Source: Elusimicrobiota bacterium | GTDB lineage: Bacteria; CG03; SLGR01; JAGXOG01 | DNA length: 64,000 bases | Reading direction: 5' to 3' | Assembly: GCA_051745145.1 (NCBI GenBank) | Contig: JBNJDT010000006.1 | Location: forward strand, 2,545 to 66,544 | Part shown: positions 1-64,000 of the stretch, one piece after another | Numbering within the stretch: position 1 is the first letter of the stretch | How the letters are laid out: every line of letters begins with the position of its first letter | Position numbers and translations under genes: made by a program | Notes under the pieces: model-generated | What the model was told of the DNA's origin: nothing | The model's database searches: none | What the model saw: the letters and a program-made list of their open reading frames with translations, nothing else

Positions 1-1888
1 TTTCTTTGCCTTCGAATCCTTCTTCTATAAACCGGGAGGGTATATGCCACCTGGTCTGTCCGTAAAGCATTCTCTGGGAGGCCGATGTCAGATACAGCTG
101 TTCCTCGGCCCTGGTTATACCCACATAACAGAGTCTTCTTTCCTCTTCCATTTGAGCGGGGTCTTCAAGCGCGTCATAATGGGGAAACAGTTCTTCTTCC
201 ATACCCGTTAAAAATACAACCGGAAATTCCAGGCCCTTGGCCAGATGTACTGTCATAAGGGTTATAAACTCACGGTCGTAGTCCCAGTTATCCATATTGG
301 TAACCAGGGATATCTCGTTTAAAATCTCGGGCAGGGTTTTTTCTTTATTTTCATCTTCGGCAAAAGCGGAAACCAGTTCTTCCACATTTTCCATGCGGCT
401 CCGGGCCTGAATATCTTTTCTGCTTTTTTCTTCAAGCATTTTATGATAACCCGATAGCTCTATTACATCCCTGGCCAGCTGATGGGGATGTTTTTCCCGG
501 GCCGAAACTTTTAATTTTTTAAATAAATTTCTCAGAGGTTTTAGTTTTTTTTCTATCTTACCCGATAATTTACTGCTTCCGTCCATTACCGTATCAAAAA
601 TTGATTTTGACTCCCCGGAAGCTGCTTCTTTAATACGCCCTAAAGTTACCTTGCCTATTCCCCGGCGGGGAGTATTTATAATCCGCTCCATGCTTACATC
701 GTCAGCCGGATTTACCAGCACTTTTATATAGGCTAAAATATCTTTAATCTCTTTGCGTTCGTAAAATTTCACTCCTCCTATGATCCTGTAATTCAACCGG
801 GCCGACCTCAGGGCGTCTTCAAAAGTCCTGGACTGGGCGTTTACCCGGTAGAATATGGCAAAATCGCTGGGAGAATATCCCTCCTCCCGGATTAACCTTC
901 TTATCTGTTCTACTATTCCCCTGCTTTCTTCCCGGGCGGTGAAAAACTCCCGGTAACGCACACTTTTTCCGGCCTCTTTTTGGGTCCACAGTTTTTTGTT
1001 TTTCCGGGACTCGTTGTGTTTTATTACATTATGGGCCACATCTAAAATCTCCTGGGTGGACCGGTAATTTTCTTCCAGTTTAAGAACCCGGGCATTTTTA
1101 AAATGTTTTTCAAATTTAAGGATATTTTCTATATTGGCCCCCCGGAAACTGTATATGCTCTGATCGTCGTCCCCCACCACGCATATATTATTCTGAGGGG
1201 GAGAAAGTAATTTTATCAATGTATACTGGGCATAATTTGTATCCTGATATTCATCGACCATAATATATTTAAACTTCTGCCTGTATTTGTCCAGTATACG
1301 GGGATCATCCTTTAATAACCTGATAACTTCCACCAGAAGGTCTGCAAAATCATAACCGCCGTTGGACTTTAATATTTTCTGATACATCTCGTAAATACGG
1401 CTTATTTTATACCTTGCTCCGTCCCCCGCCGCAGAGGCATTTATGGTGTAACTTTCCGGATCAACAAGATTGTTTTTTGCATTTGAAATCAAACTTTTAA
1501 GCTGAGCGGGAGGAAACTTTTTGCGGTCTATATTCAACCTTTCCAGGGCCTCTTTTATAACTACTTTCTGGTCTTTTTCATCGTATATGGTGAAATCTTT
1601 CTTTCCGTCCCTGCGAAGAATCTTGGTAGCCAGAGAATGAAAGGTTGATAACCAGACGCTCATACCTTTGGCTCCCACCAGTTTTTTTACTCTGTCCTGC
1701 ATCTCTTCGGCGGCCTTATTAGTAAATGTCACCGCTAATATTTTATAGGGGGGAACCCCTTTTTCCAGCAGCCGGGCAATCCGGTGTATTATAACCAGGG
1801 TCTTTCCGCTTCCCGCTCCGGCAAAAATTAAAAGCGGACCTTCGGTAATATTTACTGCTTCTTTCTGTTTTTCATTTAATTTATCCAT
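1..1888 (-). CDS. pcrA: ATP-dependent DNA helicase PcrA/UvrD (3' end runs off the window)
   Basis: Translated by hand from ATG at 1888: MDKLNEKQKEAV...LLIFAGAGSGKT (Walker A), VTFTNKAA, MVDEYQDTN, VVGDDDQSIYSFRGA, LEENYRST; not in the ORF track because it is truncated. Confidence 0.95.
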   Translation of the reverse strand, partial: MDKLNEKQKEAVNITEGPLLIFAGAGSGKTLVIIHRIARLLEKGVPPYKILAVTFTNKAAEEMQDRVKKLVGAKGMSVWLSTFHSLATKILRRDGKKDFTIYDEKDQKVVIKEALERLNIDRKKFPPAQLKSLISNAKNNLVDPESYTINASAAGDGARYKISRIYEMYQKILKSNGGYDFADLLVEVIRLLKDDPRILDKYRQKFKYIMVDEYQDTNYAQYTLIKLLSPPQNNICVVGDDDQSIYSFRGANIENILKFEKHFKNARVLKLEENYRSTQEILDVAHNVIKHNESRKNKKLWTQKEAGKSVRYREFFTAREESRGIVEQIRRLIREEGYSPSDFAIFYRVNAQSRTFEDALRSARLNYRIIGGVKFYERKEIKDILAYIKVLVNPADDVSMERIINTPRRGIGKVTLGRIKEAASGESKSIFDTVMDGSSKLSGKIEKKLKPLRNLFKKLKVSAREKHPHQLARDVIELSGYHKMLEEKSRKDIQARSRMENVEELVSAFAEDENKEKTLPEILNEISLVTNMDNWDYDREFITLMTVHLAKGLEFPVVFLTGMEEELFPHYDALEDPAQMEEERRLCYVGITRAEEQLYLTSASQRMLYGQTRWHIPSRFIEEGFEGKE

Positions 1889-1918
1889 AATTTTCCTTTA
1901 CTGTTTTGTACTTACTTA

Positions 1919-3073
1919 TTATAAGTTAAATTCCGCCACTACTTCAAGATGAGGAGTGTGCACAAACTGATCTATTCCGGTGATCCCGGTTACCTCCCAG
2001 CCTAAATTTTCAGTGATGTGAGTAAAATCCTTCTCTAAATTTTTTAAACTGCAACATATATATATCACTTTTTTCGGACCCCCGGTCTCTTTTTTCAGCC
2101 GGTTTATATGATTAAACACCCGGTAGCTTACTCCTCCCCGGGGGGGATCAAGTACCACTGTATCATAAAATTCAGACGATGCATCCAGAAACTGCCTGAC
2201 TTTACTGTGTATAAATTTTAAATTTCCCTCCGGCTGAATGCGGACTCTATTATACTTGGCATCCTCTATGCAGGAGGGAAAACTTTCCACCCCGGTTATA
2301 TTCAATCCCGGACCGGAAATATAAAACGGTATACTTCCCAGCCCGGTATAAAGATCCAGGATATTTTGTCCTTCCCCTACAGACTCTCTAACCGGGCGGT
2401 AGAGATTTTCTATCTGATAGGAATTGGGCTGAAAAAAAGAATACGGGGATAATCTTATAGAAAATTTTTCTGCAGGTGATATTTTCATATTGAGATATTT
2501 TTTACCGGTCAATATCTCATAATCCTCTGATAATGCCGTATCCCCCGGGCTGTGGCGGTAGGATATCCCAATTACTGCCGGGGATCTGAAAAATTCCGCC
2601 GCCATTTCCTTAAAATCACTTTTACACTCCTGAAATTTTTGGACATTTTTAGCTTCCCCGTCAACTACCAGCATAACTGATTTTTCCCCGGTAAATTTAC
2701 TCTCCCGGACTATGAGATACCTTAACAAGCCCCGGTGGGCATCCCGGCTGTAATAGGATAACCGGTTTTGGGCGGCAAATTTTCGGATCTCTTCTAAAAA
2801 TCCTCCTATCCATTTTGAAAATACGGGACATTCTTTTAAATCTACGACTTCGTTGTATTTCCCTTTAGGATGAAGTCCTAAATTACCGCTTTCAAATGAA
2901 TACTCCATCTTATTTCTGAAACCGTAAATTTCAGGAGAGGGTATCATCCGGGATGCTGAAGAACCGGTTATTTTTTCTAATTTTTTGGTTTTACGCTCTA
3001 ACTGACGTTTGTAATTTACATCCTGAAAACTGCACCCCCCGCAATCTTTAAAATGTCTGCATTTGGCTTTCAT
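1919..3073 (-). CDS. RNA (uracil-C5)-methyltransferase, RlmD/RumA/TrmA family, without TRAM domain
   Basis: N-terminal CRHFKDCGGC Fe-S motif, FFQPN, DLYTGLG SAM motif, LDPPR, YICC catalytic Cys, DQFVHTPHLE. Confidence 0.88.
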   Translation of the reverse strand: MKAKCRHFKDCGGCSFQDVNYKRQLERKTKKLEKITGSSASRMIPSPEIYGFRNKMEYSFESGNLGLHPKGKYNEVVDLKECPVFSKWIGGFLEEIRKFAAQNRLSYYSRDAHRGLLRYLIVRESKFTGEKSVMLVVDGEAKNVQKFQECKSDFKEMAAEFFRSPAVIGISYRHSPGDTALSEDYEILTGKKYLNMKISPAEKFSIRLSPYSFFQPNSYQIENLYRPVRESVGEGQNILDLYTGLGSIPFYISGPGLNITGVESFPSCIEDAKYNRVRIQPEGNLKFIHSKVRQFLDASSEFYDTVVLDPPRGGVSYRVFNHINRLKKETGGPKKVIYICCSLKNLEKDFTHITENLGWEVTGITGIDQFVHTPHLEVVAEFNL

Positions 3074-3921
3074 AAAATAACTACTCTCGCCCCCTCTTTA
3101 ACGCCCGTACTTCGGGCCACTACCGGACATTTGGCCCGCAGCAGATATATTATATTTTTCAAACGGGTCCCGGTAAGTATTTCATAGTTAGCCTGGCCCT
3201 TGGATATTATGTAATCTGACTGCTCAAGTAGTTTCTTAAAATTTTCAGGGAGATTTTTATAATCAAGGCCCACCGTATTGGGAGCCTCCACAATTTCAAA
3301 TGTTTCATCCAGCCCGAAAAACCGCATATCTTCCATAGTTACATCATTTATAATAGGCCGGTCATTGACAAATACAACTATTTCAAGGTCCGGGTTTAAC
3401 TTTTTTAACTGTTTTAAGAAAAGACCGTCGAAACCAATCTCTCCGGCATTATCTGCCAGAAAACTTATCTTATCCGCCCCTAAGATTCTGCTCTTCAATT
3501 TTTTTAATTTTGCGCTGTCAAGTTCTTTGTTTAATTCCCTCTCTATTAATTCCTCTACGTTAAAATCTTCCAGTATGCCGTAATCTATTATATTTCCGCA
3601 CAATGCAAGATTTAAGGACACTTTAAACGGATCTTCGGCGTTCTGTATTAATTTTTCAAGTCTGGGTATTAAATTTTTGACTTTTCTGTTAGAATCATCT
3701 TTAAGTTTTTTAAAGGCATCTTTTTGACCGGTCTGGCGAATTATGGTTTTAAAAACCCCGGTCGCTGTTTCCGGGGGCGTTTTTTCCGGATCGATATCAG
3801 CTATTTTTTCAGCAGCTTTTTTTACCGCTTTAAGCTGAATTTCGAAATTATCCGTAGATAATTTTGCGGCTTTTACCGCCTGCCTCATAAAACAGGTGAC
3901 ACAATCTATCTCCATTTTCAT
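3070..3921 (-). CDS. DUF89/ARMT1-like damage-control phosphatase
   Basis: CxxC at N-terminus, GNIIDYG, DNAGEIGFD, SKGQANYE, LLRAKC motifs. Confidence 0.88.
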   Translation of the reverse strand: MKMEIDCVTCFMRQAVKAAKLSTDNFEIQLKAVKKAAEKIADIDPEKTPPETATGVFKTIIRQTGQKDAFKKLKDDSNRKVKNLIPRLEKLIQNAEDPFKVSLNLALCGNIIDYGILEDFNVEELIERELNKELDSAKLKKLKSRILGADKISFLADNAGEIGFDGLFLKQLKKLNPDLEIVVFVNDRPIINDVTMEDMRFFGLDETFEIVEAPNTVGLDYKNLPENFKKLLEQSDYIISKGQANYEILTGTRLKNIIYLLRAKCPVVARSTGVKEGARVVIL

Positions 3922-3943
3922 TTTCTTCTCCTTTCCCTATATT

Positions 3944-5647
3944 TTACTGAACCATTTTGTCAATCATAAGTCTTGCTTTATTATTATCCGGATCCAGTTT
4001 TAGAACCTTTTCAAACTTTCTGGCCGCTTCCTTTAACCTTCCCCGGTGGTAGTATATATACCCCAGATTAAAATGGGCGTCTACAAGGTCGGGGTTCTGC
4101 TCCAGCGCCTTTTTATAATACTTTATTGCTCTATTTTGCTGACCTACAGTATAGTATATATTTCCCATGTTATTATACGCCCCGGTCAATGTACCGTCAA
4201 GCTCAACAGCTTTCTTGAAATTTTTTATTGCTCTCTTAAACTTTTTTTCCTTAGCCAGAATCCAGCCCAATTTATAATACGCTAAAGGATTTTCAGAATC
4301 TCTTTTAATTATTTCCCTCAATTCCTGTCTGCTGTATTCCCTGGCGGTATCAAAAAAACTTACTTTATTATCCTGCCTGCGCTTTAAAATAAGGGGCCGG
4401 ATAACTTTCTGGCTCCAGAAAACTAAAAGACCCAATATCACCAATGTAGTTACTGCTTTAATCCTATTTAGAGAAAAAGAAAATTCAGAAGCTTCTCGTT
4501 CCCAGCCTGAAACTATTCCCATCAATGTAAATACCCATATGCTGGATACGGCAAAACGCATATTGACAGAGACAGTGCTGTGAATTAATATCGCCGTCAC
4601 CCCGCAAAGCAAACTCTTGGATATATAGTCCCCCGGCTCCGTAGACTTTAAAACTGCTATATAAAAAATAACTAAAAACCATAAATACAGGCCCAGCCCA
4701 ACAATACCCGTCTCCGCGAAAATTTCAAGAAACTCATTGTGAACATAATTTACTATGAAACTGCCGGGCGGGTAAACCTTTCTTAACTCCCCGGAGGCGT
4801 ACTCCGGAAACTCAAGATGAAACTCGCCTATGCCCACTCCCGTAAACGGGTTTTCCAAACCCATCTTTACCGTATCCCGCCATATCAGCAGCCTATGGGT
4901 ATCTCTCATCCACTGGTTGCGGGAGACAAACGCAAAAATTATTATACCCAGAATAATTAAAACCGACGGCCATTTTGAAACCCTGTTTTTTCCCCATACG
5001 ATATACCATAGCAGCAGGGCTCCCATTATTCCCAGCCAGGCCCCCCGGGTGCCCGTAAAATACAGGGCAGTCACCATCGCAACGAGGGAGGCAAGCAGCC
5101 AGATTTTTTTCTTATTTTTTAAAAACAGCACCCCGGACAGGGGAATACACCCGATGAGAAAGGATCCGAAAAAATTGGGATTGCCGAAAGTAGCATGCAC
5201 CCGTCCCATTTTGGGAACTTTAAGATAACCCACCCCTCCGTATCTTTGAAGTACGCCGTAAAGCCCTATTAATCCCCCCATTATTACCAAAATTTCCAGT
5301 ATTTTTTTATCCCGGGGAAATGTTTTGTAGGCAGTAATAAAGGCCAGTAAGCTAAAAAGAATACGCTGCCACTCGCCGTAAGCCGATGGCCTATTATCGG
5401 AAACCAGATAAAAAACGGTATACAGCAAAAAAAGTGAGATGACCGGCCAGAGTAAAGTATCGGAATATATTTTTTTCAGCCGGTTAAACCGGAAAAATAT
5501 CCATCCCCCAAAGATCAACATTATGGATAAATACATTCCTGTTAACTTATAGCGGGCCAGTTTTACATCAGCTAAAAATATAAGGGAAAAAAAGAAAATA
5601 AGCCAGGATAATTTAAAGAATATCTCCCCGGTGCTATTTTTTTTCAT
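3944..5647 (-). CDS. O-antigen ligase/Wzy_C-family membrane protein with C-terminal TPR repeats
   Basis: About 12 hydrophobic segments; ATFGNPNFFG, TGTRGAW, NPFTGVGIG, YVHNEFLEIFAETG motifs; 3 TPRs (AYYKLG..., AYNNMG..., AHFNLG...). Confidence 0.85.
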   Translation of the reverse strand: MKKNSTGEIFFKLSWLIFFFSLIFLADVKLARYKLTGMYLSIMLIFGGWIFFRFNRLKKIYSDTLLWPVISLFLLYTVFYLVSDNRPSAYGEWQRILFSLLAFITAYKTFPRDKKILEILVIMGGLIGLYGVLQRYGGVGYLKVPKMGRVHATFGNPNFFGSFLIGCIPLSGVLFLKNKKKIWLLASLVAMVTALYFTGTRGAWLGIMGALLLWYIVWGKNRVSKWPSVLIILGIIIFAFVSRNQWMRDTHRLLIWRDTVKMGLENPFTGVGIGEFHLEFPEYASGELRKVYPPGSFIVNYVHNEFLEIFAETGIVGLGLYLWFLVIFYIAVLKSTEPGDYISKSLLCGVTAILIHSTVSVNMRFAVSSIWVFTLMGIVSGWEREASEFSFSLNRIKAVTTLVILGLLVFWSQKVIRPLILKRRQDNKVSFFDTAREYSRQELREIIKRDSENPLAYYKLGWILAKEKKFKRAIKNFKKAVELDGTLTGAYNNMGNIYYTVGQQNRAIKYYKKALEQNPDLVDAHFNLGYIYYHRGRLKEAARKFEKVLKLDPDNNKARLMIDKMVQ

Positions 5648-5685
5648 ATTTATAAATCAGCCGGAGGTACTTGACACAATCATAA

Positions 5686-7224
5686 TTAATTTGATTTATA
5701 AGTTATGTAAAGGGGCTGTCCACGTCTTATTATATCCAGCACTATACCTTCTGATAAGTCAACTTTGTCAGTTGCTTTTTCAAAATCCTCCACTGTCTCT
5801 ATACTCTCTTTATTTATCCCTCTTATAACGTCTCCCACCCGCAGACCTATTTCATAACCTTCTTTAGAAGGATCTATCTCACTGACCACTACCCCTTTAT
5901 CTGCTTCAATATCAAACTGCTCTTTTACCATGGATGTAATATTACTGACTTCAAGTCCTTTCCAGTCAGCTGTAATTTCTTCTTTGACAGCCGGTTTGTT
6001 ACCCCGGTCGGTAGGCATTTTTTCGGGCATTTCCTCAAGCTCAACTTCAATAACTTTTTCTTCGCCGTCTCTTATTACAGTTAATTGAACTTCCTGGCCC
6101 GGGTCGGCGGAACTTACAAATTTCTGCAGGGACCTTACATCCGAAGCCGGTTTATCGTTAAACTTCACAATTATATCTCCCCGCTGGAGGCCGCCCTTGT
6201 CGGCAGCTGAGTCTTCAAACACATTATTTATTAAGACCCCTTCCCTGACCTCCAGGTCAAAATGCTCTTCCACCACTTCGTCCACTTCTCTGATCTCTAC
6301 CCCCAACCAGCCCCGGACCACTTTTCCTTCCTCTATTAAATCATCTAATATTTCTTTAGCCCGGTTTATGGGAGAGGCAAACCCCACTCCCGAAAATACT
6401 CCCGTGGGAGCAAATATAGCCGTATTTATTCCTATTGCTTTTCCGTCTAAATTAACCAGGGGACCTCCGGAATTTCCCCTGTTTATGGCGGCATCGGTCT
6501 GAAACATATCCCGGTAAGTAGAATTTTGTATTTCTATATCCTGCCTTAGGGCACTTATTATTCCCGCGGTATAGGTCTGCTGAAGTCCGAAAGGACTGCC
6601 GGCCGCTATTACCCAGTCTCCAATATTCATATCCTCCGAATCACCCATTTCCAGGACGTCAAATTTTCTTGAAGATTTAATCTTTACTACCGCCAGGTCC
6701 GTCCGGGAATCAGCCCCCACCACTTTTGCGTCATACCGTTCATCGTCATAGGTGGTTACTTTTATCTCTTCAGCCTCTCTCACCACGTGGGCATTAGTAA
6801 GAACATACCCGTCGGAAGTAACTATAAAACCGGAGCCTGTGCCCTCCTGCCGGTATTCCCGTTTTCGGGGGGAAGATTCTTCTTCTCTTTGGCGGGGCAT
6901 ACCGAAAAATCTCTCATAAAAATCTTCAAATGGATCCCCGAACCGGAACTGTTCAAACGGGGACCTGACTTCTATGACATGCACTGCGGAAACATTTACC
7001 ACCGCGGGTTTAATCTTTTCTACGGTATCGGCAAAAGATTGCTTGGGAATATAACTCCGGCTCTGTTTTTGAGTTTCCGAACTTTTGACCGGTTCAGGTA
7101 CCTTACTGACCGTATTATTTACGGTCTCTTTTTTTTCCCACGGCGTATAAAAATCACCGTGATATCCTAAGAACATCCCACCGATTAAAATTATCAGTAA
7201 AATTAAAAAACTTTTTTTATCCAT
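5686..7224 (-). CDS. HtrA/DegP-DegQ serine endoprotease with two PDZ domains
   Basis: LTNAHVV, TDLAVVK, QTDAAINRGNSGGPL catalytic triad; two PDZ-like repeats; N-terminal signal/anchor. Confidence 0.95.
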   Translation of the reverse strand: MDKKSFLILLIILIGGMFLGYHGDFYTPWEKKETVNNTVSKVPEPVKSSETQKQSRSYIPKQSFADTVEKIKPAVVNVSAVHVIEVRSPFEQFRFGDPFEDFYERFFGMPRQREEESSPRKREYRQEGTGSGFIVTSDGYVLTNAHVVREAEEIKVTTYDDERYDAKVVGADSRTDLAVVKIKSSRKFDVLEMGDSEDMNIGDWVIAAGSPFGLQQTYTAGIISALRQDIEIQNSTYRDMFQTDAAINRGNSGGPLVNLDGKAIGINTAIFAPTGVFSGVGFASPINRAKEILDDLIEEGKVVRGWLGVEIREVDEVVEEHFDLEVREGVLINNVFEDSAADKGGLQRGDIIVKFNDKPASDVRSLQKFVSSADPGQEVQLTVIRDGEEKVIEVELEEMPEKMPTDRGNKPAVKEEITADWKGLEVSNITSMVKEQFDIEADKGVVVSEIDPSKEGYEIGLRVGDVIRGINKESIETVEDFEKATDKVDLSEGIVLDIIRRGQPLYITYKSN

Positions 7225-7245
7225 TATTAACCTCCATTTTTATCA

Positions 7246-9888
7246 TTATTTGCGTAATTTCAAAGCCGGAATTTCAATAGCTCCGCCCCAGCGATTACCG
7301 CCTAATACCCTTCCTTGCGAAGCACCGGACGGTAAAATGACATCCAAAATATTTGTATCCGATTCCTCTCTTCGACCGGTAATTGTAACGGTAGATTTTG
7401 TATCATCATATTCTATATTCTGAACTTCTCCTTTTTCATCGTCAAAAGCCAGAACTACCGGTATGACATTAAAATTTTCCAGGGAAGCGGAAATAATTTC
7501 ATCGGGTATGAAAATATTAATTTTATTCTCAAACGGACTTACACTTACCTCAGGCTCGCCAATCTTTTCAAAAGAAGTATTGTAAATCGCCTTGTGCCAT
7601 CCGCTTACAGAAATACAGTATTCCCAGGCGTCTTCGGAAGTAGTATAGGCCTTACGGTTGGGTAGCAGTTCGGTGCTGCCCGAACCGGAAATATCATTTA
7701 TATCTATATATAAATCCACTGCCGGATAACTAAATCCGTACGGCGCTTCCCGGGAATTATCCAACTGTCCCATCTCTATTCTAACAACTTTCTGTTTTTT
7801 CCTTCGTTCCAACTGTATCCCTCTAAAATCAAAATTACTCTTTTTTTCTTCTAACTTTTCCGGGTATTCATAATTACCCGGTCCGTAATTATCATCGGAC
7901 GGATCCACATAAGATGCTAAAACATTAGTATCTCCGAATTCCGGTGCGGTCATTACATGATAGTTTTCTTCCGGAAAAATTTCCTTATTCCTATAAAATT
8001 TAAAATATATCCTTTCATTGGCATTTACACCCATATACTTAAAAGGAACGGTAAACTCAACATAATTATCTTTAAATTCCACGTCATAATGTCCGGTTAA
8101 ATGTTCCCAGGACTTATTACCCGATGCCCTGTAAATATTAATTTTAGAAGGATTGTCCAGTCGCCACCTGGCTTCTATATATATCGGAAAATCCTGTATA
8201 TTATCTACAGTTATTTTATCCTCAAAACGGGGCATTAAAGCCGGAGATCCCGCACTTGTAAATCCCATAAGCACCCCGGTCTTATTCACTGACCGGGTAG
8301 AAATTTCCATCATAAAATAGAGATTATCTTTATCCATACCGGTATATATTTGTTCTATTCCTTTAACCGGTTTCTCCAATTTTAAGGCTCCATCCCATTC
8401 ATCTTCACTTACTACGCCGTCGCTTTTAACATTTACCATTTTAGTCATTTTTTTATCGGGGATAGCTGGCTCTTTTTCTATAATCGGTAAAAAATATTTT
8501 CCGGGCGGGGAATTTTCCGTAAGACGGTAAATATCCAGCAAGTTATTCCGGAAAAACCTGTCTTCTCTTATTTTTTCAAGATTATCCTGAAGTAATCCGG
8601 ATTCGACTTTTAATAATTTCTCCTGGGCTTTTTTAAGATTATCCAGCCTGCCCCGGCCGGAATTTTTATATTCTTCTATAACAGGATAAATTTCCTCTAA
8701 TATACTTTTAATTTTCCCCAGTCTGCCCTCCAGGTTCACCCCCACTAATGTAAAAGAAGCCGTACTTAAATCAACTGACTTCTCATTATAAGAGCTTATA
8801 TTTTCTTTAAATTCTTCGAAATTTATATAATTTAACAGATTGGCATTCAAAAAAGATTCTAACTGAGTAAGTTCACAAATAATAGATATCGGCGACATCT
8901 CCCGGGGCAGCCTTCCGGCCATATCAATAACTGCAGTCGCCTTATGATTATTGTAAAAGTAACTGTCAGTGAAAATTATTTGAGGGGTAGTATTTATATA
9001 TTCGGTAGTAGTTGTGGAAAGAACGGTTACCCACTTAAGCGAAGTGCGTTCCAGAAGATCAATACTTTCTCTGCCCGAATAGCCCTTGCGGGGTATAAAG
9101 CCTGAAGGAAAATTCCCCCTCCATTTTTTGTAACTTATTAAACTCTCCATAATCTGGGCCCGGATTCTTTTTTCATTAAGAATTTCAAGATAGGCGTCAC
9201 TCAAAGAAGTTGTGGCTTCCCCGATATTATCCCTGTCTAATAAATCCACTAATGTCTGTTCGAAATTTAGTAGTTTTTCCTCCATAAATTCCAAAACTGC
9301 ATTTTTATCGGAAACCGTATAAGAACTTTTTTCAACAATTTCATTTATCGGCTCCGTTTTCAGTAAAAAATCTCCGAAATAGCTCAGCGCTTCTTCTACC
9401 TGGTAATTAATTATAGTATTTGTATCAGGCTCCATATCGTATTTACCGGTTAAATTATTAATCTGTGATTCATCCAGCCGGTCCGGCGCGTCAGTTATCA
9501 AAGAGGGTAATTTTAACTGTTTCTTTTCTAATTTCTTTAATTGCTCTATTACCGGATAAGATATATTTAAAGTCGCATAAAAATTATTCTTTTTATTCTG
9601 TAAAAGATTTACCGGTTTTTGCCAGGGCCCAAGAATCTTCCTGTAAAACTCATCGGGTTTTCCCGTATCTTTATATTGCAGGCTTACTGTAAGAAAAACA
9701 TCTTTCCCGGTTATTTCTTCTTTTACCTCTTCGCTTTTTTCTCTAAACATTATTTCCTCGGGGGGAATAACTGTTATATTCGGTCCTGCACAGCCAAACA
9801 GAATAAAGATGAAAAATAAAACCGGGGCTTTTCTAATTAGTCTCATCATCAATCTTTTGAAGTTCAATATTAAATTCCTTTTCTTCAC
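7246..9888 (-). CDS. Lipoprotein resembling a GH57 amylopullulanase, with DOMON-like/glucodextranase C-terminal domains; catalytic motifs degenerate
   Basis: Lipobox LFGC; C-terminal DPSDDNYGPGNYEYP, FSYPAVDLYID, AWEYCISVSGW typical of amylopullulanase/glucodextranase C-domains; true start probably at a later Met (MMRLIRK). Confidence 0.6.
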   Translation of the reverse strand: MKKRNLILNFKRLMMRLIRKAPVLFFIFILFGCAGPNITVIPPEEIMFREKSEEVKEEITGKDVFLTVSLQYKDTGKPDEFYRKILGPWQKPVNLLQNKKNNFYATLNISYPVIEQLKKLEKKQLKLPSLITDAPDRLDESQINNLTGKYDMEPDTNTIINYQVEEALSYFGDFLLKTEPINEIVEKSSYTVSDKNAVLEFMEEKLLNFEQTLVDLLDRDNIGEATTSLSDAYLEILNEKRIRAQIMESLISYKKWRGNFPSGFIPRKGYSGRESIDLLERTSLKWVTVLSTTTTEYINTTPQIIFTDSYFYNNHKATAVIDMAGRLPREMSPISIICELTQLESFLNANLLNYINFEEFKENISSYNEKSVDLSTASFTLVGVNLEGRLGKIKSILEEIYPVIEEYKNSGRGRLDNLKKAQEKLLKVESGLLQDNLEKIREDRFFRNNLLDIYRLTENSPPGKYFLPIIEKEPAIPDKKMTKMVNVKSDGVVSEDEWDGALKLEKPVKGIEQIYTGMDKDNLYFMMEISTRSVNKTGVLMGFTSAGSPALMPRFEDKITVDNIQDFPIYIEARWRLDNPSKINIYRASGNKSWEHLTGHYDVEFKDNYVEFTVPFKYMGVNANERIYFKFYRNKEIFPEENYHVMTAPEFGDTNVLASYVDPSDDNYGPGNYEYPEKLEEKKSNFDFRGIQLERRKKQKVVRIEMGQLDNSREAPYGFSYPAVDLYIDINDISGSGSTELLPNRKAYTTSEDAWEYCISVSGWHKAIYNTSFEKIGEPEVSVSPFENKINIFIPDEIISASLENFNVIPVVLAFDDEKGEVQNIEYDDTKSTVTITGRREESDTNILDVILPSGASQGRVLGGNRWGGAIEIPALKLRK

Positions 9889-10228
9889 CGGCCCTTAAAT
9901 CTATATTCCGTTCTTCTTTTTTATATCCAGGTTTTACAAGGGTAAGCAAAAATTTGCCGTTGGACTTTGCCGAAACCACACTGAACTCAACCGGGGTTCT
10001 TCCTTTTAAATATCCGTCTATAAAAACTTTTGCCCGGGAAGGATGGGAACTGACTTTAGCTTGAGCCGGCTCAGGTTTTTTAGGATCTTCCCGATCGGAA
10101 AATTCATCCTCTTTCGGCTCAATTCTTCCATAGTCTGAACCGGTAATATAACTGTACAAGTTTATAACCGTTACCCCCAGGCCTGCTGTATTTAATATAA
10201 GTATTACTATAAGTACTATTTTTTTCAT
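9833..10228 (-). CDS. Membrane-anchored PEGA-domain protein
   Basis: N-terminal TM; VSSHPSRAKVFIDGYLKGRTP...KPGY PEGA signature. Confidence 0.85.
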   Translation of the reverse strand: MKKIVLIVILILNTAGLGVTVINLYSYITGSDYGRIEPKEDEFSDREDPKKPEPAQAKVSSHPSRAKVFIDGYLKGRTPVEFSVVSAKSNGKFLLTLVKPGYKKEERNIDLRAGEEKEFNIELQKIDDETN

Positions 10229-10746
10229 TTTTCCATATTCTTTAAATAACTGTTCAATTTAGCAACATTACTGTTTAAAGTAGTAAAAATTTCTCTTAAA
10301 ATTTCTATATCCGAAGAAATTGCGGAAATTTTCTTAACATCATCCCGGAAATTTTCCAGCTGGGACCGTTCTTTTTTAACAAGGGAAAATATTTTTTTCG
10401 TTCCGTTCTTTATTACTTTTATGTTTTTGTCATTTACTTGGAGGGAACCGCTTTCCCGAATAGTTTCATCAAAACCATCCAGCTGTTTCTCTATCTCTTT
10501 TAACTTATCTAAAACTCCCCACAACTGATCTTCAAGCTTATCGTTTTTCCTATCCACTGCTTTTAACGCTCGGATGAGTTCTTTAAATTTTTCTTCGTCC
10601 GCACTGCTGCTCGCGCCTCCGGCTATTTTTTCTTTTGACTGAATAATTTTCCATACTAAAGACCATAAAATAAAATTCAGCGCCGCAAATAATATGGCCA
10701 AAATTGCAAATATTACGGCCGGATTAAGTTGTTCTGTTATCCCCAT
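10225..10746 (-). CDS. Hypothetical single-TM coiled-coil protein
   Basis: N-terminal TM followed by heptad-rich helix; SD-like GGAG upstream; 4-nt overlap with PEGA gene. Confidence 0.7.
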   Translation of the reverse strand: MGITEQLNPAVIFAILAILFAALNFILWSLVWKIIQSKEKIAGGASSSADEEKFKELIRALKAVDRKNDKLEDQLWGVLDKLKEIEKQLDGFDETIRESGSLQVNDKNIKVIKNGTKKIFSLVKKERSQLENFRDDVKKISAISSDIEILREIFTTLNSNVAKLNSYLKNMEK

Positions 10747-10804
10747 TAATATACTCCTTATCTTTTGATTATCTACTCTATCTTATTTATTTTATTCCCG
10801 TCAT

Positions 10805-11368
10805 TCAAATACCGTCATTTAACACTTTTCTTTTAAAAAATATTTCCGCCGAAAATTCCAGCGTTGAGACAAGCGCCGCTGCGCGCTGTATACTATCTGC
10901 AGCGACAAAGACACCGTGATCCCTTATAATTACAGAGCTATTCTTCTGTAAAATAGTGGGAATAATACCGGCTACTTCCCCGGAGCCTATACTCTGCTTT
11001 ACTTCCACTACGGGTACTTCGGGCATATACAGCCTCCCTTCGGCATCGACCGGTTTAAAAACATCGCCATTATCAGTAACTGCAATAACAGTGGGGGGAT
11101 GGGCGTGGATTACCGATTTATATTCTGTATTTTGGTATATACTCCGGTGGACTTTATATTCAACCGACGGTTTTTTGCCCCCTTTTTCGGTTTTACCCCC
11201 TATAACTATATCCTCCTTTTTTAAATTACCCAGCATACTTCCGGAAGCGGTAATGTATATATTACCGCCTACCTTTTTACTCATATTCCCGGCAGTAGCT
11301 GAAATTACTCCCTGCCCGAACAGCAGGGCGCCGAGTTCTTTAAACTTTTTATAAATTTTTGTCTCCAC
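10805..11368 (-). CDS. Class II aldolase/adducin-family protein (FucA/MtnB-like)
   Basis: TAGNMS, ITASG, KPSVEYKVH, VIHAHP, RDHGVF motifs. Confidence 0.88.
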   Translation of the reverse strand: METKIYKKFKELGALLFGQGVISATAGNMSKKVGGNIYITASGSMLGNLKKEDIVIGGKTEKGGKKPSVEYKVHRSIYQNTEYKSVIHAHPPTVIAVTDNGDVFKPVDAEGRLYMPEVPVVEVKQSIGSGEVAGIIPTILQKNSSVIIRDHGVFVAADSIQRAAALVSTLEFSAEIFFKRKVLNDGI

Positions 11369-11424
11369 TTTATTTTAAATACTGCCTTAAATTTCTCTAT
11401 CGCTTTCCCGATTTCTTTCTCTTT

Positions 11425-12921
11425 TTACTTTTTCGGAAATAGGGATTTCCCTTTACTTACATTATCGAATTTTAATTTTATATTCCATCTTAAGTTTTCC
11501 TGGCGGGATATATTCTGGATCCCCATCTGCCGGCGCATCTTTTGGCTGGTTTCCGGCATAAAAGGATATATCTGCTGGGCAACAACTCTCAATATATTAA
11601 ATAAATTTGTAAGCACCTCATTTAACCGGTCCGTACTTTTTTCCCTGTTTAAAATCCAGGGTTTTTCCTCTTCTATATATGAGTTACCTTTCTTTATTAT
11701 TTTCCATATATTTTTTAAGATCTTGTCGAATTTTAATTCCTCATAATATTTTTTATTCATTATGACTATATCTTCCACCATAACATCAAATCCGTCCGGC
11801 TGCCCGGGACGAAACTGGGGGGTATATTTTTCAATCATTCCTAAAACTCTACTCAACAGGTTACCCAGTTCGTTTGCAAGATCTGATTCGTATCTATTTT
11901 TAAACTGCTCCTGAGAAAAATTGCCGTCCATCCCGAAAGTAACCTGCCTCAGGAGGAAATATCTAAAAGAATCGACATTCCACTTTTCTATAACATCCAG
12001 GGGTGCTACAACATTCCCCAGTGATTTACTCATCTTTTCACCAGTTATCGTCCACCAGCCGTGGGCAAAAATCTTCCGGGGCAATTTTAAATCCAAAGCC
12101 ATGAGCATAGTAGACCAGTATACCGAATGCGTGGTCAAAATATCTTTGCCTATTAAATGACAGGACGCCGGCCACCAGGTTATATCCTTCGGAGCAATAT
12201 ATTCCGTTGCTGAATAATAATTAATAAGAGCGTCAAACCAGACATAAGTGACATATTCATTATCAAAAGGGATAGTGATACCCCAGTTCAGACGGCTTTT
12301 CGGACGGGAGATACAAAGATCGTCAAGCTCATTGTTTTTTAAAAAACCGAGTACCTCATTTCTTCTCATTTCTGGCATAATGTAATCTGGATTATCTTCA
12401 ATATAATTTATTAATTTTGTCTGGTATTCAGACATTAAAAAGAAATAGTTTTCTTCCTCTATTCTTTCAACTTCCCGGCCGCATTCCGGACATTTTCCGT
12501 CCTTTAAATCTTTTTTCTTCCAGAACCTCTCGTCCGGAACACAGTACCACCCAGAATAAGAACGTTTTTCTATTTTTCCTTTTTTATAAAGTTCCTGCAA
12601 AAATTTCTGAACTATTTTTTTATGCTGTGAATCTGTTGTTCTTATAAAACCATCATTGGAAATGTTGAGTTTTTCCCATAAATTTTTAAACCGCTTCACC
12701 ATCTTATCCGTATGTTCTTTGGGTGTATTTCCGCTTTTTGCCGCTGCCTTTTCAATCTTCTGGCCGTGCTCGTCAGTCCCGGTTAAAAAGAAAACATCTT
12801 CACCGCGACTGCGGTAATACCTGGCCAGAACATCTCCGGCGACTTGAGTATAGGCATGCCCTATATGAGGATCATCATTGACATAATACAATGGAGTTGT
12901 AATATATTTTGTATTTTTCAT
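11425..12921 (-). CDS. metG: Methionine--tRNA ligase (short form, no C-terminal tRNA-binding domain)
   Basis: YYVNDDPHIGH, GTDEHGQK, YVWFDAL, KMSKS. Confidence 0.97.
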   Translation of the reverse strand: MKNTKYITTPLYYVNDDPHIGHAYTQVAGDVLARYYRSRGEDVFFLTGTDEHGQKIEKAAAKSGNTPKEHTDKMVKRFKNLWEKLNISNDGFIRTTDSQHKKIVQKFLQELYKKGKIEKRSYSGWYCVPDERFWKKKDLKDGKCPECGREVERIEEENYFFLMSEYQTKLINYIEDNPDYIMPEMRRNEVLGFLKNNELDDLCISRPKSRLNWGITIPFDNEYVTYVWFDALINYYSATEYIAPKDITWWPASCHLIGKDILTTHSVYWSTMLMALDLKLPRKIFAHGWWTITGEKMSKSLGNVVAPLDVIEKWNVDSFRYFLLRQVTFGMDGNFSQEQFKNRYESDLANELGNLLSRVLGMIEKYTPQFRPGQPDGFDVMVEDIVIMNKKYYEELKFDKILKNIWKIIKKGNSYIEEEKPWILNREKSTDRLNEVLTNLFNILRVVAQQIYPFMPETSQKMRRQMGIQNISRQENLRWNIKLKFDNVSKGKSLFPKK

Positions 12922-12977
12922 TTCTATTTTTCCCTTCTTTTTAATTACTCATATTATTTAATTTATACTAAAAAATT

Positions 12978-13646
12978 TTAATCTTTTCTGCTGTTTCCCT
13001 CTTTTTCATATATCTGATTTTCAAATCTCAAACAGCACAACAACCTTCCGCAGCAACCGGTTATATTTTCTGGATTTATCGACAAATTCTGTTTTCTGGC
13101 CATATCCAAATTAACTGATTTAATATCTTTTAAGAATTTTGAACAGCAAACTTCCCTGCCGCACAATCCTATCCCCCCCATAAGAGAGACTTCATCTCTT
13201 ACACCTATTTGTACCATCTGAATTCTCACTTTTAATTTACGCCCCAACACCCGGATTAATTCCCTGAAATCAACCCTGGATTCAGCAGTATAGTAAATAT
13301 ACAATTTCTGGCGGTCATATGTATAATTAATTTTTGTAACTTTCATATTAAGGTTCTGCCGTTCAATTTCCCGTCTAATTTTCGGGCGGGCCTGCTCCGC
13401 TTTTTTGCGGTTTTCTTTCAGGACGCCGTAGTCATTTTTATTTAGCTTTCTTATAATTTTTTTACTAACTTTATCCTTTTCTATATCTTTTGTTTTTGAA
13501 ATAACCCGGCCAGTTTCCAGCCCGTTATCGGTGCTTAATAAAACGCTCGCGCCGGGGGAAACTTTTTTCCTCCCGGGCTCAGCCGGATAATATTCACATA
13601 ATTTTCTTAAAGCTACGGTTACAATCTTCATAAAATACCCCTTCAA
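12978..13646 (-). CDS. ricT: PSP1-domain protein RicT/YaaT
   Basis: YYTAESRVDFRELIR, QIGVRDE, GLCGREVCC, GCCGRLLCCL; tmk-holB-ricT-metG synteny. Confidence 0.9.
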   Translation of the reverse strand: MKGYFMKIVTVALRKLCEYYPAEPGRKKVSPGASVLLSTDNGLETGRVISKTKDIEKDKVSKKIIRKLNKNDYGVLKENRKKAEQARPKIRREIERQNLNMKVTKINYTYDRQKLYIYYTAESRVDFRELIRVLGRKLKVRIQMVQIGVRDEVSLMGGIGLCGREVCCSKFLKDIKSVNLDMARKQNLSINPENITGCCGRLLCCLRFENQIYEKEGNSRKD

Positions 13647-13728
13647 ATAACTTGATAATTTTAATCAACATATATACCTTTTATCTCTACTCAGATATAT
13701 AATTCTCGTTTTAACAGATTATTTTCTA

Positions 13729-14781
13729 CTATTGTTTCTTAATATCTGTTATTCCTAATTTTAAAAACATATTAGCTACTGTCAAAGTAGTATTTGAGTT
13801 TCTATTTAAACTTTGAATTGCCTGTTCAATTAATTTTATATTGTTATATCCTTCTTCATGGGGGTTTTTTCGAAACTCGTGTCCTTCTTTTTTCAAAAGC
13901 ACATTTAATTTTTCTAAACTCTTTTGCCGGTCTGAAAATTCTTTTCCAATTTCCTTAAAAAATTTAGTAATCTCAATTTTATCCGAAATAAATTCCTCTA
14001 CTTCAAGAAATTTTATAAATTTACCCGGTGAACCGCCGGAAATATTTATTAATTTTTTCCGGGATTCCGGTTCTAATTTTTTATCTATACTTTTATTTAC
14101 AAATTTCTCCATCTGCCCGTTTGTAAGAGGAGAAAATTCTATCTTCTGGCACCGGGAATGTATAGTCGGCAGTAATTTCTGGGGTTTAGAAGTTATTAAA
14201 ATAAAAAAAGTGCTCTCGGGTGGCTCTTCCAGTATCTTTAATATCCCATTAAGAGCCTCCCGGCTGGCCGAAGCTACATCGTCAATTATAAATACCTTCT
14301 TCCCGTCAATATAAGGCTTATGGCAGGCCTCTCTTTTTAATTCTCTAATCTGATCAATATTAATCTTTACCGTTTTATTTATACTCCCCCCTGAGCTATT
14401 TTTCACAGTCTCCCCGCCGGCTTCAAAATTTTCCAGGGAATCGGTTCGATTTTTACCCGCGGTAATCATATTATTAAATTTAACATTCATATCCATTCCG
14501 TAATCCAGCACTATTTCCGGTTCTTTTTTAGGGGACCCTATGAACTTTATTAAAGGATGAGAATTTGCTTTAAATCTCTTGCAGGACAGACATTTCAAAC
14601 ACGGTTTTTCTTTGCCCTCATCCTGACAATTTATCATGGCCCCCAGTACAAAAGCTGTCAATCTCTTACCTATCCCTTCAGCTCCGTAGAAAAGTAAAGC
14701 GTGAGGAACACGCTCATTTATAACCATTTTTTTTAATCTTTTTTTTATTGAGGAATGACCTATTATATTATTAAATTTCAT
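13729..14781 (-). CDS. holB: DNA polymerase III subunit delta'
   Basis: HALLFYGAEGIGK, Cys-rich zinc motif, IDQIREL, NGILKILEEPP, LLPTIHSRCQ. Confidence 0.9.
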   Translation of the reverse strand: MKFNNIIGHSSIKKRLKKMVINERVPHALLFYGAEGIGKRLTAFVLGAMINCQDEGKEKPCLKCLSCKRFKANSHPLIKFIGSPKKEPEIVLDYGMDMNVKFNNMITAGKNRTDSLENFEAGGETVKNSSGGSINKTVKINIDQIRELKREACHKPYIDGKKVFIIDDVASASREALNGILKILEEPPESTFFILITSKPQKLLPTIHSRCQKIEFSPLTNGQMEKFVNKSIDKKLEPESRKKLINISGGSPGKFIKFLEVEEFISDKIEITKFFKEIGKEFSDRQKSLEKLNVLLKKEGHEFRKNPHEEGYNNIKLIEQAIQSLNRNSNTTLTVANMFLKLGITDIKKQ

Positions 14782-14799
14782 TTATATCGATACTCAATA

Positions 14800-15435
14800 T
14801 TATATTATATTGCGTTTTTTCAAAACTTGTACTAATTCAGAATGCAAAACCGACTTAGATTTTTCTGCATCCAATACCACAATATCATCATTTTCTTTAC
14901 TCAGTTTCAAATACCCCTCTCTGACTCTCTTGTGAAACTTTATGTTTTCCGATTCCAATCTATCCAGTTCGCTCCCGGAATCTTTTGTTCTTTGAAGACC
15001 TTTTGCCGCTTCTATATCAAATATAAAGGTTATATCGGGTTTCACTCCCCCGGTGGATATACTGTTTAATTTTCGTATCAGCCCCAGGTCCAGCTTTCTT
15101 CCGTATCCCTGATAAGCTAAACTAGCATGGATATACCTTTCGCATATAACATATTTATTAGATTCCAGCGCCGGATTAATAAGTTCCTCGGTGTGCTGGG
15201 CCCGTCCCGCGGCGTATATAAGCAGTTCAGCCCGGGGATAAATTTTACTGTCCGGGTTTAAAAGCATCTCTCTTAACTGCTCGGCTATACTTACCCCTCC
15301 CGGTTCCCGGGTCCATACCGCCGGATAGCCGTTTTCTTTTAAATAGTTTGACAGCATCCTTGCCTGAGTTGATTTTCCCGCTCCTTCGGGGCCTTCTAAA
15401 GTTATAAATTTACCTCTGTTTTTTTGGGATTTCAT
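14800..15435 (-). CDS. tmk: Thymidylate kinase
   Basis: FITLEGPEGAGKSTQ, TREPGG, CERYIHAS, KPDITF. Confidence 0.96.
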   Translation of the reverse strand: MKSQKNRGKFITLEGPEGAGKSTQARMLSNYLKENGYPAVWTREPGGVSIAEQLREMLLNPDSKIYPRAELLIYAAGRAQHTEELINPALESNKYVICERYIHASLAYQGYGRKLDLGLIRKLNSISTGGVKPDITFIFDIEAAKGLQRTKDSGSELDRLESENIKFHKRVREGYLKLSKENDDIVVLDAEKSKSVLHSELVQVLKKRNII

Positions 15436-15438
15436 TTT

Positions 15439-15933
15439 TTAATTTCCTTTTAATCCTCTTAACATAATTTTCTGGGAAAGACTGGCTCTCTTATCGCTCT
15501 GAGTTACGGTAAGCGTAGCACCGACGTGAGCGTATTTTGACGACGTACCGGTGGTTAGGTAAACATAAAAATCATCTACTCCGCCCTCGACTAAGGTAGT
15601 GGTGGAATTTCTCATCATTCTGCGCAAATTATTTCCCGCCTGAAAATACTTCACTGTATTATCTCCCCCCCAATCTGATGTGGAAATTGATATTTTAAAT
15701 TTTATGGAATTATTACCGTCTATCTGGGGTAATTCCGAAGCCTGGCGTACATATCTTGAAAGCTCGTTTAAGGCTATCCTGGACTTACTGTGTACATCAA
15801 CAGAATCACTGGTCATCCACCATATATCAAAAGTATTTCTGAAAAATCTCGCTGTCCCGTAACTTAAAATACCTATTACCGCTATCGAAATTGCCAGTTC
15901 TATAAATGTTACACCTTTATTAGATTTAATCAT
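15439..15933 (-). CDS. Type IV minor pilin/pseudopilin, PilW/PulJ-like
   Basis: Class III signal peptide KG|VTFIELAISIAVIGIL with Glu at +5. Confidence 0.8.
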   Translation of the reverse strand: MIKSNKGVTFIELAISIAVIGILSYGTARFFRNTFDIWWMTSDSVDVHSKSRIALNELSRYVRQASELPQIDGNNSIKFKISISTSDWGGDNTVKYFQAGNNLRRMMRNSTTTLVEGGVDDFYVYLTTGTSSKYAHVGATLTVTQSDKRASLSQKIMLRGLKGN

Positions 15934-18245
15934 TTAACCACCACAACCTTTTCTGTCTCCTCCACTCCGTTAAGCTGTATATTAATAAAGTACGTACCGC
16001 TGGCTACTGTATCACCGCTTTGGGTAACGCCGTACCAATTGCAGATTCCCGGCCCTTTAGATACATACCCCTCTTTTAATGATTTTACCAATTCTCCCAT
16101 AATATTAAAGACCCTTAATTTAATATATCCTTCTTCCTGGACAACATAATCTATAGTGGCGGCCTGCCGGCCGGGACCGGGATCCCGGATAAAATTATTA
16201 TCAACAGAAAGCAGTTCAACCGGGGTTACGGTTTCGCTCCAGTTTGACCAGCCCGAATGGGGACCGTCATGGGTATAATGCTGAGATTCCGGATCCCACA
16301 AAACATTTTCATCATCGGCTCCTTCAAACTGCCCGGTTTTATAAGTTTCGGTGGCCAGATCCGGTTCGGTAAAACCGTGGCGGGTTTTACACCTTATACG
16401 GTAAGATTTATTGTAGTCCCCCTCATACATATATATGCGACTGCCCTCGGGACCCCAGGTAGAGGAAGTTCCCTCTTCCCATAATTCCTTTGACTCTACA
16501 ATTTTCCCGTTCTCTTCTATCTCTATATAAGCTCCGTAAATCCCCGTCTGGGGATCCCGGGATGTACCCCAATCCAGATTAAATTCTATATTTTTATCGT
16601 ATATAAACTCCCCGGGAATACCCGGCTTTGAAGGATACCCCACCGGGGGGGAAGTATCTATTAATACCTGCTGTTCGGACCAGCCGCTGTAATCGGGATT
16701 GGCCCATGAATAGCCCAGTCCGGTATCTATGGTCTGGACCGCCCAGTAGTAGTCCGAGCCGGAAATATCCATTGCCCGGATATTCTTATACTCCCCTAAA
16801 ATTATTCTGTCTGAAATATTCTCAATTGTATCTGAAGTAACTTTTGTCAAATAATTGCCCATCAACGGAGAGCCATAACTTCGGGAGACCAGGTTGTCGG
16901 TTCCCGAGGAGGTGCCCACTCTGAAATTATAATACACTCCATTTTTCGGGGTTTCGGTATCCGCTTTAGGGGGATCGTTCCACATAATATAAAGAGTCTC
17001 ATCATAATAGCGGGTCTTAAAATCCTCTACTTTAGAGGGAAGATTATTCTTATCATAGTCTGCCGAATCCACATCATTTTTAAATAATTTCACGTGCGGT
17101 GTTTCACTATCATCTTCTCCCGTTACGACAAGATCTAAAGCTTTACTGTTATTGTAATCGGCCCAGTTTACAGAACCGCGGTGCAACCCTAAATTACTAT
17201 CCGGCTCTATATAACTGTTAAACGTATCCGAACCGCTGTATACTCTTAAGAGCGGTTCAGTACTGCCGTTCCCCGAAATTGCAAGATCCAGACTCCCGTC
17301 GTTATTATAATCCCCGAAGGCCAGATCGCTGTTATACACCCCCGGTAAATTAAAGGTACCGGAGCTAAAAGAAATAGAAGCTGTCTTTTGATTAGTATAT
17401 ATTACCGTGGCATCCCCGCTTTCAGTAGTTCCGGCCATGGCCAGGTCCATCCACCCGTCATTATTATAGTCCCCGGCAACTGCCGTCCCCTGGGCAAATC
17501 CCTCTTCTATGATAGCGCTCTCACCTGAGGAAATATTTTCTTCAAATGATTCTCCGCTGTTATTTTTATATATAACAGTTATCGAAGCATTTTCTTCATC
17601 CTGGCCTATGCCCACCAGATCCATCCACCCGTCGTTATTTAGATCCGCCCACATTAAATCCTGGGCAGAAAACTTTGTGCTAAATTCTACATATTCTCGG
17701 GTAAATCCTTCTCCGTCATTGGTGTATAAAATAGGTTCATTAGCAGACCGGGATCCCACCGCCAGATCAGCAAAACCGTTATTATTAAAATCACCGGCTG
17801 CAACAGAAGCGGCATCCAGGTGAGTTAACTTCCGCACAAGTTCAAATTCCCCGTTATTATTTTTATATATCCAGACATTCTCCCCTGTACCATCATAGCC
17901 GGCCATAACTAAATCCAGAGTTCCGCTGTTATCTATATCCACCCAGAGGACATCTCCGTAATGCAGTGACTGAAGATTTATATCTTTTAAGCCGTGATCT
18001 TCAATTTTCTCAAAAGATGTCCCGTTGTTTTTATATAAAATAGTACGGCGGTTGTCTTCGCTGTCTCTCCCTACCATTATAAGATCCCAGTATCCGTTGT
18101 TTGTATAGTCCCCCCATGCAGATGCCGACTGGGCCAGGGGAACGGCTACATCGTTGAAATTTGTATCTTCTATAAATCCGGCAAAAACTTTTCCGGAAAT
18201 TAGAAAACAGAGACTTATTAATGTTATGGTTTTTAATAAATTCAC
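15930..18245 (-). CDS. Secreted FG-GAP/VCBS 7-blade propeller protein with FnIII-like domains and a C-terminal FlgD-Ig/T9SS-sorting-like domain
   Basis: Sec signal; seven (W/A/F)xD(Y/F/L/I)xN(D/N/S)GxxDL-type repeats; C-terminal IKLRVFNIMGELVKSL...WYGVTQSGDTVASGTYFINI...EKVVVVK. Confidence 0.8.
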   Translation of the reverse strand: MNLLKTITLISLCFLISGKVFAGFIEDTNFNDVAVPLAQSASAWGDYTNNGYWDLIMVGRDSEDNRRTILYKNNGTSFEKIEDHGLKDINLQSLHYGDVLWVDIDNSGTLDLVMAGYDGTGENVWIYKNNNGEFELVRKLTHLDAASVAAGDFNNNGFADLAVGSRSANEPILYTNDGEGFTREYVEFSTKFSAQDLMWADLNNDGWMDLVGIGQDEENASITVIYKNNSGESFEENISSGESAIIEEGFAQGTAVAGDYNNDGWMDLAMAGTTESGDATVIYTNQKTASISFSSGTFNLPGVYNSDLAFGDYNNDGSLDLAISGNGSTEPLLRVYSGSDTFNSYIEPDSNLGLHRGSVNWADYNNSKALDLVVTGEDDSETPHVKLFKNDVDSADYDKNNLPSKVEDFKTRYYDETLYIMWNDPPKADTETPKNGVYYNFRVGTSSGTDNLVSRSYGSPLMGNYLTKVTSDTIENISDRIILGEYKNIRAMDISGSDYYWAVQTIDTGLGYSWANPDYSGWSEQQVLIDTSPPVGYPSKPGIPGEFIYDKNIEFNLDWGTSRDPQTGIYGAYIEIEENGKIVESKELWEEGTSSTWGPEGSRIYMYEGDYNKSYRIRCKTRHGFTEPDLATETYKTGQFEGADDENVLWDPESQHYTHDGPHSGWSNWSETVTPVELLSVDNNFIRDPGPGRQAATIDYVVQEEGYIKLRVFNIMGELVKSLKEGYVSKGPGICNWYGVTQSGDTVASGTYFINIQLNGVEETEKVVVVK

Positions 18246-18248
18246 TGT

Positions 18249-19214
18249 TTAAAAATTGACAGTAAACATTAAAGTATGCTCACTGTTCATCGCCTGGGCA
18301 ATGCCCATTCCATAATCAAATTTAAAACGGCTGTACTTTACTCCCGCTCCCCAGGTAAAATTTTTTATCTCATAATTAAACCGGTATCCGGACCGGAGAA
18401 AAAACATATCTCGGTATATATATTCGAATCCCGTATTTATCCTTATTATTTCACTTCCAAAATTATAAGTTGAATCCAGACTGATAAGAGAAGCATGCTC
18501 TTCATTAAAAATAGCAGGATAACTCACTCCCCCTTTTATTAAAGTGGGTAAAGGATCAGTAGCCCCTTCTTTTGTATAACCTACCCCCTTTCCCATATTT
18601 AATACCGACATACCCGCTCTTATTCCCGGAGAAAATATTCTTCCGTATACATTTTTGTTTCCCGTTTTGAAAAATGGGGTGTCCCATAAAAATCCCCCGT
18701 CAATCGATAAAGCAGCAGTTTCATAAGTTTCCAGTAAAGTTGAAGTATAATATCTTACTTTTAACCCCCCGTACATTTTCGGAGAAATTTTTGCTCCGTA
18801 GCCAGCTGAATAAACCATATCCTCCTGGGTTATAAAACTCTCTTCGTGCAAATCTTCGTAGCGACCGGCTGTATCATCTATGGTTATCTTTCCCCCAACA
18901 TAGCCCAGTGTGTCAATAGCAATACTGCCCGGCCCTACATTTAAAGCTCCTCCCGCATATCCCACCACCGAATCCAAAAAAGCCTCGTAGAAAACAGCAG
19001 AAACTGCATTTTTCTTTAAAGTTCCAAGCTGCGCCGGATTTAACCCCGTTGCGGTATAATCTCCCATAAAAGAGACCCCGCTCTCTCCGAGTGCATTTAC
19101 CCGGGGGGAGGGACAGAATTTTAATATCGGCGCCCCGGTACTTCCGTTTGAATAAAGGGGCTGTAAATTTAAAATAAATACCGGGATAAAAAAAAGGATT
19201 TTTCTGAAAAACAT
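18249..19214 (-). CDS. PorV/PorQ (UPF0164)-family outer-membrane beta-barrel
   Basis: Signal peptide; N-terminal GAPILKFCPSPRVNALGE...NPAQLG; LRSGYRF, FTWGAG, FDYG strands; C-terminal Phe (TVNF). Confidence 0.78.
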   Translation of the reverse strand: MFFRKILFFIPVFILNLQPLYSNGSTGAPILKFCPSPRVNALGESGVSFMGDYTATGLNPAQLGTLKKNAVSAVFYEAFLDSVVGYAGGALNVGPGSIAIDTLGYVGGKITIDDTAGRYEDLHEESFITQEDMVYSAGYGAKISPKMYGGLKVRYYTSTLLETYETAALSIDGGFLWDTPFFKTGNKNVYGRIFSPGIRAGMSVLNMGKGVGYTKEGATDPLPTLIKGGVSYPAIFNEEHASLISLDSTYNFGSEIIRINTGFEYIYRDMFFLRSGYRFNYEIKNFTWGAGVKYSRFKFDYGMGIAQAMNSEHTLMFTVNF

Positions 19215-19243
19215 TTCCTATTGCATAGCCGTCAAATTTTGTC

Positions 19244-20509
19244 TTATCTCTCAGACCAGCTCAATACCGTTATTATCCCGGAAGAATATTCACTGTCTTT
19301 TAAAGGGGGCATGAACATATCATCAGAATAAGTAATTTCCACATTGGAAGAGGCTTCCAGATCTCCTCCCACGGCCAGCATTCCGGTCATCTCCACATTT
19401 GAAGCCAGGTTGGCATCTCCCGGACACTGAATTATCCCCACCGGATCCACATTGGACTCCATATTAATATCTATCCCGTCCTTCCACTCATCCTCATTGT
19501 CTTTATCTCCGGCAACTACCCAGTTAATCCGCCCGTCACCGCTTACATTAGATCTAACATTAATGCCGTGGTAAGAAGGATTATCATCCGGCCCTACTAC
19601 AAAATTTCCGTCCCCTTCTAATGTTACATTGGAATCTATATTAATACCGTTGGGATAATAATAGGTTCCCCCGTTCAAATCATATGTGTTTCCCGATTCA
19701 AAATTAGCCCGGCCATCGGTAACGGTAAGATCCCCGCCAAAATCATAATTTTCAACTCCTTCGGCAATTAAAGCGGCGGCATCTACAATCTCATAGTCAT
19801 CGATTGGATCGGTTTTTTCGGAAGTGTCATTTTCTTCCCAGTGTACATCGTCCGGTATCTGATTGGAATTCCATATCTCATTTCTGGCCAGTATTTCTCT
19901 GATGCCGGTGGCGTTATTATCCGGGTCAAAATCAAAATTATTTCCCAGATCTATAGAGTACTGCCCCCCGTCATAAGCCCCGTACAGGGCCACATTCCCC
20001 TCACTGTCGGGTTTAAATACCACTCCAGTTTCTACAAAAATCTTATCGCTGGAATAAATTACTCCCCGGACTACAGTATTCGAATTAAAAGTGGATTGTC
20101 CTTCTGTCAGGGTGGCATACTGGGGTAAGCCCGCCGATACTTTAATCCGGGCCCTGATAGCCCTTTCCCCCCGGGACCGGGACTTAGAGGGAACATAGCC
20201 GGTTGAATTTATGGTGTATGTACTCCCGGACTTAGTTACAAAGACTTCAGCTACGCCCGACCGGCTACCCGTTGCCGTCCCCACGTTTATGGTAAAATCC
20301 CCGTCATCTTTGTCACGCAACCTATAAATCGCTCTTTCCACACCGGCGTCGGCTACATACAGGGCTTTTTCGGATAGCCGCTGATCTGTACCGCTTTTAG
20401 TTTCAAACCAGGTGAGCATCATCATAGCGCTGCCAAGTACTACCACCACCATCATAAGGAGTATCGTACCCACCAGCGCCATACCCTTATTGTTTTTAAA
20501 ATTTCTCAT
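19244..20509 (-). CDS. PilX/GspK-like minor pilin with repetitive C-terminal domain
   Basis: KG|MALVGTILLMM prepilin site lacking E5; ALYVADAGVERAI PilX-N motif; ends in VLSWSER. Confidence 0.8.
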   Translation of the reverse strand: MRNFKNNKGMALVGTILLMMVVVVLGSAMMMLTWFETKSGTDQRLSEKALYVADAGVERAIYRLRDKDDGDFTINVGTATGSRSGVAEVFVTKSGSTYTINSTGYVPSKSRSRGERAIRARIKVSAGLPQYATLTEGQSTFNSNTVVRGVIYSSDKIFVETGVVFKPDSEGNVALYGAYDGGQYSIDLGNNFDFDPDNNATGIREILARNEIWNSNQIPDDVHWEENDTSEKTDPIDDYEIVDAAALIAEGVENYDFGGDLTVTDGRANFESGNTYDLNGGTYYYPNGINIDSNVTLEGDGNFVVGPDDNPSYHGINVRSNVSGDGRINWVVAGDKDNEDEWKDGIDINMESNVDPVGIIQCPGDANLASNVEMTGMLAVGGDLEASSNVEITYSDDMFMPPLKDSEYSSGIITVLSWSER

Positions 20510-20512
20510 CTT

Positions 20513-20899
20513 TTACTCATAGGCAGCCATATACGTTACTAACCTGCTGCTGCTGGAGCCTTCTGAAGTTTCCCAGGTAACTTCAACTTCTATCTCTTTT
20601 AAACCGTTTTCTATTTCTATTACCTTCACCGACCGGGTAAATTTTTTGTTTTTTCCGAGAACTTCGGTTTCACTGCTCCAGGTGCCGGTACTCAGGTCGG
20701 TATAATAATAGGACTTTACCTCTTCCATTTTATCTGCCGCCCAGCTGGAGGCCAGGGTTCTTAAGTTAGTTTCATTTAAAGCAATATTATTTTTGATAAA
20801 CAGTTGAGCGAAAGCCGTTGATATAATACTGATTATTGCCACCGCTAACATAATTTCAATATAAGTTATACCCCGGTTATACTTTCGTTTAAAATTCAT
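20513..20899 (-). CDS. Type IV minor pilin, PilV/GspI-like
   Basis: RG|ITYIEIMLAVAII class III signal; LASSWAADKMEE; KEIEVEVTW. Confidence 0.82.
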   Translation of the reverse strand: MNFKRKYNRGITYIEIMLAVAIISIISTAFAQLFIKNNIALNETNLRTLASSWAADKMEEVKSYYYTDLSTGTWSSETEVLGKNKKFTRSVKVIEIENGLKEIEVEVTWETSEGSSSSRLVTYMAAYE

Positions 20900-20908
20900 G
20901 GTATTATA

Positions 20909-20937
20909 ATATTAACTTACAAAGTAAGTTTATTCAA
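20909..20937 (-). promoter_or_regulatory. Putative sigma70 promoter TTGAAT-N17-TAATAT with a 7-bp palindrome in the spacer, upstream of the pilin cassette
   Basis: Minus strand: TTGAAT (20937-20932), TAATAT (20914-20909); AACTTAC-AAA-GTAAGTT at 20914-20930. Confidence 0.45.
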
Positions 20938-20951
20938 TAAGTAAAAAATTT

Positions 20952-21368
20952 TTAGCCTATTGTAACTTCACCGGATGCAGCTACTTTTTCATCTACTAAT
21001 ACCTGACCGCTGAATTTAAAAGTACCTTTTTTTTCCTCTTCAAGATTGACCTGTATCTCTATTATATCATCGGGCTGAATAGTATGACGGAATTTTACTT
21101 TATTTACGCTCTTTAATTTTAAATCATCCCGTTTCATCACCGCCATTGCTGTCTGGGCTATGCTCTCTATTATAATCACCCCCGGCATAACCGGTCGTTC
21201 GGGGAAATGTCCCTCAAAAAAATAGTCATCGTAAGTTAACTTTTTTATACCCCGGCCCTTTTTCCCCACTTCTTTAATATATACCCTATCAATAAACAGA
21301 TAGGGAGGGGCATAGGGGAGAATTTCTTTAAGTTGCCGGTTTTTTAATAATTCTTCTTTTTTTCTCAT
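20952..21368 (-). CDS. fabZ: 3-hydroxyacyl-ACP dehydratase FabZ
   Basis: FFEGHFPERPVMPGVIIIESIAQ, VKFRHTIQPDD hot-dog fold. Confidence 0.88.
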   Translation of the reverse strand: MRKKEELLKNRQLKEILPYAPPYLFIDRVYIKEVGKKGRGIKKLTYDDYFFEGHFPERPVMPGVIIIESIAQTAMAVMKRDDLKLKSVNKVKFRHTIQPDDIIEIQVNLEEEKKGTFKFSGQVLVDEKVAASGEVTIG

Positions 21369-21387
21369 ATTTTTATCCTTTTTTAAA

Positions 21388-21416
21388 ATTATATATAATT
21401 ACTACCGCCTTATCAA
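21388..21416 (-). promoter_or_regulatory. sigma70 promoter upstream of fabZ
   Basis: TTGATA (21416-21411), 17-nt spacer, TATAAT (21393-21388), followed by AAGGA SD. Confidence 0.6.
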
Positions 21417-21582
21417 TCCGGCAAATTTTATTTTTTCCTCTTATTTTTCACAGCCGGTAATATTAAAAATAATAATTATACCGGGATCTATTCTCTTATA
21501 AAATACAACCTTAATTTATTTTAGCCTGTTTTAACAGAAGTGTAACCGGCGCAACTAAATACTGTATCCTTACCGGTACTAA

Positions 21583-23259
21583 TTATTGATTTTTTTGTAT
21601 TTTAGCCCAGGTATCTTTTAAAGGCACTATACGGTTAAACACGGGATTATCTTTGCTGTAATCTTTTAAATCCGCGCTGTAATATCCCTGGCGAAAAAAC
21701 TGTACTCTTTTTCCGGGTTTAAACTTTTGGACGGCGGCCTCGGCTACAGCTCTATTGTTCACGGTCAGGGAGTTTTCATTTAAATTATCGGTATACTCCC
21801 CTCCGTCTTCTGTCTTTTCCGGATTAATAACATCGAACAACCGGTCGTAATTTCTGATTTTTATATTTACGGCCTCTTTAGCACTTACCCAGTGCAGGGT
21901 CCCCTTAACTTTGTGGCCGTCCGGATTCCACCCGCCCCTGGAATCGGGGTCGTGAGTACACCGCAGTTCCTTTATCTTTCCCGTCTTTTCATCTTTTACA
22001 ACTTCCCGGCAGGTAATATAATAGGCATGCTTGAGACGCACTTCTTTATCCGGATACAGCCGGAAAAACTTTTCATCGGGATCTTCCTGAAAATCTTCTC
22101 TTTCTATATACAATTCCTTAGTAAAAGTGACTTCTCTTTTACCCGCCGACTTATCCTCGGGATTGTTTTCCACTTCAAATTTTTCCGATTTATCTTCCGG
22201 ATAATCGGTAATTACTACTTTCACAGGATCCAGTATAACAAAAACCCTGTCCGCAGTCTTATTTAAGTTATCTCTCACGCAGTGTTCCAGTAAAGCTATA
22301 TCGACTCTGGAGTTAGCTTTGGATACACCGATTTTATCACAAAAATCTCTTATAGCCGCCGGAGGATATCCCCTTCTCCTCATACCCGATAAAGTGGGCA
22401 TCCGGGGGTCGTCCCATCCATTTACATAATTTTCATCTACAAGTTTGCTTAATTTTCTTTTACTTAACACAGTATAACTTAAATTCAATCTGGCAAATTC
22501 AATCTGGCGGGGATGGTACATTTCCAGTTTTTCAAGGAACCAGTTATACAATGGCCTGTGATCTTCAAATTCAAGGGTACACAGGGAATGAGTTATTTTT
22601 TCAATAGAATCTTCAAGACCGTGAGCCCAATCGTAAGTGGGGTATATATTCCACTCATCTTCTGTCCGGGGATGGCTTTGGTCCACAATACGGTACATAA
22701 TAGGATCCCTCATATTCAAATTCCCCGAGCCCATATCTATTTTTGCTCTTAAGACCTTCTGGCCTTCGGCGAATTTGCCGTTTTTCATATCTTTAAAAAG
22801 CTCAAGATTTTCCTGAACGCTTCTCTTTCGGTGGGGGCTGTTTTTTCCGGGCCGGGTAAGAGTTCCCCGGTATTCTCTTATCTTCTCGGGGCTTAAATCA
22901 TCCACGTAAGCATCCCCTTTTTCAATCAACTTCAGAGCGTACTCATACATTTCTTGAAAATAATCCGATGCAAAACACAACTCATCCCACTTAAACCCCA
23001 GCCATTTTACATCTTCAATTATGGAATTTATAAATTCTTCTTCCTCTTTTTCGGGATTGGTATCGTCAAATCTTAAATTACAGGTCCCCTCATAATCCCG
23101 GGCAATTGTAAAGTTAAGACATATCGATTTTGCATGTCCTATATGCAGATAGCCGTTGGGCTCGGGCGGAAAACGGGTGGCTATTCGCCCGCTGTATTTA
23201 TCTTCGCTCCGGTCCCGCTCAATTATTTCATATATAAAATTTTTATATTTAGGAGTCAT
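21583..23259 (-). CDS. glnS: Glutamine--tRNA ligase
   Basis: TRFPPEPNGYLHIGHAKSICLNF, LRFDDTNPEKE, YPTYDWAH, VLSKR, GTLHWVSA. Confidence 0.97.
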   Translation of the reverse strand: MTPKYKNFIYEIIERDRSEDKYSGRIATRFPPEPNGYLHIGHAKSICLNFTIARDYEGTCNLRFDDTNPEKEEEEFINSIIEDVKWLGFKWDELCFASDYFQEMYEYALKLIEKGDAYVDDLSPEKIREYRGTLTRPGKNSPHRKRSVQENLELFKDMKNGKFAEGQKVLRAKIDMGSGNLNMRDPIMYRIVDQSHPRTEDEWNIYPTYDWAHGLEDSIEKITHSLCTLEFEDHRPLYNWFLEKLEMYHPRQIEFARLNLSYTVLSKRKLSKLVDENYVNGWDDPRMPTLSGMRRRGYPPAAIRDFCDKIGVSKANSRVDIALLEHCVRDNLNKTADRVFVILDPVKVVITDYPEDKSEKFEVENNPEDKSAGKREVTFTKELYIEREDFQEDPDEKFFRLYPDKEVRLKHAYYITCREVVKDEKTGKIKELRCTHDPDSRGGWNPDGHKVKGTLHWVSAKEAVNIKIRNYDRLFDVINPEKTEDGGEYTDNLNENSLTVNNRAVAEAAVQKFKPGKRVQFFRQGYYSADLKDYSKDNPVFNRIVPLKDTWAKIQKNQ

Positions 23260-23283
23260 ATTTTTTTGCTTTCTATAGTTACT

Positions 23284-23616
23284 TTAATTTTCTTCATCGG
23301 ATTTTTGCCCGTCTTCTTCTTTTTTTTCTGTTTCTTTATTACTGTCTTCAATCTCATTGGCATAGGTAAGCTGCAAATTAGTGACCGTAGTACCCAGAAT
23401 GTCTTTCTCTTTTTTAGTTAAATTTCCCTCGGTTTTCTCCGAAAGCATCTGCAGCATATCAATGTAGGTTTTGGCCATATCCAGGTTTTTTTCCACTTCC
23501 CCGGTCTGAGGATTAGAAATTTTCCCCAGCCCCACAAGAGCTGTCTGAGAAAATGACATTACCATATTGGAAAATTTTTCGTCAATTTTCTCGTCTGGAT
23601 TTTTTTGTTCGTTCAT
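23284..23616 (-). CDS. DUF1844 family protein
   Basis: ALVGLGKISNP, AKTYIDMLQMLSEKTEGNLT signature. Confidence 0.85.
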   Translation of the reverse strand: MNEQKNPDEKIDEKFSNMVMSFSQTALVGLGKISNPQTGEVEKNLDMAKTYIDMLQMLSEKTEGNLTKKEKDILGTTVTNLQLTYANEIEDSNKETEKKEEDGQKSDEEN

Positions 23617-23701
23617 AATTTCCTCCTTACTATAATAATTTCTTAAGTTCTAATTAATACCTATTCTTATTTTTTGCCGTCCAGTCGTAAAACCGGTTTT
23701 A

Positions 23702-25120
23702 TTAAACTAAATTGTTAATTGTATACTCTATCCGCTCTATTACTTTTTGACGTCCTAAAATCTCCAGCATTTCAAAAGCGCCGGGGCCTTCCATCCTCCC
23801 GGAGACCGCTACTCTTACAGGATGTAATATTTTACCGGCCCCTATATCTTTCTTTTTACAATAATCTCTTAATTTATTTTCCAATTCTTTCTTTTCAAAC
23901 CGGCTTACATTTTTAAAAATTTTGAGCATATCTTCAAGTATTTCCCGGACTCCTTCTTTTTTCAATCTCTTCTCAACAGCGTCCTCTCTGTAATCAAAAT
24001 TATCTTTTATGAGAAAATTGATCCTGCCCGGAATATCACTTAATACTTCTATCTTCTTTTTTTCTGCTTTTAAAGCTCTTAACACCTTCTCTTTTTGTTC
24101 TTCCGGATTAATATCCGCCTTCTCTAACCAGGGGATAGCTTTTTCATATAACTGCTCAACGTTAAGATTTCTTATATGTTTCCCATTTATCCAGTCAAGT
24201 TTTTCCCGGTCAAAAATACCCGAAGAGGAATTACACCGTTTTATATCAAATTTTCGGATAAGTTCTTCTTCGGTAAATAACTGCTGGGAATCACTGGTTG
24301 ACCAGCCCAAAAGAGCAAGATAATTTTTAAGGGCACCGGGCAGATATCCTTCCTTTCTGTATTCCTCTAAAGAGACCGCCCCGGTACGTTTGGAAAGTTT
24401 TTTACCGTCTTCGCCGTGTACCTGGGGGAGATGGGCAAATTTTGGCAAATCAATACCCAGAGCTTCATAAATCAAAATCTGTTTGGGAGTATTTGAAATA
24501 TGATCATCTCCCCGTATAACATGGGAAATATTTAAATCGGCGTCATCTGCCACACAGGCAAAATTATAGGTGGGCATGCCATCGGATTTAAGAATAATAA
24601 AATCCGATAAAGTCCCGGAATCTATCTGGATTTCCCCTTTCACCAGATCTTTAAAAACTATATTCCGGTTTTCGGGGGTCTTTAACCGGTAGACAAAATC
24701 CCGGTCTTCTTTCTTATATTTTTCTTCATCTTCTTTAGAAAGATTCCTGCATTTACCCGAATAACCCCCGGGACCATTCTGAGACTGTTTTTCCTCTTCT
24801 AACTCTTTGGAAGTACAGTAACATTTATATACCGCATCTTTTTCAATTAATTTTTCCAGAAAATTGTAATATATTTTCTCCCGCCGGCTCTGATAGTAAG
24901 GCCCTTCGTCCGGTTCCATGCCCAGCCACTCCATTCCCGATAAAATAGCCCGGGTGTAGTTATCCCGGGACCGGTCTGTATCGGTATCTTCAATTCTCAA
25001 TATAAATTTACCCCCGCAATGCCTGGCGTAAAGATAATTGTAAAGAGCCGTGCGCACCCCCCCTATATGCAGGTATCCCGTGGGGGAAGGGGCAAACCTG
25101 ACTCGTATTTTAGTTGACAA
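23702..25120 (-). CDS. gltX: Glutamate--tRNA ligase
   Basis: RVRFAPSPTGYLHIGG, LRIEDTD, HVIRGDDH, KLSKR. Confidence 0.97.
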   Translation of the reverse strand: MSTKIRVRFAPSPTGYLHIGGVRTALYNYLYARHCGGKFILRIEDTDTDRSRDNYTRAILSGMEWLGMEPDEGPYYQSRREKIYYNFLEKLIEKDAVYKCYCTSKELEEEKQSQNGPGGYSGKCRNLSKEDEEKYKKEDRDFVYRLKTPENRNIVFKDLVKGEIQIDSGTLSDFIILKSDGMPTYNFACVADDADLNISHVIRGDDHISNTPKQILIYEALGIDLPKFAHLPQVHGEDGKKLSKRTGAVSLEEYRKEGYLPGALKNYLALLGWSTSDSQQLFTEEELIRKFDIKRCNSSSGIFDREKLDWINGKHIRNLNVEQLYEKAIPWLEKADINPEEQKEKVLRALKAEKKKIEVLSDIPGRINFLIKDNFDYREDAVEKRLKKEGVREILEDMLKIFKNVSRFEKKELENKLRDYCKKKDIGAGKILHPVRVAVSGRMEGPGAFEMLEILGRQKVIERIEYTINNLV

Positions 25121-25991
25121 TTTTATTTAACGGGTATTCTATAATTCCCTGGGCCCCGGCCCGTTTTAATCTGGGGAGTATCTCTTTCACTTTACTTTCT
25201 TTTATAACCACTTCCAGGGCAACCCAGCCGTCAACGGTCAGTTCGGAAACGGTGGGCTTTTTCAGGGAAGGTAAAATATCTATGATTGCCTCAATTTTTT
25301 CTTTTTCAATATTCATTTTAAGCCCGACCATGCTTTCAGCTCTCACCGCGGAAAGCAACAGCGTCGCCAGGTTTTCAAGTTTCTTTTTCTTCCAGGGATC
25401 TTTATAGGCTTCCTTGTTAGCTACCAGGCGGGTTGTGGAAGTAAGTATCTCTTCTACAACTTTGAGATTATTAGCTCTGAGAGAACTCCCGGTCTCGGTA
25501 AGCTCCACTATCCCGTCGCAGAGAACTCCCGGTTTAACTTCCGTAGCTCCCCAGCTGAATTCTACTTCACAGGTTATATCTTTTTGGTCTAAATACCGGG
25601 TCACATAGTTTTTCAGTTCAGTGGCTACCCTTTTGCCTTCCAGATCTTCCACTGAGTTTATATCTGAATCTTCAGGAACCGCCAGAACCCACCTTACCGG
25701 TCTAAAACCGCTTTTGGCGTAAATAAGTTCACAGACTTCTTCGACCTGAGCATTATTTTCTTTCAACCAGTCCCATCCGCAAAGCCCCCCGTCAAATACT
25801 CCTTTTTCTATGTACCGGCCCATCTCCTGGGGACGGATTAACATCAGTTCCAGATCGTCATCATCCGAAGACGGATAATAAGATCTTTTATCGGAAAGAT
25901 ATATATTTATCCCTCCTTTCCTAAATATTTCTATTGTAGATTCCTGTAAACTTCCTTTGGGCAACGCAAATTTTAATTTATTACTACTCAT
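25110..25991 (-). CDS. hisG: ATP phosphoribosyltransferase (long form)
   Basis: LPKGSLQ, SWGATE, ELTETGSSLRANNL, C-terminal regulatory domain KPTVSEL. Confidence 0.95.
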   Translation of the reverse strand: MSSNKLKFALPKGSLQESTIEIFRKGGINIYLSDKRSYYPSSDDDDLELMLIRPQEMGRYIEKGVFDGGLCGWDWLKENNAQVEEVCELIYAKSGFRPVRWVLAVPEDSDINSVEDLEGKRVATELKNYVTRYLDQKDITCEVEFSWGATEVKPGVLCDGIVELTETGSSLRANNLKVVEEILTSTTRLVANKEAYKDPWKKKKLENLATLLLSAVRAESMVGLKMNIEKEKIEAIIDILPSLKKPTVSELTVDGWVALEVVIKESKVKEILPRLKRAGAQGIIEYPLNKIVN

Positions 25992-26052
25992 AATTTAGTT
26001 TATCTCCATTCCATTTTCTCAACTTTCTTATTTTTCTATTCCTTTACTCTTC

Positions 26053-26622
26053 TTACCGGGGTTTATACACTGTTTCCATTATATAAACCGGTTGAACTGT
26101 TTTCCAGCTTTTAAAGCTGTTACTATTTTGATCAATTTTTACAACCTCTTTTAAAACTTCCCCGGCATTAACGTCAACTTTACCCCCGTCAATATCGGGA
26201 TGTTCAGTTCCGCTGATAATGCTGTATTCTGATATTCTTGTACCGGCATCGTCATACCGGGCCGTAAAGTATTTATCCCTGTATGCCTTTAAAACCGGAT
26301 TACTGACTTTCATACCCATAATATCTAATAGAGAAAATCCGTATACCGGAATATCAAGATACTGTCCCAGAGTCATAATACAGCTCAGGCCCACTCTAAT
26401 TCCGGTAAATGAACCAGGACCTTTTCCGGCCCCCAGAATATCCAGGTTCTCAAAATTAAGATTACTTTCCTCCAAAACATATTTAACAGTAGGCAACAGT
26501 TTTTCGGAATGTTTCCGCCCCGGCACAACTTCTTTCGCCAGCACTTTTTTATTCCTTCCCGCTACTGCTAAAAAATTATCAGTGGAGGTATCTATTACAA
26601 GAAAATTTTTATCCTTTTTCAA
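26053..26622 (-). CDS. tsaB: tRNA t6A biosynthesis protein TsaB
   Basis: LVIDTST, HSEKLLP, GKGPGSFTGIRVG. Confidence 0.92.
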   Translation of the reverse strand: MKKDKNFLVIDTSTDNFLAVAGRNKKVLAKEVVPGRKHSEKLLPTVKYVLEESNLNFENLDILGAGKGPGSFTGIRVGLSCIMTLGQYLDIPVYGFSLLDIMGMKVSNPVLKAYRDKYFTARYDDAGTRISEYSIISGTEHPDIDGGKVDVNAGEVLKEVVKIDQNSNSFKSWKTVQPVYIMETVYKPR

Positions 26623-27037
26623 ATATCTTTATCTTTCTTTCGGTTTTAGATTTTACTTTTATTCTTACTACGATAGCCCCCTCGGGCCACAGCTGCTCAA
26701 CCCGGTCTGCCCATTCGATCACCGTAACCGTCTCCGGGTTTAAAATTTCAGGCCAGTCTAATCCATAAACTTCTTCAGTTTTACTTAACCTGTAAAGATC
26801 CACATGGGTTAAAACTGGCTCTTTCCTACCGTAAGTCTTTATAAGTTGGTATGTGGGGCTGATTATTTTCTCTTTTACGCCCAGCTCCTTTCCCATCCCC
26901 TGGATAAAGGTAGTCTTACCCGCCCCGAGTTCGCCGCATAACATCAAATTTTCAGAGCCTGCAAGTTTCCCGGCCAACCTTTTTCCCAGCTCAAATGTAG
27001 CACCTGCCCCGGCGGTTACTCTACAAATTCTTTCCAC
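26609..27037 (-). CDS. tsaE: tRNA t6A biosynthesis ATPase TsaE
   Basis: GELGAGKTT, SPTY, HVDLYRL, IEWAD. Confidence 0.95.
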   Translation of the reverse strand: MERICRVTAGAGATFELGKRLAGKLAGSENLMLCGELGAGKTTFIQGMGKELGVKEKIISPTYQLIKTYGRKEPVLTHVDLYRLSKTEEVYGLDWPEILNPETVTVIEWADRVEQLWPEGAIVVRIKVKSKTERKIKIFEKG

Positions 27038-27141
27038 AGCTAAAAGAGTTTTCCACAGGTTCTTAACAGGTTAATAACTGTCTATTTCTCGACAATAATT
27101 TTATTTTTAACTATAAGTTATTAACTTTTGTCAGTATATAT

Positions 27142-27390
27142 TTATTCTTTATCTTCTTCTTCTTCGAAGTCTTCCTCTTCCAGTTTCTCTTCTTCAAGCT
27201 GGGCGGCTTTTTTATCTTTCATACTGGATATCCCTGCGGCAATAGCTACAAGTCCCACTAAAATTAAAAAAGGAGGCACCGAACCCTGAAGAACTGTTAA
27301 AAACGGTCCCCAGGCAGAACCCAATACCCCCGGCACCAGCCACAAAACTCCTATTACAACGCCAGCTAAACCAAATAAAACACTCAACAT
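27142..27390 (-). CDS. Small two-TM hypothetical protein with acidic tail
   Basis: Strong SD (AAGGAGG); two hydrophobic segments; C-terminal E/D run. Confidence 0.75.
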   Translation of the reverse strand: MLSVLFGLAGVVIGVLWLVPGVLGSAWGPFLTVLQGSVPPFLILVGLVAIAAGISSMKDKKAAQLEEEKLEEEDFEEEEDKE

Positions 27391-27447
27391 AATTTTTCCT
27401 CCTTAAAGAGCTGATTTTACTAAGCTCTGTTCAAACAAACTGCTCAC

Positions 27448-28932
27448 TTAATATATATTTCCTAAACTATTTAACAAACTTGCCGGTGAAGTAAATTTTT
27501 CACCGTAATGCCAGGCACTTATATCTCCGGCCCGGCCGTGTATCCAAACCCCCATTTTGCAACTTTCCATTAATTTAAAACCCTGTCCTATAAGCGACCC
27601 CGTTATCCCGGACAGAATATCTCCGGTACCCCCGGTGGCCATCCCCGGATTACCGGTGGAATTTACAAAAGCCATATTGCCGTCGGTTACAACAGTTCTG
27701 TATCCTTTTAATACGGTTGTACACTTATATTCCCTGGAAAAATTTTTCGCCGACTCTATTCTGTTTTCAAGTAACTTTTCTGTATTTGTATCAAGTAACC
27801 TGGCCATCTCCCCGGGATGAGGGGTTATAACCGTCGGATTCGTTCTTTTCTTTAATATTTTTTTATTGCCGGCTAAATTATTTAAGCCGTCTGCATCTAT
27901 AACCACAGGTTTTTTAATTTTCTGCAATAATTTATAAACTAAATTTCGGGTACTTTTTTCAGTTCCCATACCCGGCCCCAGAACTAACGCATCAACACCT
28001 CTTTGGTCTATAAATTTCTTTATTCTCTCAAAATTTTCTAAACTCAAAAAACCGGCCTTATCTTCCGCCAAACTCAACGACATGGCACTGAGTATATTAT
28101 TGGAAACCGAAGCTGCTAAGCTCTCTGGAATTCCCGCGGTTACCAGCCCCGCGCCGGTATTAAGTGCCCCCTTTGCCGCCATCAGCACAGCTCCGTCCAT
28201 GCCCGGTGATCCCCCGATAATTAAAACATGTCCGTAATCTTTTTTATGGGTTTTCCGGTTCCTTTTAGAAAAATAACCGTCACATTCCCTGCGGGTTATA
28301 AATTCAATATTTTCCAGATAATTATCCGGATAAATTCCAAGCCCGATATCTATATTTTCCAGACTGCCGGTATATTCACTGCCCGGGAATTTATAGTGTC
28401 CCAGTTTTGGATAGCCGAATGTAACTGTACAATCGGCCCGGACCCCGCAATTATCAGCTTCTCCGGTATTACCGTCAACCCCTGTGGGTATATCACAGGC
28501 TAAGATTATTTTACTTTTTTTATTTATTATTTCAAGAATATTTTTTAGAGGATCTCTTAGAGGCGGAGAAAAACCGGTTCCCAGCAGGCAGTCGACTACA
28601 ATCTTCTTTCGGTCTAAACTATAACTTAAATTTTCCTTATCCAGTCTTTTTACCGGTACCCTTAATTTTTCGGCCTGTTTTTTTGCCAGTCCTTTTAAAT
28701 TGCTTTTGGCAAATATCTCGACTTCCACATTGCGATTATCCAGATATCTTGCCGCAACCAGGCCGTCCCCTCCGTTATTCCCGCTGCCGCATACAAAACA
28801 TACCGGCAATTCAGGAAATTTTTCTTCAATAAAATTTGCCATCCCCCGTCCTGCACGTTCCATTAAAATTTCTGCTTTAACCGGTGAATCTTTATCTAAC
28901 CGGCTCATTTCCCGGGCGGTAATTATTTTCAT
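27448..28932 (-). CDS. nnr: Bifunctional NAD(P)HX epimerase/dehydratase
   Basis: CGSGNNGGDG, DCLLGTG, DIPTG; GPGMG, DADGLN, ITPHPGEM, LKG, GMATGGTGD. Confidence 0.95.
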   Translation of the reverse strand: MKIITAREMSRLDKDSPVKAEILMERAGRGMANFIEEKFPELPVCFVCGSGNNGGDGLVAARYLDNRNVEVEIFAKSNLKGLAKKQAEKLRVPVKRLDKENLSYSLDRKKIVVDCLLGTGFSPPLRDPLKNILEIINKKSKIILACDIPTGVDGNTGEADNCGVRADCTVTFGYPKLGHYKFPGSEYTGSLENIDIGLGIYPDNYLENIEFITRRECDGYFSKRNRKTHKKDYGHVLIIGGSPGMDGAVLMAAKGALNTGAGLVTAGIPESLAASVSNNILSAMSLSLAEDKAGFLSLENFERIKKFIDQRGVDALVLGPGMGTEKSTRNLVYKLLQKIKKPVVIDADGLNNLAGNKKILKKRTNPTVITPHPGEMARLLDTNTEKLLENRIESAKNFSREYKCTTVLKGYRTVVTDGNMAFVNSTGNPGMATGGTGDILSGITGSLIGQGFKLMESCKMGVWIHGRAGDISAWHYGEKFTSPASLLNSLGNIY

Positions 28933-29306
28933 ACTTTCTCCTTAAACACTGCAAAAGCAACAGCGTATTTGGCTTCATGGGAAATACTGACACTGTAATT
29001 TAAATTTTTTCTTTTTATTAATTCCATTATATTACTCTCCCGGGATATTTTTGGCCTGCCGGTACTGTCGTTTAGAATTTCGATATCTTTCCAAAAAAAT
29101 TTTTCGGTTTTGCTGTTAAGAGCCTTGTATACCGCTTCCTTGGCTGCAAATCTACCGGCCACGTGTATATCACTATTCTTAAATGAGTTACAGTACTCTA
29201 ATTCCCTATCAGTTAATATCTTCTCTTTAAAATTTTTCCGGTTCTTTAAAATATCAGTAATTCTTTGGACCCTTACTATATCGGTACCCGTTCTTAAAAA
29301 TGTCAT
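28929..29306 (-). CDS. acpS: Holo-ACP synthase
   Basis: GTDIV, AGRFAAKEAVYKAL, VSISHE. Confidence 0.95.
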   Translation of the reverse strand: MTFLRTGTDIVRVQRITDILKNRKNFKEKILTDRELEYCNSFKNSDIHVAGRFAAKEAVYKALNSKTEKFFWKDIEILNDSTGRPKISRESNIMELIKRKNLNYSVSISHEAKYAVAFAVFKEKV

Positions 29307-29617
29307 TTAACCTTACCGGTCTGGGGATCATATTCCCACTTTGTATTTCCGTAATCGGGGATTTTATCCAGATAATCTTTTTCAACCAGTTCCTTAAGAC
29401 TATTTGGCAGCCTGTTCTCCTTATTTTTAAAAATTTCTATTGACGTCTCCAGCATATTTATATTGGCCCGGCGGGTGATTTCGGGAATATTATTTTCGGT
29501 CTCTTTGGCAGCCGGTTTTTGAGAAGAATCAGCTTCATCATTTTTCGCTAAATACGTATAATGATATCCCCAGTAAACACCGGCAAAAATCACAAGAACT
29601 ACAAAGCCCTTTTTCAT
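29303..29617 (-). CDS. Small GspG/pseudopilin-like protein
   Basis: KG|FVVLV N-terminal TM; LPNSLKELVEKDYLDKIP...WEYDPQTG resembles a pseudopilin C-domain. Confidence 0.5.
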   Translation of the reverse strand: MKKGFVVLVIFAGVYWGYHYTYLAKNDEADSSQKPAAKETENNIPEITRRANINMLETSIEIFKNKENRLPNSLKELVEKDYLDKIPDYGNTKWEYDPQTGKVK

Positions 29618-30324
29618 TTAATTAAGTTTTTCATTTCCCTAACTGCCTTCTTTAGACCTGTAAATACGGATCGACAGACAATCGAATAGCCAATATTTAA
29701 ATCACTTATAATATCTATCCCGGCAACCGGTTTGACATTTTTGTAATTCAAGCCGTGCCCGGCATTAACTTTTAAATTCTTTTCATAAGCTAATCCGGCA
29801 CCCTTTTTTATTTCATTAAACAAGATATCTCTATCTTTTTTTACTGCGTTGGCATAACTTCCGGTATGTAATTCCACGCTATCTGCCCCTGCTTCCCGGG
29901 AAGCCTCAATCTGCTGGCTATCCGGATCAATAAACATAGATACTTCAATTCCGGACTTCTTTAAACTATCTACTGTGCTCTTTAAACTGTCCAGGTTGTT
30001 TTTTACATCCAGGCCCCCTTCAGTGGTAAGTTCTTCCCTCTTTTCGGGTACCAGGCAGACGCTTTCCGGTTTAACCTCAAGAGCGATCTGGACTATCCGG
30101 GGAGTGTCAGCCATCTCCAGATTAATGGGTAAAATATTTTCTCTTTTGAGAAGATAGACATCATCGTCCTGAATATGGCGCCGGTCTTCTCTAAGATGTA
30201 CCGTTAAATTATCCGCTCCCCCTTTTTTTACTTCTACGGCAGCTTTTAAGAGGTTGGGTATGCCTTCCTTTCTGGCTTGCCGCAAAGTAGCTACATGGTC
30301 TATATTTACTCCCAGTTTAGTCAT
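29614..30324 (-). CDS. pdxJ: Pyridoxine 5'-phosphate synthase
   Basis: LGVNIDHVATLRQAR, TVHLREDRRHI, LVPEKREELTTEGG, VELHTG, NAGHGL. Confidence 0.97.
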   Translation of the reverse strand: MTKLGVNIDHVATLRQARKEGIPNLLKAAVEVKKGGADNLTVHLREDRRHIQDDDVYLLKRENILPINLEMADTPRIVQIALEVKPESVCLVPEKREELTTEGGLDVKNNLDSLKSTVDSLKKSGIEVSMFIDPDSQQIEASREAGADSVELHTGSYANAVKKDRDILFNEIKKGAGLAYEKNLKVNAGHGLNYKNVKPVAGIDIISDLNIGYSIVCRSVFTGLKKAVREMKNLIK

Positions 30325-30404
30325 TGGACAATATACATCACATACATCCAGAGCACTACAGCAATTACCAGAGCAAGAATTTTTAACTTAAAATTTTTTT
30401 TCAT
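30321..30404 (-). CDS. Uncalled 27-aa membrane peptide MKKNFKLKILALVIAVVLWMYVMYIVQ, resembling the CdaR (YbbR) N-terminal TM helix
   Basis: Translated by hand; ATG 6 nt after the cdaA stop; its TGA overlaps the pdxJ ATG (ATGA); fills the whole intergenic gap. Confidence 0.75.
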   Translation of the reverse strand: MKKNFKLKILALVIAVVLWMYVMYIVQ

Positions 30405-30410
30405 CGGATA

Positions 30411-31208
30411 TTAATCCACCTGTACCGGTTCATCGACTACTTTCTCCCTGTAATACTCCAATAAAGTATCCTTAATTTCTTCAATTTCCAAATCTTTTTT
30501 TAAATTACCTTCTCGGGCCATGGAATATTTTCCGGATTCCTGGGAAACTATTATAACTATGGCATCGGAAACCTCTGTTAAACCCACACCTGCCCGGTGT
30601 CGGGTACCCATAACTTTAGACATCCGGTTATTGTGAGTAAGCGGTAGAATACAACCTGCCGCAACAACCCGGTCTCCGGACAGTATAACTGCCCCGTCAT
30701 GCAGCGGCGAGGGCGGGGTAAAAATTGTCTCTAACAATTCCGAAGATATTTCCGCATTTACCGTTATGCCGGTCTCTATATAATTTCTTAAACCCGTCTC
30801 CTGTTCTAATACTATTAAGGCTCCATTTCCCCGGCGGGAAATATTTTTGACGCTCTTAACTAATTCTTCTATAAACTCCACTTTTCCCCGCATTATAATG
30901 CGGGTTAGACGCCCGGATCCAAGATGAGCCAGAAAACTTCTTATCTCTGGTTGAAAAACTATTACCAGGGCTACAGCTCCGGCAACCCAGAACCACCTGA
31001 CCATCCATCCTATAAGAACTAAATTTAAAACGTCGGCAAATAAAGTAGCCACCAGAAGAAATACTATCCCCCGCAGTACCTGTACAGACCTTGTTCCGCG
31101 GATAAGGGTAAATAACTTATATATAACAAAAGCACTAATAAATATATCTAAAATGTGTCTTAAATAATTCACCCAAAAATTTTGTAAAATTGGTAAAATT
31201 TCTGTCAT
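30411..31208 (-). CDS. cdaA: Diadenylate cyclase CdaA (DacA)
   Basis: Three N-terminal TMs, VIVFQPEIR, GALIV, SPLHDGA, GTRHRAG, VSQESG. Confidence 0.95.
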   Translation of the reverse strand: MTEILPILQNFWVNYLRHILDIFISAFVIYKLFTLIRGTRSVQVLRGIVFLLVATLFADVLNLVLIGWMVRWFWVAGAVALVIVFQPEIRSFLAHLGSGRLTRIIMRGKVEFIEELVKSVKNISRRGNGALIVLEQETGLRNYIETGITVNAEISSELLETIFTPPSPLHDGAVILSGDRVVAAGCILPLTHNNRMSKVMGTRHRAGVGLTEVSDAIVIIVSQESGKYSMAREGNLKKDLEIEEIKDTLLEYYREKVVDEPVQVD

Positions 31209-32026
31209 ATTCTTTCCCTATTTAAAGCTTTAACCACTTCCAGCGCCTGTTTAGTCTCTTTTACATCGTGTACCCTGAGAACCGATATATCCAAAAAAGC
31301 AGACCAGCAGGATACTGCCAGAGAACCGCTCAATCTCTGATTCGGGGGTAAATCCAAAAGATCCTTTAAAAAAGATTTCCGGGACGCTCCCAGTAAGACC
31401 GGATACTCATCGCTCAGTTTGTCAATATTAGCTATTATTTTAAGGTTGTGTTTTAAAGTTTTGCCAAAACCTATTCCGGGATCTATCAAAATATTATCTT
31501 TATCTACGCCTTCTTCCAAACATTTATCGGCATTTTTATGAAGAAAGTTACGGATATCAGTTAACAGATCTTTATACTGTGGGCTATCCTGCATATTCTC
31601 TGGATTACCCTGCATATGCATAATACATATGGCGGGATTATATTCTGCAACTGTTTTTCGCATTTTTGGATTTCTAAAGCCGGCTACATTATTTATCATA
31701 TCCACTCCCCTCTCTAAAACCTCCCGGGCAACTTTTGGGCTGGTAGTATCACAGGAAATTTTTATATCCGGAAAAGAGTCTTTTAATTTTTCTATTACAG
31801 GTAATACTCTGCTCATCTCTTCTCCCGCTGAAATACTTTTCGACCCGGGACGGGTTGATTCCCCGCCTATATCTATGATATCCGCCCCATCTTCATTTAA
31901 TTTCAAAGCCCTCTGGAATGCTTTTTCCGGATCGTTATATTTACCCCCGTCGTAAAATGAATCCGGAGTAATGTTTAATACCCCCATTATAGAAGGCGAC
32001 TTATAAAATAAATCTTCTATTTTCAT
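31205..32026 (-). CDS. folP: Dihydropteroate synthase
   Basis: MGVLNITPDSFYDGG, DIGGESTRPG, DPGIGFGK, GASRKSF, RVHDV. Confidence 0.97.
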   Translation of the reverse strand: MKIEDLFYKSPSIMGVLNITPDSFYDGGKYNDPEKAFQRALKLNEDGADIIDIGGESTRPGSKSISAGEEMSRVLPVIEKLKDSFPDIKISCDTTSPKVAREVLERGVDMINNVAGFRNPKMRKTVAEYNPAICIMHMQGNPENMQDSPQYKDLLTDIRNFLHKNADKCLEEGVDKDNILIDPGIGFGKTLKHNLKIIANIDKLSDEYPVLLGASRKSFLKDLLDLPPNQRLSGSLAVSCWSAFLDISVLRVHDVKETKQALEVVKALNRERI

Positions 32027-32027
32027 C

Positions 32028-32591
32028 TTATTTATTTTCGTTAATTAAAGACAAAGCTTCGCTTCTGGTCCGGGCGTCTTTTAAAAATATTCCCTTCATA
32101 GCTGAAGTTACAACTTTAGAACCGGCTTTTTTTATTCCTCTCATAACCATGCAAAGATGCTGGGCTTCAATTATAACCATCGCTCCCCTGGGCTTTATAT
32201 TTTCCATCATCGATTCTGCTATAGTTTCAGTAAGTCTCTCCTGCAGCTGAAGTTTTTTAGAGACTGCTTCAACCAATCGGGCAATTTTTGATAACCCGGT
32301 TACATTGCCATCTTTTGGAATATAAGCCACATGTGCTTTACCTACAAAAGGAAGAAGATGGTGTTCACAAACAGAATGAAAAGATATATCTTTAACTAAA
32401 ATTATTTCCGAATATCCCTCTTCTTTAAAATAGACCGGCGGGGCCTTAGGAGACTCATCATACGCACTGAATATTTCAGTACACATTCTGGCCACCCTAT
32501 CCGGGGTTTCCTTTAAGCCGGGTCTGGACGGATCTTCGCCGATACCTTCCAGGAAATTTCTAACTGCTTTCTTTATCTTTTTCTTGTTCAT
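32028..32591 (-). CDS. folE: GTP cyclohydrolase I
   Basis: [37 protein letters not shown]. Confidence 0.97.
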
Positions 32592-34566
32592 TGGAATTAT
32601 CTTTTACCTGTGCTTCCTTTTTTTTCTCCTTATTTTTACCTTTCTCTGCCTTTTCACTCTTATCAGTACTGTTCTTTTTATCTTTAGATTTTTTATTTTT
32701 ATCTGACTTTTCTCTATCGGATTTTTCTTCTTTTTCTTCCTTGTTATTGTCAGGGGCCAAACCCACTATTCTTTTAAGTTCATCGGATTCAATTATCTCT
32801 TTCTCTATCAGTTCTTCGGCCAACTTACGCAAACTGTCCTGATTATCGGTTAAAATTTTCCGCGCCTTTTTAAGACATTTATCAATTATATTTTTTACCC
32901 CTTTGTCAATTAGCTGGGCTGTCTCCTCGGAATATTCTCTGCCCTGGGCCAAATCCTTACCCAAAAAGACTTTCTCCTTGTCTTTATCGTATGTCAAAGG
33001 CCCCAATTCATCACTCATACCGTATTCGGTGACTAATTTATAGGCCATTTCGGTAACCTGCCGGAGATCATTCTGGGCCCCTGTTGTCTTTTCATTGAAT
33101 ATTAACTGCTCTGCAATCCTCCCTCCCAGCATTACAGTCATCTTATCAGTTATCTCGACTTCGGAGGTAAGATGCTTATCTTCCAGGGGAAGTTGCAGGG
33201 TATACCCTAAAGCCGGGCCTCTAGAAAGTATGGAAACTTTATGGACCGGATCCGCATTTTCCAGATGTAAAGCTACTAAAGCGTGACCGGCTTCGTGATA
33301 GGCTATTTTTTCTTTTTCTTCATCAGAGATTACTCTGGATTTTTTCTGAGGACCGGCAATAACTCTGTCTATAGCTTCTTCAATATGGTGCATCGTGACC
33401 TTATCGGCTTCTTCTCTCCCGGCCAGCAGGGCACCTTCATTTATTATATTTGCTATATCACTGCCCACAAACCCCGGAGTTCTTCTTGAAAGGACATCAT
33501 AATCAATATCATCATCCATTTTCACATCTTTTGCATGGAGCTGAAATATTTCCTTGCGTTCATTTATATTGGGGCGGGGTACTCCTATATGCCGGTCAAA
33601 CCTGCCTTTTCTCAAGAGAGCGGAATCTAAAACATCCGGACGATTTGTAGCTCCTATGAGTATAACTCCTTCTCTTGAATCAAACCCGTCCAGTTCTTTT
33701 AATATCTGGTTAAGGGTCTGTTCCCTTTCATCATGTCCGCCGCCCAGTCCGGAAAAACGGGATCTGCCTACAGCATCCAGTTCATCAATAAATATTATAC
33801 AGGGGGAATTTTTGCGCCCTCTTTCAAAAAGGTCTCTTATCCGGGATGCCCCGACTCCCACAAACATCTCTACAAATTCACTTCCGGAAGCTGAAAAGAA
33901 CGGTACATCCGCCTCGCCGGCTATAGCTTTTGTAAGAAGAGTTTTACCGGTGCCCGGCGCTCCATAGAGTAAAACTCCTTTAGGTATATCGGCTCCCAGA
34001 CGGGTAAATTTTTTAGGATTTCTTAAATACTCGACTATCTCCTGCAGTTCTTCTTTAATCTCTTCCAGGCCGGCAACGTTGTCAAACGTTATATTTTTTT
34101 CTTTCTTTTTTACATGCATTTTGGCCTTGGATTTTCCGAATTTCAAAGCGTTTTTGCCGCCGGAACGCATCTGATTCATTATTACAATCCAGATAACTAT
34201 CAATAGAAGAATGGGCCCGAAATTAAACAGGGCCATCTGCAGCCAGCCGCTGGATATGTCTCCTTTAAATTCCACTCCCGCTTCCCGCAGATCTTTTACA
34301 AGTTCGGTATCCTCTACTACAGTTGTTTTAAACTGTACTTCTTCTCCGGTAGTAGAAGATAAAAAAGTACCGGTAATTTCCTCTTCAGAAATTTCAACCT
34401 GCTGCAGCCTGCCCGCATCCAGTTTGTCTCTAAACTCACTGTAAGCTATCTCTTCTACTTCTTTTTGATTGCCCAGGTATCCGGTTAATAAAATAGCTCC
34501 CAGTATTAAAACTATCCAGAACGAAAACCCTTTAAAAAATTCTTGTTTCTTTTTATTTTTACTCAT
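32560..34566 (-). CDS. ftsH: ATP-dependent zinc metalloprotease FtsH
   Basis: Two TMs, [33 protein letters not shown]. Confidence 0.98.
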
Positions 34567-35120
34567 AAATCCTTCCTGTAAATTTCAGGTTTTAAAGTTC
34601 CTAAATAAGGTAAATTTCTATACTTTTCCCTGTAATCCAGCCCGTATCCTACTACAAACTTATCCGGAATTTCAAAACCCATGTAATCTATATCTATATT
34701 AACTTCATTATTCTCCGGTTTATAAAGAAGAGAACATATATTAAAACTGGCCGGCTTTCTGGTTAAAAAATTATCTCTCAAGTAAGCCATGGTTAAACCC
34801 GTATCAATAATATCCTCTACAATAATAACATGCCTGTCTTCTATGCTTTCCCGTAAATCCATTACCAATTTTACTACCCCCGAAGATTCCGTATCCCCTT
34901 CGTAAGAAGATACAGCTATAAAATCTATGGAACTTTCTATAGTTACATACTTTAAAAGGTCGGATAAAAATACTACACTCCCTTTTAATATGGATATTAA
35001 AACAGGATTTTTTCCGGCAAAATCCCTGTTAATTTCTTCGGCCAGCTCCCTGACTTTGTCATCAATTACCTTTTCGTCTATTAGTACTTCCCGAATATCT
35101 TTATTTACATTATCTTTCAT
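34563..35120 (-). CDS. hpt: Hypoxanthine phosphoribosyltransferase
   Basis: LKGSVVF, IIVEDIIDTGLT, FVVGYGLDY. Confidence 0.96.
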   Translation of the reverse strand: MKDNVNKDIREVLIDEKVIDDKVRELAEEINRDFAGKNPVLISILKGSVVFLSDLLKYVTIESSIDFIAVSSYEGDTESSGVVKLVMDLRESIEDRHVIIVEDIIDTGLTMAYLRDNFLTRKPASFNICSLLYKPENNEVNIDIDYMGFEIPDKFVVGYGLDYREKYRNLPYLGTLKPEIYRKDL

Positions 35121-36486
35121 CTTCTACCTTAATTTTTATTATTCTTTCCGTTTTTTCTGTAACAGGAGCATAATTTGAACGCCGGTAAGACGAAACCCAA
35201 ATTATTTGCCCGCTGTTCTCCACAATTAATAACCTGTTTCTTTCTTCTGCCGTTAATTTTTCATCTATACAAAAATCTTTTACTTTTTTTGTCCCGTTCA
35301 TGCCCCACGGGCTGAATTTATCCCCTTTTTTCCTGGACCGGACAGTAAAATAATTTCCGGAAACTTTATCTGCATCAAAATATTCCCGGCTGCCGGCCGA
35401 TATTAAATTTACATCATCTTTATCTTTAGAAAATTCAGTAACTCTAACAGTTTTTTTCACTTCGGGGATATAGGTTTCTTCCCCAACCTTTAAACTATAA
35501 TTAAAATTCTGCCCCCGGTTAATCCCTTTTTCAAAAATTAATCTGTCATATTCTTTCCGGGCTATCCAGCCTTCTCCAATATCGATATATTTTAATGCCC
35601 CTTTTTTAGATATTAATCTAACTAAAGAGAATAAATTTTCTGCTTTAAGCGAAACCGGACTCAACCTCTTTAATATTCTTCTGATTAACCATTTATTATA
35701 ACTTAATACAGTTTCCAATTCAATTATTTTCTTCTCTTCTTCCTCAATATAATTGACTTTTTTTATTTTACGGTTAACTATCCTTTCAAGCACCTTTTCT
35801 TCCTGATTAAAAATTCGGGCCTCTTTATAAATGTTTTTTTCAAAAGACGGATTAATATTTTTAAGCATGGGAATCACTTTGTGTCGGATATAATTTCTGG
35901 GTATTGAAGTATCCCTGTTACTCTTGTCTTCGCGGTATTTTAAGTCTTTTTTTTCAATATAATTATATATTTCCCGGGTTGTTATACTCAGTAATGGTCG
36001 GACAACTTTCCAGCCGGAGGTTAAATTAAATGTTTTTCTTATTCCCTGGATTCCCCCTTTTCCGGTACCTTTTACAATTCTAAAGAGTACTGTTTCCGCC
36101 TGGTCACTGGCTGTATGAGCGGTAAATATTATCCCTTTTCTAGAAATATCCTCCCCTATGAGCCTCAATTTTCTATACCTTAAAATACGGGCGGCTTCTT
36201 CAATGGATAAATTATTATCTTTGCTAAAACCTTCAACATCAAGATCTATTATTTTTATCGGGAAATTTGTCTTATCGGATAATTTCTCTACAAACTCGGC
36301 GTCTTTTCCGCTTTCCTTTCGTAAATTATGGTTAAAATGAACTATCCGGGATTTTGTGGAAAATTTGTCTGCAAATTTATTTACTGCATCTAATAAAACT
36401 ACTGAATCTTTACCGCCGGAAACAGCCAGCAAAAGAGGTAATTCAAAATTTATACTCTTATATACTCTTTCAATAATTTTATTCAC
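35110..36486 (-). CDS. tilS: tRNA(Ile)-lysidine synthase
   Basis: AVSGGKDS PP-loop, HFNHNLR, TAH, RPLL, DKSN...RNYIRH; tilS-hpt-ftsH synteny. Confidence 0.96.
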   Translation of the reverse strand: MNKIIERVYKSINFELPLLLAVSGGKDSVVLLDAVNKFADKFSTKSRIVHFNHNLRKESGKDAEFVEKLSDKTNFPIKIIDLDVEGFSKDNNLSIEEAARILRYRKLRLIGEDISRKGIIFTAHTASDQAETVLFRIVKGTGKGGIQGIRKTFNLTSGWKVVRPLLSITTREIYNYIEKKDLKYREDKSNRDTSIPRNYIRHKVIPMLKNINPSFEKNIYKEARIFNQEEKVLERIVNRKIKKVNYIEEEEKKIIELETVLSYNKWLIRRILKRLSPVSLKAENLFSLVRLISKKGALKYIDIGEGWIARKEYDRLIFEKGINRGQNFNYSLKVGEETYIPEVKKTVRVTEFSKDKDDVNLISAGSREYFDADKVSGNYFTVRSRKKGDKFSPWGMNGTKKVKDFCIDEKLTAEERNRLLIVENSGQIIWVSSYRRSNYAPVTEKTERIIKIKVEDER

Positions 36487-36506
36487 GGATTAGAAAACGG
36501 TGGGAA

Positions 36507-36986
36507 TTAATTACCCGGGGAAGTTTTTATACCAAAAAGATCTTCAAATACCCACTTGTCTCCCTCTTTTACCAGAGTTATTTTTTCAGGATAATTGTCA
36601 ACTTTTATTTGAGCTTTTCCGCTGTTGATTTTTTCTACAGAATAGTTTTCTTCATCCACCGGGGGCCCGGCAGGTACCACACTTTTTCCCATAACATATG
36701 CCAGTTTTTTACTGCGGTATAGATTCTGGTATACTTCTTCCTCTTTTTCAATATCGATGGTATCATAGTTCTCCTCAAACCATTCCCAATCTTCTTTTTT
36801 AAAGCAGCGTATCGCCCTCCGGTAAAAACGGTGATCTGCCACTACCCTTAACGTCTGGGCCGCGCGGCGGTAAGTCTCATATACCCCTTCAGGGTTATTA
36901 TATTCTGAAAGATCTGTCTGTTTACAACCGGAAGATAATATCCCCAAAATTAATAAAAAAAATACAATATATTTATTTCTTATCAT
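36507..36986 (-). CDS. Hypothetical lipoprotein
   Basis: Signal peptide with lipobox SSGC. Confidence 0.7.
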   Translation of the reverse strand: MIRNKYIVFFLLILGILSSGCKQTDLSEYNNPEGVYETYRRAAQTLRVVADHRFYRRAIRCFKKEDWEWFEENYDTIDIEKEEEVYQNLYRSKKLAYVMGKSVVPAGPPVDEENYSVEKINSGKAQIKVDNYPEKITLVKEGDKWVFEDLFGIKTSPGN

Positions 36987-37020
36987 TTATATTTATATAC
37001 TTTATCGCTTTTAATTTTAT

Positions 37021-37120
37021 AAAAACAAAAGCTAATTCACAAAAACTAAAACTAACTCACAAAAACTAAAATTACCTCACAAAAACTAAAATTACCTCAC
37101 AAAAACTAAAACTAATTTAT
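37021..37120. repeat. Five tandem 20-bp repeats, consensus AAAAACTAAAA(C/T)TA(A/C)CTCAC
   Basis: Units start at 37021, 37041, 37061, 37081, 37101; units 3 and 4 identical, outer units degenerate. Confidence 0.9.
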
Positions 37121-37128
37121 AAAAAATT

Positions 37129-37205
37129 TGGTAGCGGAGGAGGGACTCGAACCCCCGACACGCGGATTATGATTCCGCTGCTCTAACCACCTGAGCTACT
37201 CCGCC
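37129..37205 (-). tRNA. tRNA-Met (CAT), elongator type
   Basis: GGCGGAG acceptor, D-arm TAGCTCAGGTGGTTAGAGC, anticodon arm GCGGA-ATCATAA-TCCGC, GGTTCGAGTCC, encoded CCA; 77 nt. Confidence 0.95.
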
Positions 37206-37373
37206 ACTACTTAGACTCTTTTTATAATAAATTACTTTAAAATTTTCAAATTTTTATGTTTTAAATTTAATATAAAAAATGCTTGATCTTATATTTTAAA
37301 ATATTTAAAACATCTTTCGGATTTACTTTATTTATAGACTTAAATATTTCTTATTTTTTTACTTTACAATAAG

Positions 37374-37414
37374 TTGACATTTTATGTAAAAGTCTGTTAT
37401 ATTTTATTAGGAGG
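37374..37414 (+). promoter_or_regulatory. sigma70 promoter and SD for the response regulator
   Basis: TTGACA 37374-37379, TG-n-TATATT extended -10 (37395-37403), AGGAGG 37409-37414. Confidence 0.65.
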
Positions 37415-37420
37415 TTATAA

Positions 37421-37798
37421 ATGAATTTACTTTCAGATAAAGACGTACTATTTGTAGATGATAACGACAGTATCCGGCAAACCGGTAAACTCATATTGGA
37501 GAGTTGGGATATGAATGTAATTGAAGCAGCAAACGGTAAAGAGGCCATCGCTAAAACTAAAAAAGAAAAACCAGATATTATATTGCTGGATGTAGGCTTG
37601 CCTACTATGAATGGTTTTGAAGTATGCCAAACTCTCAAAGACAATCCCGACACAAAAGAAATTCCGGTTTTACTGTTTACGGGAAGAAGTAATGAAGAAG
37701 ATATAGACAGGGGTTACAAATTTGGAGCCAATGATTACCTTGTTAAACCGGTTGATTGGGAAAGTCTCAAAGAAAAAATAAGTAACATTTTAAAATAA
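37421..37798 (+). CDS. Single-domain response regulator (REC)
   Basis: LFVDD, IILLDVGLP phospho-Asp, FTG, YLVKP. Confidence 0.93.
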   Translation: MNLLSDKDVLFVDDNDSIRQTGKLILESWDMNVIEAANGKEAIAKTKKEKPDIILLDVGLPTMNGFEVCQTLKDNPDTKEIPVLLFTGRSNEEDIDRGYKFGANDYLVKPVDWESLKEKISNILK

Positions 37799-37965
37799 CA
37801 ACTTCAATTAATATTAAAAATTTATATTCATATAATTCCCAATTTAAAATTTATTTTTATAAACTAACCTTTTTGAATATTACCTTATAAATGTTTTTTC
37901 TTCCTCCTCTCATTAGTGAGCGTTCGCATAGTTTCTCCTACCCCTATATATTAATACACAATAAA

Positions 37966-38040
37966 TGGAGCGGGCGAGGGGACTCGAACCCCCGACGTCC
38001 AGCATGGGAAGCTGACATTCTACCACTGAATTACGCCCGC
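37966..38040 (-). tRNA. tRNA-Gly (CCC)
   Basis: GCGGGCG acceptor, anticodon arm TCAGC-TTCCCAT-GCTGG, GGTTCGAGTCC, encoded CCA; 75 nt. Confidence 0.95.
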
Positions 38041-38043
38041 TAA

Positions 38044-38391
38044 TTAATTCTCTTTTAATATCTTTTTTATTTTTAAAAGATCTTTTTTTATTTTTTTTAA
38101 TTCTTCTATTGCAGGACCGGCCATTTCCAAAGGCATTTCAATCTGCTGACCAGCCATTTTTTTCTCTCTTACAAGTTGCTTTTTAGCACCGGCTATACTG
38201 TATTTATCCTTATTAAGTAATTTTTTAATTTTCTTTACAGTGTGTATATCATCCTGAGTATAACGGCGCTGGCCGCTCTCACGTCTTATTGGTCTTAAAA
38301 GTTTAAATTCCGACTCCCAATATCTTAATGTATGCTTGGGAACCTGAGTTATATTTGAAACTTCTCCTATGGTTAAGTACTTCTTTCTCAT
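38044..38391 (-). CDS. MerR-family HTH regulator (short type usually found after ihfA)
   Basis: YLTIGEVS, HTLRYWESEF, GQRRY, YSIAGAK. Confidence 0.9.
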   Translation of the reverse strand: MRKKYLTIGEVSNITQVPKHTLRYWESEFKLLRPIRRESGQRRYTQDDIHTVKKIKKLLNKDKYSIAGAKKQLVREKKMAGQQIEMPLEMAGPAIEELKKIKKDLLKIKKILKEN

Positions 38392-38403
38392 TTATAAATT
38401 TAG

Positions 38404-38670
38404 CTAAACTTTTTCATCCAATTTTGGGGAAGGCTTAAATTTTACTACTTTTTTTGGAGGTATATCTATTTTTTCGCCGGTTTGGGGATTTATTCCCTTT
38501 CTGGCTTTGCGAAATTCAACATAAAAAGAACCAAAATTAGATATTGTTACCCGTTCCTCCCTCTGTAATGCTGATTTTATTGTGTCCAAAAACTTTTCAA
38601 CTGATTCTTTAGCTTCTATATCCGCACATGTTACCTGAGAAACTTTATTTACTATATCTGTTTTATTCAT
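38404..38670 (-). CDS. HU/IHF-family nucleoid protein
   Basis: MNKTDIV, ISNFGSF, GINPQTGEKIDIP, VKFKPS. Confidence 0.93.
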   Translation of the reverse strand: MNKTDIVNKVSQVTCADIEAKESVEKFLDTIKSALQREERVTISNFGSFYVEFRKARKGINPQTGEKIDIPPKKVVKFKPSPKLDEKV

Positions 38671-38706
38671 ACATATACCTCCCGCTTTATTCAGGGTGTA
38701 TCTACA

Positions 38707-39729
38707 CTAAATATTTTGATGTTCTTTTTTCAATGGTCTACTCATAAGATCACGCCAGGCTTTCTGCGCTGATTTTTCTTTATACAGAATTTGGTAAATA
38801 TTTTTACTTACCGGCATTTTAATATTATACTTTTTTGAAAGTTTGAAACAACTTTTCGCTGTTTTAAAACCTTCAACTGTAGTATTAACTTTATTCAAGG
38901 CTTCTTTTACGCTAACACCTTCTCCGATAAAATAACCAAATCTAAAGTTTCGGGAATGTTCTGAAAAACAGGTGACAATTAAATCGCCTATTCCGGACAA
39001 TCCGTTGAAAGTATGTTTCCGCGCCCCTAATACAGTACCCAGCCTGGTAATTTCCGCATTCCCCCTAGTAATTAATGCCGCGCGGGTATTATCTCCCATT
39101 TCCAATCCTTTTGTGATTCCCGAGCCAATAGCAATAACGTTTTTTAGGGCCCCTCCCAGTTCCACTCCTTTTATATCTTCGGAAGTATACACTCTAAAAT
39201 ATATATTGGAAAACAATTTCTGTACTTTTTTTCTTGAAGTTTTATCAACTGAGCCAGCCACTACAGTTGTGGGAGTTTTATTAACCACTTCTTCAGCATG
39301 ACTGGGCCCTGAAAGAACTGTAATATGAAATTTTTTACCCAGGTACTTTCTTAAAATTTGTGAGGGACGCTGGAGTGAATCAGGGTCAAAGCCCTTTACC
39401 GTACTTATAATTTTATGAGGGAGTTTATCTTTCACTTTACCTAATTGAATGGCAACCTCGTTTACAGCCCCCGAAGGCACCGAAACTACAATAAAATCTT
39501 TATTTTCAACCGCTTTGATTAAATTATTGGTAATATTAACTCTTTGGGGAATAGAAAAATCCCCTAAAGATATAAACTGTCTTTTCTTTTTTAAATTTTT
39601 AGCTTGTACACTGTCAAATTCCCAAAGATCTACTCTGTGTTTATTATCGTTTAATACATTGGCAAGCGTAATACCCCAGCTCCCCGCACCGAGCACAGCT
39701 ATTTTATACTGATTCTTTTTCTTCACCAT
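38707..39729 (-). CDS. gpsA: NAD(P)H-dependent glycerol-3-phosphate dehydrogenase
   Basis: VLGAGSWG, SGPSHAEE, GGALKNVIA, GLSGIGDLIVTC. Confidence 0.96.
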   Translation of the reverse strand: MVKKKNQYKIAVLGAGSWGITLANVLNDNKHRVDLWEFDSVQAKNLKKKRQFISLGDFSIPQRVNITNNLIKAVENKDFIVVSVPSGAVNEVAIQLGKVKDKLPHKIISTVKGFDPDSLQRPSQILRKYLGKKFHITVLSGPSHAEEVVNKTPTTVVAGSVDKTSRKKVQKLFSNIYFRVYTSEDIKGVELGGALKNVIAIGSGITKGLEMGDNTRAALITRGNAEITRLGTVLGARKHTFNGLSGIGDLIVTCFSEHSRNFRFGYFIGEGVSVKEALNKVNTTVEGFKTAKSCFKLSKKYNIKMPVSKNIYQILYKEKSAQKAWRDLMSRPLKKEHQNI

Positions 39730-40315
39730 ACCATAATCTCCTTAAATTCTCTCTGTGGCTCCATATTATTAAAAATCCTAAGATAATAGCCAACCACAAA
39801 TATTCAGACTTTCCCAAAACATAAAGTAAAACAGGATAAGAAACAGAAGCCACCACCGATCCGAATGATACAAATTTAAAAACAGAAGTTAATAAAAAAG
39901 CAATAAATACTACAATAAGAGTTGGCACATAATCTATAACCAAAAATATTCCCAGGCTGGCCGCTACTCCCTTCCCCCCTTTAAAATTTAAAAAAGGCGT
40001 AAAATCATGACCTAAAACAACAGCTACAGCCACTATATTTACTAAATATGCAGGGAAACCCAGTTTAATTCCCAGATAAACAGGCACTGCACCTTTTAAC
40101 ATATCCAGTATTAAAACAACTAATCCGAATTTAATATTTAAGGCTCTTACTACATTTGTGGCACCGGGATTGCCGCTGCCTACAGTCCGTATATCTTTCC
40201 CGGAAAAAATTTTCGTAATAATAAAAGCAAACGGTATAGCTCCGACTATAAAACTTCCCAAAATAAATAAAATTACCTGCAATATATTTTCACTTACAAC
40301 AAAATAACTATTCAT
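39704..40315 (-). CDS. plsY: Glycerol-3-phosphate acyltransferase PlsY
   Basis: GAIPF, GSGNPGATNV, DMLKG, GHDF, GGKGVA, HRENLRRL. Confidence 0.96.
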   Translation of the reverse strand: MNSYFVVSENILQVILFILGSFIVGAIPFAFIITKIFSGKDIRTVGSGNPGATNVVRALNIKFGLVVLILDMLKGAVPVYLGIKLGFPAYLVNIVAVAVVLGHDFTPFLNFKGGKGVAASLGIFLVIDYVPTLIVVFIAFLLTSVFKFVSFGSVVASVSYPVLLYVLGKSEYLWLAIILGFLIIWSHRENLRRLWYGEEKESV

Positions 40316-40346
40316 TTACCTTTTATTAATTCCCTTCCTAAAAGTA

Positions 40347-41690
40347 TTACCTTACATTTCTGCCTATTACCACCCGGACCGGAACACCGTAAAAATCAAA
40401 CTCACTGCGAATAGAATTCTTTATATAATTTATCCAATGATCCGGTATCTTATCAATCCTGTGATGCCGGACTATAATTTTAAACAGCGGTGGGTTTTTG
40501 TCAACCTGATACAGGCCTTTAATTTCCGGGCGCATATTTGCAGCTTCCGGCGGGGGTCTTTTATTTACACACCGTCTTATTAGGGTATCTAAATTTTCTT
40601 GAGAAATTTCTTTTTTATAATTGACCATAATTTTTTCCAATTTCTCAAAAATAGTTATTATACCACGCCCTTCTTTAGCGGATATCATTATAAAGGGAGC
40701 AAAATCAATAAAGGGCATCTGATCGATTAAGCTTCTCTCAAAAGCCTCTTCGAGTCCTTCTTCATATATTATTCTATCACTTTTATTCCCCGCCAAGACA
40801 ACTGCGTTCCCCCCTTCTACTATCCAACCGGCAATTCTCTTGTCCTGCAGCGAAAGCTCTTTAGTAAGATCCAGCATCAAAATACAGGCATCTGCACGCT
40901 TTATTTCTCTTCTAGCTGTTATCATACTTACTATATCTTCTATCGGTTTTCCTCTTTTTTTTCTCCACAAACCTGCCAGATCAGTAATTTCCCATTCATA
41001 ATTAGGAGTCTTTAGGTATCCTTTTGCAGGATTACGGGTGGTCCCCGGATTGCTGTCAACAATTACTCTATTTTGTCCCATAAGTTGGTTCAGCAATGTA
41101 GACTTACCTACATTGGGACGCCCGGTTATGCATAATTTCAAAAAATCATTTTGCGATTTTTCTTTAGAAGAACCCGGTATAATAGTCTTTATTTTACTGC
41201 TAATTTCGTCAATATTTCTTTTGTGTTCTCCAGACGCTACAACCATATTATTAAATCCAAGACTATAAAATTCACTGGACTGAATATCTTTTCCGGGGGA
41301 ATCGGCTTTATTTACTACTAATAAGACCGGTTTTTGAGTTTTTCTCAATTTATCCGCTATCTGTTTATCTACCGGTGTTAAACCGGTTATTACATCAACT
41401 ACAAATAGTATCAAATCAGCTTCCTGTAATGCTACTTCAACTTGAAAATTAACCTTATTTTCTATACCCGCCTTTGTCTCCAGCATAATACCACCGGTAT
41501 CTATAAGAAGATAAGTACTTTTATTATCCGGTACAAAATAAGAATAAGTCCGGTCTCTTGTGAGACCCGGATTTGGGGAAGTAGGAGCTATGTTTTTTCT
41601 GAGTAAGGCATTAAAAAGAGTGGATTTACCTACATTTACCCGTCCTACAATAGCAATTGTCTTAATCACAGCAGCTTGCCCCCGGACCAA
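40347..41690 (-). CDS. der: Ribosome biogenesis GTPase Der (EngA)
   Basis: Two G domains (GRVNVGKST/DTGG/NKAD and GRPNVGKST/NKSD) plus KH-like domain; real start may be the GTG of VIKTI. Confidence 0.95.
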   Translation of the reverse strand: MVRGQAAVIKTIAIVGRVNVGKSTLFNALLRKNIAPTSPNPGLTRDRTYSYFVPDNKSTYLLIDTGGIMLETKAGIENKVNFQVEVALQEADLILFVVDVITGLTPVDKQIADKLRKTQKPVLLVVNKADSPGKDIQSSEFYSLGFNNMVVASGEHKRNIDEISSKIKTIIPGSSKEKSQNDFLKLCITGRPNVGKSTLLNQLMGQNRVIVDSNPGTTRNPAKGYLKTPNYEWEITDLAGLWRKKRGKPIEDIVSMITARREIKRADACILMLDLTKELSLQDKRIAGWIVEGGNAVVLAGNKSDRIIYEEGLEEAFERSLIDQMPFIDFAPFIMISAKEGRGIITIFEKLEKIMVNYKKEISQENLDTLIRRCVNKRPPPEAANMRPEIKGLYQVDKNPPLFKIIVRHHRIDKIPDHWINYIKNSIRSEFDFYGVPVRVVIGRNVR

Positions 41691-41739
41691 TAAATAATTA
41701 ATACTATGATTTCCTTACAATTAAAGAGCAATTTTATGG

Positions 41740-42996
41740 TCACTTTTCTATGTACTTTTCGTATTTTTCTACCAAATCATTTTCCATACTGGCTATTAAT
41801 ACAACATTATTGGCTTTATATTCTCGATGAGATACATGAGCGGTGTTGTAAACTGAATTTACTATATCCTGTCTTTTCTGAGGTATCTTTAAGGTAACTT
41901 TCGTATTTCTTTTATCTAGCTGCTCTTCCGTTATTTCTTTTAATAAATCTATTCCTTTATCTTCAAGAGCAGATATAAAAACAGATGGCGGGTCTCCTCT
42001 TTCTAAACGGGGGGTGCTATTTATACTTGAGCGATCTATCTTATTAAATACTCTTATAATCGGTATATTATCGGCTCCTAAATCTTTTAATACATTATCT
42101 ACTGTTTGAAGCCTATGTCGGTAATTTTCTGCCGAAATATCTATTACATGATATAATAAATCAGCATCTCTAGCTTCTTCAAGAGTTGCCATAAAAGCTT
42201 CAACAACTTTATGGGGAAGTTTTCTTATAAAACCCACGGTATCCGAAAGTAATAATTTGTACTTATTTGCCCTAAATTGACGTGTTGTTGTAGACAGAGT
42301 AGCGAATAATTTATCAGCTACTCCCACATTAGAGCCGGTTAAAGTATTCATTAAAGTTGATTTGCCGGAGTTTGTATATCCCACTAAAGATATTAAATTT
42401 TTAAAGGATTTTTTTCTCTTTTCTTCCCGGGACTTTCGTTTTTCCTTTATACCCTTAAGTTTCTTCCTTATTGTAGTAATTCTATCATTAATAATTCTAC
42501 GGTCGATTTCAATTTTCTTTTCTCCCGGACCACGCGTACCTATCCCTCCCCCTAATCTTGAAAAGTCGGTCCATATATTTTGAAGCCGGGGCAAGAAATA
42601 CTCCATCTGAGCAAGCTCAACCTGCAATTTAGCAACTTTAGTAGAAGCCCGCATAGCAAATATATCCAGAATTAATCTCACTCTGTCTATAACTTTAACT
42701 CCAAACTCTTTTTCTAAATTTCGTTCCTGGGTAGGTCTTAATTCTCCATCTATTATTACAGTATCTATAGAATTGGCATAAATATACTTTCTTATAGTTT
42801 CTACTTTACCTGTACCTATATAATACGCAGGGTGGGGTTTATCTCTCTTTTGTAAAAATTTTGCTTTTACCTTGGCACCTGCTGTTCGAGTTAATTGAAA
42901 AAGTTCAGACAGACTCTCTTCCCCTCTTACTTCAGAATCTCTGGTTTGTACTCCTATAAGAATTGCGATTTCACAGGGACTATTAGTGTTCAGCAC
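41740..42996 (-). CDS. hflX: GTPase HflX
   Basis: LQVELAQ, GTRGPGE, GYTNSGKST, LFATL, DTVGFI, NKID. Confidence 0.96.
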   Translation of the reverse strand: MLNTNSPCEIAILIGVQTRDSEVRGEESLSELFQLTRTAGAKVKAKFLQKRDKPHPAYYIGTGKVETIRKYIYANSIDTVIIDGELRPTQERNLEKEFGVKVIDRVRLILDIFAMRASTKVAKLQVELAQMEYFLPRLQNIWTDFSRLGGGIGTRGPGEKKIEIDRRIINDRITTIRKKLKGIKEKRKSREEKRKKSFKNLISLVGYTNSGKSTLMNTLTGSNVGVADKLFATLSTTTRQFRANKYKLLLSDTVGFIRKLPHKVVEAFMATLEEARDADLLYHVIDISAENYRHRLQTVDNVLKDLGADNIPIIRVFNKIDRSSINSTPRLERGDPPSVFISALEDKGIDLLKEITEEQLDKRNTKVTLKIPQKRQDIVNSVYNTAHVSHREYKANNVVLIASMENDLVEKYEKYIEK

Positions 42997-43472
42997 TGTA
43001 CCAAGTTATTGTATTTTTTATTATTAACTTTAATAAAATTAACAATTAAAACTCCGTTTTCTTTCGCACTTTTTTCATATATATAATTATTATCAATTCG
43101 CATTAATTTATTTTCCTTAGATTTATATTATTATTCTGTTAAGATAAAATTATAATAAATTTTAAACCAATCGCAAATAACTTCAATCCTGAAAAATTCT
43201 TTTTAAAAATTTATTATACTTTTGTAAGGTCGTAAAAATTAATCAGTAATTATCGGGTTTGTTTATGTCATTTGCTTTCCGGTACGGATCACATATTATT
43301 TTTATCTATTTTCCCATTCTATTAAACCTTGCCTCCGATTATGGACACCTTACACAAGTATACATTTTTAACTCTTTTTTCCTTTTTTAGTATATAATAG
43401 CTCAGGTTTCGTTATACCGGTAAGATTACCATTTTGCTTAAATTTATAATTATCATTTTTCTCTTACAATAT

Positions 43473-43501
43473 TTGAAAAAAAATTAAAAATTTGTTATAT
43501 G
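43473..43501 (+). promoter_or_regulatory. Putative sigma70 promoter for the ferredoxin operon
   Basis: TTGAAA 43473-43478, 17-nt spacer, TG-n-TATATG; AGGAGG SD before ATG 43553. Confidence 0.45.
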
Positions 43502-43552
43502 CTTTCTAGGGTTTAAGATTAAATATTTAATAAATACCAAAGGAGGCTTTTA

Positions 43553-43744
43553 ATGTCTGATGTCCCTCAACCAGTAATAGATGATGATTTGTGTACCGGT
43601 TGTACTATTTGTGTGGATGAATGTCCTACAGATGCTCTGGGTATGGAAAGTGATATAGCGGTTCTTGTGAATCCCGACGCCTGTACAGGATGCGGTATTT
43701 GTGAAGAATCCTGTCCTATGTCTGCCATAACCATGGAAGATTAA
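43553..43744 (+). CDS. 2x[4Fe-4S] ferredoxin
   Basis: CTGCTICVDECP and CTGCGICEESCP; strong SD. Confidence 0.95.
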   Translation: MSDVPQPVIDDDLCTGCTICVDECPTDALGMESDIAVLVNPDACTGCGICEESCPMSAITMED

Positions 43745-43770
43745 AACCTTAACCGACAATTAAATAGCTT

Positions 43771-45921
43771 ATGCCTAACTTAGCAGGAGCTTTTATCGGG
43801 GGGATGATAACTACCTTATTTATCTTATTATTTCGTGTAGTATATACTATATCTGGGATTCCTATGGTCCATATTCCAGTAGTATTTGCCCTGTTTTTTA
43901 TAGAACTTTTTGGTGGTTTTATACTATTTAAAAAATTTCATCCTTATTTTGACAAGTTAAGAATCTTTTATTTTGCTTCTACTGTTTACTCCATTTATAT
44001 TCCTCTATTCTTAGTACTGTTTATAATCGAAAAACCACTATTGGGGTTTACTTTTTATCACTCCCTTCCCGGGTATGCTGTATATTTTTTCCCTCTTTTC
44101 CTTATGCTTCCCCTCGCCTTGGCTGCGGGAGTAATTTTAAATTACATTATTAAACAAAATAATTACACTATCCTGTCATTCATTATTGGGAGTATATTTA
44201 TAGTACTGATTGATATAGTTTTTCTTCATTCTCTGCCCCTTCTCTATTTAGCCCTAACTGGATCAATATTAGGTTTTATTATGTTGTCTTTAAACTCTCC
44301 TGAAACAGCTCCCAAATATTTTTTCGGTTTTACGGCAATCTTATATTTATTTATAGTATTCAGTCCTATTACAAAAACCGTCCCCGACATAATTAATTCT
44401 TTTACTCGGGATCCTGATATTGAATTTATAGATTCGGTCATTACTCCGTACGGTGAATTAAATTTATTTAAGGAAGCTCAGGATTATTTTACTACAATTA
44501 ATCATACCAAATTATCGACTTATCCGGACACAAAAAATTCTCAGGAGTTCGTACATGCTACTTTACCGCATTATCCATGGGCTGAAAAAGTACTTGTAAT
44601 AGGTGGAAATAATACTATCATTTCAGAAATTTTAAAATATCCGGATATAAAAAGCATACACTGGACTTCGCCGGTCCCCGAGAATTTCAATCTAATCTCT
44701 AAAAATTTATCTTCCAGCCTTGAAGCCACAAAAACACTTCGCCTTCGATATATTAAGAATTCTGAGGCTCGTTTACTGATAAAGAAACTAAAAAACGAAA
44801 ATAGTTTTGATGTTGTATTCATTGCCCTTCCTGATCCCACTAATATTTTTTTTAATAGATTTTATACCCAGGAATTTTTTGAAAAACTAAAAACTACCAT
44901 GTCAAATAATTCTATAATTTCTCTTTCGCTGCAAACCAGTAAAACCAGTACAAAAATGTATACAAAAAAATTAGCTGGCTCTACCTTTAAAACTTTAAAA
45001 GAGAGTTTCCCCCATACCCTGGAGATGTATGATAAAAAAACTTATATTATAGCCTCTCATAATAGAACCTTTGCAACATCTTTTGCAGCTCTCTACCAAT
45101 TTTTAAACACACTGGACAATATGCCAGAATTTGTTACCCCTGCCTTTTTAAGATACATGTTAAGCACGCAAAAAGAGGCCAAAAAATTTCTACACTCAGA
45201 TACAGTTACTTTTAATACAGACCATACTCCGGCTTCTCTACAATATTCGTTTTCCCAATTTGTATTATTTTCAAACTTACTGCCAAATTCTTTAATTATA
45301 TATATGGAATATATGGATTTAGTTTATCTATATTTTTTTACTTTTATATTTATTTTTCTTTTATTTATTAAGAGTAAGAAAGATAAAAATATCATCTCCA
45401 GAATCGACAATATCTTAATTATGAAAACTTTTAATACAGGAGTATTCTTATATATTTTAATAATTATAACTCAAACTATATACGGTGAAATTTTTTCCCA
45501 TATTTCAATAATTACGGCCGGCTTATTAGCGGGCGCTATACTAAGTTTCTTCCTGTTAAAAAAACAGAAAAAATACCCGGCCTACTCGAAGCTAAAAATT
45601 TGTTCTTTAATTACAGGTGTGCTCTTAATTTTAATAACTATTTTATTTAAAACTCTTCTTTCTGATTTCGGCATAGTTACAATAATTCTAATATCTTTAA
45701 TTGGAGGAATTTTATCGGGCAGTAATTTTACTATTATAAACGAAATTTACAGAAATTCAGAACAACAAGTTACCCCCCAACACATTAGTTTTATTTTAAC
45801 GGGAAGTCTACTTCTTGCATGTCTTGCGGCAGTATTTATAATTCCATTTATTGATATAATTTGGGTACTAACGGCTCTAGGTATTATAAGTTTTAGCGAA
45901 ATTATTATTTTAAAAGCTTAA
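43771..45921 (+). CDS. Membrane protein with a central spermidine-synthase-like domain (fused MFS-like/SpeE family), degenerate
   Basis: TM bundles flank TPYGEL...QEFVH...KVLVIGG...ALPDP...NRFYTQEFF. Confidence 0.72.
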   Translation: MPNLAGAFIGGMITTLFILLFRVVYTISGIPMVHIPVVFALFFIELFGGFILFKKFHPYFDKLRIFYFASTVYSIYIPLFLVLFIIEKPLLGFTFYHSLPGYAVYFFPLFLMLPLALAAGVILNYIIKQNNYTILSFIIGSIFIVLIDIVFLHSLPLLYLALTGSILGFIMLSLNSPETAPKYFFGFTAILYLFIVFSPITKTVPDIINSFTRDPDIEFIDSVITPYGELNLFKEAQDYFTTINHTKLSTYPDTKNSQEFVHATLPHYPWAEKVLVIGGNNTIISEILKYPDIKSIHWTSPVPENFNLISKNLSSSLEATKTLRLRYIKNSEARLLIKKLKNENSFDVVFIALPDPTNIFFNRFYTQEFFEKLKTTMSNNSIISLSLQTSKTSTKMYTKKLAGSTFKTLKESFPHTLEMYDKKTYIIASHNRTFATSFAALYQFLNTLDNMPEFVTPAFLRYMLSTQKEAKKFLHSDTVTFNTDHTPASLQYSFSQFVLFSNLLPNSLIIYMEYMDLVYLYFFTFIFIFLLFIKSKKDKNIISRIDNILIMKTFNTGVFLYILIIITQTIYGEIFSHISIITAGLLAGAILSFFLLKKQKKYPAYSKLKICSLITGVLLILITILFKTLLSDFGIVTIILISLIGGILSGSNFTIINEIYRNSEQQVTPQHISFILTGSLLLACLAAVFIIPFIDIIWVLTALGIISFSEIIILKA

Positions 45922-46256
45922 TACTTTTCAATATTCTCTTTTATTAAATTAAACTTTTCCTTTAAATTTTCCGATGATAGACCTGCTTCTTCCCCTATAT
46001 CTGCCAAATTTTCTTCCTTCTTAAACCGCTCATATATTTCACCCGTTGTAAGATAAGTAGTTTTAGAAATAATTAAAAACTTTATAACTTCCTCTTCATT
46101 AAGTCCCTTATCTCTTAAATTTTCCACTTTTTCCGGGGGTAAATTAAAATTTGCCGCTATTACTCCGTTACGAGTTTCTAAATTTCTTTTAGGAACACTC
46201 TTGCAGCTTCCCAAAATTAAACACAATATTACAATAAGAAAATTAAATTTTTTCAT
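45918..46256 (-). CDS. Hypothetical lipoprotein
   Basis: Signal peptide with lipobox LGSC; AAGGA SD. Confidence 0.7.
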   Translation of the reverse strand: MKKFNFLIVILCLILGSCKSVPKRNLETRNGVIAANFNLPPEKVENLRDKGLNEEEVIKFLIISKTTYLTTGEIYERFKKEENLADIGEEAGLSSENLKEKFNLIKENIEKY

Positions 46257-46272
46257 ATTTTATCCTTTTTTA

Positions 46273-46821
46273 TTAATTCTCACTGAAAACTTCCGCCTGA
46301 AAGGTAAGTAACTCAGTATCATTATTTTTCCAAGCATTTTTGGGTAACCCTGCTTTATTCTGGCATAAACTGTTTAGAAATTTTTCTTTATCCCATCCGG
46401 TCTCGTCAGCCACCTGGGGTAAATATACTCCCTGCCTGATTCCTTTCTTTACTATAACCCCATCCCGGCCAAGTTTTATATCATCATGACTGCCTACTTT
46501 TTTAGGAACTGTTAAAACAGATATTTCTATTTCTATGCTATCAACTTCACCGGGTTGTACCGAAGAGAAACGATAATCCCTGGTAGATGCCTGTATAGCC
46601 ATATCCCGCACCGATTTATACAATTTGTCCTGGGGAAAAATTGTACCTATACAACCGCGAAGATTACCATTTTTACGAAGAGTGACAAAAACTCCCCTCT
46701 TTTCATTTAATACCTCATCCCTAACCTCAAACTCTTGCTTTTTACCCTTTTTCACATATGTTTTAATTGTATTTCTAGCTATATTTAATAATTTTTTTTT
46801 CTGTTCTTTTTTTAACCCCAA
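46273..46821 (-). CDS. amrA: AmmeMemoRadiSam system protein A (AMMECR1 domain)
   Basis: GVFVTL...LRGCIG, DYRF, EISVLT, GVYLPQV. Confidence 0.93.
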   Translation of the reverse strand: MGLKKEQKKKLLNIARNTIKTYVKKGKKQEFEVRDEVLNEKRGVFVTLRKNGNLRGCIGTIFPQDKLYKSVRDMAIQASTRDYRFSSVQPGEVDSIEIEISVLTVPKKVGSHDDIKLGRDGVIVKKGIRQGVYLPQVADETGWDKEKFLNSLCQNKAGLPKNAWKNNDTELLTFQAEVFSEN

Positions 46822-46850
46822 AAACTACTGTCTCCTTTCTTTTTTATAAA

Positions 46851-48761
46851 TTATCTGTGGTTATGCAAAATATCCAAGGGTATATTTTTTACCCATAAGT
46901 TTTTAAAATCTACATATATATTATTACCGATTATTACCCGGGTCCCTATCATATACCTTCCTAATCTATATCCTGACTCCCCCTCTATCTTAAAATCAAA
47001 CTTTATAGTTTTAGTGCCATCTTTTTTTATTACTTTAACATTATACTTTTCCTTTGACAAATTTATTCCGGCAAGATCCGGAAAATCCAGTTTTATATTT
47101 TTAAGATCGGTATCTTTTAAATTATTTAATTTAATTTGACCGGAATATTCTTTGTTATTTTCTATAGATCTGGGAACAATAATATTTACATCCACTTCCG
47201 GAGTATCCATAATCTTCGTAAAACTCCTTCCCGAGGCCAGCATCCACTCCATAGAAGAATAAGGTCCTTTTCTACCCCACATAGCCCGGCTAAAATCATT
47301 AATAAAAACGCCTGTGAGATTTTGAAATTTACCTTCTCTTATAGAATCAATCCCTTTTTCCAGTCTCCTGTTAAATTCTGATGGTCCCGAAGGATAAATA
47401 GTATACTGATGTAAGGGCCAGTCAATCTGATTTCCCATGACCAAATTTACCGGTTGAGCTTTAGTATAGTCCCTCCATCTTCTTATTAAATAATTATATC
47501 TGGGGGTGTCCGTCTCATACATCATTACCGCTATTAAATCCGCCCCTGCATCCTGAAACATGATCGGATCCTGACCGTGTTCATGTCCAAGTTCCCAGCT
47601 TAAAGTAAATGTCCACAGAGGTTTTTTAAAGTTTATATCTTTTTTTAAGCGGTTAATTATTTTTGAAATTCTATGGGCTCTCCACCAGTTCCATTTATCT
47701 ATTATTGAAATCTTTCTTCCTGTAGAACGAGTAACTATTTCCCCCAACCAGATCATTCGCTGTCTATTATCCATGTTATTCCACTCAACCGGCACATCTA
47801 TTTCCATAGCTTTTACAAAATCATTCACCAGTTCCAACCCACCGCCGGCGGGTCGGATATAATCTAAGCCTATATAATCTATATTTGAGTTTTCATTTAA
47901 TCTCCGGGCCATCTTTTTTATATCGTTATACCGGCGCCCGTCTAATATAGAAATACCGTCCGTCTTCTTTAATTTTTCCGAAGATCGGGAGTACTTATAA
48001 CTGTAATTATACCACTCCGGTTTTAATGAACTTATGCCAAAAGTTCTAAAACAAGTAATCCAGGCTCCAAAATCAACTCCTTCCTTTTGAGAAGCCGCAG
48101 CAAATTCTTTTAGATTAGAAATATTATCTTTTACCCACGGTAAATCTCTGTCAATATCCCCTTCCGAATATGAAGCTGTCTGCGCCGCCATATACCACAA
48201 AGTATTCCCCCCCACATAGTTTATCCAGTCAAATATTCCTTCATAATCTTTGGTTTCGCCGGCCGGGGTCGGAATATTAAATCGGTGAATATTTCCACTA
48301 CTTTCCAGGTTAAAAACTTTTAAAGGCTTCTCAAAACTAAATCGCGAAATTCTACTGGTAATATAAAATATATCTTCCGCAATTACCTCTTTCCCGTCTC
48401 CAAATAATTTAATATTATAGACTCCTGCTTTCGCTTTTCGAGGAACTGGAAATATACCTTTTAATTTTTTATTCTCTTCACTATAGGAAAACTTTACGCT
48501 ATCTTGCTCACCCACGGTAGTAATCTTTTTATCATTTTTATATATGACAGCTTCTTTAATAAAATCTTTTGCCATATCCGTGTTACCGGTAATTTCTAAA
48601 TTAATTATGTTATAGTGTAAATAAGCTAATTTATCAGTTCTTAAATTTAAGGCAGGTAAAAATAATAACTGTATAACTGAACCTATAAATACAATACATA
48701 AAATTATTATGTAATATTTCTTGGAAATGTCTTTTATTAAAGGTAAGTAATTAAATTTCAA
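46851..48761 (-). CDS. Membrane-anchored hypothetical protein with a probable glycoside-hydrolase-like TIM barrel and C-terminal Ig-like domain
   Basis: N-terminal TM; DYIGLDYIRP and ADLIAVMMY resemble GHL10/DUF187 motifs; beta-rich C-terminus. Confidence 0.45.
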   Translation of the reverse strand: MKFNYLPLIKDISKKYYIIILCIVFIGSVIQLLFLPALNLRTDKLAYLHYNIINLEITGNTDMAKDFIKEAVIYKNDKKITTVGEQDSVKFSYSEENKKLKGIFPVPRKAKAGVYNIKLFGDGKEVIAEDIFYITSRISRFSFEKPLKVFNLESSGNIHRFNIPTPAGETKDYEGIFDWINYVGGNTLWYMAAQTASYSEGDIDRDLPWVKDNISNLKEFAAASQKEGVDFGAWITCFRTFGISSLKPEWYNYSYKYSRSSEKLKKTDGISILDGRRYNDIKKMARRLNENSNIDYIGLDYIRPAGGGLELVNDFVKAMEIDVPVEWNNMDNRQRMIWLGEIVTRSTGRKISIIDKWNWWRAHRISKIINRLKKDINFKKPLWTFTLSWELGHEHGQDPIMFQDAGADLIAVMMYETDTPRYNYLIRRWRDYTKAQPVNLVMGNQIDWPLHQYTIYPSGPSEFNRRLEKGIDSIREGKFQNLTGVFINDFSRAMWGRKGPYSSMEWMLASGRSFTKIMDTPEVDVNIIVPRSIENNKEYSGQIKLNNLKDTDLKNIKLDFPDLAGINLSKEKYNVKVIKKDGTKTIKFDFKIEGESGYRLGRYMIGTRVIIGNNIYVDFKNLWVKNIPLDILHNHR

Positions 48762-49195
48762 CTTTCTACTATTAGCGTAACCGGACCGTCATTTACTAAT
48801 TCGACAGACATTTTTTTACCAAATATTCCCCACTTTACTTTACGGATATACTTATCATTTAACTCTTTTTTTAAAATATTAAAGTTCTTCTTTCCTTCCG
48901 AGAAACCCGCACTATTTTCAAAACTGGGGCGACGGCCTTTATCGCAATTTCCATAAAGAGTAAACTGAGGTACAATTAAAACTTCTTTAGCTTCAGCCTT
49001 TACGGAATAATTTAGTTTCCCCCTATCATCGGAAAATATTCTTAAATTCAAAATTTTATCCGCTATATATTCCGCATCCTTTCTACCATCCCCCTTTTTT
49101 ACGGCCACAAGAGCCATTAGACCGGGACCGATCTTAGAAATATATTCCCTGCTTTTTACCGACGCCCGGCTTACTCTCTGTATTACCGCTTTCAA
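48758..49195 (-). CDS. dtd: D-aminoacyl-tRNA deacylase
   Basis: MKAVIQRV, PQFTL, GRRPSF, LVNDGPVT. Confidence 0.96.
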   Translation of the reverse strand: MKAVIQRVSRASVKSREYISKIGPGLMALVAVKKGDGRKDAEYIADKILNLRIFSDDRGKLNYSVKAEAKEVLIVPQFTLYGNCDKGRRPSFENSAGFSEGKKNFNILKKELNDKYIRKVKWGIFGKKMSVELVNDGPVTLIVES

Positions 49196-49758
49196 TGCCC
49201 CTCAATCCGCATCATGGCTTCTTTAACACTTTCAACGGATTCTACCCCTGATACTTCATCCCAGGTCATCAGCCCTATCACTCGTTTGCCGCTGGCCTTA
49301 GCTAAAGCTATTTCCGAAAGAGTTCCATACCTGCCGTCTATAGCAATCAAAATATCAGCTGTTCTTACTATTATGGCATTACGGGCATGGCTCATACCCG
49401 TAACTACAGGTAAATCAACAAAGGGATTCGCACTTTTTTTGGACCGGCCGGGTAATATCCCCACGGTAAATCCTCCGGCTTCGCTGGCTCCCTTACAAGT
49501 AGCCTGCATTACGCCGCCAAGGCCTCCACAGACCAGTATATAACCTTTTTTTGCTATCCGCCTCCCCACCTCCCGGGCAATTTTTTTAACAGTTGAATCA
49601 GCACGGGACCCTCCAATAACACCAACTACTTTTTTAGATGATTTAGCAGATTTTAAATCTTTTAGATTAAGCTGTTTTTTCATAATTAATTTTACCTCGC
49701 TGGGTATAACCGTTCTTACAAATTTATATTTCGGCAAGAAATTTTTCTGTAAGGCCAA
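49192..49758 (-). CDS. TIGR00725-family SLOG/LOG-like protein (likely true start ATG at 49683)
   Basis: CGGLGGVM, VGILPG, TGMSHARN, GRYGTLSEIA. Confidence 0.88.
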   Translation of the reverse strand: MALQKNFLPKYKFVRTVIPSEVKLIMKKQLNLKDLKSAKSSKKVVGVIGGSRADSTVKKIAREVGRRIAKKGYILVCGGLGGVMQATCKGASEAGGFTVGILPGRSKKSANPFVDLPVVTGMSHARNAIIVRTADILIAIDGRYGTLSEIALAKASGKRVIGLMTWDEVSGVESVESVKEAMMRIEGH

Positions 49759-49771
49759 TACTGTTTAAAAA

Positions 49772-49848
49772 TGGCGCGCCCGGTAGGAATTGAACCCACG
49801 GCCTTTGGCTCCGGAAGCCAACGCTCTATCCAGCTGAGCTACGGGCGC
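49772..49848 (-). tRNA. tRNA-Arg (CCG)
   Basis: GCGCCCG acceptor, TAGCTCAGCTGGATAGAGC, anticodon arm TTGGC-TTCCGGA-GCCAA, GGTTCAATTCC, encoded CCA; 77 nt. Confidence 0.95.
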
Positions 49849-49949
49849 TTTTAAAATATACCGTCATTTATATGCTTTTGATTATACAAAAACACTTTTT
49901 TAAAAGCAAAAAAACAAATTATTATTAAATTCTAATCCGAGAAAGATTT

Positions 49950-50330
49950 TTATGCAGCGGCTATTACTTCTATTTCTAATTCCGCTCCTTTAGGAAGTTG
50001 AGCTACCTGAACAAATGCCCGGGCAGGAGGTGCTTCGGGAAAGTATTCAGTATAAATTTTATTTATTTTATTAAAATTTTCTAAATTATCTACACATACT
50101 CTAACCTTAAGTACATTTTCAAAACTGCTATCCGCTTTTTCTAAAATAGCCCCAATATTTTTCATAACTTTATGGGTTTTTTCGCTTACAGTCCCTTTTA
50201 CCAGATTACCTTTTCTATCCATTGGAAGTTGGCCCGAAACATAAATTATTCCGTTATATTTCACTGCCTGCGAATAGGGGCCAATAGCCGGAGACGCTTT
50301 ATCAGTTTTAATAATCTTTTTTTTATTCAT
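49950..50330 (-). CDS. ridA: RidA/YjgF reactive-intermediate deaminase
   Basis: AIGPYSQAV, YVSGQLP, PPARA, LPKGAELEIE. Confidence 0.93.
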   Translation of the reverse strand: MNKKKIIKTDKASPAIGPYSQAVKYNGIIYVSGQLPMDRKGNLVKGTVSEKTHKVMKNIGAILEKADSSFENVLKVRVCVDNLENFNKINKIYTEYFPEAPPARAFVQVAQLPKGAELEIEVIAAA

Positions 50331-50344
50331 TTAATATACCTCTG

Positions 50345-50650
50345 TTATTTAGTTAATTGTTCTTCAACTTTTTCTTTTTCATCTTTTAATTTTTCTTTTG
50401 CTTCCTCTGTCTTTTTTTCGGCCTTTTCTTTATATTCTTCACCTTTATCCTTAACATCCTGAAACAAATTATCCAAGCCCATATCTACAGGTTTCTTATC
50501 AATGCGGGGTAATAGCAAATAGTTAGCGGATATAATAATTAAAACCACCAAAATCAGCCAGCAGATATTTTTAACAATTCCTTTTAATATTTTAAGAATT
50601 AATATTAAGAGCAGCAGCACTACCCCGATTACAATATAAATATTTAACAT
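50345..50650 (-). CDS. Small two-TM hypothetical protein with charged tail
   Basis: Hydrophobic N-terminal half, K/E-rich helix; overlaps pncB stop. Confidence 0.7.
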   Translation of the reverse strand: MLNIYIVIGVVLLLLILILKILKGIVKNICWLILVVLIIISANYLLLPRIDKKPVDMGLDNLFQDVKDKGEEYKEKAEKKTEEAKEKLKDEKEKVEEQLTK

Positions 50651-52104
50651 TTTTTCCTCTTTATTATTCTCTCTTTTACATCTTTAAGTCGGTCACTTAA
50701 ACTCACCTTATATATATGGGGATTTAAGAATCTTTTATAAGTGGGGTGCAGTTTAAATAAATTTTTTGAAGTTCTATCTCTAATCTCATTTAAGGAACTA
50801 AAATTTTTATTTATTCTACCATCTTTTACTACATTTTTAAGTAAAATGCTGTAACTTTTATACTTTTCCAATACCAAACTCTGTTTATTCAAATCAGGAT
50901 GATTAAACTTTATATCTTGGGAATCGTCAACTTTTTTGAGCAATTCTTCCTTTTCCCGTTCTAAAAATATTAGGTCGACCATATCCCCGTCTTCTTTGTA
51001 AAATCTCATAACATTTTTTATCCCGGGATTACTTGCTTTATCCGGATTATCTGAAAGCTTCATAGTAGCCTCATAATCTCCGCCGCCATCTGCTTTTGCG
51101 GCCAGTTTATACACCCCGGTTAAAGAAGGACTGTCCTGGGCAGTGACCAGTTTTGTACCCACACCGAAAAAATCTATGGGAGCTTCTTTATTCAGAAGTT
51201 CTTCAATAATATATTCATCCAGTTCATTGGAGACAACTATATTAGCCTCTTTCAGATCAGCCCGATCCAGCTTTTCTCTTGCCTTTTTACTTAAATATTC
51301 AAGATCTCCGCTATCCAATCTTATTCCAAATTTCTCTACACCCTTATTTTTTAGTTCTTTTAATACTTTTATTGCGGCCGGTATGCCACTATTTAAAGTA
51401 TCATACGTATCTACCAAGAGAATAGAATTTTTCGGATAAAGTTCGGCAAATTTTCGAAATGCCTCTTCTTCACTTTTAAAAGCCTGTACCCAGCTGTGGG
51501 CCATAGTTCCTTTCACGGGAATACCATAAACTTTACCGGCCAGTGTGTTAGAAGTAGCTGCCGCGCCTCCGATATACGCTGCCCGGGACGCAGCCATTGC
51601 TCCGTTTGTACCCTGGGCTCTTCTCAAACCGAATTCCAGTATTGCTTTCCCTCGGGCAGCTTCGGCTATCCGAGCTGACTTAGTAGCAATCAGGGTCTGG
51701 AAATTAACTATATTTAACAGCAAACTCTCTATTAGCTGGGTTTCTAGTCTATCTCCGTGAACCCGGATAAGAGGCTCACCGGGAAAAACCACTGTGCCCT
51801 CATCAACAGCGTAAATATCTCCGGTAAACTTAAAATCAGAAAGGTAATTTAAAAATTCTTCTTTAAAAAGCGCCTGCTTCCTGAGATATTCTATTTCTTC
51901 TTCGGTAAACTCAATATTTATTAACTTGTCCACTACCGGCTTCAAACCGGAAAAAATAGAATAACCGCCCTGGAAAGGTTGCTCCCTGAAAAACATATCA
52001 AATACCACTTCAATGCGGGGTCCCGAAAAATAATAACCCTGCATCATAGTCAACTCATACAGATCAGTCAACAATCCGTATTTATTGAATTTACCAGAAT
52101 TCAT
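50644..52104 (-). CDS. pncB: Nicotinate phosphoribosyltransferase
   Basis: LLTDLYELTM, EFGLRRAQG, GTMAHSW, LVDTYDT, IRLDSGD, GVYKL. Confidence 0.96.
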   Translation of the reverse strand: MNSGKFNKYGLLTDLYELTMMQGYYFSGPRIEVVFDMFFREQPFQGGYSIFSGLKPVVDKLINIEFTEEEIEYLRKQALFKEEFLNYLSDFKFTGDIYAVDEGTVVFPGEPLIRVHGDRLETQLIESLLLNIVNFQTLIATKSARIAEAARGKAILEFGLRRAQGTNGAMAASRAAYIGGAAATSNTLAGKVYGIPVKGTMAHSWVQAFKSEEEAFRKFAELYPKNSILLVDTYDTLNSGIPAAIKVLKELKNKGVEKFGIRLDSGDLEYLSKKAREKLDRADLKEANIVVSNELDEYIIEELLNKEAPIDFFGVGTKLVTAQDSPSLTGVYKLAAKADGGGDYEATMKLSDNPDKASNPGIKNVMRFYKEDGDMVDLIFLEREKEELLKKVDDSQDIKFNHPDLNKQSLVLEKYKSYSILLKNVVKDGRINKNFSSLNEIRDRTSKNLFKLHPTYKRFLNPHIYKVSLSDRLKDVKERIIKRKKC

Positions 52105-52110
52105 AGGAGT

Positions 52111-53628
52111 TTAGTTTTCAAAAAGTTTTTCAGTTCTTTCTATCTCATTTATAATAGCACTGTCAAGTTTATTATTATTTACTGCGGGCTTAAAATTTTC
52201 ATCCACGTGCTGAGGAATATTATTAACATATCTGGTATCCAGTTCATATTTTCTATCACTGTATTTTGCGCCTTCCACACCCCGGGCCTTTATTTCAAAT
52301 AAATTTACCTCTACTCCTTTTTTGACTATATCATCTATAGTATTTTTCATTTCTTGATCGGAATCAAGATTATTGTATACCCCAACCATTTTACAGCCAT
52401 AAAATTTCTCCAGCTGATTTGCCAATTTATCTAATATATATTCAGGAGCTGTAGTAAAAAAAGCACATTTTTTATTTTTAAGGCTCTCTGTTTCTCCTAC
52501 AATTTCCGGTATGAAGCGAGTATTAAAAATCCGGGAGTCTGAAACTCTCTTTTTTATTATGCCGGCTACCTGCTTTACACGATCCGGTTTGACGGTTTCC
52601 GGCTGGCAGTTAGCTATGATAAAAAGTCGCGCTTTTTCCAGTCCCGGAAAATCTTCCAATAAATCCAGGGGAACATCCGCTGGAATAAAGAAGATAATAT
52701 TATCTACAGCTACCGGGGGGTGTTCACCGCCGCTACCCTCATGTATTGTTAAATTAGCCTCACTGCTGTTTGCTTTTTCTATACCCTTATCGGCATTGGA
52801 AACTACAAACTCGTTAAAATATCCACCACCGGCCCGGCGGCACCCTATCATGGAAAGATAGGGAACCTTCTTATCCTTTTTTTCCCATTCGTCTAAATAT
52901 TTAGAAAGTATCAAAGCATCTTCAAATACGTCCGAAGCACCGTGTAGCCCAAAATCAACAAGCTTTTCCAGATACTCTTCTTTAAATCGGGAAGTAAGTA
53001 TATCATCTATTGTTATTTCAGAAAGAGGTTTCTCTTTACTTCTCTTATGAATTTCTATTAACGGGGGATCCGGCGGTCCGCCCCGAGAATGAGTTATTAC
53101 TACCGGTTTCCATGGGGTATTGCCCCCTTTAAGCCCCGCTACAAGATTACCTATATATGAACCGAAGGATGTCTTTCCAACCCTTTTATTTGTAGCATAA
53201 AGTCCCAACGAGGGATTAGAATGACGCATTTTTACCCGGTATTCATTAAAAACTGTGCCCCCGGCTATATATTTAGCTTCATAAGCGGAAGCTATCAGAG
53301 CGTATTTAACTGTTAATTTTCTAAATATCTGGGGGGCTCCGGATAGCTGAACAACTGTTTTAATATCACTGTTTTCACTTAAAATTTTCTTTATCCCTTT
53401 TTCCGGAACACAGTTATTATCGGCATCCAGTGGAAAATACACTTCCACATTAAATTCATCCTTAAATATATTCTTAAATTTATCTTTCGACTCCAATTTT
53501 TCTGTACCCCCGATCCAGACCAAAGCCGATACTTTCACATTAAACCGTTTACACAATTCCTTTATTGAAAATATAGAATTATTGGGTTTATGCGTTCCGT
53601 CTATCAAAAAAAGTGCTTTATTCTTCAT
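52111..53628 (-). CDS. cpgS: Cyclic 2,3-diphosphoglycerate synthetase-like protein
   Basis: LIDGxH, GGTEK, KRVGKT, RGGPP, GASDxxEDA, GCRRAGGG, EGSG..PP, FFTTAP...YGC, EIKA, NIP; same operon as 2PGK. Confidence 0.82.
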   Translation of the reverse strand: MKNKALFLIDGTHKPNNSIFSIKELCKRFNVKVSALVWIGGTEKLESKDKFKNIFKDEFNVEVYFPLDADNNCVPEKGIKKILSENSDIKTVVQLSGAPQIFRKLTVKYALIASAYEAKYIAGGTVFNEYRVKMRHSNPSLGLYATNKRVGKTSFGSYIGNLVAGLKGGNTPWKPVVITHSRGGPPDPPLIEIHKRSKEKPLSEITIDDILTSRFKEEYLEKLVDFGLHGASDVFEDALILSKYLDEWEKKDKKVPYLSMIGCRRAGGGYFNEFVVSNADKGIEKANSSEANLTIHEGSGGEHPPVAVDNIIFFIPADVPLDLLEDFPGLEKARLFIIANCQPETVKPDRVKQVAGIIKKRVSDSRIFNTRFIPEIVGETESLKNKKCAFFTTAPEYILDKLANQLEKFYGCKMVGVYNNLDSDQEMKNTIDDIVKKGVEVNLFEIKARGVEGAKYSDRKYELDTRYVNNIPQHVDENFKPAVNNNKLDSAIINEIERTEKLFEN

Positions 53629-55264
53629 CTATAAGAATCTCTCCTTTCAATTTATCCTTTATCTCTTTGCGTTTTTCCGGTTCCATAGCATAAAGTACGG
53701 TAGGGGCCACATCCTTAAGACAGCCCTCTTTTTTTATTTTAACATCTTTTCCTTCCTGATCTTTAATTAAAAACGGGACCGGGTTCTGAGTGTGAAATGT
53801 AGAAGGAGTGTCATCATCAGTCAACAGGTCCTCCAAGTTACCGTGATCCGCTGTAATAAAAACTACGGTATTATTTTTCTCAGCTTCTTCAGTTATCTTT
53901 TTTAAAGAATCGTCAATCTTTTCTATGGCCTTAATTGCGGCCTCTTTGTTGGCGGTATGTCCTACCATATCCGGATTAGCTATATTTACAATCATAAAAA
54001 ATTTAGGTTTACTTTTCTTTAATATTTCTACTATCTTATCAGTTAATCTGGGTAACTCTATCTTTGGAAATTTTTCATAGGGATTCATTTTAAATCCCGG
54101 CTCCCCTTTTTTCTCTTCGTATTCCGCCATATAATTTTCCATTTCCTCGGGCAGAGGAACAACTACTCGATGTTCATGCTCAAAAGGTTCTTCTCTGCTG
54201 CCCCCGGAAAGCAAAACTACTGCCTGTTTTTTGTCAACTCCGCTTACCCGGTATTGAGTATAACCGAATTTTTCAAGCATACTCCCCAAAGAATCCGCCT
54301 GCTGTAAATCTTCATAAGCCACAGGACAAGAAATATCCTTGTAGTATTCCACCAGTGCTCCGAAATCAAGAGAACTATAATCCAGATCTTTTTCTTTCAG
54401 TTTTTTAAAATCTTTATCACCGACTATTTTTTTGAGTTCTTCTTCTGATTTTAAAAAAGCTTTCATCAACATGCTGGCCCGGTCTTTGCGAAAATTCCAG
54501 TGGAAAAGAGCATCTCCTTCCGAAACCCCTTTATAATCCCCGAGTACCCTTACATTTATATACTGATCGGTGATCTTTTCTTCGTAATCTTTTTTAAATG
54601 CTCTGAATATATTATCTTCTCTTGTGCCGATACCTTCTATTATAGCCCGGTAAACTTTTATAGTTTTGTACCAGGAATCGGATGAGCGGTTCATCGAAAT
54701 ATCTCGGCCGCTGACAGTAGCTAGTTTAATCTGAGTACCATCAGATGCCATCTCCTCGGCTTTCATTTGCAGGTCTTCCGCAAAACGCACTCCGGAAAAA
54801 GGCGGGGTACCCCGTCCGTCGGAAAAAAAATGAATATATATTTTTTCGACACCTTTCTGAACTGCTCTTCTCATTATTGCATAAAGATGTCTGATATCAG
54901 AATGTTCCCGGTTTGTAGAAACCAATCCCATAAGATGCAGGGCTTTTTTACGGGCAGCAACTTTTTCTATAATATCATCAATAACTTTATTTTTAATTAC
55001 GCCGTCTTTTATATCCTTAGCTACTCTTACCATGGGATGTACATAATCCACCCCGCTCATAACTTCATGCCCGACTGCCGTTGAGCCCATAGCGTCTTCG
55101 GTCATACCTACCCGGGGACCTACAGCAACAAGCTTTTCGTAATTTAACTTATCCAGAAAAGGTGTATCGGCAAATTTTACCGGATTGTCGTCCTCATCTT
55201 TGCTTAACCCCAATCCGTCTACTATAACCAAAAGACCCTTGCCGGAATTTTTAACCGGTTTCAT
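53618..55264 (-). CDS. gpmI: 2,3-bisphosphoglycerate-independent phosphoglycerate mutase
   Basis: DGLG, MGSTAVGHE, DGRGTPP, SGR...M, NFRKDRA, ANPDMVGHT, ADHGN, HT.NPVP. Confidence 0.92.
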   Translation of the reverse strand: MKPVKNSGKGLLVIVDGLGLSKDEDDNPVKFADTPFLDKLNYEKLVAVGPRVGMTEDAMGSTAVGHEVMSGVDYVHPMVRVAKDIKDGVIKNKVIDDIIEKVAARKKALHLMGLVSTNREHSDIRHLYAIMRRAVQKGVEKIYIHFFSDGRGTPPFSGVRFAEDLQMKAEEMASDGTQIKLATVSGRDISMNRSSDSWYKTIKVYRAIIEGIGTREDNIFRAFKKDYEEKITDQYINVRVLGDYKGVSEGDALFHWNFRKDRASMLMKAFLKSEEELKKIVGDKDFKKLKEKDLDYSSLDFGALVEYYKDISCPVAYEDLQQADSLGSMLEKFGYTQYRVSGVDKKQAVVLLSGGSREEPFEHEHRVVVPLPEEMENYMAEYEEKKGEPGFKMNPYEKFPKIELPRLTDKIVEILKKSKPKFFMIVNIANPDMVGHTANKEAAIKAIEKIDDSLKKITEEAEKNNTVVFITADHGNLEDLLTDDDTPSTFHTQNPVPFLIKDQEGKDVKIKKEGCLKDVAPTVLYAMEPEKRKEIKDKLKGEILIDEE

Positions 55265-55267
55265 TAA

Positions 55268-55696
55268 TCACTCTTTGCTCTTTTTAAAATATTCTAATAT
55301 TGCTTTGTGAGAATCAGAAATACTGATTATTCCCGTCATCTTACCATTTTTCATAACTGGTACTCTGTGAATATGTTTTTCCACCATTAAATTAAAAACA
55401 GCGAGAACATCCGTATCCTCATCAACTGTAACAACTTCTTCAGTCATAATTCCTTCAACCCAGTTAAACTTCCCCCGCTTCCTCTCTATTTCTTCAATAC
55501 TTACATGGACCTTAATTAAGTCAGAAACCGCATTTATTATATCTTTAAGGGACACCATCCCTATTAAATTATTATCGTCGTCTACAACCGGAGCTCCGGT
55601 TATCTTGTTCTCCTGCAGAATATTTATCATCTTTCTTATAGTGTAATATTTTTTAACTGTTATGACTTCTGGGGTCATTATTTGTGATGCTTTCAT
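55268..55696 (-). CDS. Stand-alone tandem CBS-domain protein
   Basis: IMTPEVITV, ITGAPVVD, IMTEEVVTV, IHRVPV. Confidence 0.93.
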   Translation of the reverse strand: MKASQIMTPEVITVKKYYTIRKMINILQENKITGAPVVDDDNNLIGMVSLKDIINAVSDLIKVHVSIEEIERKRGKFNWVEGIMTEEVVTVDEDTDVLAVFNLMVEKHIHRVPVMKNGKMTGIISISDSHKAILEYFKKSKE

Positions 55697-55741
55697 TCAT
55701 TTCCTCCGTAAAATTTATTTTACAATTTAATTACTGTCTTA

Positions 55742-56644
55742 TTAATTATTTACAGATATCTTATCTATAATATTATTCACAACACTTTTTGTGGTTTTAA
55801 TTGAGTTTATATTGTTAAAATACGGGTAATCCCTCTTTTTCGCCCCCTTAATTATATAGTCTTGAATCATTCGAATAGCTTCTATATTTTTAAGATATTT
55901 TTCCGCGGCCCGGTCTTCCGTAGAACGTCCACGCATATGAAACCTGTTCTTGTGTTCTTCCTCATCTTCAATATATACAAAAGCTTTTACTATATTTGCC
56001 CCGGGGAATTCATTCTCATCAATAAGTTCGGGTAAAATATGAACGCCGTTTATTATAAGAGAAGTTTTTTCAACTATACTCCTGCGAATTATACTTTTTA
56101 TTCCAGCATTGACTCTAAGGGCCTGTTCCCTGAAAGCTATTATTTTCTGGTTTTTAGATTCCTTTACAGGAACCCAAAATTTTTCAGAAGCCAGATAAGA
56201 AGAGGTGTGTATCATCGGTAAGATATCGTTAGAAAAAAGAGCTCGCATAATTTCTCTCACTATATCTGTGGTAAACATAGATGTGATATCCAGTCTCTGA
56301 GCTAATTCAACCGATACTGTGCTTTTACCCGAACCCGTTGAACCTCCCAGAAGAATTATAAGCGGCTTCTCCAGTCCCATGATCTTTCTAAATTTTAAAT
56401 ACCTTTGAGAAGTAACTTTATCAAGCTCATTTTCCAATTCTTTGGCTACTATCTGGCGAAGTTTATCTCTGTCTATCTTAGTCCGCCCTTCCTGGTTTAA
56501 TCTATTTCTTACCCTCCGGGCTATATTGTATGCTTTATTAAACTTTATACCAATAGTTGTTAAAGAACTGGCCAAAACATGTATGGAAAATGGAAGCTTT
56601 AAATCTTCGCCAACTATTTCAATTAAATTATTTGCCTTTGCCAC
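55742..56644 (-). CDS. pgk2: 2-phosphoglycerate kinase with N-terminal ATP-cone-like domain
   Basis: LPFSxxVLASSL; LIILLGGSTGSGKST; TDIVREIMR; HTSSY; IINGVHILP; EEHKNRF; IRMIQDY. Confidence 0.88.
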   Translation of the reverse strand: MAKANNLIEIVGEDLKLPFSIHVLASSLTTIGIKFNKAYNIARRVRNRLNQEGRTKIDRDKLRQIVAKELENELDKVTSQRYLKFRKIMGLEKPLIILLGGSTGSGKSTVSVELAQRLDITSMFTTDIVREIMRALFSNDILPMIHTSSYLASEKFWVPVKESKNQKIIAFREQALRVNAGIKSIIRRSIVEKTSLIINGVHILPELIDENEFPGANIVKAFVYIEDEEEHKNRFHMRGRSTEDRAAEKYLKNIEAIRMIQDYIIKGAKKRDYPYFNNINSIKTTKSVVNNIIDKISVNN

Positions 56645-57453
56645 TATCTTATCCTTAACCCCGCATAACCTACAACTCTATTATCATCCCCGGTAACCCG
56701 GGCACTTGTATTGTAATGTATAAATTCACATTCATCGGCCCCTAATTCAATAGAAGCTTTTATGGTTACGGCAACCGGCGCTGCCCCGCACATGGATATT
56801 CTGTTATCCCTTACAACGTCCAGTAAACCCGTATAATCCAATTCTTTTATTTTATCTATAGCCAAATTATCACATTTTTGAGCTTCTTCTTTAGTAACAA
56901 AATGAGACATATCACTTGAAGCAACTATTAATACATCCCCTCCGGTAGATTCAACAGCACCGGCAATCGCTTTTCCTATATCTTCTATACAGTCAATATT
57001 GCTATTGGATATTCCCAGGCATATCGGGACAAATTCAATGTTCGGATTTTTATATAATAAAAAGGGTAACTGTACTTCTATAGAATGTTCAGACAGATGG
57101 GCTTTTGAATCAGAAGCTAAAAAACTGCTTTTTGAAGCAATATCTGAAGCTAAATTTTCTGCTATATCCACTTTTCCCGGGGGAAGTCTCCAGGATCCCT
57201 TTTTCATAATACTGGCCGGCTTTCCCTGCCCGGTATGGTTGGGCCCTATTATAACTACCCGGTCCGGAACGCGTATGCCAGAATAAGTCAACCCGGCTAC
57301 TTTTCCCGAAAATATATAACCGGCATGAGGTACGATAACGCCTTGTACTTTTTTTTCTCCCTGGCCCGGGACATCCATATATTTTTTAACCGTATTATTT
57401 AACTCATTGCTATCGCTGGGGTAAAATTTACCCGCCACCGCAGGTTCTCTCAC
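56644..57453 (-). CDS. amrB: AmmeMemoRadiSam system protein B (MEMO1 family)
   Basis: REPAVAGKFYP, PHAGYIFSG, GPNHTG, EHSIEVQLPF, ASSDMSH, SMCG, VVGYA. Confidence 0.95.
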   Translation of the reverse strand: MREPAVAGKFYPSDSNELNNTVKKYMDVPGQGEKKVQGVIVPHAGYIFSGKVAGLTYSGIRVPDRVVIIGPNHTGQGKPASIMKKGSWRLPPGKVDIAENLASDIASKSSFLASDSKAHLSEHSIEVQLPFLLYKNPNIEFVPICLGISNSNIDCIEDIGKAIAGAVESTGGDVLIVASSDMSHFVTKEEAQKCDNLAIDKIKELDYTGLLDVVRDNRISMCGAAPVAVTIKASIELGADECEFIHYNTSARVTGDDNRVVGYAGLRIR

Positions 57454-57615
57454 TTTATATACCTCCTAAAGTATAATTTTTACATATTTTTCTATTAAAT
57501 CATTATATAATAATTTTTAACGGCGATGCAAATTATCTACAAATTTCCAGTTCACTATCTAAATTTACTTTCCGTACAATTAAGCACGGCTGGTTTAAAT
57601 AAATGCCGGCTCAAT

Positions 57616-57650
57616 AAAAAAAGCGGGCCGATTTAACAGCCCGCTTTTCT
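57616..57650 (-). terminator. Rho-independent terminator after hsp20
   Basis: Minus strand AAAGCGGGC-N10-GCCCGCTTT followed by a T run. Confidence 0.85.
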
Positions 57651-57675
57651 TTCCAGAGGAATTTAAGCTACTTCT

Positions 57676-58116
57676 TTACTTTATATCAATCTTCTTTTGT
57701 TTTTTTGCCTCAATCTTTTTCTTGGGCAAAGTTACCTTGAGCACGCCTTTCTCATAAGAAGCCTCGGCTTCGGATTCATCCACGGCAGAGGGCAATCTTA
57801 TACTTCTGGCGAAACTCATATAATTCCGCTCGCTGAAGTAACAGTCTTCTTCTTCTTTTTTTTCTTCTTCTTTCCTGGAGCCCTGAATGGTGAGAATATC
57901 ATCATCAAGCGAAATATCTATATCCTCTTTATCCAGTCCGGGCATATCGGCTTCGGCCACTATATTGTTATCTTCTTCATATATATCCACAGCCGGAGGA
58001 CGGTTGCCCTCCTCCATATTTACCAGATCCGAAATATCGGTATCAAAGAAACTATCCCACAGACTACCTTGTCTTCTTAATCTTCTAAAAGGATCCCAAT
58101 TTGTTAAATCAGCCAT
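57676..58116 (-). CDS. Hsp20/alpha-crystallin small heat-shock protein
   Basis: PAVDIYE, ADMPGLDKEDI, ERNYMSFARSIRLP, ASYEKGVLKVTLPK. Confidence 0.96.
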   Translation of the reverse strand: MADLTNWDPFRRLRRQGSLWDSFFDTDISDLVNMEEGNRPPAVDIYEEDNNIVAEADMPGLDKEDIDISLDDDILTIQGSRKEEEKKEEEDCYFSERNYMSFARSIRLPSAVDESEAEASYEKGVLKVTLPKKKIEAKKQKKIDIK

Positions 58117-58162
58117 TTTAAAACACCTCCTTTATTATTTCGTTTTTTACTTTCTTTCACTA

Positions 58163-58192
58163 TTTAGATGAATTAAAACAAAAATCGTTTCA
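58163..58192 (-). promoter_or_regulatory. Putative ECF-sigma promoter TGAAACG-N15-CATCTAAA (hsp20)
   Basis: Identical boxes recur upstream of clpB and of the ECF sigma gene. Confidence 0.75.
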
Positions 58193-58196
58193 CCAT

Positions 58197-60770
58197 TTAA
58201 ACCGCTTTTTCAAAAGCAAATTCTTCGGTCTTACGATGGGTATCAATTTTAACCGTATCCCCTTCCTTAAAATCCCCTTCTAATATTTTCATTGACAGAG
58301 GATTTACAATTTTTCTCTGAATAGCCCTCTTAAGGGGCCGGGCCCCGTAGTTGGGATCGTATCCTTCCTCGGCCAGTTGCTTTTTAGCATCTTCAGTAAG
58401 TTCTATTGTAATATCTTTCTGCCGGGCGTATTCCCTTAAATTATCCACCTGAATATCTACTATATTTTTTAGATCGCTCTCATTTAAACTGTTAAAAAAT
58501 ACTATATCATCCAACCGGTTTAAAAATTCCGGTTTGAAAGTTGCCCGGAGCTCATCCATTATCTTTTCCTCGCCCGTATCCTCTATAATATGACGGCTTC
58601 CCAAATTGGAAGTCATTATTACAATAGTATTTTTAAAATTAACCGTCCTACCCTGGCCATCGGTTAACCGGCCGTCGTCAAGTAACTGCAACAATATATT
58701 AAACACATCCCGGTGAGCCTTTTCTATTTCGTCAAACAATATTACTGAATACGGTCTTCTCCGGACTGTTTCAGTCAGCTGCCCCCCCTCGTCAAAACCC
58801 ACGTATCCGGGAGGGGAGCCTATCAATCTGGATACCGAATGCTTTTCCATATATTCGCTCATATCTATACGGACCATGGCCTCTTCATCATCAAACAAAA
58901 ACTCAGCCAGAGTTCTGGCAAGTTCTGTTTTCCCCACACCGGTCGGTCCAACAAATATAAAAGATCCAACGGGCCTATCGGGGTCCTGAAGCCCGGCCCG
59001 GGAGCTTCGCACAGCATCGGAGACCCGTTTTACAGCTTTGTCCTGGCCTACCACCCTTTCTTTAATCTTACTTTCCATATTAATAAGCTTCTGTTTCTCA
59101 CTCTCCAACATTTTAGATACGGGAATCCCGGTCCATGAAGACACAACTTCCGCAATTTCATCCTCATCAACTTCTTCTTTTAAAATGCGTTTGTCGGACT
59201 GCAGCTTTTCAAGCTTCTCTGCCTTGTTTTCAAGTTTATTTTTTAAATCATTTATAACGCCGTATTTCAGTTCGGCGGCCCTCTCAAGATCCGTCTCTCT
59301 TTCCGCCTTTTCCTGTTCAATTTTAGCTTTTTCTATTTTGTCTTTTATATCCCTTATTTTTACTATTAGATCTCTCTCCTGTTTCCAGTGACCTTTGAGC
59401 TCATCACTTTTTTCGCGTAAATTAGCTAAATTTTTCTTAAGTTTACTTAATTTTTCCCGGCTGGCTTCATCTTCTTCTTTTTTAAGTGCTCTCTTTTCTA
59501 TTTCCAGTTTACGTATTTTACGCTCTACTTCATCTATCTCTGCAGGCATACTCTCTATTTCTATATTTAATCTTGAAGCAGCCTCATCTATTAAATCGAT
59601 GGCCTTGTCCGGTAAAAACCTGTCCGTTATATACCTGTTAGACAGGGTGGCAGCCGCAATTATTGCCGAATCTTTTATCTCAACCCCGTGGTATACTTCA
59701 TATCTGTCTTTAAGCCCCCTTAATATGGCTATGGTATTTTGAACGTCCGGTTCTTTTATAAGTACTTTCTGAAACCTTCTTTCCAGGGCTGCATCCTGTT
59801 CTATATGTTCCCGGTATTCATCTAAAGTTGTAGCCCCTATACATCTTAACTCCCCCCGGGCCAGCGCAGGTTTTAACATATTAGAAGCATCAACCGAACC
59901 TTCAGAGCTTCCCGCCCCTACAACTGTATGCAACTCATCAATAAAAAGTATTATTCTGCCGTCAGAACTTTTTATCTCTTTTAAAACTGCTTTTAATCTT
60001 TCCTCAAATTCCCCCCGGAATTTAGCTCCGGCAAGCAGACTGCCAAGGTCAAGTGCTATAACCCGTTTATTTTCAAGGGATTTCGGTACATCTTTTTCAG
60101 TTATTCTCTTAGCCAGCCCTTCAGCTATGGCCGTCTTCCCGGTACCCGGTTCTCCGATAAGTACGGGATTATTCTTTTTACGACGGGAGAGAACTTGAAT
60201 TACTCTTCTTATTTCATCATCTCTGCCTATTACCGGGTCCAGTTTGCCCTTAGAGGCCAGGTTAGTTAAATCTCTGGCGTATTTTTCCAGTACTTTATAT
60301 TTTGATTCCGGATCCTGGTCAGTTACCCGCTGCTCCCCCCGGATATCCTTAAGTCCTTCCAGTATATCTTCTATTTTAATATTATAATTTTCTCTTATCT
60401 CTTTTATTTTTCCGGTATTTTCCTCCAGTATAGCTAGCAATAAATGTTCCACGGAGACATATTCATCTTTAAATTTCTCTGATTTTTTAAAGGAATTATT
60501 TATTACGCCGTTAAGTCTTTGAGATAAATACACTTCTCCCCCGCCGGAAATACGGGGTCTGTTTTCCAAATCTTTTATAAGTGTCTTTTTTACACTCGCA
60601 GGGGAGACTTCCAGTTTTTCTAAGATAGAACCTGCTATTCCATTATCATCTTCTAATAAAGCCAAAAATAAATGTTCTACATCCAACTGTTGATGTTCCC
60701 ATTTTCGGGCAAAACTCCTCATCTTTTCTATAGCTTTTCTTGCTTTAATAGTTAATTTATCTAATTGCAT
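58197..60770 (-). CDS. clpB: Chaperone ClpB
   Basis: Clp-N domain, two AAA modules ([16 protein letters not shown]), long coiled-coil middle domain; no ClpP-binding IGF/LGF loop recognised. Confidence 0.97.
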
Positions 60771-60824
60771 TTTTATCTCCTTTTTATGTGTTTTTTAAAA
60801 TTTTTATTTAGCGATTTACTAGTT

Positions 60825-60854
60825 TTTAGATGTGTATAAATATAAAACGTTTCA
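60825..60854 (-). promoter_or_regulatory. Putative ECF-sigma promoter TGAAACG-N15-CATCTAAA (clpB)
   Basis: Same boxes and spacing as the hsp20 site. Confidence 0.75.
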
Positions 60855-60926
60855 AAATAACTGAAAATTATATTCAGGTATCTCTTAATTTAGGTTGGTC
60901 TTTACAAAAAAAGAAGTGCTTCCCGG

Positions 60927-61157
60927 TTAAAACTCTATTTTAATTTTTAAAGATTTGTAAATTTTTCTGCGGGTTTTATCGGGGATCTTTTTATCTTCAG
61001 TTTCCCGTAAGTAGCGTACTGTTCTTCTAAAGGATCTGTATATTAGCTTACAACGGGAGTTTTCCCGAAGTTTTTTCTCAAATTCCCGACACATCTCATC
61101 GGAGAGTTCGCGATCATAATATTCTGAAAGTAGCTGGCAAAATTCTTTATAATCCAT
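60927..61157 (-). CDS. Soluble anti-sigma factor, degenerate zf-HC2/ZAS type
   Basis: LLSEYYDRELS pattern; overlaps the ECF sigma stop; canonical HxxxCxxC reads KLRENSRC. Confidence 0.75.
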   Translation of the reverse strand: MDYKEFCQLLSEYYDRELSDEMCREFEKKLRENSRCKLIYRSFRRTVRYLRETEDKKIPDKTRRKIYKSLKIKIEF

Positions 61158-61764
61158 TTTTTACCTCAGACTTTTTAAAATATTCATCTAACTTTTCCCG
61201 GACTTTTAATCTTGCCCTGTGAGCTCTGGATTTAAATGCGGGTACGGAAATATTCATTATTCTGGCACCCTCTTTATTGGAAAACCCCTGAATATCTTTA
61301 AGAATAATAGCCGGACGATATTTATCGGGCAATTGTTGTATAGCTTTGTCTATTACTTCCCCTATCTCTTTCTTTTCTACTTTATTTAACGGATCTGATG
61401 TCCAATTATCTTCATATTGCCTTTTAAAGTTATCGGAATTAGAAGAATTAAAAGGTTTATCCAGAGAAATAGAGTTTTTTCTCTTTTCTTTTCTCTTTTT
61501 CATCAATGCTGTATTAACAGTAACCCTGTAAAGCCAGGTAGAAAATTTTGAATCACCTCTAAAAGTATCCAGTTTTTCCAAAACTTTTTTAAAAGTTTCC
61601 TGAACCACATCACCAGCTTCCTCCTCATCAGAGGTAATTTTTAAAGCTATATTATATACCTTTCTTTCAAATTTTTTTACTAAAGCCCCTCGAGCGTTTT
61701 TATTGCCGGCTTTGGCCTTTTCAATTAAAACTTCGGTATCAGTATCTTTATTCAGTTCCTGCAA
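61147..61764 (-). CDS. ECF RNA polymerase sigma factor
   Basis: DVVQETF, FRGDSKFSTWLYRVTVN (region 2); LPDKYRPAIILKDIQGFSNKE...FKSRAHRAR (region 4). Confidence 0.95.
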   Translation of the reverse strand: MQELNKDTDTEVLIEKAKAGNKNARGALVKKFERKVYNIALKITSDEEEAGDVVQETFKKVLEKLDTFRGDSKFSTWLYRVTVNTALMKKRKEKRKNSISLDKPFNSSNSDNFKRQYEDNWTSDPLNKVEKKEIGEVIDKAIQQLPDKYRPAIILKDIQGFSNKEGARIMNISVPAFKSRAHRARLKVREKLDEYFKKSEVKNGL

Positions 61765-61766
61765 TA

Positions 61767-61797
61767 TTTAGATGCCTTATTAATAACTTTCGTTTCA
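61767..61797 (-). promoter_or_regulatory. Putative autoregulatory ECF promoter TGAAACG-N16-CATCTAAA
   Basis: -35 box overlaps the maoC stop codon; -10 box ends 2 nt before the TTG start of the sigma gene. Confidence 0.7.
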
Positions 61798-62244
61798 TTC
61801 TGGTTTTTTACTTTTTTGGGGAGCAATTACTTTTGCTTTTCCTCTCACTACTATTTTCTCCGCCTCATTTGTCACTTTATATTTAAAAATACACATATTT
61901 AATCTTTCTTTTTTCTTAACCAGTTCTATGGTAGCTGTAACTGTTTCGCCGATATAGGCCGGCTGGCTGAATTTCGCGGACATCTCCCGGGCAATTGTTC
62001 CCAACCCCGGCAGTCTAGTTCCCAGCATTCCGGAAATTATCCCGGTAAGCAGTACTCCGTGTACAATACGGGATCCGAACTGAGACTCTTTAGCATACTC
62101 ATCTTCCATATGAAGCGGATTGTAATCTCCGGTTGCCCGGGCAAAAGCCTCCACTTTATCCTCATTTAATTCAACCTCCACACTTTCTGTATCCCCCACA
62201 GATATTTGATCAATTGTTTTACTTTTTTGCATAAAAATCTCCAA
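61795..62244 (-). CDS. MaoC/PhaJ-like (R)-enoyl-CoA hydratase
   Basis: FARATGDYNPLHMED, RIVHGVL, LPGLGTI, FSQPAYIGET. Confidence 0.9.
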   Translation of the reverse strand: MEIFMQKSKTIDQISVGDTESVEVELNEDKVEAFARATGDYNPLHMEDEYAKESQFGSRIVHGVLLTGIISGMLGTRLPGLGTIAREMSAKFSQPAYIGETVTATIELVKKKERLNMCIFKYKVTNEAEKIVVRGKAKVIAPQKSKKPE

Positions 62245-62282
62245 AATTTAGTTTACTATTATTTATAACTTCCACACCTTAA

Positions 62283-63104
62283 TTACCAGGGATAATGTAC
62301 TCTTAGGTATTTAAAAAGTTCTTGGTTGTAAGATCTGTAATAATCTTCGAGAAAATCATATACCTGATCATTAATATCCGGGTATTTTTCATAATTTGTT
62401 ACATTGATAGGGTCCATGTTTTCCGGTGTAAAACCGGGATCAATACCTAAAAACGTAAAAACCTCCCTTACAGTTTTACGGGGATCCGCAAAAAAATGCT
62501 CCGCACACTTTATATAAATTTGTTCCCTGCTAAAATATTTAAAATATTTTTTTAACTGTTTTATATATTTTCCGCGCTCAAGATAGGTATATCTACGGTA
62601 CTGTTTACTGCTTTTTTTAACATTTCCGCTATTCTCTTGAAGTTTTTTAAAAGAATTTTTTGTTCGCTCTTCCTCTTTTTCAAAGGCTTTCATTACAGAA
62701 AGCTGTTCCCGTCCGGCTCTCTTCTGATGCATATACGAAGATATAGCTCTATCTACAGGATTTCTCAAAAGAACAATTAATTTAACATCCGGAATCTTCT
62801 CGTAAATACGCTGGGGAGTACGGGGGTGACATATATACGATGGTGAAGCTTCACCGGTTATTTTATCATTATTGAGCTGTTTTTTATATGGAAAATGTGA
62901 TTTATACCACAGAAATCCTCTGTGGTAGTAGGTGTCAAAATAATGTACTTCTTTTTTATACGAAGGGATAAAATCAGGATGCTGTCCTAGATAAGAATAT
63001 AATGAGGTCGTTCCAGATTTTTGAGCTCCGATTATTATAAAGCCGGGTATTGCACGCTTATAAGCTGTTACAATATCCCTAAGTCTTTTTAACAGATTCC
63101 CCAC
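62283..63104 (-). CDS. PAPS-dependent sulfotransferase (heparan-sulfate sulfotransferase-like family)
   Basis: PGFIIIGAQKSGTTSL (5'-PSB), KEVHYFD, GEASPSY, LLRNPVDRAISSY (3'-PB). Confidence 0.9.
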   Translation of the reverse strand: MGNLLKRLRDIVTAYKRAIPGFIIIGAQKSGTTSLYSYLGQHPDFIPSYKKEVHYFDTYYHRGFLWYKSHFPYKKQLNNDKITGEASPSYICHPRTPQRIYEKIPDVKLIVLLRNPVDRAISSYMHQKRAGREQLSVMKAFEKEEERTKNSFKKLQENSGNVKKSSKQYRRYTYLERGKYIKQLKKYFKYFSREQIYIKCAEHFFADPRKTVREVFTFLGIDPGFTPENMDPINVTNYEKYPDINDQVYDFLEDYYRSYNQELFKYLRVHYPW

Positions 63105-63171
63105 CTATCCCTTCGTAACACCTTCGGTTACAAACCGATATGAACTTAACTCTAAAATTATTTTTTGTTAT

Positions 63172-63363
63172 TTATAACTTTTTTACGTTTTCCGCTTTTA
63201 AACCTTTTTCTCCGTCAACTGAATCAAATTCTACCTGGTCACCTTCGTTTAAAGGTCCAAGTTCTATGTCATTTGCATGTACAAAATGATCTCCGCTTCC
63301 ATCTTCAGGTTCTATAAATCCATAATTCTTTCTGTCGTTAAAAAACTTTACTGTACCTTTCAC
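63172..63363 (-). CDS. Cold-shock protein
   Basis: GTVKFFN, KNYGFI (RNP1), HFVH (RNP2), KGLKAENV. Confidence 0.96.
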   Translation of the reverse strand: MKGTVKFFNDRKNYGFIEPEDGSGDHFVHANDIELGPLNEGDQVEFDSVDGEKGLKAENVKKL

Positions 63364-63493
63364 TTTACTATTCTCCTTTAATTTTTACCTGGAAGAACTT
63401 ATAAGTCTTCCTATCTTCTTTTGAGCAACTAATTGATTTACCTTTTTATCAATCTATTTACTCAAATTTTCCTAAAATTTAACTTGTATTTAA

Positions 63494-63523
63494 AGTATAT
63501 GTTAAAACTAGTGTAAATGTCAA
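63494..63523 (-). promoter_or_regulatory. sigma70 promoter of the cold-shock gene
   Basis: TTGACA (63523-63518), 18-nt spacer, TATACT (63499-63494). Confidence 0.7.
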
Positions 63524-63626
63524 ATAAAATTTAAGTAAATAGGATTTTCTTCCCCATATTATTTTGTAATGATTTGCTAATATAATAATATTTCATTATT
63601 AAAAATTCATCCCCATCTATTTTGAA

Positions 63627-64000
63627 TTAAGATGAACTCATAAAATCTTCGATCGGGTTTATACTTCCAGCAAAGAAATCGTCTTCTAAATATTCATGGT
63701 ACCTGCGGGCCCTGTCTACATATTTTTTAAATGACTCCATATTTTCATCCGATACCGAACTGGCCGGCGGAAATTCCAATTTTAAAAAATTTACCGGTTT
63801 CCCTCGGCGCTCTATTCTAAAATCCAGGTGAGGTCCGGTGGCGGTCCCGGTCATTCCCACATAACCAACAACCTGTCCCTGGGTAACGTAATCCCCTTTT
63901 TTAATACCCGGGGCGTATCTATTTAAATGCGCGTACTGGGTAGTATAAACTGAGTTATGGCGAACTCTTACCGTCCTTCCCCAGCCACCGCGCCATCCCA
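63627..64000 (-). CDS. M23-family metallopeptidase, C-terminal part (5' end outside the window)
   Basis: Extending the frame gives GWGKTVRVRHNSVYTTQYAHLN...VTQGQVVGYVGMTGTATGPHLDFR (HxH-like M23 motif). Confidence 0.9.
   Translation of the reverse strand, partial: GWRGGWGRTVRVRHNSVYTTQYAHLNRYAPGIKKGDYVTQGQVVGYVGMTGTATGPHLDFRIERRGKPVNFLKLEFPPASSVSDENMESFKKYVDRARRYHEYLEDDFFAGSINPIEDFMSSS

What the first reader, a model, noticed from the sequence alone, without database searches (positions are those of the whole stretch)
15439..20899. Hybrid cassette: minor pilins PilV-PilX-PilW with an embedded PorV-like barrel and a T9SS-tagged propeller adhesin in place of PilY1
Seen: five tightly coupled genes (gaps 3, 29 and 3 nt, then a 4-nt overlap) in the order pilV-like, pilX-like, PorV/PorQ barrel, FG-GAP propeller protein, pilW-like, running into tmk. 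Known: type IVa minor-pilin operons (pilV-W-X) normally encode the beta-propeller tip adhesin PilY1. PorV is the T9SS shuttle that binds CTD-bearing cargo in Bacteroidota. Inference: a 7-blade propeller of a different family occupies the PilY1 slot and comes with its own PorV-like barrel. This suggests a system coupling a pilus or pseudopilus to PorV/CTD-type outer-membrane display. I know of no description of this combination.
Basis: partly seen in the sequence, partly recalled or inferred. Interest (0 to 1): 0.85.

Follow-up and report, generated by a model that had tools for sequence, protein, structure and literature searches.

The report
Pilin operon with PorV-like anchor
An uncultured clade of Elusimicrobiota carries a conserved, expressed five-gene operon that mixes three pilus-tip-type pilins with an outer-membrane barrel and a tagged propeller protein otherwise typical of the Bacteroidota type IX secretion system; I found no description of this combination.

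Summary
Five minus-strand genes lie at 20899-15439, with gaps of 3, 29 and 3 nt, a 4-nt overlap, then 3 nt to tmk. They encode:
- a GspI/PilV-like pilin;
- a PilX_N/GspK-type pilin without Glu5;
- a PorV/PorQ-family 14-strand barrel, whose best structural match is PorV (TM 0.77) rather than FadL;
- a secreted seven-blade FG-GAP propeller ending in a T9SS type-A-like C-terminal domain (CTD), borderline on the curated cut-off;
- a second Glu5 pilin, weakly GspJ/PilW-like.

The interleaved order recurs in every relative recovered, all Elusimicrobiota where labelled. It persists down to 32% identity of the PilX-like protein, always between a fabZ-like gene and tmk. Salt-lake metatranscriptome contigs bridge three of the four junctions.

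"In place of PilY1" is only a positional analogy, because no PilY1 domain is detected. CTD cargo next to a PorV-family barrel also occurs elsewhere without pilins.

My best reading (confidence 0.42) is that the pilins form the tip of a type IV filament built by genes outside the window, and that the barrel tethers the propeller at the surface by its CTD, as PorQ holds PorZ. Physical coupling is not shown. The window has no filament or T9SS machinery, and the rest of the genome could not be surveyed.

The parts
20513..20899 (-). GspI/PilV-like minor (pseudo)pilin, 128 aa. Class III signal ...NRG|ITYIEI with Glu5.
   Evidence: N_methyl and T2SSI hits. TIGR01707 GspI 9.1e-7 over residues 10-110, 29.3 bits against a cut-off of 44; PilV 8.6e-4. 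Among the ten I-like and J-like pilins scanned together, the PilV model matched 6 and the GspI model 5. Prepilin motif confirmed.
19244..20509 (-). PilX/GspK-type minor pilin, 421 aa. N-terminus ...NKG|MALVGT lacks Glu5. Large C-terminal domain with six SN[VT] motifs (possibly a beta-helix; my inference) and a conserved end ..SWxE.
   Evidence: PilX_N 34.2 bits, above the 25.5 cut-off. GspK N-terminus 2.3e-5. Motifs. An exhaustive HMMER search found 14 representatives at E<=1e-30 and 26 at E<=1e-10, of which roughly twenty match over nearly the full length; the one named member is Elusimicrobiota.
18249..19214 (-). PorV/PorQ-family 14-strand outer-membrane beta-barrel, 321 aa, with a signal peptide, an N-terminal plug region and a C-terminal Phe.
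   Evidence: NF033709 133.2 bits (cut-off 90); Pfam PorV 29.7 bits (cut-off 27). Only PDB sequence hit is PorV 6h3i_F, 1.4e-9. AF2 model has pLDDT 81.9 and 14 strands. Foldseek top hit is PorV 8gl6_F, E 1.4e-15, TM 0.77.
15930..18245 (-). Secreted 771-aa protein. Signal peptide (..GKVFA|G), seven-blade FG-GAP propeller (about residues 40-390), a conserved middle region of unknown fold (about 400-685), and a T9SS type-A-like / FlgD-Ig-like C-terminal domain (about 686-771).
   Evidence: FG-GAP_3 at 6.5e-32 and seven repeats. CTD scanned alone: TIGR04183 23.0 bits against cut-off 23, plus matches to the CTD portions of the PorU and PorZ models. CTD profile against PDB: FlgD 1e-6, PorU CTD 1.6e-4. 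The AF2 C-terminal half is poor overall (pLDDT 39.6), but the last ~80 residues score 62-83 for most of their length (51 in the final partial block) and form seven strands.
15439..15933 (-). Second Glu5 minor (pseudo)pilin, 164 aa (..NKG|VTFIEL), weakly GspJ/PilW-like. Overlaps the propeller gene by 4 nt and ends 3 nt before tmk.
   Evidence: N_methyl 22.0 bits (cut-off 21.2). GspJ 0.028; best ortholog 1.3e-5. Verru_Chthon cassette protein C 1.1e-5 in orthologs. Motif.
20900..20951 (-). 52-nt intergenic region upstream of the first pilin gene; probable start of the transcription unit.
   Evidence: The longest metatranscriptome contig in run X1 ends at 20910, 11 nt upstream of the ATG. Depth falls from 19.6 to 3.7 and then 0 further upstream. 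Sequence. The promoter scan gave no convincing sigma-70 site here.

Best explanation
What is shown. This is one conserved, co-expressed operon in a clade of uncultured Elusimicrobiota from salt- or soda-lake and sediment samples. It has two sets of parts. The first is three type IV-filament minor pilins of the I/K/J tip-complex class: a GspI/PilV-like pilin, a Glu5-less PilX/GspK-like cap with a large extra domain, and a GspJ/PilW-like pilin. The second is a cargo-and-anchor pair: a Sec-exported seven-blade FG-GAP propeller with a T9SS-type-A-like CTD, and a PorV/PorQ-family barrel.

Inferred mechanism:
1. A prepilin peptidase processes the three pilins. They form the tip or initiation complex of a pilus or pseudopilus, built by an ATPase, platform and secretin encoded outside this window.
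2. The folded propeller reaches the cell surface with the help of that filament, either as a T2SS-like substrate pushed by the tip or as a tip-associated passenger.
3. The PorV-like barrel binds the propeller's uncleaved CTD and holds it on the outer membrane, in the way PorQ holds the propeller protein PorZ and PorV holds PorU in Porphyromonas.
4. The calcium-motif FG-GAP propeller and its middle domains act as the adhesin or ligand-binding head.
For: - Identity of the parts.
- Tight or overlapping spacing in the window and in relatives. L001 has an 18-nt gap, a 3-nt gap and a 4-nt overlap. L072 has an 8-nt overlap, a 3-nt gap, a 4-nt overlap and a 1-nt overlap.
- The interleaved order I-K-barrel-propeller-J is kept in every locus recovered. 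In L072, identities to the window are 52% (I-like pilin), 32% (PilX-like), 44% (barrel), 37% (propeller) and 48% (J-like pilin), while tmk is 67%.
- The genes further upstream differ between loci (glnS in the window; gidA, PilZ and PAP2 genes in L009 and L072), yet the cassette stays intact.
- In run X1, metatranscriptome contigs bridge three of the four gene junctions plus the junction with tmk: PilV-like/PilX-like, barrel/propeller and propeller/J-like pilin/tmk. The contig over the PilX-like/barrel junction ends about 56 nt inside the barrel gene, and the barrel's 5' third is poorly covered. Depths are 9-20 over most of the cassette against 0-4 in the flanks, and three further runs also carry it.
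- Precedent for a CTD tether: PorU and PorZ are anchored through PorV and PorQ (PMC5562754), and PorZ consists of two seven-blade propellers plus a retained CTD (PMC5121618).
- Precedent for large proteins encoded next to pilK homologs joining tip complexes (PMC13533445).
Against: - No interaction was tested, and no multimer model could be run.
- The cargo+barrel pair occurs without any pilin gene in L007, L013 and L062, so it can work without pilins encoded next to it.
- No filament ATPase, platform, secretin or prepilin peptidase is in the 64-kb window, and the rest of the genome could not be surveyed. T9SS core genes elsewhere therefore cannot be excluded.
- All loci with the cassette share the same fabZ-like...tmk position, so part of the conservation is plain vertical inheritance.
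- The gene order departs from the near-invariant pilI-pilJ-pilK order (PMC13533445). The J assignment is weak.
- One distant PilX-like relative (27% identity, L073, a 2-kb contig) is not followed by a barrel.
Confidence: 0.42

Rival explanations
1. Two independent modules share one operon. The PorV-like barrel and the CTD propeller form a self-contained surface-display pair, exported by a T9SS-like or other route encoded elsewhere. The three pilins belong to an unrelated pilus or T2SS. They sit together only for co-regulation as surface or adhesion functions, or through an old insertion that was never separated.
For: The same cargo+barrel adjacency occurs without pilins. In L007 a 1890-aa Kelch propeller with a FlgD_ig CTD (28.2 bits) overlaps a barrel by 4 nt. 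L013 has a BNR-like CTD protein followed by two barrels. L062 has a barrel followed by a CTD protein. The CTD resembles ordinary T9SS type A tails. Every cassette locus sits in one syntenic housekeeping block, so order could persist by inheritance.
Against: The pair is inserted inside the pilin set, between the K-like and J-like genes, rather than beside it. It has translational-coupling distances on both sides, and this has survived divergence down to 32-37% identity. In the 2016 survey T9SS was found only in Bacteroidetes (PMC4793230). No T9SS gene is in the window.
Confidence: 0.35
2. The propeller is a true PilY1 analogue. It rides on the pilus tip, held by strand addition of its extreme C-terminus (..EKVVVVK) to the PilX/K-like pilin. 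The barrel serves the pilus itself, as an outer-membrane dock or exit aid, rather than tethering the cargo.
For: Large proteins encoded just after pilK homologs (PilY1, MshQ) donate a C-terminal strand to PilK (PMC13533445). The propeller's last strand is strongly conserved. A propeller adhesin at this position mirrors the pilVWX-pilY1 arrangement.
Against: No PilY1/PilC domain is detected. The conserved last strand is a general feature of T9SS-like CTDs, including those of unrelated loci, and is part of a folded beta-sandwich. The barrel gene, not the propeller gene, directly follows the K-like gene. The K-like protein has its own conserved C-terminal ..SWxE end, which could supply the strand in cis, as in GspK and CpaL (PMC13533445).
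Confidence: 0.13
3. The cassette is a decaying or non-functional remnant, or an artefact of ORF calling.
For: Several family scores are below the curated cut-offs.
Against: All five ORFs are intact in the loci that span them, across divergence down to 32-52% identity. Key motifs are conserved: the prepilin site, seven FG-GAP repeats, the CTD and the barrel's terminal Phe. The genes are covered by metatranscriptome contigs at higher depth than the flanks.
Confidence: 0.02

Closest known systems
T2SS GspI-GspJ-GspK and T4aP PilV-PilW-PilX tip/initiation complexes (with PilY1/PilC in T4aP)
   Same: There are three pilin-class proteins. Two have Glu5, and one larger protein lacks Glu5 and has a PilX_N/GspK-type N-terminus. 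They are encoded together with a large beta-propeller protein.
   Different: The order is I-K-...-J instead of I-J-K. There is no major pilin, GspH/FimU or machinery nearby. The propeller is of the FG-GAP type with no PilY1 domain and carries a T9SS-like CTD. A PorV-family barrel is embedded. Scores for the GspI/J and PilV/W models are below cut-off.
T9SS attachment sub-complexes PorQ-PorZ and PorV-PorU of Porphyromonas gingivalis
   Same: A PorV/PorQ-family barrel is paired with a surface protein built from seven-blade propeller(s) plus a beta-sandwich CTD. In PorZ and PorU that CTD is retained and used for anchoring (PMC5562754, PMC5121618). The CTD here also matches the CTD portions of the PorU and PorZ models.
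   Different: The organism is Elusimicrobiota, not Bacteroidota. The barrel fails the PorV and PorQ equivalog cut-offs (86.6 against 250; 56.9 against 220). The propeller is of a different family and single. No SprA, PorK/L/M/N or PorU is in view. The genes are adjacent and lie inside a pilin operon.
Cognate cargo/barrel gene pairs of T9SS (type B CTD cargo with adjacent PorP/SprF-family barrels, e.g. SprB-SprF in Flavobacterium; from my own knowledge, not checked here)
   Same: A CTD-bearing surface protein is encoded next to a private outer-membrane barrel that is presumed to recognise it.
   Different: Here the barrel is of the PorV/PorQ family and the CTD is type-A/FlgD-Ig-like. The pair lies outside Bacteroidota and among pilin genes.
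Tad pilus tip protein CpaL/TadG and the Verru_Chthon cassette (TIGR02596-02600)
   Same: There is a large pilin-like protein with an N-terminal pilin domain, a big middle domain and a C-terminal strand (CpaL; PMC13533445). Weak HMM matches link the 421-aa and 164-aa proteins to Verru_Chthon cassette proteins A and C. Tad systems are reported in Elusimicrobia (PMC6668835).
   Different: All matches are far below cut-off. There are no TadE/TadF or Flp signatures. Neither system is known to include a PorV-family barrel or CTD cargo.

Membership tests
Type IV filament minor pilins (GspI/J/K = PilV/W/X class) | Class III signal: Gly at -1, Glu at +5 (absent in the K/X member), and a ~20-residue hydrophobic helix | tested here: met
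   The motifs are G|ITYIEI (128 aa) and G|VTFIEL (164 aa). The 421-aa protein has G|MALVGT without Glu5. The motifs are conserved in orthologs.
Type IV filament minor pilins (GspI/J/K = PilV/W/X class) | Family HMMs above the curated cut-offs | tested here: inconclusive
   PilX_N passes (34.2 against 25.5). N_methyl passes for the 164-aa protein (22.0 against 21.2). GspI (29.3 against 44.35), PilV (19.8 against 52.2), GspJ (14.2 against 64.85) and GspK (24.1 against 130) all fail.
Type IV filament minor pilins (GspI/J/K = PilV/W/X class) | Globular domains with the GspI, GspJ or GspK folds | tested here: inconclusive
   PDB profile searches and hhalign against E. coli K-12 GspG-K matched only the N-terminal helix.
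Type IV filament minor pilins (GspI/J/K = PilV/W/X class) | Prepilin peptidase, assembly ATPase, platform and secretin present in the same genome | not testable with these tools
   None is in the 64-kb window. The rest of the genome is not available. Tad systems and PilD are reported in other Elusimicrobia (PMC6668835, PMC8809381).
PorV/PorQ family (NF033709; FadL-type 14-strand barrels of the T9SS) | Family-level HMM above cut-off | tested here: met
   NF033709 scores 133.2 bits against 90. Pfam PF19572 scores 29.7 against 27.
PorV/PorQ family (NF033709; FadL-type 14-strand barrels of the T9SS) | Structure closer to PorV than to FadL/TodX transporters | tested here: met
   The AF2 model has pLDDT 81.9 and 14 strands. 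Foldseek gives PorV 8gl6_F at E 1.4e-15 and TM 0.77. The next hits are TbuX, TodX and FadL at E 1e-7 or worse and TM 0.46-0.60. The only PDB sequence hit is PorV.
PorV proper / PorQ proper (equivalogs NF033710, NF033711) | Equivalog HMM above cut-off | tested here: not met
   The scores are 86.6 against 250 and 56.9 against 220. It is a family member but not an ortholog of either.
PorV proper / PorQ proper (equivalogs NF033710, NF033711) | Works with the SprA/Sov translocon and the PorK/L/M/N machinery | not testable with these tools
   No such gene is in the window and the genome is not available. T9SS was found only in Bacteroidetes in the 2016 survey (PMC4793230).
T9SS type A C-terminal sorting domain (TIGR04183 / PF18962) | HMM above cut-off at the extreme C-terminus | tested here: inconclusive
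   TIGR04183 scores 23.0 bits against a cut-off of 23 when the last 100 aa are scanned alone, but 13.7 in the whole protein. PF18962 scores 16.8 against 27 and FlgD_ig 22.9 against 27. The CTD profile hits the PorU CTD in PDB at 1.6e-4 and FlgD Ig domains at 1e-6.
T9SS type A C-terminal sorting domain (TIGR04183 / PF18962) | Seven-strand beta-sandwich fold | tested here: inconclusive
   The model is poor overall (pLDDT 39.6). The last ~80 residues score 62-83 for most of their length (51 in the final partial block) and form seven strands. Foldseek hits to FlgD, PorU and PorZ are weak, with E values between about 4e-4 and 4e-3.
T9SS type A C-terminal sorting domain (TIGR04183 / PF18962) | Binding by PorV, and cleavage or retention at the surface | not testable with these tools
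   This needs biochemistry or multimer modelling.
PilY1/PilC tip adhesins | PilY1/PilC C-terminal propeller domain | tested here: not met
   No such Pfam or NCBIfam hit at E<=1. The propeller is FG-GAP/integrin-alpha-like.
PilY1/PilC tip adhesins | Extreme C-terminal strand that completes the PilK-family beta-sheet | not tested
   This needs AF3 multimer modelling or experiments (PMC13533445). Both the propeller tail and the K-like protein's own tail are conserved candidates.
FG-GAP / integrin-alpha-type seven-blade propeller | Seven FG-GAP repeats with DxNxxGxxD calcium-type motifs | tested here: met
   FG-GAP_3 scores 110 bits with six stretches, and FG-GAP 53.6 bits. A regex finds seven repeats at residues 44-372. 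The PDB sequence hit is integrin alpha-4.

The most novel reading that the evidence does not exclude
PorV-type recognition of a CTD tag is not confined to the T9SS translocon. In this Elusimicrobiota clade, a type IV filament (pseudopilus or pilus) whose dedicated I/K/J tip is encoded in the same operon delivers a folded CTD-tagged propeller across the outer membrane. It hands the propeller to a private PorV-family barrel that keeps it on the surface. That would be a hybrid secretion-and-display pathway joining two systems so far regarded as unrelated.
Probability: 0.3. Interest if true: 0.85.

Novelty: new variant of a known kind. Interest (0 to 1): 0.68.

Why it matters
Every part belongs to a known family, but the arrangement has no description that I could find. 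PorV-family barrels and T9SS-like CTD tags are treated as Bacteroidota/T9SS features. Here they sit in another phylum, inside a pilus-tip operon that is conserved and expressed.

If the parts work together, three things follow:
- CTD/PorV recognition would be a portable surface-tethering device that can be plugged into other export machines.
- There would be a natural example of a type IV filament tip set dedicated to one cargo.
- There would be a handle on the cell-surface biology of an uncultured Elusimicrobiota lineage.

Even if the modules are independent, the recurring pair of CTD cargo and a private PorV-like barrel outside the classical T9SS context deserves a systematic survey.

Tried and rejected
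- **Word-index protein searches.** The barrel and the propeller's C-terminal half found only the close clade, then a jump to ~23% identity.
- **Metagenome scan with the propeller alignment.** It mostly returned generic FG-GAP proteins, because one of its two search patterns was the repeat motif. It was useful only as a negative control.
- **GTDB scan.** It returned three loci.
- **AF2 of the propeller's C-terminal half.** The two-sequence alignment gave pLDDT 39.6, so the middle region remains of unknown fold and the Foldseek output is not trustworthy beyond the CTD.
- **Pilin identity.** PDB profile searches and hhalign of the three pilin alignments against E. coli K-12 GspG-K recognised only the N-terminal helix, so I/J/K identities cannot be settled this way.
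- **Promoter and terminator scan.** Counts were no better than in shuffled sequence.
- **FadL-like transporter reading of the barrel.** Rejected.
- **Recent horizontal insertion.** Rejected. The cassette is syntenic across the clade, has no mobile-element genes, and shows only a mild GC rise (0.42-0.45 against 0.35-0.40).
- **Literature.** Searches for PorV or T9SS together with Elusimicrobia, minor pilins or FG-GAP gave nothing relevant.


Full report
**Observation.**
- 20899-20513 (128 aa)
- 20509-19244 (421 aa)
- 19214-18249 (321 aa)
- 18245-15930 (771 aa, GTG start)
- 15933-15439 (164 aa)

The spacings are 3, 29 and 3 nt, then a 4-nt overlap, then 3 nt to tmk (15435-14800). Nearly the whole 64-kb window is coded on the minus strand, and the neighbours are housekeeping genes. 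Upstream lie a fabZ-like gene, glnS, gltX and hisG. Downstream lie tmk, holB, a PSP1 gene and metG.

**The three pilin-class proteins.** The window contains only two canonical prepilin motifs: G|ITYIEI in the 128-aa protein and G|VTFIEL in the 164-aa protein.
- *128-aa protein.* It matches GspI over its whole length (E 9e-7) and PilV, but both scores are below the curated cut-offs. Among the ten I-like and J-like pilins scanned together, the PilV model matched six and the GspI model five.
- *421-aa protein.* It passes Pfam PilX_N (34.2 against 25.5 bits) and matches the N-terminus of GspK. Its N-terminus, G|MALVGT, lacks Glu5, as expected for the K/X cap subunit from established knowledge of GspK and PilX. 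Its C-terminal ~280 residues carry six SN[VT] motifs and end in a conserved ..SWxE.
- *164-aa protein.* It is only weakly GspJ/PilW-like; the best ortholog scores 1.3e-5.

Profile searches of the PDB and hhalign against E. coli K-12 GspG-K recognise nothing beyond the N-terminal helix. "An I/K/J-class tip set" is therefore a reasonable reading. The labels PilV, PilX and PilW are no better founded than GspI, GspK and GspJ.

**The barrel.** It passes the NCBIfam PorV/PorQ family model (133 against 90 bits) and Pfam PorV, but fails both equivalog models. A profile of four orthologs hits a single PDB sequence, Flavobacterium PorV (6h3i_F, E 1.4e-9). An AF2 model built from 13 sequences (pLDDT 81.9) has 14 strands and an N-terminal plug region. 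Foldseek puts PorV from the SprA-PorV-RemA-CTD complex first (8gl6_F, E 1.4e-15, TM 0.77), well ahead of TbuX, TodX and FadL (E 1e-7 or worse, TM 0.46-0.60).

**The propeller protein.** It has a signal peptide, followed by seven FG-GAP repeats with calcium-type motifs. A conserved middle region of about 290 residues could not be modelled (pLDDT 39.6). The C-terminal domain has the typical T9SS type-A / FlgD-Ig pattern. Scanned alone, it reaches TIGR04183 exactly at cut-off (23.0 bits) and also matches the CTD portions of the PorU and PorZ models. Its profile hits FlgD Ig domains (1e-6) and the PorU CTD (1.6e-4) in the PDB. No PilY1/PilC domain is detected.

**Lineage and conservation.** The GTDB scan labels two relatives "Elusimicrobia bacterium". 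One relative of the PilX-like protein is named Elusimicrobiota. The barrel family is a small isolated clade, at 48% identity or more, after which identity drops to about 23%.

Every locus recovered for that clade shows the same order and tight spacing, as far as the contig reaches: L001/L004, L005, L006, L009, L071 and L072. L072 was reached through the exhaustive HMMER search with the PilX-like protein. Its identities to the window are:

| Protein | Identity to window |
|---|---|
| I-like pilin | 52% |
| PilX-like pilin | 32% |
| Barrel | 44% |
| Propeller | 37% |
| J-like pilin | 48% |
| tmk | 67% |

The five genes there still run I-K-barrel-propeller-J with overlaps or 3-nt gaps, between a fabZ-like gene and tmk-holB-PSP1. 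Further upstream the context differs (gidA, PilZ and PAP2 genes instead of glnS). One still more distant PilX-like protein (27% identity, on a 2-kb contig) is followed by an unrelated gene on the other strand.

**Expression.** Several salt-lake metatranscriptome runs hold the region. In run X1, contigs cover most of 15294-20910. They bridge three of the four internal junctions (PilV-like/PilX-like, barrel/propeller, propeller/J-like pilin) and continue into the 5' end of tmk. The contig over the PilX-like/barrel junction ends at 19158, about 56 nt inside the barrel gene. The stretch 18794-19157, roughly the barrel's 5' third, is nearly uncovered in that run. Depths are 9-20 over most of the cassette against 0-4 in the flanks. 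The longest contig ends 11 nt upstream of the first ATG. Three further runs show the same genes.

Contigs carry no strand information, and their depth is only a rough measure. Even so, the uneven coverage argues for RNA rather than DNA carry-over, and for one transcription unit.

**What the pair looks like elsewhere.** The next-best barrels (about 23% identity) sit next to large secreted proteins without any pilin gene.
- L007: a 1890-aa Kelch propeller with a FlgD_ig CTD (28.2 bits) overlaps its barrel by 4 nt.
- L013: a BNR-like CTD protein is followed by two barrels.
- L062: a barrel is followed at once by a CTD protein.
- L012 and L008: large ORFs abut a barrel.

"CTD cargo plus a private PorV-family barrel" is thus a recurring module. 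In this clade it has been placed inside a pilin tip set. By contrast, none of 57 generic FG-GAP loci has a pilin motif.

**Mechanism.** Two facts frame the options.
- In Porphyromonas, PorU and PorZ stay on the surface because PorV and PorQ hold them. PorZ consists of two seven-blade propellers plus a retained CTD (PMC5562754, PMC5121618).
- In type IV filaments, I-J-K tip complexes are licensed by a terminal beta-strand. A tip adhesin encoded next to pilK supplies it in trans (PilY1, MshQ), or the K subunit supplies it in cis (GspK, CpaL) (PMC13533445).

My preferred model (confidence 0.42) is as follows. The three pilins form the tip of a filament made by machinery outside the window. The propeller reaches the surface with the help of that filament. 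The barrel then tethers it by its CTD.

The main rival (0.35) is that the barrel-propeller pair is autonomous and merely co-regulated with the pilins. A strict PilY1-analogue reading (0.13) is less likely for three reasons:
- The conserved last strand of the propeller is a general CTD feature.
- The barrel gene, not the propeller gene, directly follows the K-like gene.
- The K-like protein has its own conserved tail.

No interaction has been tested. The genome could not be surveyed for filament or T9SS core genes. T9SS was reported only in Bacteroidetes in the 2016 survey (PMC4793230), whereas Tad systems and PilD are reported in Elusimicrobia (PMC6668835, PMC8809381).

**Novelty and verdict.** Searches of the paper library for PorV or T9SS together with Elusimicrobia, minor pilins or FG-GAP gave nothing relevant. 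The parts are members of known families, and the combination is a new variant. The finding is real, conserved and expressed. Its naming of the pilins and the PilY1 analogy go beyond the evidence, and the proposed coupling remains a hypothesis that multimer modelling and a whole-genome survey could test quickly.

Noticed in passing
L007 332-6987; L013 638-4054; L062 2178-5252; L012 2617-5297; L008 2788-7044: Large secreted proteins, several with propeller domains and FlgD_ig/T9SS-like CTDs, are encoded directly beside PorV/UPF0164-family barrels in unrelated metagenome contigs with no pilin genes. This looks like a recurring 'CTD cargo + private barrel' module. The source phyla are unknown.
   Followed up: partly
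window 20952-21368 (and L001 7894-8316, L009 4340-4756, L072 5144-5566): A 138-aa FabA/FabZ-like (also ApeI-like) dehydratase gene lies directly upstream of the cassette in every locus, even where the genes further upstream differ. In metatranscriptome run X1 its depth is much lower than the cassette's, so it looks like a separate transcript.
   Followed up: partly
window 19244-20509: The gene order I-K-[barrel-propeller]-J departs from the pilI-pilJ-pilK order described as almost invariant (PMC13533445). The K-like protein has a ~280-residue extra domain with six SN[VT] motifs and a conserved ..SWxE end, which resembles the CpaL/GspK 'cis strand' layout.
   Followed up: partly
window 7246-10746: An 880-aa protein with a Glucodextran_C (SLH-like) module is followed by a PEGA-domain protein and a 173-aa ORF. 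The arrangement is conserved downstream of metG in L001. These are possible cell-surface or S-layer-type proteins.
   Followed up: no
window 1-64000: Almost every gene is on the minus strand, and GC skew is negative in every 2-kb bin. The one large plus-strand gene (43771-45921) encodes a 716-aa protein with a spermidine-synthase-like domain.
   Followed up: no
window 46851-48761 and 52111-53628: Two long ORFs (636 and 505 aa) have no Pfam match at E<=1e-5.
   Followed up: no
window 3944-5647: A 567-aa fusion of an O-antigen-ligase (Wzy_C) membrane domain with C-terminal TPR repeats.
   Followed up: no
window 15294-20910 in runs X1-X3 and X5: The organism is transcriptionally active in salt-lake samples. 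Related loci come from soda-lake sediment (L009; several SL_*_SED contigs) and other sediment metagenomes, which points to a saline or alkaline sediment habitat.
   Followed up: partly

Follow-up and report, generated by a model that had tools for sequence, protein, structure and literature searches.

The window, a stretch of 64,000 nucleotides from an Elusimicrobiota bacterium, carries a housekeeping operon on its minus strand, in which tilS, hpt, ftsH, folE, folP, cdaA, a 27-codon open reading frame, pdxJ, a gene for a 104-aa membrane protein, acpS, nnr, and others follow one another. Most of the neighbouring genes are joined by 4-nt overlaps. The short frame, hereafter mini-cdaR, and the features around it are as follows.

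31205..32026, minus strand: folP (PF00809, 2.5e-79), with a 4-nt overlap with the start of cdaA
30411..31208, minus strand: cdaA (Pfam PF02457 (DAC), 2.4e-41; PF19293 (CdaA_N), 2.9e-11)
30405..30420, minus strand: cdaA/mini-cdaR junction, with the last cdaA codons, the TAA, and a 6-nt spacer, as read from the sequence
30321..30404, minus strand: mini-cdaR, ATG, 27 codons, and TGA; predicted peptide MKKNFKLKILALVIAVVLWMYVMYIVQ
29614..30324, minus strand: pdxJ (PF03740, 3.9e-95, 318 bits; NF003625, 334 bits)
29303-29617, minus strand: gene for a 104-aa single-pass pilin-like protein, between pdxJ and acpS, with 4-nt overlaps
28929-29306, minus strand: acpS, downstream in the operon, with a 4-nt overlap

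The cdaA product scores 246.8 bits against TIGR00159 (cutoff 188.8) and is unambiguously a CdaA-type diadenylate cyclase, with three N-terminal transmembrane helices and a DAC domain that holds the DGA and RHR motifs. We presume that this cyclase is the partner of the mini-cdaR peptide. A 6-nt spacer, TATCCG, separates the TAA of cdaA (30411-30413) from the ATG of mini-cdaR, and we infer that the Shine-Dalgarno-like GGTGGA at 30415-30420, inside the last cdaA codons, is the ribosome-binding site for mini-cdaR. At the other end, the TGA of mini-cdaR (30323..30321) and the ATG of pdxJ (30324..30322) share three bases, as ATGA. An earlier note, made from the letters of this DNA, had placed the frame 6 nt after cdaA with its stop overlapping the pdxJ start, and the coordinates bear this out. 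No Shine-Dalgarno-like sequence was seen upstream of pdxJ; this and the ATGA overlap suggest that pdxJ is probably translated via coupling to the mini-cdaR frame. In a promoter and terminator scan, the region between cdaA and pdxJ had neither a terminator-like site nor an informative promoter match, and an Rfam scan of the window covering c-di-AMP riboswitches and rRNA returned three tRNAs only.

The other members of the operon have features of their own. The 104-aa gene is kept at the same place in 8 loci, all of the close clade. Its product has an N-terminal hydrophobic helix (MKKGFVVLVIFAGVYWGY...) and a pseudopilin-like C-terminal part (type II secretion/competence), with a weak ComGC match (E 0.017) and without the canonical prepilin motif. 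The idea that this protein is a detached CdaR ectodomain was rejected, since neither of the two CdaR HMMs described below matches it and it is pilin-like instead. Between nnr and tsaE, an 82-aa ORF (27142-27390, minus strand) encodes a protein with two hydrophobic stretches and a tail that is strongly acidic (...EEEKLEEEDFEEEEDKE), and a MamI-family 72-aa gene is found at a similar place in one related locus (L090). The 3' end of ftsH (32560-32760, minus strand) encodes a C-terminal Lys/Glu/Ser-rich low-complexity extension of ~65 residues, and the listed ORFs of ftsH and folE share 32 nt. Two nearby class I Glu/Gln-type tRNA synthetase genes lie at 21583-25120 on the same strand, one with GlnRS-type C-terminal domains and the other with a GluRS-type anticodon domain.

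The mini-cdaR peptide has a Lys-rich N-terminus with a net charge of +4, followed by one transmembrane helix. From this charge, the N-terminus is predicted to be cytoplasmic (N-in, single-pass), and the peptide ends at the outer membrane face, 8 residues past the helix Trp. The length of the frame should be noted: translation of the window in six frames yields 1711 stop-to-stop pieces that are 20 aa or longer, and an open frame of 27 codons is no more than chance. Length alone is thus uninformative, and what makes the frame significant is its homology and conservation. The antisense ORFs that cover these bases have stops in at least 6 of 11 orthologs and were rejected as artefacts.

The homology was examined with an HMM of the CdaR N-terminus, built from the first 27 residues of full-length CdaR proteins; the 26 proteins used are encoded beside cdaA in unrelated loci, and the short-ORF clade contributed none of them. 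Across the six frames of the window, mini-cdaR is the sole match of this HMM (29.4 bits, E 4.7e-8; the next E is 0.46), and 94 strongly hydrophobic 27-mers of the window, taken as a hydrophobicity control, reach at most 5.6 bits. The CdaR helix pattern given in the earlier note is real: numbered from the helix Trp, the positions conserved among 25 full-length N-termini are K-11, S/A-8, A-4, L-1, W0, Y+2, and V+3. The mini-cdaR peptide carries all seven of them. With a spacing of four residues, the small residues (-8 and -4) and the Trp (0) lie along one side of the helix. Full-length CdaR exits the membrane with (N/D)P at +8/+9, whereas the short peptides stop at ~+8. These profile scores give solid statistical support to homology with the CdaR transmembrane helix, and mini-cdaR is, with high probability, a real gene descended from CdaR.

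A second HMM, built from 22 complete CdaR proteins, aligns to mini-cdaR at profile positions 4-29 only. With this HMM, no YbbR-domain sequence was found in the six frames of the window (64 kb) or in related loci totalling 98.6 kb; in the latter, the short ORFs are its only matches, and control loci with a real CdaR give E ≤ 1e-63. Neither Pfam nor NCBIfam gives a match to the peptide, PF07949 (YbbR) included, and the Pfam tables of nine further loci (4.1-20.8 kb each) contain no YbbR family. The earlier description of the peptide as a membrane helix that has lost its sensor agrees with these results.

A full-length CdaR could be encoded elsewhere in the genome, and the peptide would then be a decoy that occupies the CdaR site of CdaA and uncouples the cyclase from that protein. 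It is known that cdaR can be unlinked from the cyclase gene, as in P. gingivalis (PMC9259658), and the search covered the 64 kb of the window and, for each relative, no more than 21 kb, reaching up to 10 kb to either side of the gene. However, YbbR sequence is absent from the window, from the 98.6 kb of related loci, and from the Pfam tables of the nine further loci, and the tight coupling to cdaA implies constant co-production, not regulated competition. We consider such a decoy unlikely.

In every relative examined, with CdaA 45-87% identical, an ORF of 26-48 aa lies directly 3' of cdaA. These loci give ~30 distinct short peptides from genomes with a GC content of 33-66%, and three different genes come next, namely pdxJ, glmM, or a polysaccharide deacetylase gene. 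The conserved short ORF after cdaA that the first reading of this DNA proposed to look for is thus present in the relatives, none of which has a full-length cdaR at this place. That reading had also taken the frame for a complete coupled ORF and not a broken gene end, as the intact frame and its conservation in relatives confirm.

A genome scan with CdaA gave five close relatives (L001-L005, CdaA 70-87% identical), all with an ORF of 26-28 aa between cdaA and pdxJ. They are labelled as Elusimicrobia, Elusimicrobiota, or Sumerlaeota MAGs, and several come from soda-lake/hypersaline samples. A metagenome scan added short-ORF loci in the range L008-L013 and L037. The short ORF is followed by pdxJ in L009/L010, L011, and L013, and it is also present in the more distant L012 and L037 (CdaA 45-49% identical). 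In L015-L017, an ORF of 32-33 aa lies between cdaA and glmM, with pdxJ after glmM; the peptides of this subgroup are weak against the CdaR HMM (4-8 bits), so that their assignment rests on position and motif. In L088-L093 (CdaA 47-54% identical), cdaA is separated from glmM or pdxJ by ORFs of 31-47 aa, and three of these contigs are named Elusimicrobiota, Elusimicrobia, or Endomicrobiales in NCBI. The distant contigs show the order tilS-hpt-ftsH-(folE)-folP-cdaA, an ORF of 36-47 aa, and glmM-pdxJ, followed by glmS in four of five (L088-L091); one distant contig has a 31-aa ORF after cdaA and then pdxJ. The string tilS-hpt-ftsH-folE-folP-cdaA of the window is also found in L088, L090, L091, L092, and L093.

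A reciprocal search was performed with a profile of 20 short peptides against 5.8 billion proteins. It gave 15 matches at E ≤ 1e-3, all of 29-48 aa. Two of the matches were picked on sequence alone, and both are encoded directly after a DAC gene, with glmM or a polysaccharide deacetylase gene next. Since the next gene varies among the DAC-linked peptides, the link is to cdaA and not to the following gene.

Some individual loci should be noted. In L094/L095 (4171-5096), which belong to another lineage, a 31-aa peptide follows a 277-aa DAC protein without a CdaA_N Pfam match on record, and a polysaccharide deacetylase and a GDPD phosphodiesterase come next, which makes another envelope-related neighbourhood. 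L012 has ~240 nt of short tandem-like repeats (CCATTCGCTATTCGC-type) at ~4580-4820, between the short ORF and pdxJ; in no other locus does the next gene lie so far (~300 nt) from the peptide ORF. In L051 (4773-5996), cdaR is found in two adjacent pieces, representing an interrupted gene or an assembly error. In L039 (4093-4602), a complete 145-aa ORF after cdaA gives a weak match to the CdaR profile (E 6.8e-7) and may be a one-domain form.

Among the 11 close orthologs, only the mini-cdaR frame is open in all; every one of the five other frames is interrupted by stops in 5 or more of them. The mean pS is 0.76, with synonymous sites saturated, against a pN of 0.33, and pairwise differences at the three codon positions are 0.45/0.23/0.61. 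By these measures, the mini-cdaR frame is under purifying selection. The start of the short ORF overlaps the cdaA stop (ATGA or TTGA) in 7 of the 11 orthologs, and its end overlaps the pdxJ start in 7 of the 11.

With the operon chained by 4-nt overlaps, the short frame might be a translational relay, which ribosomes cross to reinitiate on pdxJ, and the peptide would then be functionless. The lack of an obvious Shine-Dalgarno sequence for pdxJ, whose ATG lies on the mini-cdaR stop, and the recurrence of this overlap in 7 of 11 orthologs favor such a relay. The amino acids are, however, conserved beyond what an open frame needs (pN 0.33 versus a saturated pS of 0.76), and the conserved positions are the same as in full-length CdaR. 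The peptide also persists where the next gene is ~300 nt (L012), 13 nt (L003), or ~100 nt (L094, a polysaccharide deacetylase gene) away, or is glmM. A relay may coexist with a function of the peptide, yet it leaves the motif unexplained, and a peptide that serves as a relay and nothing else seems improbable to us.

Expression was examined in salt-lake metatranscriptomes, four runs of which hold the region at ≥99% identity. One contig (30287-31203) spans cdaA, mini-cdaR, and the pdxJ start, and a second contig (29957-30480) has zero mismatches. The contigs fit the placement of cdaA, mini-cdaR, and pdxJ on one transcript, but they are unstranded and may include DNA carry-over. With its conservation, selection, transcript contigs, and one predicted helix, mini-cdaR is a candidate for a translated small membrane protein of fewer than 50 aa.

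The match of mini-cdaR to only the first ~25 CdaR positions could also come from the decaying stump of a recent cdaR deletion, that is, a functionless pseudogene. Broken cdaR genes are known, since cdaR is split in L051 and is a pseudogene in L. lactis MG1363 (PMC10117814). Against this stand the presence of the short form in every examined relative, over CdaA identities from 87% to ~45% and GC contents of 33-66%, the conserved length, the intact frame, the coupled starts and stops, and the saturated synonymous sites. No YbbR-coding debris is found downstream in any locus. Moreover, the CdaR-less sister lineages have nothing at this place, with obg 8-9 nt after cdaA (L018-L023), and this empty slot suggests that useless stumps do get removed. 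A decaying stump is therefore highly improbable.

The distribution of the forms was compared with a CdaA tree (neighbour-joining, without support values). In this tree, all short-ORF loci fall in one clade. The neighbour clade is without CdaR, cdaA there being usually followed by obg as in L018-L023. The clades with full-length CdaR lie separately from both. The order cdaA - short ORF - glmM - pdxJ is seen in L015-L017, L088-L092, and L096, and looks like the Firmicutes-like cdaA-cdaR-glmM module with a shrunken cdaR; the clade of the window has no glmM at the position after the short ORF. The common order suggests that an ancestral cdaA-cdaR-glmM module was kept while cdaR shrank, as far as gene order can tell, and that the halophilic subclade of the window then lost glmM here, bringing pdxJ beside the peptide. 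One old truncation of cdaR is the simplest reading. Judged from the loci compared, the helix-only CdaR is an old, lineage-wide state of Elusimicrobiota-type MAGs and not a peculiarity of this genome.

In public records, the versions of 39-45 aa in relatives are called as genes without Pfam matches, and those of 31, 36, and 47 aa are uncalled. JGI calls three orthologs of 32-48 aa (P0122, P0128, and P0132) a "YbbR domain-containing protein", though they are too short to hold a YbbR domain; the name looks like a carry-over from a match to the N-terminal helix. Mini-cdaR should not be filed as a YbbR-domain protein. In the literature on cdaA/CdaR and small proteins, no description of a helix-only CdaR was found among the matches listed. 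Such genes, when called, end up hypothetical or mislabelled, and their sizes are often below the limits of gene callers.

The cdaA-cdaR-glmM module belongs to Firmicutes, and CdaR/YbbR proteins also occur in Borrelia, Chlamydia, and Bacteroidota. Mini-cdaR resembles CdaR in occupying the same slot after cdaA on the same strand, with glmM next in most relatives, in having the same predicted N-in single-pass topology, and in carrying the helix motif K-x2-[SA]-x3-A-x2-LW-x-YV. The part that it keeps is the one for which binding to CdaA has been reported (PMC10243994, PMC8573169). Contrarily, mini-cdaR has no YbbR domain (PF07949), whereas the full-length CdaR proteins in the comparison loci have 309-448 aa with three or four domains, and the members of its family, at 26-48 aa, are without the extracytoplasmic sensor.

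MgrB-PhoQ, KdpF-KdpABC, AcrZ-AcrB, and MgtS-MgtA are pairs in which a small single-pass membrane protein binds and tunes a larger membrane protein. Mini-cdaR is like these small proteins in having fewer than 50 aa and one helix and in being encoded beside (or co-regulated with) its presumed target, on which, by analogy, it would act by helix-helix contact. No derivation of MgrB, KdpF, AcrZ, or MgtS from a multidomain regulator by truncation is known; unlike them, mini-cdaR has an ancestry traceable to CdaR, and a second-messenger cyclase is its presumed target. Some streptococci have natural CdaA-CdaR fusions, and AlphaFold models put the CdaR helix against the first CdaA helix (PMC10243994). 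In such fusions the CdaR transmembrane domain works at a fixed 1:1 ratio beside the CdaA membrane domain, to which the arrangement proposed for mini-cdaR is similar. The fusions, however, keep the YbbR domains in one polypeptide, whereas mini-cdaR is a separate, coupled predicted peptide without a sensor.

We regard it as likely that mini-cdaR is CdaR reduced to its transmembrane helix and that it is a coupled membrane partner of the cyclase. According to PMC10243994, PMC8573169, and PMC8316131, the contact between full-length CdaR and CdaA is made by their transmembrane domains. The position of mini-cdaR, its predicted translational coupling, and, by analogy, these published contacts lead us to infer that the peptide may be a regulator of the diadenylate cyclase. 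The predicted peptide would be made in step with CdaA through translational coupling, in a roughly stoichiometric amount. It would insert N-in and pack on the three-helix membrane domain of CdaA via the conserved side of its helix, and could thereby set or stabilise the membrane-domain arrangement on which CdaA oligomerisation and c-di-AMP output depend. Lacking an ectodomain, the peptide would report no signal from the cell wall or periplasm; any signal that it passes would come from the membrane itself, or the peptide would be a constitutive subunit. Comparison of CdaA membrane-domain conservation among short-ORF, full-length-CdaR, and no-CdaR lineages gave no discriminating pattern for a CdaR-binding surface.

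Binding of the peptide to CdaA is somewhat favored, and the chances that it changes c-di-AMP output appear evenly balanced. The effects reported for full-length CdaR are contradictory, with activation in B. subtilis and inhibition in Listeria and S. aureus (PMC10117814), so that the sign of any effect of the peptide is unpredictable.

In this lineage, all YbbR domains have been discarded while the helix is under selection. This amounts to a natural deletion experiment, which speaks for an independent function of the helix; the conserved short form suggests that it is through the helix that CdaR acts on the cyclase. The family also provides a reagent of 27-48 aa for testing the function of the helix, and it indicates that the cdaA-cdaR-glmM module reaches, in reduced form, a phylum far from Firmicutes. 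A bolder reading, which we offer tentatively and hold to be rather doubtful, is that in the sampled lineage CdaR shrank, probably in a single ancient event, to a helix of ~30 residues, and that the cyclase still requires this helix to function properly. If this is true, the transmembrane helix, and not the YbbR array, would be the working core of CdaR; it would join the three membrane helices of CdaA as a fourth and set the oligomeric state of the cyclase. The lineage would then be a natural minimal system for how CdaR controls CdaA, and what its c-di-AMP synthesis responds to would possibly be membrane tension or lipid packing and not the cell wall.

Follow-up and report, generated by a model that had tools for sequence, protein, structure and literature searches.

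A conserved operon of an uncultured salt-lake bacterium that most likely makes cyclic 2,3-diphosphoglycerate

Homology, gene neighbourhood and structure modelling indicate that a four-gene operon of an uncultured salt-lake bacterium most likely synthesises cyclic 2,3-diphosphoglycerate (cDPG), a protective solute reported only from heat-loving methanogens in the literature found (PMC10690619). If true, this places a cDPG operon outside the methanogenic archaea, with enzymes that have deeply diverged. The best explanation, held with moderate confidence, is a route from 3-PG through 2-PG and 2,3-DPG to cDPG under the control of a CBS-pair protein and an ATP-cone-like domain. The cDPGS-like, kinase and iPGM families of the operon provide three independent pointers to phosphoglycerates.

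Gene order, recurrence and transcription

The four ORFs, coding for 2PGK-like, CBS-pair, iPGM-like and cDPGS-like proteins, occupy positions 52111-56644 on the minus strand of the window (the whole 64,000-nt stretch of DNA analysed), which is bacterial by gene content (FtsH, TilS, HolB, Der, HflX, an ECF sigma factor, DegP, GpsA, PlsY, PorV). The features of the locus are:

50644..52104 (-): pncB, nicotinate phosphoribosyltransferase (NAPRTase), 486 aa; NF006695, 645 bits
52111..53628 (-): divergent cDPGS homologue, 505 aa
53618..55264 (-): variant iPGM homologue, 548 aa
55268..55696 (-): stand-alone CBS-pair protein, 142 aa
55697..55741 (-): 2PGK/CBS intergenic spacer, 45 nt; a GGAGG ribosome-binding site lies 7 nt upstream of the CBS start codon
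55742..56644 (-): 2PGK-like P-loop kinase, 300 aa, with an ATP-cone-like domain at the N-terminus
56644..57453 (-): Memo/AmmeMemoRadiSam-B gene; TIGR04336, 297 bits; 1-nt overlap with the 2PGK gene
57610..57646 (-): intrinsic terminator after the HSP20 gene, a GC-rich hairpin GCGGGCTGTTAAATCGGCCCGC followed by a T-run, recognised by reading the sequence

The original prediction of contiguous pgk2, CBS, gpmI and cpgS-like genes, with gaps of 45 and 3 nt and then an 11-nt overlap, matches the ORF coordinates exactly, and a gap of 6 nt follows before pncB. Profile and sequence matches also bear out the predicted identities at the family level (2PGK-like, CBS pair, iPGM family, cDPGS homologue). 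The terminator after HSP20 marks the upstream limit of a Memo-2PGK-CBS-iPGM-cDPGS-pncB transcription unit, of which the Memo gene is the first, and no terminator was found in the 45-nt 2PGK/CBS spacer, whose fold is weak (-8.4 kcal/mol).

The operon is transcribed in situ. Contigs from salt-lake metatranscriptomes cover it and span the cDPGS/iPGM and iPGM/CBS junctions, one contig (56147-56763) bridges the Memo/2PGK junction, and others over 51676-52200 bridge the cDPGS/pncB junction. No RNA contig crosses 55656-55735, at the 2PGK/CBS gap, so that we only infer the co-transcription of 2PGK with CBS. The uneven depth (55-195 for tRNA, 5-12 for the operon and 0-3 for clpB) suggests that the contigs stem from RNA and not from carried-over DNA.

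Together the four genes make up a conserved module. At least six loci of Elusimicrobia-type MAGs, none identical to another, contain the 2PGK-CBS-iPGM-cDPGS block (L001, L003, L005, L007, L012/L040 and the truncated L062), with 52-80% protein identity. The flanking genes are unrelated between these loci, so the adjacency is not due to chance and pncB and Memo are bystanders. For example, pncB adjoins only in the window and in L001/L004, and the Memo gene is not adjacent in L003, L005, L007 or L012; the predicted run into pncB consequently holds for the source genome and its closest relative, but not as a part of the module. No description of this arrangement was found in the searchable literature, in agreement with its presentation as undescribed in the original prediction.

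Other layouts are also present. Glassbacteria and relatives have the order CBS-2PGK-iPGM and a cDPGS-like gene unlinked elsewhere in the genome, and some lineages show incomplete versions, namely CBS-iPGM-cDPGS with no 2PGK gene in the flanking region, only CBS and iPGM, or iPGM with a short 2PGK and no CBS. In about 22 of some 25 loci, a 2PGK-like gene comes immediately before the variant iPGM. Moreover, the variant iPGM shares phyla with the cDPGS-like clade, and four locus-tag prefixes of subclade-2 MAGs (JXQ83, FVQ81, VM123, U9N45) appear, at unlinked loci, in the match lists of both proteins.

The cDPGS-like protein and the 2PGK-like kinase

The operon contains the same two enzyme families as the cDPG pathway of M. 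fervidus (2PGK and cDPGS; 8ORK/8ORU; PMC10690619, PMC12136491, PMC1224877). The original prediction had made its case depend on an end-to-end alignment of the 505-aa protein with cDPGS, and the two are indeed collinear over their full length (phmmer against PDB 8ORK, E 2e-44, residues 4-497 against 6-450). An AF2 model (pLDDT 94.2) keeps the two-domain architecture of cDPGS and the same fold, with a TM-score of 0.85 to 8ORU and the next fold match at E 5e-3. In the archaeal enzyme, 2,3-DPG is bound by E45, K145 and R146, Mg by T150 and D208, and phosphates by K149 and K406 (PMC10690619). None of these residues, nor K46, T353 or E404, varies among 16 sequences of the clade and 10 canonical ones, which holds also for the trans-subunit E45/K46 pair; in the 505-aa protein, the ten ligands tested correspond to E43, K44, K148, R149, K152, T153, D233, T393, E445 and K447.

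The differences are also substantial. The protein is only about 29% identical to M. fervidus cDPGS, the only characterised one, and none of the Pfam and NCBIfam models searched matches it. In its clade, 21 positions are fixed in a group-specific manner and there are six insertions of at least 5 aa, among them 15-17-aa insertions at residues 197-213 and 241-255 that flank the Mg ligand D233. Fixed changes lie beside the active site, as in the P-loop (G142A and G144N/D, giving ATNKRVGKT in the 505-aa protein versus GTGKRIGKT in M. fervidus) and after the EGSG motif (AI to EH), and the adenosine ligand E305 is replaced by Q. The mean distance to canonical cDPGS is 0.78 between groups versus 0.45 within.

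This clade is monophyletic and exclusively bacterial apart from one MAG labelled 'archaeon', which is placed with Glassbacteria-type sequences, and it is equally far (about 29% identity) from the archaeal and the canonical bacterial enzymes. The latter (Rubrobacter- and Gaiellales-type, 410-460 aa by database annotation) belong to the same protein family (PF27272) and also have bacterial hosts, but they are nearer to the archaeal enzyme (312 bits against 8ORU for P0081, versus 155 for the window protein) and lack the clade insertions. At the one canonical bacterial locus examined (L038), 2PGK, CBS and iPGM genes are missing from the neighbourhood and a Metallophos gene lies upstream, and such neighbours are likewise absent around the cDPGS of the one methanogen locus examined (Methanobrevibacter, L039). 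The 'archaeal-type' label of the original prediction is misleading, given this phylogeny and the lack of the operon in L038 and L039. The prediction is partly supported, the operon being a variant of the known pathway rather than an archaeal-type transfer.

The kinase is collinear with the archaeal 2PGK equivalog model from end to end, N-terminal domain included (NF003259, 289.9 bits, residues 6-297, 306-position model), with a score below the curated cut-off of 343, and its P-loop GGSTGSGKST is conserved. The ATP-cone match is weak (22.9 bits), and reaches 45 bits in a subclade-2 orthologue. A match to the mevalonate-3-phosphate 5-kinase model was also obtained (85 bits). The 2PGK-like kinase family takes in other specificities.

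From these homologies we infer that the kinase would convert 2-PG and ATP to 2,3-DPG, and that the cDPGS-like enzyme would convert 2,3-DPG and ATP to cDPG, ADP and Pi, the second ATP closing the intramolecular pyrophosphate ring. It is rather improbable that the operon instead makes another product, for example a different phosphoanhydride small molecule, or stops at 2,3-DPG as a solute, effector or phosphate store. Such a new function would be consistent with the long branch to canonical cDPGS, the clade-specific positions and insertions, the Q at a nucleotide contact, the lack of recognition by any curated HMM searched, and the many genomes where a 2PGK-iPGM pair is present and the cDPGS-like gene is not linked to it. 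However, all the 2,3-DPG and Mg contacts seen in the crystal structure are invariant, fold and architecture are retained, and the 11-nt overlap couples the cDPGS-like gene translationally to a phosphoglycerate-family gene in an operon that also contains the 2PGK-like gene.

The variant iPGM and the CBS-pair protein

Compared with the M. fervidus pathway, the operon has two additional dedicated genes, for a variant iPGM and for a CBS-pair protein. The claim that it carries its own phosphoglycerate mutase holds for the family, since the protein passes the TIGR01307 cut-off (344.7 versus 330.65; 252 versus 862 for PRK05434), but it represents a dedicated divergent subfamily, at most 35% identical to ordinary iPGMs and 44-80% identical internally. 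It shares with GpmI (B. stearothermophilus 1EJJ, S. aureus 4MY4/7TL8) the two-domain architecture, all six metal ligands and all Arg/Lys/His binders (H123, R153, R185, R191, R261, R264, K336), and keeps 7 of the 9 phosphoglycerate-contacting residues listed in PMC3886921. In contrast, the nucleophile Ser62 is replaced by Thr and the substrate ligand Asp154 by Gly in all 54 subfamily members compared (Thr62 and Gly152 in the window protein, aligned to S. aureus iPGM). Further acidic or polar positions that are invariant in canonical enzymes have changed as well (E63 to A, D to N192, D to S194, E to G342, H to A348, N to G354), the motifs GNSEVGH, LSDGGVHS and DRD become GSTAVGH, VSTNxEHS and NRS, and insertions are present at residues 274-292 and 374-392. 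Because of these altered catalytic residues, a supply of 2-PG from 3-PG by the variant iPGM is plausible but unproven.

Less probable than this, but the strongest of the alternatives considered, is that pathway and product are as proposed and the remodelled, less acidic Thr pocket acts on the bisphosphate or the cyclic product, as a 2,3-DPG phosphatase, as a cDPG hydrolase allowing regulated turnover, or as an intermolecular phosphotransferase forming or consuming 2,3-DPG. The loss of negative charges around retained metal ligands and basic binders would be in keeping with a ligand that is more anionic. A Thr nucleophile is the usual one in alkaline-phosphatase superfamily members of the phosphodiesterase/pyrophosphatase and phosphopentomutase types, such as NPP and phosphopentomutase, which also counts for a role other than 3-PG/2-PG mutase. 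A precedent is provided by the homoserine phosphotransferase HomK (TIGR02535), a cofactor-independent-PGM homologue repurposed as an intermolecular phosphotransferase, showing that a few changes in specificity-determining residues round a conserved metal/nucleophile core can switch substrate or reaction type and that the gene neighbourhood reveals the new role (bioRxiv 10.1101/2024.10.14.618325). HomK, however, lies in the archaeal-type apgM branch and keeps Ser, and the variant iPGM matches TIGR02535 at only 28.6 bits. Furthermore, bacteria otherwise seldom have iPGM paralogues (PMC2964296), and the enzymes of cDPG turnover, known biochemically, have no assigned gene in a review (PMC1224877). 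On the other hand, a phosphatase beside the kinase would create a futile cycle unless reciprocally regulated, most substrate-binding residues are intact in a protein above the family cut-off, and the simplest reading of the close adjacency to 2PGK in different layouts is that the two genes encode consecutive steps of a biosynthesis, favouring the mutase.

The CBS protein (two PF00571 domains, 103 bits) has as nearest solved relative the AMPK-gamma-like MJ1225 of M. jannaschii (PDB 3KH5, E 5e-18), with which it shares a Bateman module of two CBS domains. It differs in being a single pair with a conserved long linker bearing the NWVEG motif, specific to these operons. Orthologues that carry the motifs ITGAPVVD, NWVEG and HIHRVPV are found with the variant iPGM in either operon type. 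As a candidate dedicated regulatory subunit, the CBS protein may act with the ATP-cone-like N-terminal domain of the kinase to make flux respond to the adenylate or second-messenger state of the cell.

Both the iPGM and the CBS protein belong to specific subfamilies that co-evolve and occur only beside the kinase and cDPGS-like genes described here, across several phyla and layouts, and the variant iPGM always has 2PGK-like and/or CBS genes encoded with it, unlike the stand-alone GpmI. This largely refutes an incidental arrangement, in which an iPGM for housekeeping glycolysis and an unspecialised CBS gene would have ended up between two horizontally acquired archaeal genes. A single iPGM is common in ordinary bacterial genomes and no second PGM was found among window ORFs of at least 200 aa, which, judged from the window alone, would fit a housekeeping role, but the altered catalytic centre and low identity to ordinary iPGMs, the virtual absence of archaeal members from the cDPGS-like clade and the canonical loci without the operon make this explanation highly unlikely. 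Points that count against the cDPG route itself are the identity of about 29%, the changes adjacent to the active site, the lack of a Pfam or NCBIfam match, the sub-cut-off kinase from a family with other specificities, the lost Ser62/Asp154, the incomplete layouts, the unlinked cDPGS-like gene of Glassbacteria, the RNA gap between 2PGK and CBS, the reports of cDPG from methanogens only and the non-saline origin of some relatives.

Habitat and likely role of the product

The sequences come from salt-lake metatranscriptomes and soda-lake MAGs, a saline and not evidently thermal source at odds with the thermoprotectant framing of the original prediction; the host is thus a saline-habitat bacterium, versus a hyperthermophilic methanogen for the M. 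fervidus pathway. The median proteome pI of 8.3, indicating a non-acidic proteome, argues against a salt-in strategy. Given the salt-lake origin and this proteome, the most likely role of the product would be that of a compatible solute of polyanionic character or of a counter-ion to K+, and not specifically that of a thermoprotectant; it may in addition store phosphate, carbon or energy. Judging from their MAG names, some relatives come from non-saline sediments and aquifers.

Organization and transcription of the operon

The genes of interest belong to a series of five consecutive minus-strand ORFs, preceded by a Memo-family gene. They code for homologs of 2-phosphoglycerate kinase (2PGK), cofactor-independent phosphoglycerate mutase (iPGM) and cyclic 2,3-diphosphoglycerate (cDPG) synthetase (cDPGS), together with a CBS-pair protein. 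The features, with the basis of their assignment, are:

56644-57453, minus strand: Memo-family gene, upstream, with a 1-nt overlap with the 2PGK-like ORF
55742-56644, minus strand: 2PGK-like P-loop kinase, 300 aa (NF003259)
55268-55696, minus strand: CBS-pair protein, 142 aa (PF00571)
53618-55264, minus strand: iPGM-family protein, 548 aa (TIGR01307)
52111-53628, minus strand: cDPGS homolog, 505 aa (PDB sequence and fold searches)
50644-52104, minus strand: pncB (NAPRTase), 486 aa (family scans)

Gaps of 45 nt and 3 nt, an 11-nt overlap and a gap of 6 nt follow one another from 2PGK to pncB, and the ORF coordinates bear out the first three spacings as originally predicted. The window has a bacterial gene content, including FtsH, TilS, DNA polymerase III delta', Der, HflX, an ECF sigma-70 factor, DegP, GpsA/PlsY and a PorV-family outer-membrane protein. 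A cell-surface cluster (15930-20509, minus strand) coding for an FG-GAP repeat protein, a PorV/PorQ-family outer-membrane protein and a PilX_N-like protein is, from its gene content, consistent with a diderm bacterium. In addition, a 636-aa ORF (46851-48761, minus strand) has no Pfam or NCBIfam match and is present at the same position and with the same length in the closest relative (L001, 80% identical).

The locus is contained in salt-lake metatranscriptome assemblies, where up to 63% of sampled words matched. RNA contigs cover all four module genes and span the pncB/cDPGS, cDPGS/iPGM (53445-53848 and 53422-53680), iPGM/CBS (54465-55469) and 2PGK/Memo junctions. No contig bridging the 45-nt 2PGK/CBS gap was found among them; the gap sequence contains a GGAGG ribosome-binding site and lacks a terminator. 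Depth is uneven, at about 12-20 for HSP20, about 5-12 for the operon and 0-3 for clpB, and this variation between genes points to RNA and not to DNA carry-over. By far the highest depth of the region (55-195) is that of a tRNA-Arg(CCG) gene just downstream of the transcription unit (49772-49848, minus strand), an internal sign that the runs represent RNA.

Consensus scans were of little help in this AT-rich DNA, with 42 promoter-like sites for 25.6 expected, which is uninformative, and terminator counts at background level. The boundaries of the transcription unit were read by eye instead, and it begins after a strong intrinsic terminator located behind HSP20. The only Rfam matches in the window were three tRNAs; the operon gave no match to a riboswitch or leader. 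RNA contigs of three runs link position 59948, inside clpB (region 59917-59948), to position 55237 at the iPGM start/CBS end with 5 extra letters; their loose ends are GC-rich, unlike the genome of the window, and the join probably reflects a foreign contig matching locally over short stretches.

The relatives of this locus include MAGs from Kulunda soda-lake sediments (CSSed10 and T1Sed) and, as MAG names suggest, others from lake, spring and aquifer sediments. CSSed10 corresponds to 70-110 g/L salt and T1Sed to salt saturation (PMC6146748). With a median pI of 8.3, the proteins of the window are not acidic, in keeping with the use of organic solutes. An IVYWREL growth-temperature estimate of about 54 C, based on 36 proteins, is too crude to be used given the AT-rich, Lys/Glu-rich genome and the small sample.

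A divergent bacterial clade of cDPGS homologs

Both cDPG and cDPGS have been described as confined to (hyper)thermophilic methanogens (PMC10690619), and cDPGS homologs have been noted in thermophilic ammonia-oxidizing archaea (PMC10690619, PMC7554672). The 505-aa protein has no match in local copies of Pfam-A or NCBIfam and was identified through PDB sequence and fold searches; a precomputed database annotation assigns PF27272 (CpgS_N) to it and to its whole clade. Members of the clade are mostly recorded at NCBI as "hypothetical protein", and some JGI entries as "predicted GTPase". The original assignment, which depended on alignment across the length of cDPGS, agrees with a collinear, full-length match to the Methanothermus fervidus enzyme (8ORK/8ORU; phmmer E 2.1e-44, residues 4-497 on 6-450). 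An AlphaFold2 model from an alignment of 115 sequences (pLDDT 94.2, pTM 0.91) matches 8ORU in Foldseek with a target-normalized TM-score of 0.85 (query-normalized 0.78, E 5e-37), and the next matches, HypB and UreG (E > 5e-3), cover only the C-terminal P-loop domain. The model thus predicts retention of the two-domain fold, a unique N-terminal domain and an LpxK/UreG-like P-loop C-terminal domain.

We mapped ligand roles from the M. fervidus structures, in which K145, R146 and the trans-subunit E45 (with K46) bind 2,3-DPG, T150 and D208 bind Mg, and K149 and K406 have a charge-shielding role (PMC10690619). E45, K46, K145, R146, K149, T150 and D208 correspond to E43, K44, K148, R149, K152, T153 and D233 of the 505-aa protein, and T353, E404 and K406 to T393, E445 and K447. 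All ten positions are invariant in 26/26 aligned sequences (16 from the clade and 10 canonical). By comparison, 21 group-specific positions separate the clade from canonical cDPGS. The Walker A motif is ATNKRVGKT in the clade versus GTGKRIGKT in canonical enzymes (G142A and G144N/D fixed), EGSG-AAIPP is replaced by EGSG-GEHPP (fixed), and among the adenosine/ribose contacts E305 is replaced by Q342, also fixed, while T353 and E404 are kept. Clade insertions lie at residues 51-58, 65-70, 166-170, 197-213, 241-255 and 477-483. The predicted activity of the protein is the ATP-dependent conversion of 2,3-DPG to cDPG.

Among 5.8 billion proteins searched, about 50 relatives share 44-80% identity with it, and every one comes from an uncultured bacterium (Elusimicrobiota, Glassbacteria, Gemmatimonadota, KSB1 and Eremiobacterota). 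Beyond these, identity falls to 31% or less, to the canonical enzymes of methanogens and of Rubrobacter-/Gaiellales-type actinobacteria. In a neighbor-joining tree the clade is monophyletic (46/46) and divided into two monophyletic subclades (mean distance 0.45 within groups versus 0.78 between). The original label of an "archaeal-type" operon is therefore not apt, and a recent archaeal transfer was rejected on account of this monophyletic, bacterial clade.

The kinase, the CBS-pair protein and a variant iPGM

The 2PGK-like kinase scores 289.9 bits against the 2PGK equivalog model NF003259, under the curated cut-off of 343, with coverage over the full length (residues 6-297 aligned to positions 4-293 of the 306-position model). 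Its P-loop GGSTGSGKST is conserved. An N-terminal ATP-cone-like domain scores 22.9 bits, below cut-off, in the kinase of the window and 45.4 bits in the subclade-2 orthologue. No solved structural relative was found in the PDB. Its predicted activity is the phosphorylation of 2-PG to 2,3-DPG.

The 142-aa protein harbors two tandem CBS domains (PF00571, two matched stretches, 103.4 bits). The CBS proteins of the two tiers described below are clear orthologues, and among solved structures they come nearest to the AMPK-gamma-like MJ1225. A CdaA-type diadenylate cyclase gene (DAC and CdaA_N domains; 30411-31208, minus strand) lies about 21 kb from the operon, beside folP and ftsH. Osmolyte and K+ homeostasis are under c-di-AMP control in other bacteria, where this nucleotide also binds CBS pairs; the match of the operon CBS protein to the c-di-AMP-binding CbpB model is weak (36.6 bits against 125).

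The 548-aa iPGM narrowly passes the TIGR01307 cut-off (344.7 against 330.65) and scores 252 against 862 with the stricter model PRK05434. It represents a variant subfamily, of which 54 members were compared with 55 ordinary iPGMs. The binuclear metal site (D12, D403, H407, D444, H445 and H462, corresponding to D16, D432, H436, D473, H474 and H491) is invariant in both groups, which also share H121, R151, R187, R193, R259, R262 and K345. The nucleophile motif is GSTAVGH with Thr62 in all variants versus GNSEVGH with Ser62 in all ordinary enzymes, in a gap-free alignment. Moreover, DGRD is replaced by DGRG (Asp154 to Gly, 100%), and further changes include DRD to NRS, E to G342, H to A348, N to G354 and E to Q234. 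Thr nucleophiles are normal in other members of the alkaline-phosphatase superfamily. Seven of the nine residues described as contacting the substrate (S62, H123, R153, D154, R185, R191, R261, R264 and K336; PMC3886921) are kept, the S62T and D154G replacements being fixed. The subfamily very probably catalyzes a reaction on an anion resembling phosphoglycerate, with 3-PG/2-PG or 2,3-DPG/cDPG as predicted substrates. The retained substrate contacts suit the mutase reaction; given the two fixed replacements, the protein could instead be a turnover or phosphotransfer enzyme, an alternative that we find rather unlikely. Paralogues of iPGM are rare in bacteria (PMC2964296), and HomK is an earlier case of a repurposed homolog (bioRxiv 10.1101/2024.10.14.618325). 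No second PGM was found among window ORFs of at least 200 aa.

The search with the variant iPGM has the same two-tier structure as that with cDPGS: Elusimicrobia-type proteins at 57-80% identity, then proteins of 568-600 aa from Glassbacteria, Gemmatimonadota and Fibrobacterota at 44-50%. Ordinary iPGMs of about 510 aa reach at most 35%.

Conservation of the module and proposed pathway

When one genome per GTDB species was scanned for cDPGS, 27 loci were obtained, each of them in a MAG. In the Elusimicrobia-type subclade, 2PGK-CBS-iPGM-cDPGS is present in every locus with enough flank (L001/L004, L003, L005, L007 and L012), L006, L008 and L011 being partial loci. Flanks are unrelated in L003 and the other loci; the window and a relative 80% identical to it (L001/L004) are the sole cases in which pncB and Memo adjoin the module, and these two genes can be dismissed as pathway members, being absent beside the module in L003, L005, L007 and L012. 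In the second tier, an operon of CBS, 2PGK-like (362-400 aa, ATP-cone 45 bits) and variant iPGM is found, with the cDPGS-like gene elsewhere; ERZ25039513 has both on different contigs, and the locus-tag prefixes JXQ83, FVQ81, VM123 and U9N45 are common to the cDPGS and iPGM match lists at unlinked positions. Two canonical cDPGS loci, one on a bacterial (L038) and one on a Methanobrevibacter (L039) chromosome, have no 2PGK/CBS/iPGM-type neighbors.

When metagenomes were scanned with the variant iPGM as seed and the four parts annotated by HMMs, five layouts emerged: 2PGK-CBS-iPGM-cDPGS (A), CBS-iPGM-cDPGS (A'), CBS-2PGK-iPGM (B), CBS-iPGM (C) and short 2PGK-iPGM (D). In about 22 of the 25 loci whose flank was usable, the gene immediately before the variant iPGM is 2PGK-like. 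Lake Tanganyika MAGs and contigs L011 and L061 have CBS-iPGM-cDPGS, with 2PGK absent within 2-5 kb. Other incomplete layouts (L048-L050, L052, L055 and L056) consist of CBS-iPGM only, or of a short 2PGK-like gene (about 210 aa, without ATP-cone) and iPGM without CBS. Incidental adjacency of the genes or a recent archaeal transfer is largely refuted and highly improbable, given the conserved synteny and the bacterial clade.

In the proposed pathway, the variant iPGM would convert 3-PG to 2-PG, the kinase would phosphorylate 2-PG with ATP to 2,3-DPG, and the cDPGS-like enzyme would use a second ATP to form cDPG. The CBS-pair protein and the ATP-cone-like domain of the kinase would gate the flux. 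The product would be an anionic solute or a counter-ion for K+ and possibly, in addition, a reserve of phosphate or energy; functions of this sort have been discussed for methanogens (PMC1224877). We favor this route with moderate confidence because three independent enzyme families point to phosphoglycerates, the 2,3-DPG ligands are invariant, synteny and co-occurrence are conserved and the operon is transcribed in situ. It is weakened by low identity, substitutions near the active site, model scores that fall short of threshold and the incomplete layouts of some lineages. The same substitutions would suit a product other than cDPG, which the invariant 2,3-DPG ligands make improbable in our view.

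More speculatively, several uncultured phyla (Elusimicrobiota, Glassbacteria/Gemmatimonadota, Eremiobacterota/Vulcanimicrobiota and Fibrobacterota-labelled MAGs) may share an unrecognized phosphoglycerate-derived solute system. In it the Thr-nucleophile iPGM paralogue would act newly on 2,3-DPG/cDPG, by bisphosphate-forming phosphotransfer or ring-opening hydrolysis, and the CBS-pair protein and ATP-cone kinase would form an energy- or second-messenger-gated switch. We hold this wider scheme to be doubtful; if true, cDPG or a close analogue would be a mesophilic bacterial osmolyte, not an archaeal thermoprotectant.

Nothing relevant was retrieved from the searchable literature that links the cDPG pathway to the bacterial phyla concerned, to operons or to soda lakes. 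We regard the operon as a diverged bacterial form of the known two-enzyme pathway, plus two dedicated components, one with an altered catalytic center. As a transcribed bacterial operon, it would widen the occurrence of cDPG to include bacteria and habitats that are saline and apparently non-hyperthermal. It would also provide a compact four-gene cassette for heterologous production from the abundant glycolytic intermediate 3-PG of a compound sought as an industrial "extremolyte" (PMC12136491), and a testable example of CBS/ATP-cone control over compatible-solute synthesis. Finally, it would define a new Thr-nucleophile iPGM subfamily, whose activity may be new and which might provide the gene missing for the turnover of cDPG or 2,3-DPG.

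Some neighbors recur at other loci. Upstream of the stand-alone cDPGS-like gene of Glassbacteria/Gemmatimonadales there are always genes for a DHH/DHHA1 phosphoesterase and a PilZ-domain protein (L014, L016, L017, L020, L022, L023, L024, L026, L027, L031 and L032; e.g. L031 5762-7954), and a GatZ/KbaZ-like gene lies downstream on the opposite strand. Turnover of cDPG or 2,3-DPG is a candidate role of the DHH enzyme, and the PilZ neighbor hints at c-di-GMP control. At the canonical bacterial locus (L038), a Metallophos phosphoesterase gene (5182-5988) ends 13 nt before cDPGS and is a possible turnover partner. The variant iPGM of L061 is interrupted by a frameshift or sequencing error, giving two ORFs (6140-7237 and 7230-7856). 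In Vulcanimicrobiota/Eremiobacterota-type loci (L015, L018, L019, L021, L025 and L033; e.g. L033 9613-10029), the cDPGS-like gene is directly followed by a gene for a conserved 138-aa protein without Pfam match.

Follow-up and report, generated by a model that had tools for sequence, protein, structure and literature searches.

ECF sigma factors that serve chaperone genes have been described in a few bacteria. The regulons of the actinobacterial pairs SigH-RshA and SigR-RsrA include clpB, clpP, dnaJ and small heat-shock protein genes and respond to heat and/or disulfide stress (PMC3489674), and in Leptospira interrogans clpB has a heat-inducible sigmaE-type ECF promoter, with LIC_12757 as an autoregulated factor (PMC6941012, PMC12155086). 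For the sigmaE of Neisseria, the -10 box reads CGTCTAAH, and the A lying 6 nt beyond it is where transcription begins (PMC2893595). The preliminary description of the DNA analysed here had named RpoH, HrcA, CtsR and HspR as the usual regulators of ClpB and Hsp20. These do stand as the alternatives, to which the few ECF cases have to be added, but the novelty of the proposal was overstated, as SigH-RshA and LIC_12757 precede it. This type of switch is already known in general; the present lineage, that of an uncultured bacterium with a probable relationship to Elusimicrobiota, has no earlier description of one.

Here we compare these systems with a locus in a 64-kb window (the whole stretch of DNA that was analysed) in which genes for an ECF sigma factor, a small putative anti-sigma factor, ClpB and Hsp20 lie together (Table 1). 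The proposal that the sigma/anti-sigma pair directly drives the disaggregase system is supported, not proven: we give a probability of roughly 0.78 to the reading that the linked pair drives clpB, hsp20 and itself through a bipartite promoter predicted from the sequence. This core reading is supported by footprinting across lineages whose sigma factors are 37-78% identical and by the presence of the box at unlinked clpB genes, and also because RNA boundaries and depth steps fit and other heat-shock operators are absent.

Table 1. Features of the locus, with positions as in the window.
Feature	Position	Strand	Details
MaoC-like gene, upstream of the sigma gene	61795-62244		
Sigma/anti-sigma operon promoter	61767-61797	-	-35 TGAAACG 61797-61791, N16, -10 CATCTAAA 61774-61767; predicted autoregulatory
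ECF (group IV) sigma gene, 205 aa, RpoE/SigW-like	61147-61764	-	Sigma70_r2 + Sigma70_r4_2
Cytoplasmic anti-sigma gene (putative), 76 aa	60927-61157	-	anti-sigma domain only, zf-HC2-like; by profile similarity
clpB promoter	60825-60854	-	TGAAACG-N15-CATCTAAA; predicted ECF-type
clpB, AAA+ disaggregase, 857 aa	58197-60770	-	TIGR03346 chaperone_ClpB, 1310 bits (cutoff 1232)
hsp20 promoter	58163-58192	-	TGAAACG-N15-CATCTAAA; predicted ECF-type; canonical start A58157
hsp20, small heat-shock protein, alpha-crystallin domain, 146 aa	57676-58116	-	PF00011, E 6e-26
Intrinsic terminator of the hsp20 transcript	57616-57644	-	GCGGGC...GCCCGC hairpin, then 7 T

The bipartite motif and its promoter geometry

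An exact scan for TGAAACG-N14..18-CATCTAAA gave exactly three matches in the window, all on the minus strand, with spacers of 15 nt at hsp20, 15 nt at clpB and 16 nt at the sigma operon. The coordinates and spacers reported for three identical boxes upstream of hsp20, clpB and the ECF sigma gene were thereby reproduced, and the four gene calls at the locus (hsp20, clpB, ECF sigma and a putative, zf-HC2-like anti-sigma) agree with the Pfam/NCBIfam profile matches. The estimate of no further copy and well under one chance match per window also held, since the exact motif was found 0 times in 100 dinucleotide-preserving shuffles and the relaxed cores GAAAC-N15..19-CATCTA (0.10 matches expected) and TGAAAC-N15..19-ATCTAA (0.04 expected) returned the same three sites and no others. 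When the window was scored with a position weight matrix of 11 sites, taken from the window and its relatives, the three sites reached 22.9 and the next-best match 15.9. Matches scoring 12 or more numbered seven beyond these, and as the shuffles yield about eight, this tail is noise.

The motif is asymmetric and bipartite, with a fixed spacing of 15-16 nt and a fixed orientation, and lies 40-55 nt before start codons. Between the AAC cytosine and the second cytosine of CATC, the clpB and hsp20 promoters both span 20 nt, against 21 nt at the sigma operon. The corresponding AAC-to-C distance in E. coli rpoE is 20 nt. Compared with the sigmaE-type promoter class (PMC2893595, PMC7776599, PMC1540707), the sites have its -35 and -10 elements, its spacing of about 20 nt and a start about 6 nt after the 8-mer, the last taken from a single point, the hsp20 RNA contig end at 58157; we treat them as predicted promoters. 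The -10 element, which the preliminary description gave as CATCTA and did not recognise, is in fact familiar, CATCTAAA being one base off the Neisseria sigmaE box.

It is extremely unlikely that the repeated 30-mers are instead weak sigma-70 promoters or repressor operators. The TTGAAA before clpB does look like a sigma-70 -35 hexamer, and one sigma-70-like site matching at 9/12 positions (60867-60839) overlaps the clpB box, but TTGAAA and TCTAAA would stand 19 nt apart, and at hsp20 the sequence is GTGAAA. Across the window sigma-70-like matches occur at chance level (15 against 12.4 expected), none of them convincing. Moreover, the asymmetric arrangement with its fixed spacing and orientation is that of a promoter, with no palindromic operator, and the conserved letters are those of the known ECF -35 (AAC) and -10 (xxTCTAA) elements.

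No CIRCE or HAIR element was found in the window with up to 3 mismatches allowed, and Rfam reported no RNA thermometer or anything else above threshold. The folding energies of the 5'UTRs of hsp20 and clpB, 0 to -2.3 kcal/mol, do not exceed those of shuffled sequences. CtsR boxes were also considered and rejected, with 5 matches in the window against 2.9 expected, none near the locus. Within the 64 kb the only targets found are clpB, hsp20 and the sigma operon itself; the HtrA gene (5686-7224), the FtsH gene (32560-34566) and the redox genes of the window are without the box.

For clpB the canonical start site would fall near 60819, which predicts a 5'UTR of some 48 nt that is unstructured and has GGAG as its Shine-Dalgarno sequence. 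The sigma gene is arranged otherwise: its TTG start codon (61764) sits 2 nt past the -10 box and is the only canonical one, and the canonical transcription start of its promoter (~61761) lies inside or after it. Autoregulation would therefore need a non-canonical start site (a leaderless mRNA) or another route of translation. Within the -35 box of the sigma gene, the letters TGA double as the stop codon of the MaoC-like gene.

Conservation in relatives and transcript boundaries

Relatives were collected by scans of genome and metagenome contigs for sigma homologues, and the counts given here are of matches listed and are lower bounds; the metagenome contigs added one close locus (L088) among the matches listed. 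Upstream of clpB the motif is present in six of six related loci, being kept in L001 (sigma 78% identical), L007 (53%), L177 (49%), L175 and L176. The last two are Elusimicrobiota MAGs that have the clpB box and no sigma gene within 10 kb, and the closest named relatives of the ClpB protein are also from Elusimicrobiota MAGs, at 65-68% identity. Upstream of hsp20 it is kept in five further lineages, namely L001, L007, L088 (sigma 47%), L004/L006 (50%) and L017 (WOR-3, 37%), where it reads AGTCTAAA. In L170 the box precedes small ORFs that are not Hsp20-like. The background of the relaxed pattern is low, with 10 matches in 3.85 Mb (2.6 per Mb), which corresponds to about 3e-4 for each upstream region of 120 nt.

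At the start of the sigma gene itself the box was found in at least nine lineages, including L001, L007, L012, L014, L168, L177 and Chloroflexota variants; no such box was found upstream of the own sigma genes of L088 and L017. An AAC-containing -35 with a short -10 before the factor's own gene and a neighbouring anti-sigma gene are both features expected of ECF factors, and both are seen here, the promoter function being a prediction. The -35 variant also changes by genome: the window and L001 have GAAAC at each of the three sites, L007 has GAATC/GAACC, and GAATC occurs twice in L177 and also in L004, as expected if the linked sigma reads the boxes.

These patterns bear on the possibility that another ECF sigma, encoded elsewhere in the genome and of overlapping RpoE/SigW-like specificity, reads the boxes, with the local sigma as a target or bystander. 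Overlapping recognition is common in the class, as seen for B. subtilis sigmaM/W/X/V on CGTC promoters (PMC5758882), about 64 kb of the genome was examined, and the L175 and L176 boxes lack a nearby sigma gene. We nevertheless hold this to be very unlikely, given that a box at the sigma's own start is the classic signature of autoregulation, that the -35 variant co-varies among the sigma, clpB and hsp20 sites of each genome, and that the synteny sigma-antisigma-clpB/hsp20 recurs in lineages with 37-78% sigma identity, as sigma-antisigma-clpB(-hsp20) in L007 and L177.

The RNA data come from 12 salt-lake metatranscriptomes, as assembled contigs and not reads, in which the depth of clpB and sigma is low. 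The places where the contigs end are consistent with three transcription units. For hsp20, the contigs from 11 of the 12 runs end at or below the canonical start 58157 (5' ends at 58157, 58148, 58147, 58145, 58137, 58133, 58127 or lower), the furthest lying 6 nt past the box, and run X4 alone reads through the promoter, to 58193. On the 3' side they end at 57651-57707, and the terminator hairpin folds at -28.9 kcal/mol (z -3.3), which 0 of 200 shuffles equalled. By depth, hsp20 has the highest in situ transcript level of the locus, at 4-50 times clpB and sigma in the four runs compared across the whole locus; in X2 and X3 the depth falls from 250-400 on hsp20 to 5-30 on clpB.

At the two other promoters the RNA contigs leave gaps. 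None of the 12 runs covers 60786-60853, the predicted clpB 5'UTR (60786-60818) being uncovered in every run and the furthest clpB contig ending at 60785, whereas a DNA contig spans 60577-60868. Over the sigma gene the RNA contigs extend no further than 61752, and the junction with the MaoC-like gene (61753-61840) is bridged by no RNA contig but by a contig of a DNA run; low-depth DNA assemblies bridge all three promoters. The start site predicted from the box agrees with the data for hsp20, where the end at 58157 fits; for clpB and sigma the contigs reach 60785 and 61752, and the starts near 60819 and 61761 are predictions.

The sigma factor, its small partner and the signal

The sigma protein contains Sigma70_r2 (28-95) and Sigma70_r4_2 (137-187), that is regions 2 and 4 only, with neither region 1.1 nor region 3, and passes the NCBIfam model TIGR02937 sigma70-ECF (104 bits against a cutoff of 42.9). 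None of the curated equivalog cutoffs is reached by its scores against RpoE (TIGR02939, 129.9 against 236.15) and SigW (TIGR02948, 121.1 against 243.1), and PRK09641 (136.8 against 209) and PRK11922 (145.9 against 204) are likewise below theirs. SigH_actino (TIGR02947) gives 85.8 bits against 251.55, well under the RpoE/SigW-type scores. The ECF group classification called for in the preliminary description can accordingly be taken as far as a likeness by profile scores, with all equivalog models below cutoff: on these scores the sigma is RpoE/SigW-like, belongs to no curated RpoE/SigW equivalog family, and resembles SigR/SigH (ECF12) in function, not in family. Among solved structures, the nearest are E. 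coli sigmaE (1or7), AlgU (6in7) and 8z6g (E ~1e-25), with SigW at 3e-22. The main text of the ECF re-classification paper mentions neither Hsp20 nor ClpB nor heat shock.

In region 4.2 the equivalents of K171/H175/R176 are compatible with recognition of G-N-A-N-C by a rule established for sigmaE (PMC1540707); under the same rule S172 predicts G, not A, at -34, which counts against this reading. A correlation between sigma position 174 and the GAAAC/GAATC variants was dropped, being inconsistent in L088.

The ORF of the putative anti-sigma overlaps the sigma ORF by 11 nt, and RNA contigs span the junction (e.g. 61048-61196 and 60894-61214), indicating co-transcription. Alone, the 76-aa protein scored 22.0 bits against zf-HC2, just below the cutoff of 22.2, and a profile of nine orthologues found the anti-sigma domain of RsiW (5wuq_C) at E 3e-7 and, weakly, RsrA (E 0.21). 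It has no transmembrane segment. In the alignment its ZAS motif is degenerate, with K29/N33/C36 replacing H-x3-C-x2-C and one of the four canonical ligands kept; a Cys at the position equivalent to RsrA C11 is lacking too, and the protein falls outside the ZAS subfamily, which has H-x3-C-x2-C and a Cys about 26 residues before the His. L001 is degenerate in the same way and L007 has F/D/C at the motif; it is intact in L088, L012, L014, L017 and L004.

The state of this motif matters for the signal. If the boxes are real ECF promoters answering thiol-oxidative stress and not heat, the pair would be an analogue of SigR-RsrA/SigH-RshA with chaperones in a redox regulon. Relatives do carry the means for this, with full RsrA/MseR-like ligands in L012 (Cys8, His34, Cys38, Cys41), HxxxCxxC in L014, L017, L088 and L004, and pairs adjoining thioredoxin reductase, peroxiredoxin, OsmC, MsrA or rubrerythrin genes, and actinobacterial SigH serves both heat and disulfide stress (PMC3489674). 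We consider it somewhat unlikely for the window, where one of the four canonical ligands is left, as in L001 and L007, and where the box stands at clpB, hsp20 and the operon but at no redox gene.

Three of the features described are unusual: the loss of the ZAS motif in a 76-aa anti-sigma, a sigma start abutting the box, and an anti-sigma::Hsp20 fusion in relatives. In L004-L006, which are from three independent samples, one reading frame joins the anti-sigma domain to the Hsp20 alpha-crystallin domain. The linker retains an ECF box and a Shine-Dalgarno sequence, and also an ATG, in the same frame, from which free Hsp20 could be made. L088, L017 and L007, three further lineages, have hsp20 directly downstream of the anti-sigma gene. 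The fusion and this adjacency, and the loss of Zn ligands specifically in the clpB-linked clade, leave room for a speculative and distinctly unlikely reading, namely that the anti-sigma of this clade is a direct sensor of protein unfolding and not a redox or proteolytic switch, being thermolabile or kept in a sigma-binding form by, or competing with, the small heat-shock protein/ClpB system. Just as conjecturally, chaperone demand might titrate the anti-sigma and free the sigma, an ECF counterpart of the sigma-32/DnaK and HspR/DnaK feedbacks. If true, direct sensing of unfolded protein by a zinc-free anti-sigma would give ECF signalling a new mode of input.

The mechanism we propose for the linked pair is as follows. 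The cytoplasmic anti-sigma, co-translated with the RpoE/SigW-like sigma, would bind it and normally keep it inactive. Once the anti-sigma is inactivated, the sigma, this one and not another, would bind core RNA polymerase and start transcription at the three near-identical sigmaE-type promoters (-35 TGAAAC, -10 CATCTAAA). The first would give positive feedback on the sigma operon and resupply anti-sigma for shut-off, and the second and third would provide the disaggregase (clpB) and the small-HSP holdase (hsp20), making the locus a self-contained proteotoxic-stress module. Heat shock as the signal is deduced from the target genes only; heat or protein unfolding appears the most likely trigger, since the targets are chaperones and the anti-sigma lacks the zinc/thiol ligands of its redox-sensing relatives.

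Comparison with known systems

The module is made up of a sigma, its putative 76-aa anti-sigma and a 30-bp promoter from which the targets could be identified, and related modules occur in Ignavibacteriota, WOR-3 and Chloroflexota. It offers a testable wiring of the proteotoxic-stress response for Elusimicrobiota-like bacteria, lineages without a cultured model, and would join the small number of systems where the ClpB/small-HSP disaggregase answers to an ECF sigma and not to RpoH, HrcA, CtsR or HspR. Being compact, with few targets and seemingly active in situ, it could serve synthetic biology as an orthogonal sigma/anti-sigma/promoter set.

In its layout the locus resembles sigmaE-MseR of Neisseria meningitidis/gonorrhoeae (NMB2144/NMB2145), which also has an RpoE-like sigma with a tiny cytoplasmic anti-sigma directly downstream, autoregulation and a tiny regulon, a -10 box close to CATCTAAA, and a start at an A placed as A58157 is. 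The Neisseria system differs in its target, msrAB and not chaperones, in its -35 (GTAAGGTT), and in that MseR keeps the ZAS ligands Cys4/His30/Cys34/Cys37 lost in the window protein. SigH-RshA/SigR-RsrA (ECF12) share the ECF sigma with a soluble anti-sigma, autoregulation and chaperone targets; RshA and RsrA, however, keep the ZAS motif intact and work as zinc/thiol switches. The regulon seen in the window is a dedicated disaggregase regulon. The ECF12 promoter is not known to have an AAC in its -35. Leptospira LIC_12757 is alike in being autoregulated and in the sigmaE-type ECF promoter of clpB, but has a FecR-like transmembrane partner, its genes lie apart from clpB, and hsp20 has not been reported among its targets.

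B. subtilis sigmaW-RsiW is related through the RsiW anti-sigma domain matched here, the -35 TGAAAC, which is the sigmaW/M/X consensus, and the CATC in register with CGTC/CGTA. E. coli sigmaE is among the closest solved structures, and its TCAAA core aligns with the TCTAA of the window -10. Their anti-sigmas RseA and RsiW are, in contrast, membrane proteins that free the sigma by regulated proteolysis under envelope stress, whereas the targets in the window are cytoplasmic chaperones. Finally, RpoH (sigma-32) is likewise a dedicated alternative sigma, which under proteotoxic stress switches on clpB and the genes for small HSPs (ibpAB), but it is a group 3 sigma without an anti-sigma, its control passes through titration by chaperones, degradation by FtsH and a thermometer in its mRNA, and it recognises another promoter consensus.

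Three identical boxes around sigma, clpB and hsp20

All genes of interest at the locus lie on the minus strand. Scanning the 64-kb window for TGAAACG-N14..18-CATCTAAA returned three matches, all on that strand, upstream of hsp20, clpB and the ECF sigma gene; these are the same sites, with the same spacers, that the preliminary description had reported. Its further statement, that no other copy was seen by eye and that well under one chance match is expected per window, also held: the pattern had no match in 100 dinucleotide-preserving shuffles of the window, and shorter cores recovered just those three sites where 0.10 and 0.04 were expected. Using a position weight matrix built from 11 training sites in the window and its relatives, each of the three boxes scored 22.9 bits and the runner-up in the window 15.9, while the 7 other hits scoring at least 12 correspond to a shuffle expectation of about 8. 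The three-box observation is thus confirmed, far beyond chance.

Features of the locus and of the fused anti-sigma::Hsp20 reading frame in a GC-rich relative
Feature	Position	Strand	Remarks
MaoC-like dehydratase gene	61795-62244	minus	
sigma box	61767-61797	minus	spacer 16
ECF sigma gene	61147-61764	minus	regions 2 and 4 only
76-aa ORF (anti-sigma-like)	60927-61157	minus	11-nt overlap with sigma ORF; weak zf-HC2 similarity
clpB box	60825-60854	minus	spacer 15
clpB	58197-60770	minus	score above ClpB equivalog cutoff
hsp20 box	58163-58192	minus	spacer 15
hsp20	57676-58116	minus	
intrinsic terminator after hsp20, strong	57616-57644	minus	-28.9 kcal/mol
anti-sigma::Hsp20 ORF	L004:10617-11375; L006:1157-1915; L005:5589-6347		

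The closest solved structures to the sigma factor are E. coli sigmaE, AlgU and SigW (E 1e-25 to 3e-22), and it falls below the cutoff of every NCBIfam equivalog model. The distance from box end to start codon is 54 nt for clpB, 46 nt for hsp20 and 2 nt for sigma, and the TGA stop of the MaoC-like gene (61795-61797) forms the first three bases of the sigma -35 element. In L001, the closest related locus, the MaoC-like and sigma genes are 94 nt apart and the box is wholly intergenic, unlike in the window.

No CIRCE, HAIR or CtsR operator was found at the locus, sigma-70-like matches occurred at chance level only, the 5'UTRs were unstructured with no Rfam hit to an RNA thermometer, and the HtrA and FtsH genes of the window carry no box. 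Two genes upstream of sigma, the window has a cold-shock-domain gene (63172-63363) preceded by a long AT-rich region, and L001 has two such copies in the same neighbourhood (3189-3380 and 5532-5723); none of these genes, in the window or in L001, has an ECF box. Directly downstream of hsp20 (53618-57453) are genes for Memo-like, 300-aa P-loop and CBS-domain-like proteins and a 548-aa phosphoglycerate-mutase-like ORF, with Pfam confirmation for Memo only. ClpB, a clue to lineage, is closest to Elusimicrobiota MAGs. Elsewhere, beside FG-GAP and PilX-like proteins, a weak match to PorV of type IX secretion (18249-19214, E 6e-7) hints at an FCB-like cell-surface system, although ClpB points to Elusimicrobiota; the window can be placed taxonomically only with reserve.

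Promoter class and recurrence among relatives

The -10 element, CATCTA, had been described as unrecognised, a view that did not survive comparison with known promoters. CATCTAAA is one base apart from the Neisseria sigmaE consensus CGTCTAAH, from which transcription starts at an A six nucleotides downstream and whose TCTAA has been likened to E. coli TCAAA (PMC2893595), and the B. subtilis sigmaW/M/X/V promoters combine tgaAAC with CGTA or CGTC (PMC5758882). Counting from the C of AAC to the second C of CATC gives 20 nt at both the clpB and the hsp20 box, a spacing shared with the promoter of E. coli rpoE. In the window sigma, K171, S172, H175 and R176 align with the residues by which sigmaE reads the -35. 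Known pairings of K/R171, F/H175 and R176 are with C-31, A-33 and G-35 (PMC1540707), which K171, H175 and R176 of the window would fit; S172 would predict G, not A, at -34, a small mismatch. On these comparisons the predicted promoters belong to the RpoE/SigW class and represent no new -10 type.

The sigma factor is rare, its best relative being 78% identical and the next about 50%. The contexts of relatives were obtained from look-ups of the encoding contigs and two collection scans. MAGs carrying the module include CAYZAK01, GCA_016934855.1, GCA_043813605.1 and GCA_042578785.1. In L001 and L008 (78%; uncultured bacterium CAYZAK01) boxes precede sigma (TGAAACG-N16-CATATAAT), clpB (ending in CATCTAAG) and hsp20 (ending in CATCTAAT). 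A 4.9-kb insert separates the anti-sigma gene from clpB in L001 (8120-12794), encoding an 815-aa spermine-synthase-like protein and two radical-SAM proteins; it contains no box, though clpB and hsp20 beyond it keep theirs. The spermine-synthase-like gene of the window (716 aa) is elsewhere (43771-45921) on the plus strand, opposite to the module, and the interval corresponding to the insert is 60771-60926.

The order sigma-antisigma-clpB-hsp20 is preserved in L007 (53%), where TGAATCG, TGAACCT and AGAATCC are paired with CATCTAAA, CATCTAAC and CATCAAAT. L177, an Elusimicrobia MAG (sigma 49%, anti-sigma 36%, ClpB 65%), keeps sigma-antisigma-clpB in that order, sigma and clpB each preceded by a box, and in L088 (47%), L004/L006 (50%) and L017 (WOR-3, 37%; TGAATCT-N15-AGTCTAAA) hsp20 lies directly downstream of the pair and has a box. 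Among the matches listed, a box also stands at the start of the sigma gene in Ignavibacteriales (L012), Melioribacter (L014), L168 and several Chloroflexota. The relaxed pattern has a low background, 10 matches in the 3.85 Mb of unrelated ECF loci examined (about 3e-4 for each upstream region of 120 nt), and its recurrence at orthologous positions cannot be due to chance.

Sites within one genome share a -35 variant, GAAAC in the window and L001 and GAATC in L177 and L004, which favours the linked sigma as the predicted reader of the boxes. Two Elusimicrobiota MAGs (L175 and L176; ClpB 68%) have a box at clpB and no sigma gene within 10 kb, as a trans-acting regulon would predict. In L170 (48%) a strong box, TGAATCC-N15-CATCTAAT (5455-5484), lies downstream of a longer, 111-aa anti-sigma and ahead of small ORFs with no likeness to Hsp20 or ClpB, which may be a different regulon member.

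Transcripts in situ and the sigma start codon

Twelve salt-lake metatranscriptomes contain the window sequence, available as Logan contigs, that is, as assemblies of blunt resolution. Contig depth over hsp20 reached 250-400 in runs X2 and X3, compared with 5-30 over clpB and sigma. The hsp20 contigs end upstream at 58157, 58148, 58147, 58145, 58137, 58133, 58127, 58109, 58080, 58078 and 58075, the first being exactly six nucleotides past the box; only X4 among the 12 runs reads through the box, to 58193, and the 3' ends (57651-57707) fall just short of the terminator. Contigs over the sigma gene reach 61752 at the furthest in the 12 runs, none of which bridges 61753-61840 towards the MaoC-like gene, itself silent in 10 of them. 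For clpB the furthest reach is 60785, and no RNA contig in the 12 runs covers 60786-60853, including the predicted clpB 5'UTR. Since low-depth DNA assemblies span all three promoters (60577-60868 and 61702-61910 in X1, 58151-58345 in X14), the RNA breaks are not assembly artefacts. The contig evidence is supportive of three transcription units, and strong only for hsp20.

Several details accompany these data. At the anti-sigma stop codon (60926-60927) the X3 and X4 RNA contigs stop, the latter with adapter sequence; contigs of other runs continue to 60894-60900 or 60854, and no convincing terminator was found between anti-sigma and clpB, just a hairpin of 4 bp and seven consecutive T. A Glu/Lys-rich low-complexity stretch of hsp20 (57845-57873, GAAGAAGAAAAAAAAGAAGAAGAAG) is covered very deeply in several runs, RNA and DNA alike, and because it draws many separate 31-mer contigs this depth is not specific to hsp20. 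In X5, a sigma-gene contig of 368 nt (61419-61572) carries 15 differences, every one a G>A change when read on the plus strand and thus C>U in the mRNA, where the other runs match the window; strain variation could account for them, as could deamination or editing-like damage.

In at least 10 lineages the sigma start codon overlaps the box or follows it by 2-3 nt (window site 61762-61774). The gap is 2-3 nt in the window, where the codon is TTG, and in L001, L007, L012, L013, L014 and L170; box and codon are contiguous in L011 and overlap in L177, L028 and L030, whereas for L168 and L004 the annotated ATG is inside the spacer. The annotated starts give N-termini as long as that of E. coli sigmaE and so look right. 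Counted 10 nt on from the flipped C, as is canonical (PMC7776599), the transcription start would land inside the sigma ORF, downstream of its start codon. Either the mRNA is leaderless, with initiation 3-4 nt nearer the box and here a weak UUG, or sigma is made from other transcripts.

The predicted anti-sigma protein, its probable signal and precedents

The 76-aa protein looks like an anti-sigma domain: a family profile of it and eight orthologues matches that of RsiW (E 3e-7) and, weakly, RsrA. In the alignment, homologues from Ignavibacteria, WOR-3, L088 and L004 have the full RsrA/MseR-like ligand set, and these ligand-complete homologues adjoin genes for thioredoxin reductase, peroxiredoxin, OsmC or MsrA. 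The clpB-linked clade (window, L001 and L007) has other residues in place of the His and first Cys, K29 and N33 in the case of the window, whose protein lacks the defining zinc-binding anti-sigma (ZAS) motif; L177 has a shifted C-x4-C-x-C pattern. With the ZAS ligands replaced, a classic zinc/thiol switch is disfavoured here. At moderate confidence, the most likely trigger is heat or unfolded-protein stress, since the predicted targets are limited to a holdase and a disaggregase.

A GC-rich relative (sigma 50%), found in three independent samples, has one 252-aa ORF in which a ZAS anti-sigma domain runs on into the alpha-crystallin domain of an Hsp20, with thioredoxin reductase and peroxiredoxin genes downstream. 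Within the linker lie an ECF box (AGAATCT-N15-CATCTAAA), a Shine-Dalgarno motif (AAGGAGGTG) and an ATG in frame with Hsp20, so both fused and free Hsp20 may be made.

ECF-driven control of the disaggregase is not unprecedented: ECF control of clpB is established for SigH-RshA of C. glutamicum and mycobacteria, together with other chaperones (PMC3489674), and for Leptospira LIC_12757 (PMC6941012, PMC12155086). A literature search returned nothing on this system for Elusimicrobiota. A small cytoplasmic anti-sigma, a tiny regulon and a nearly identical -10 box were already known from Neisseria (PMC2893595); what is new is the lineage, the close packing of sigma, antisigma, clpB and hsp20 into one module, an anti-sigma that has lost its zinc site, a start codon set directly against the promoter box and, in relatives, the in-frame anti-sigma::Hsp20 fusion.
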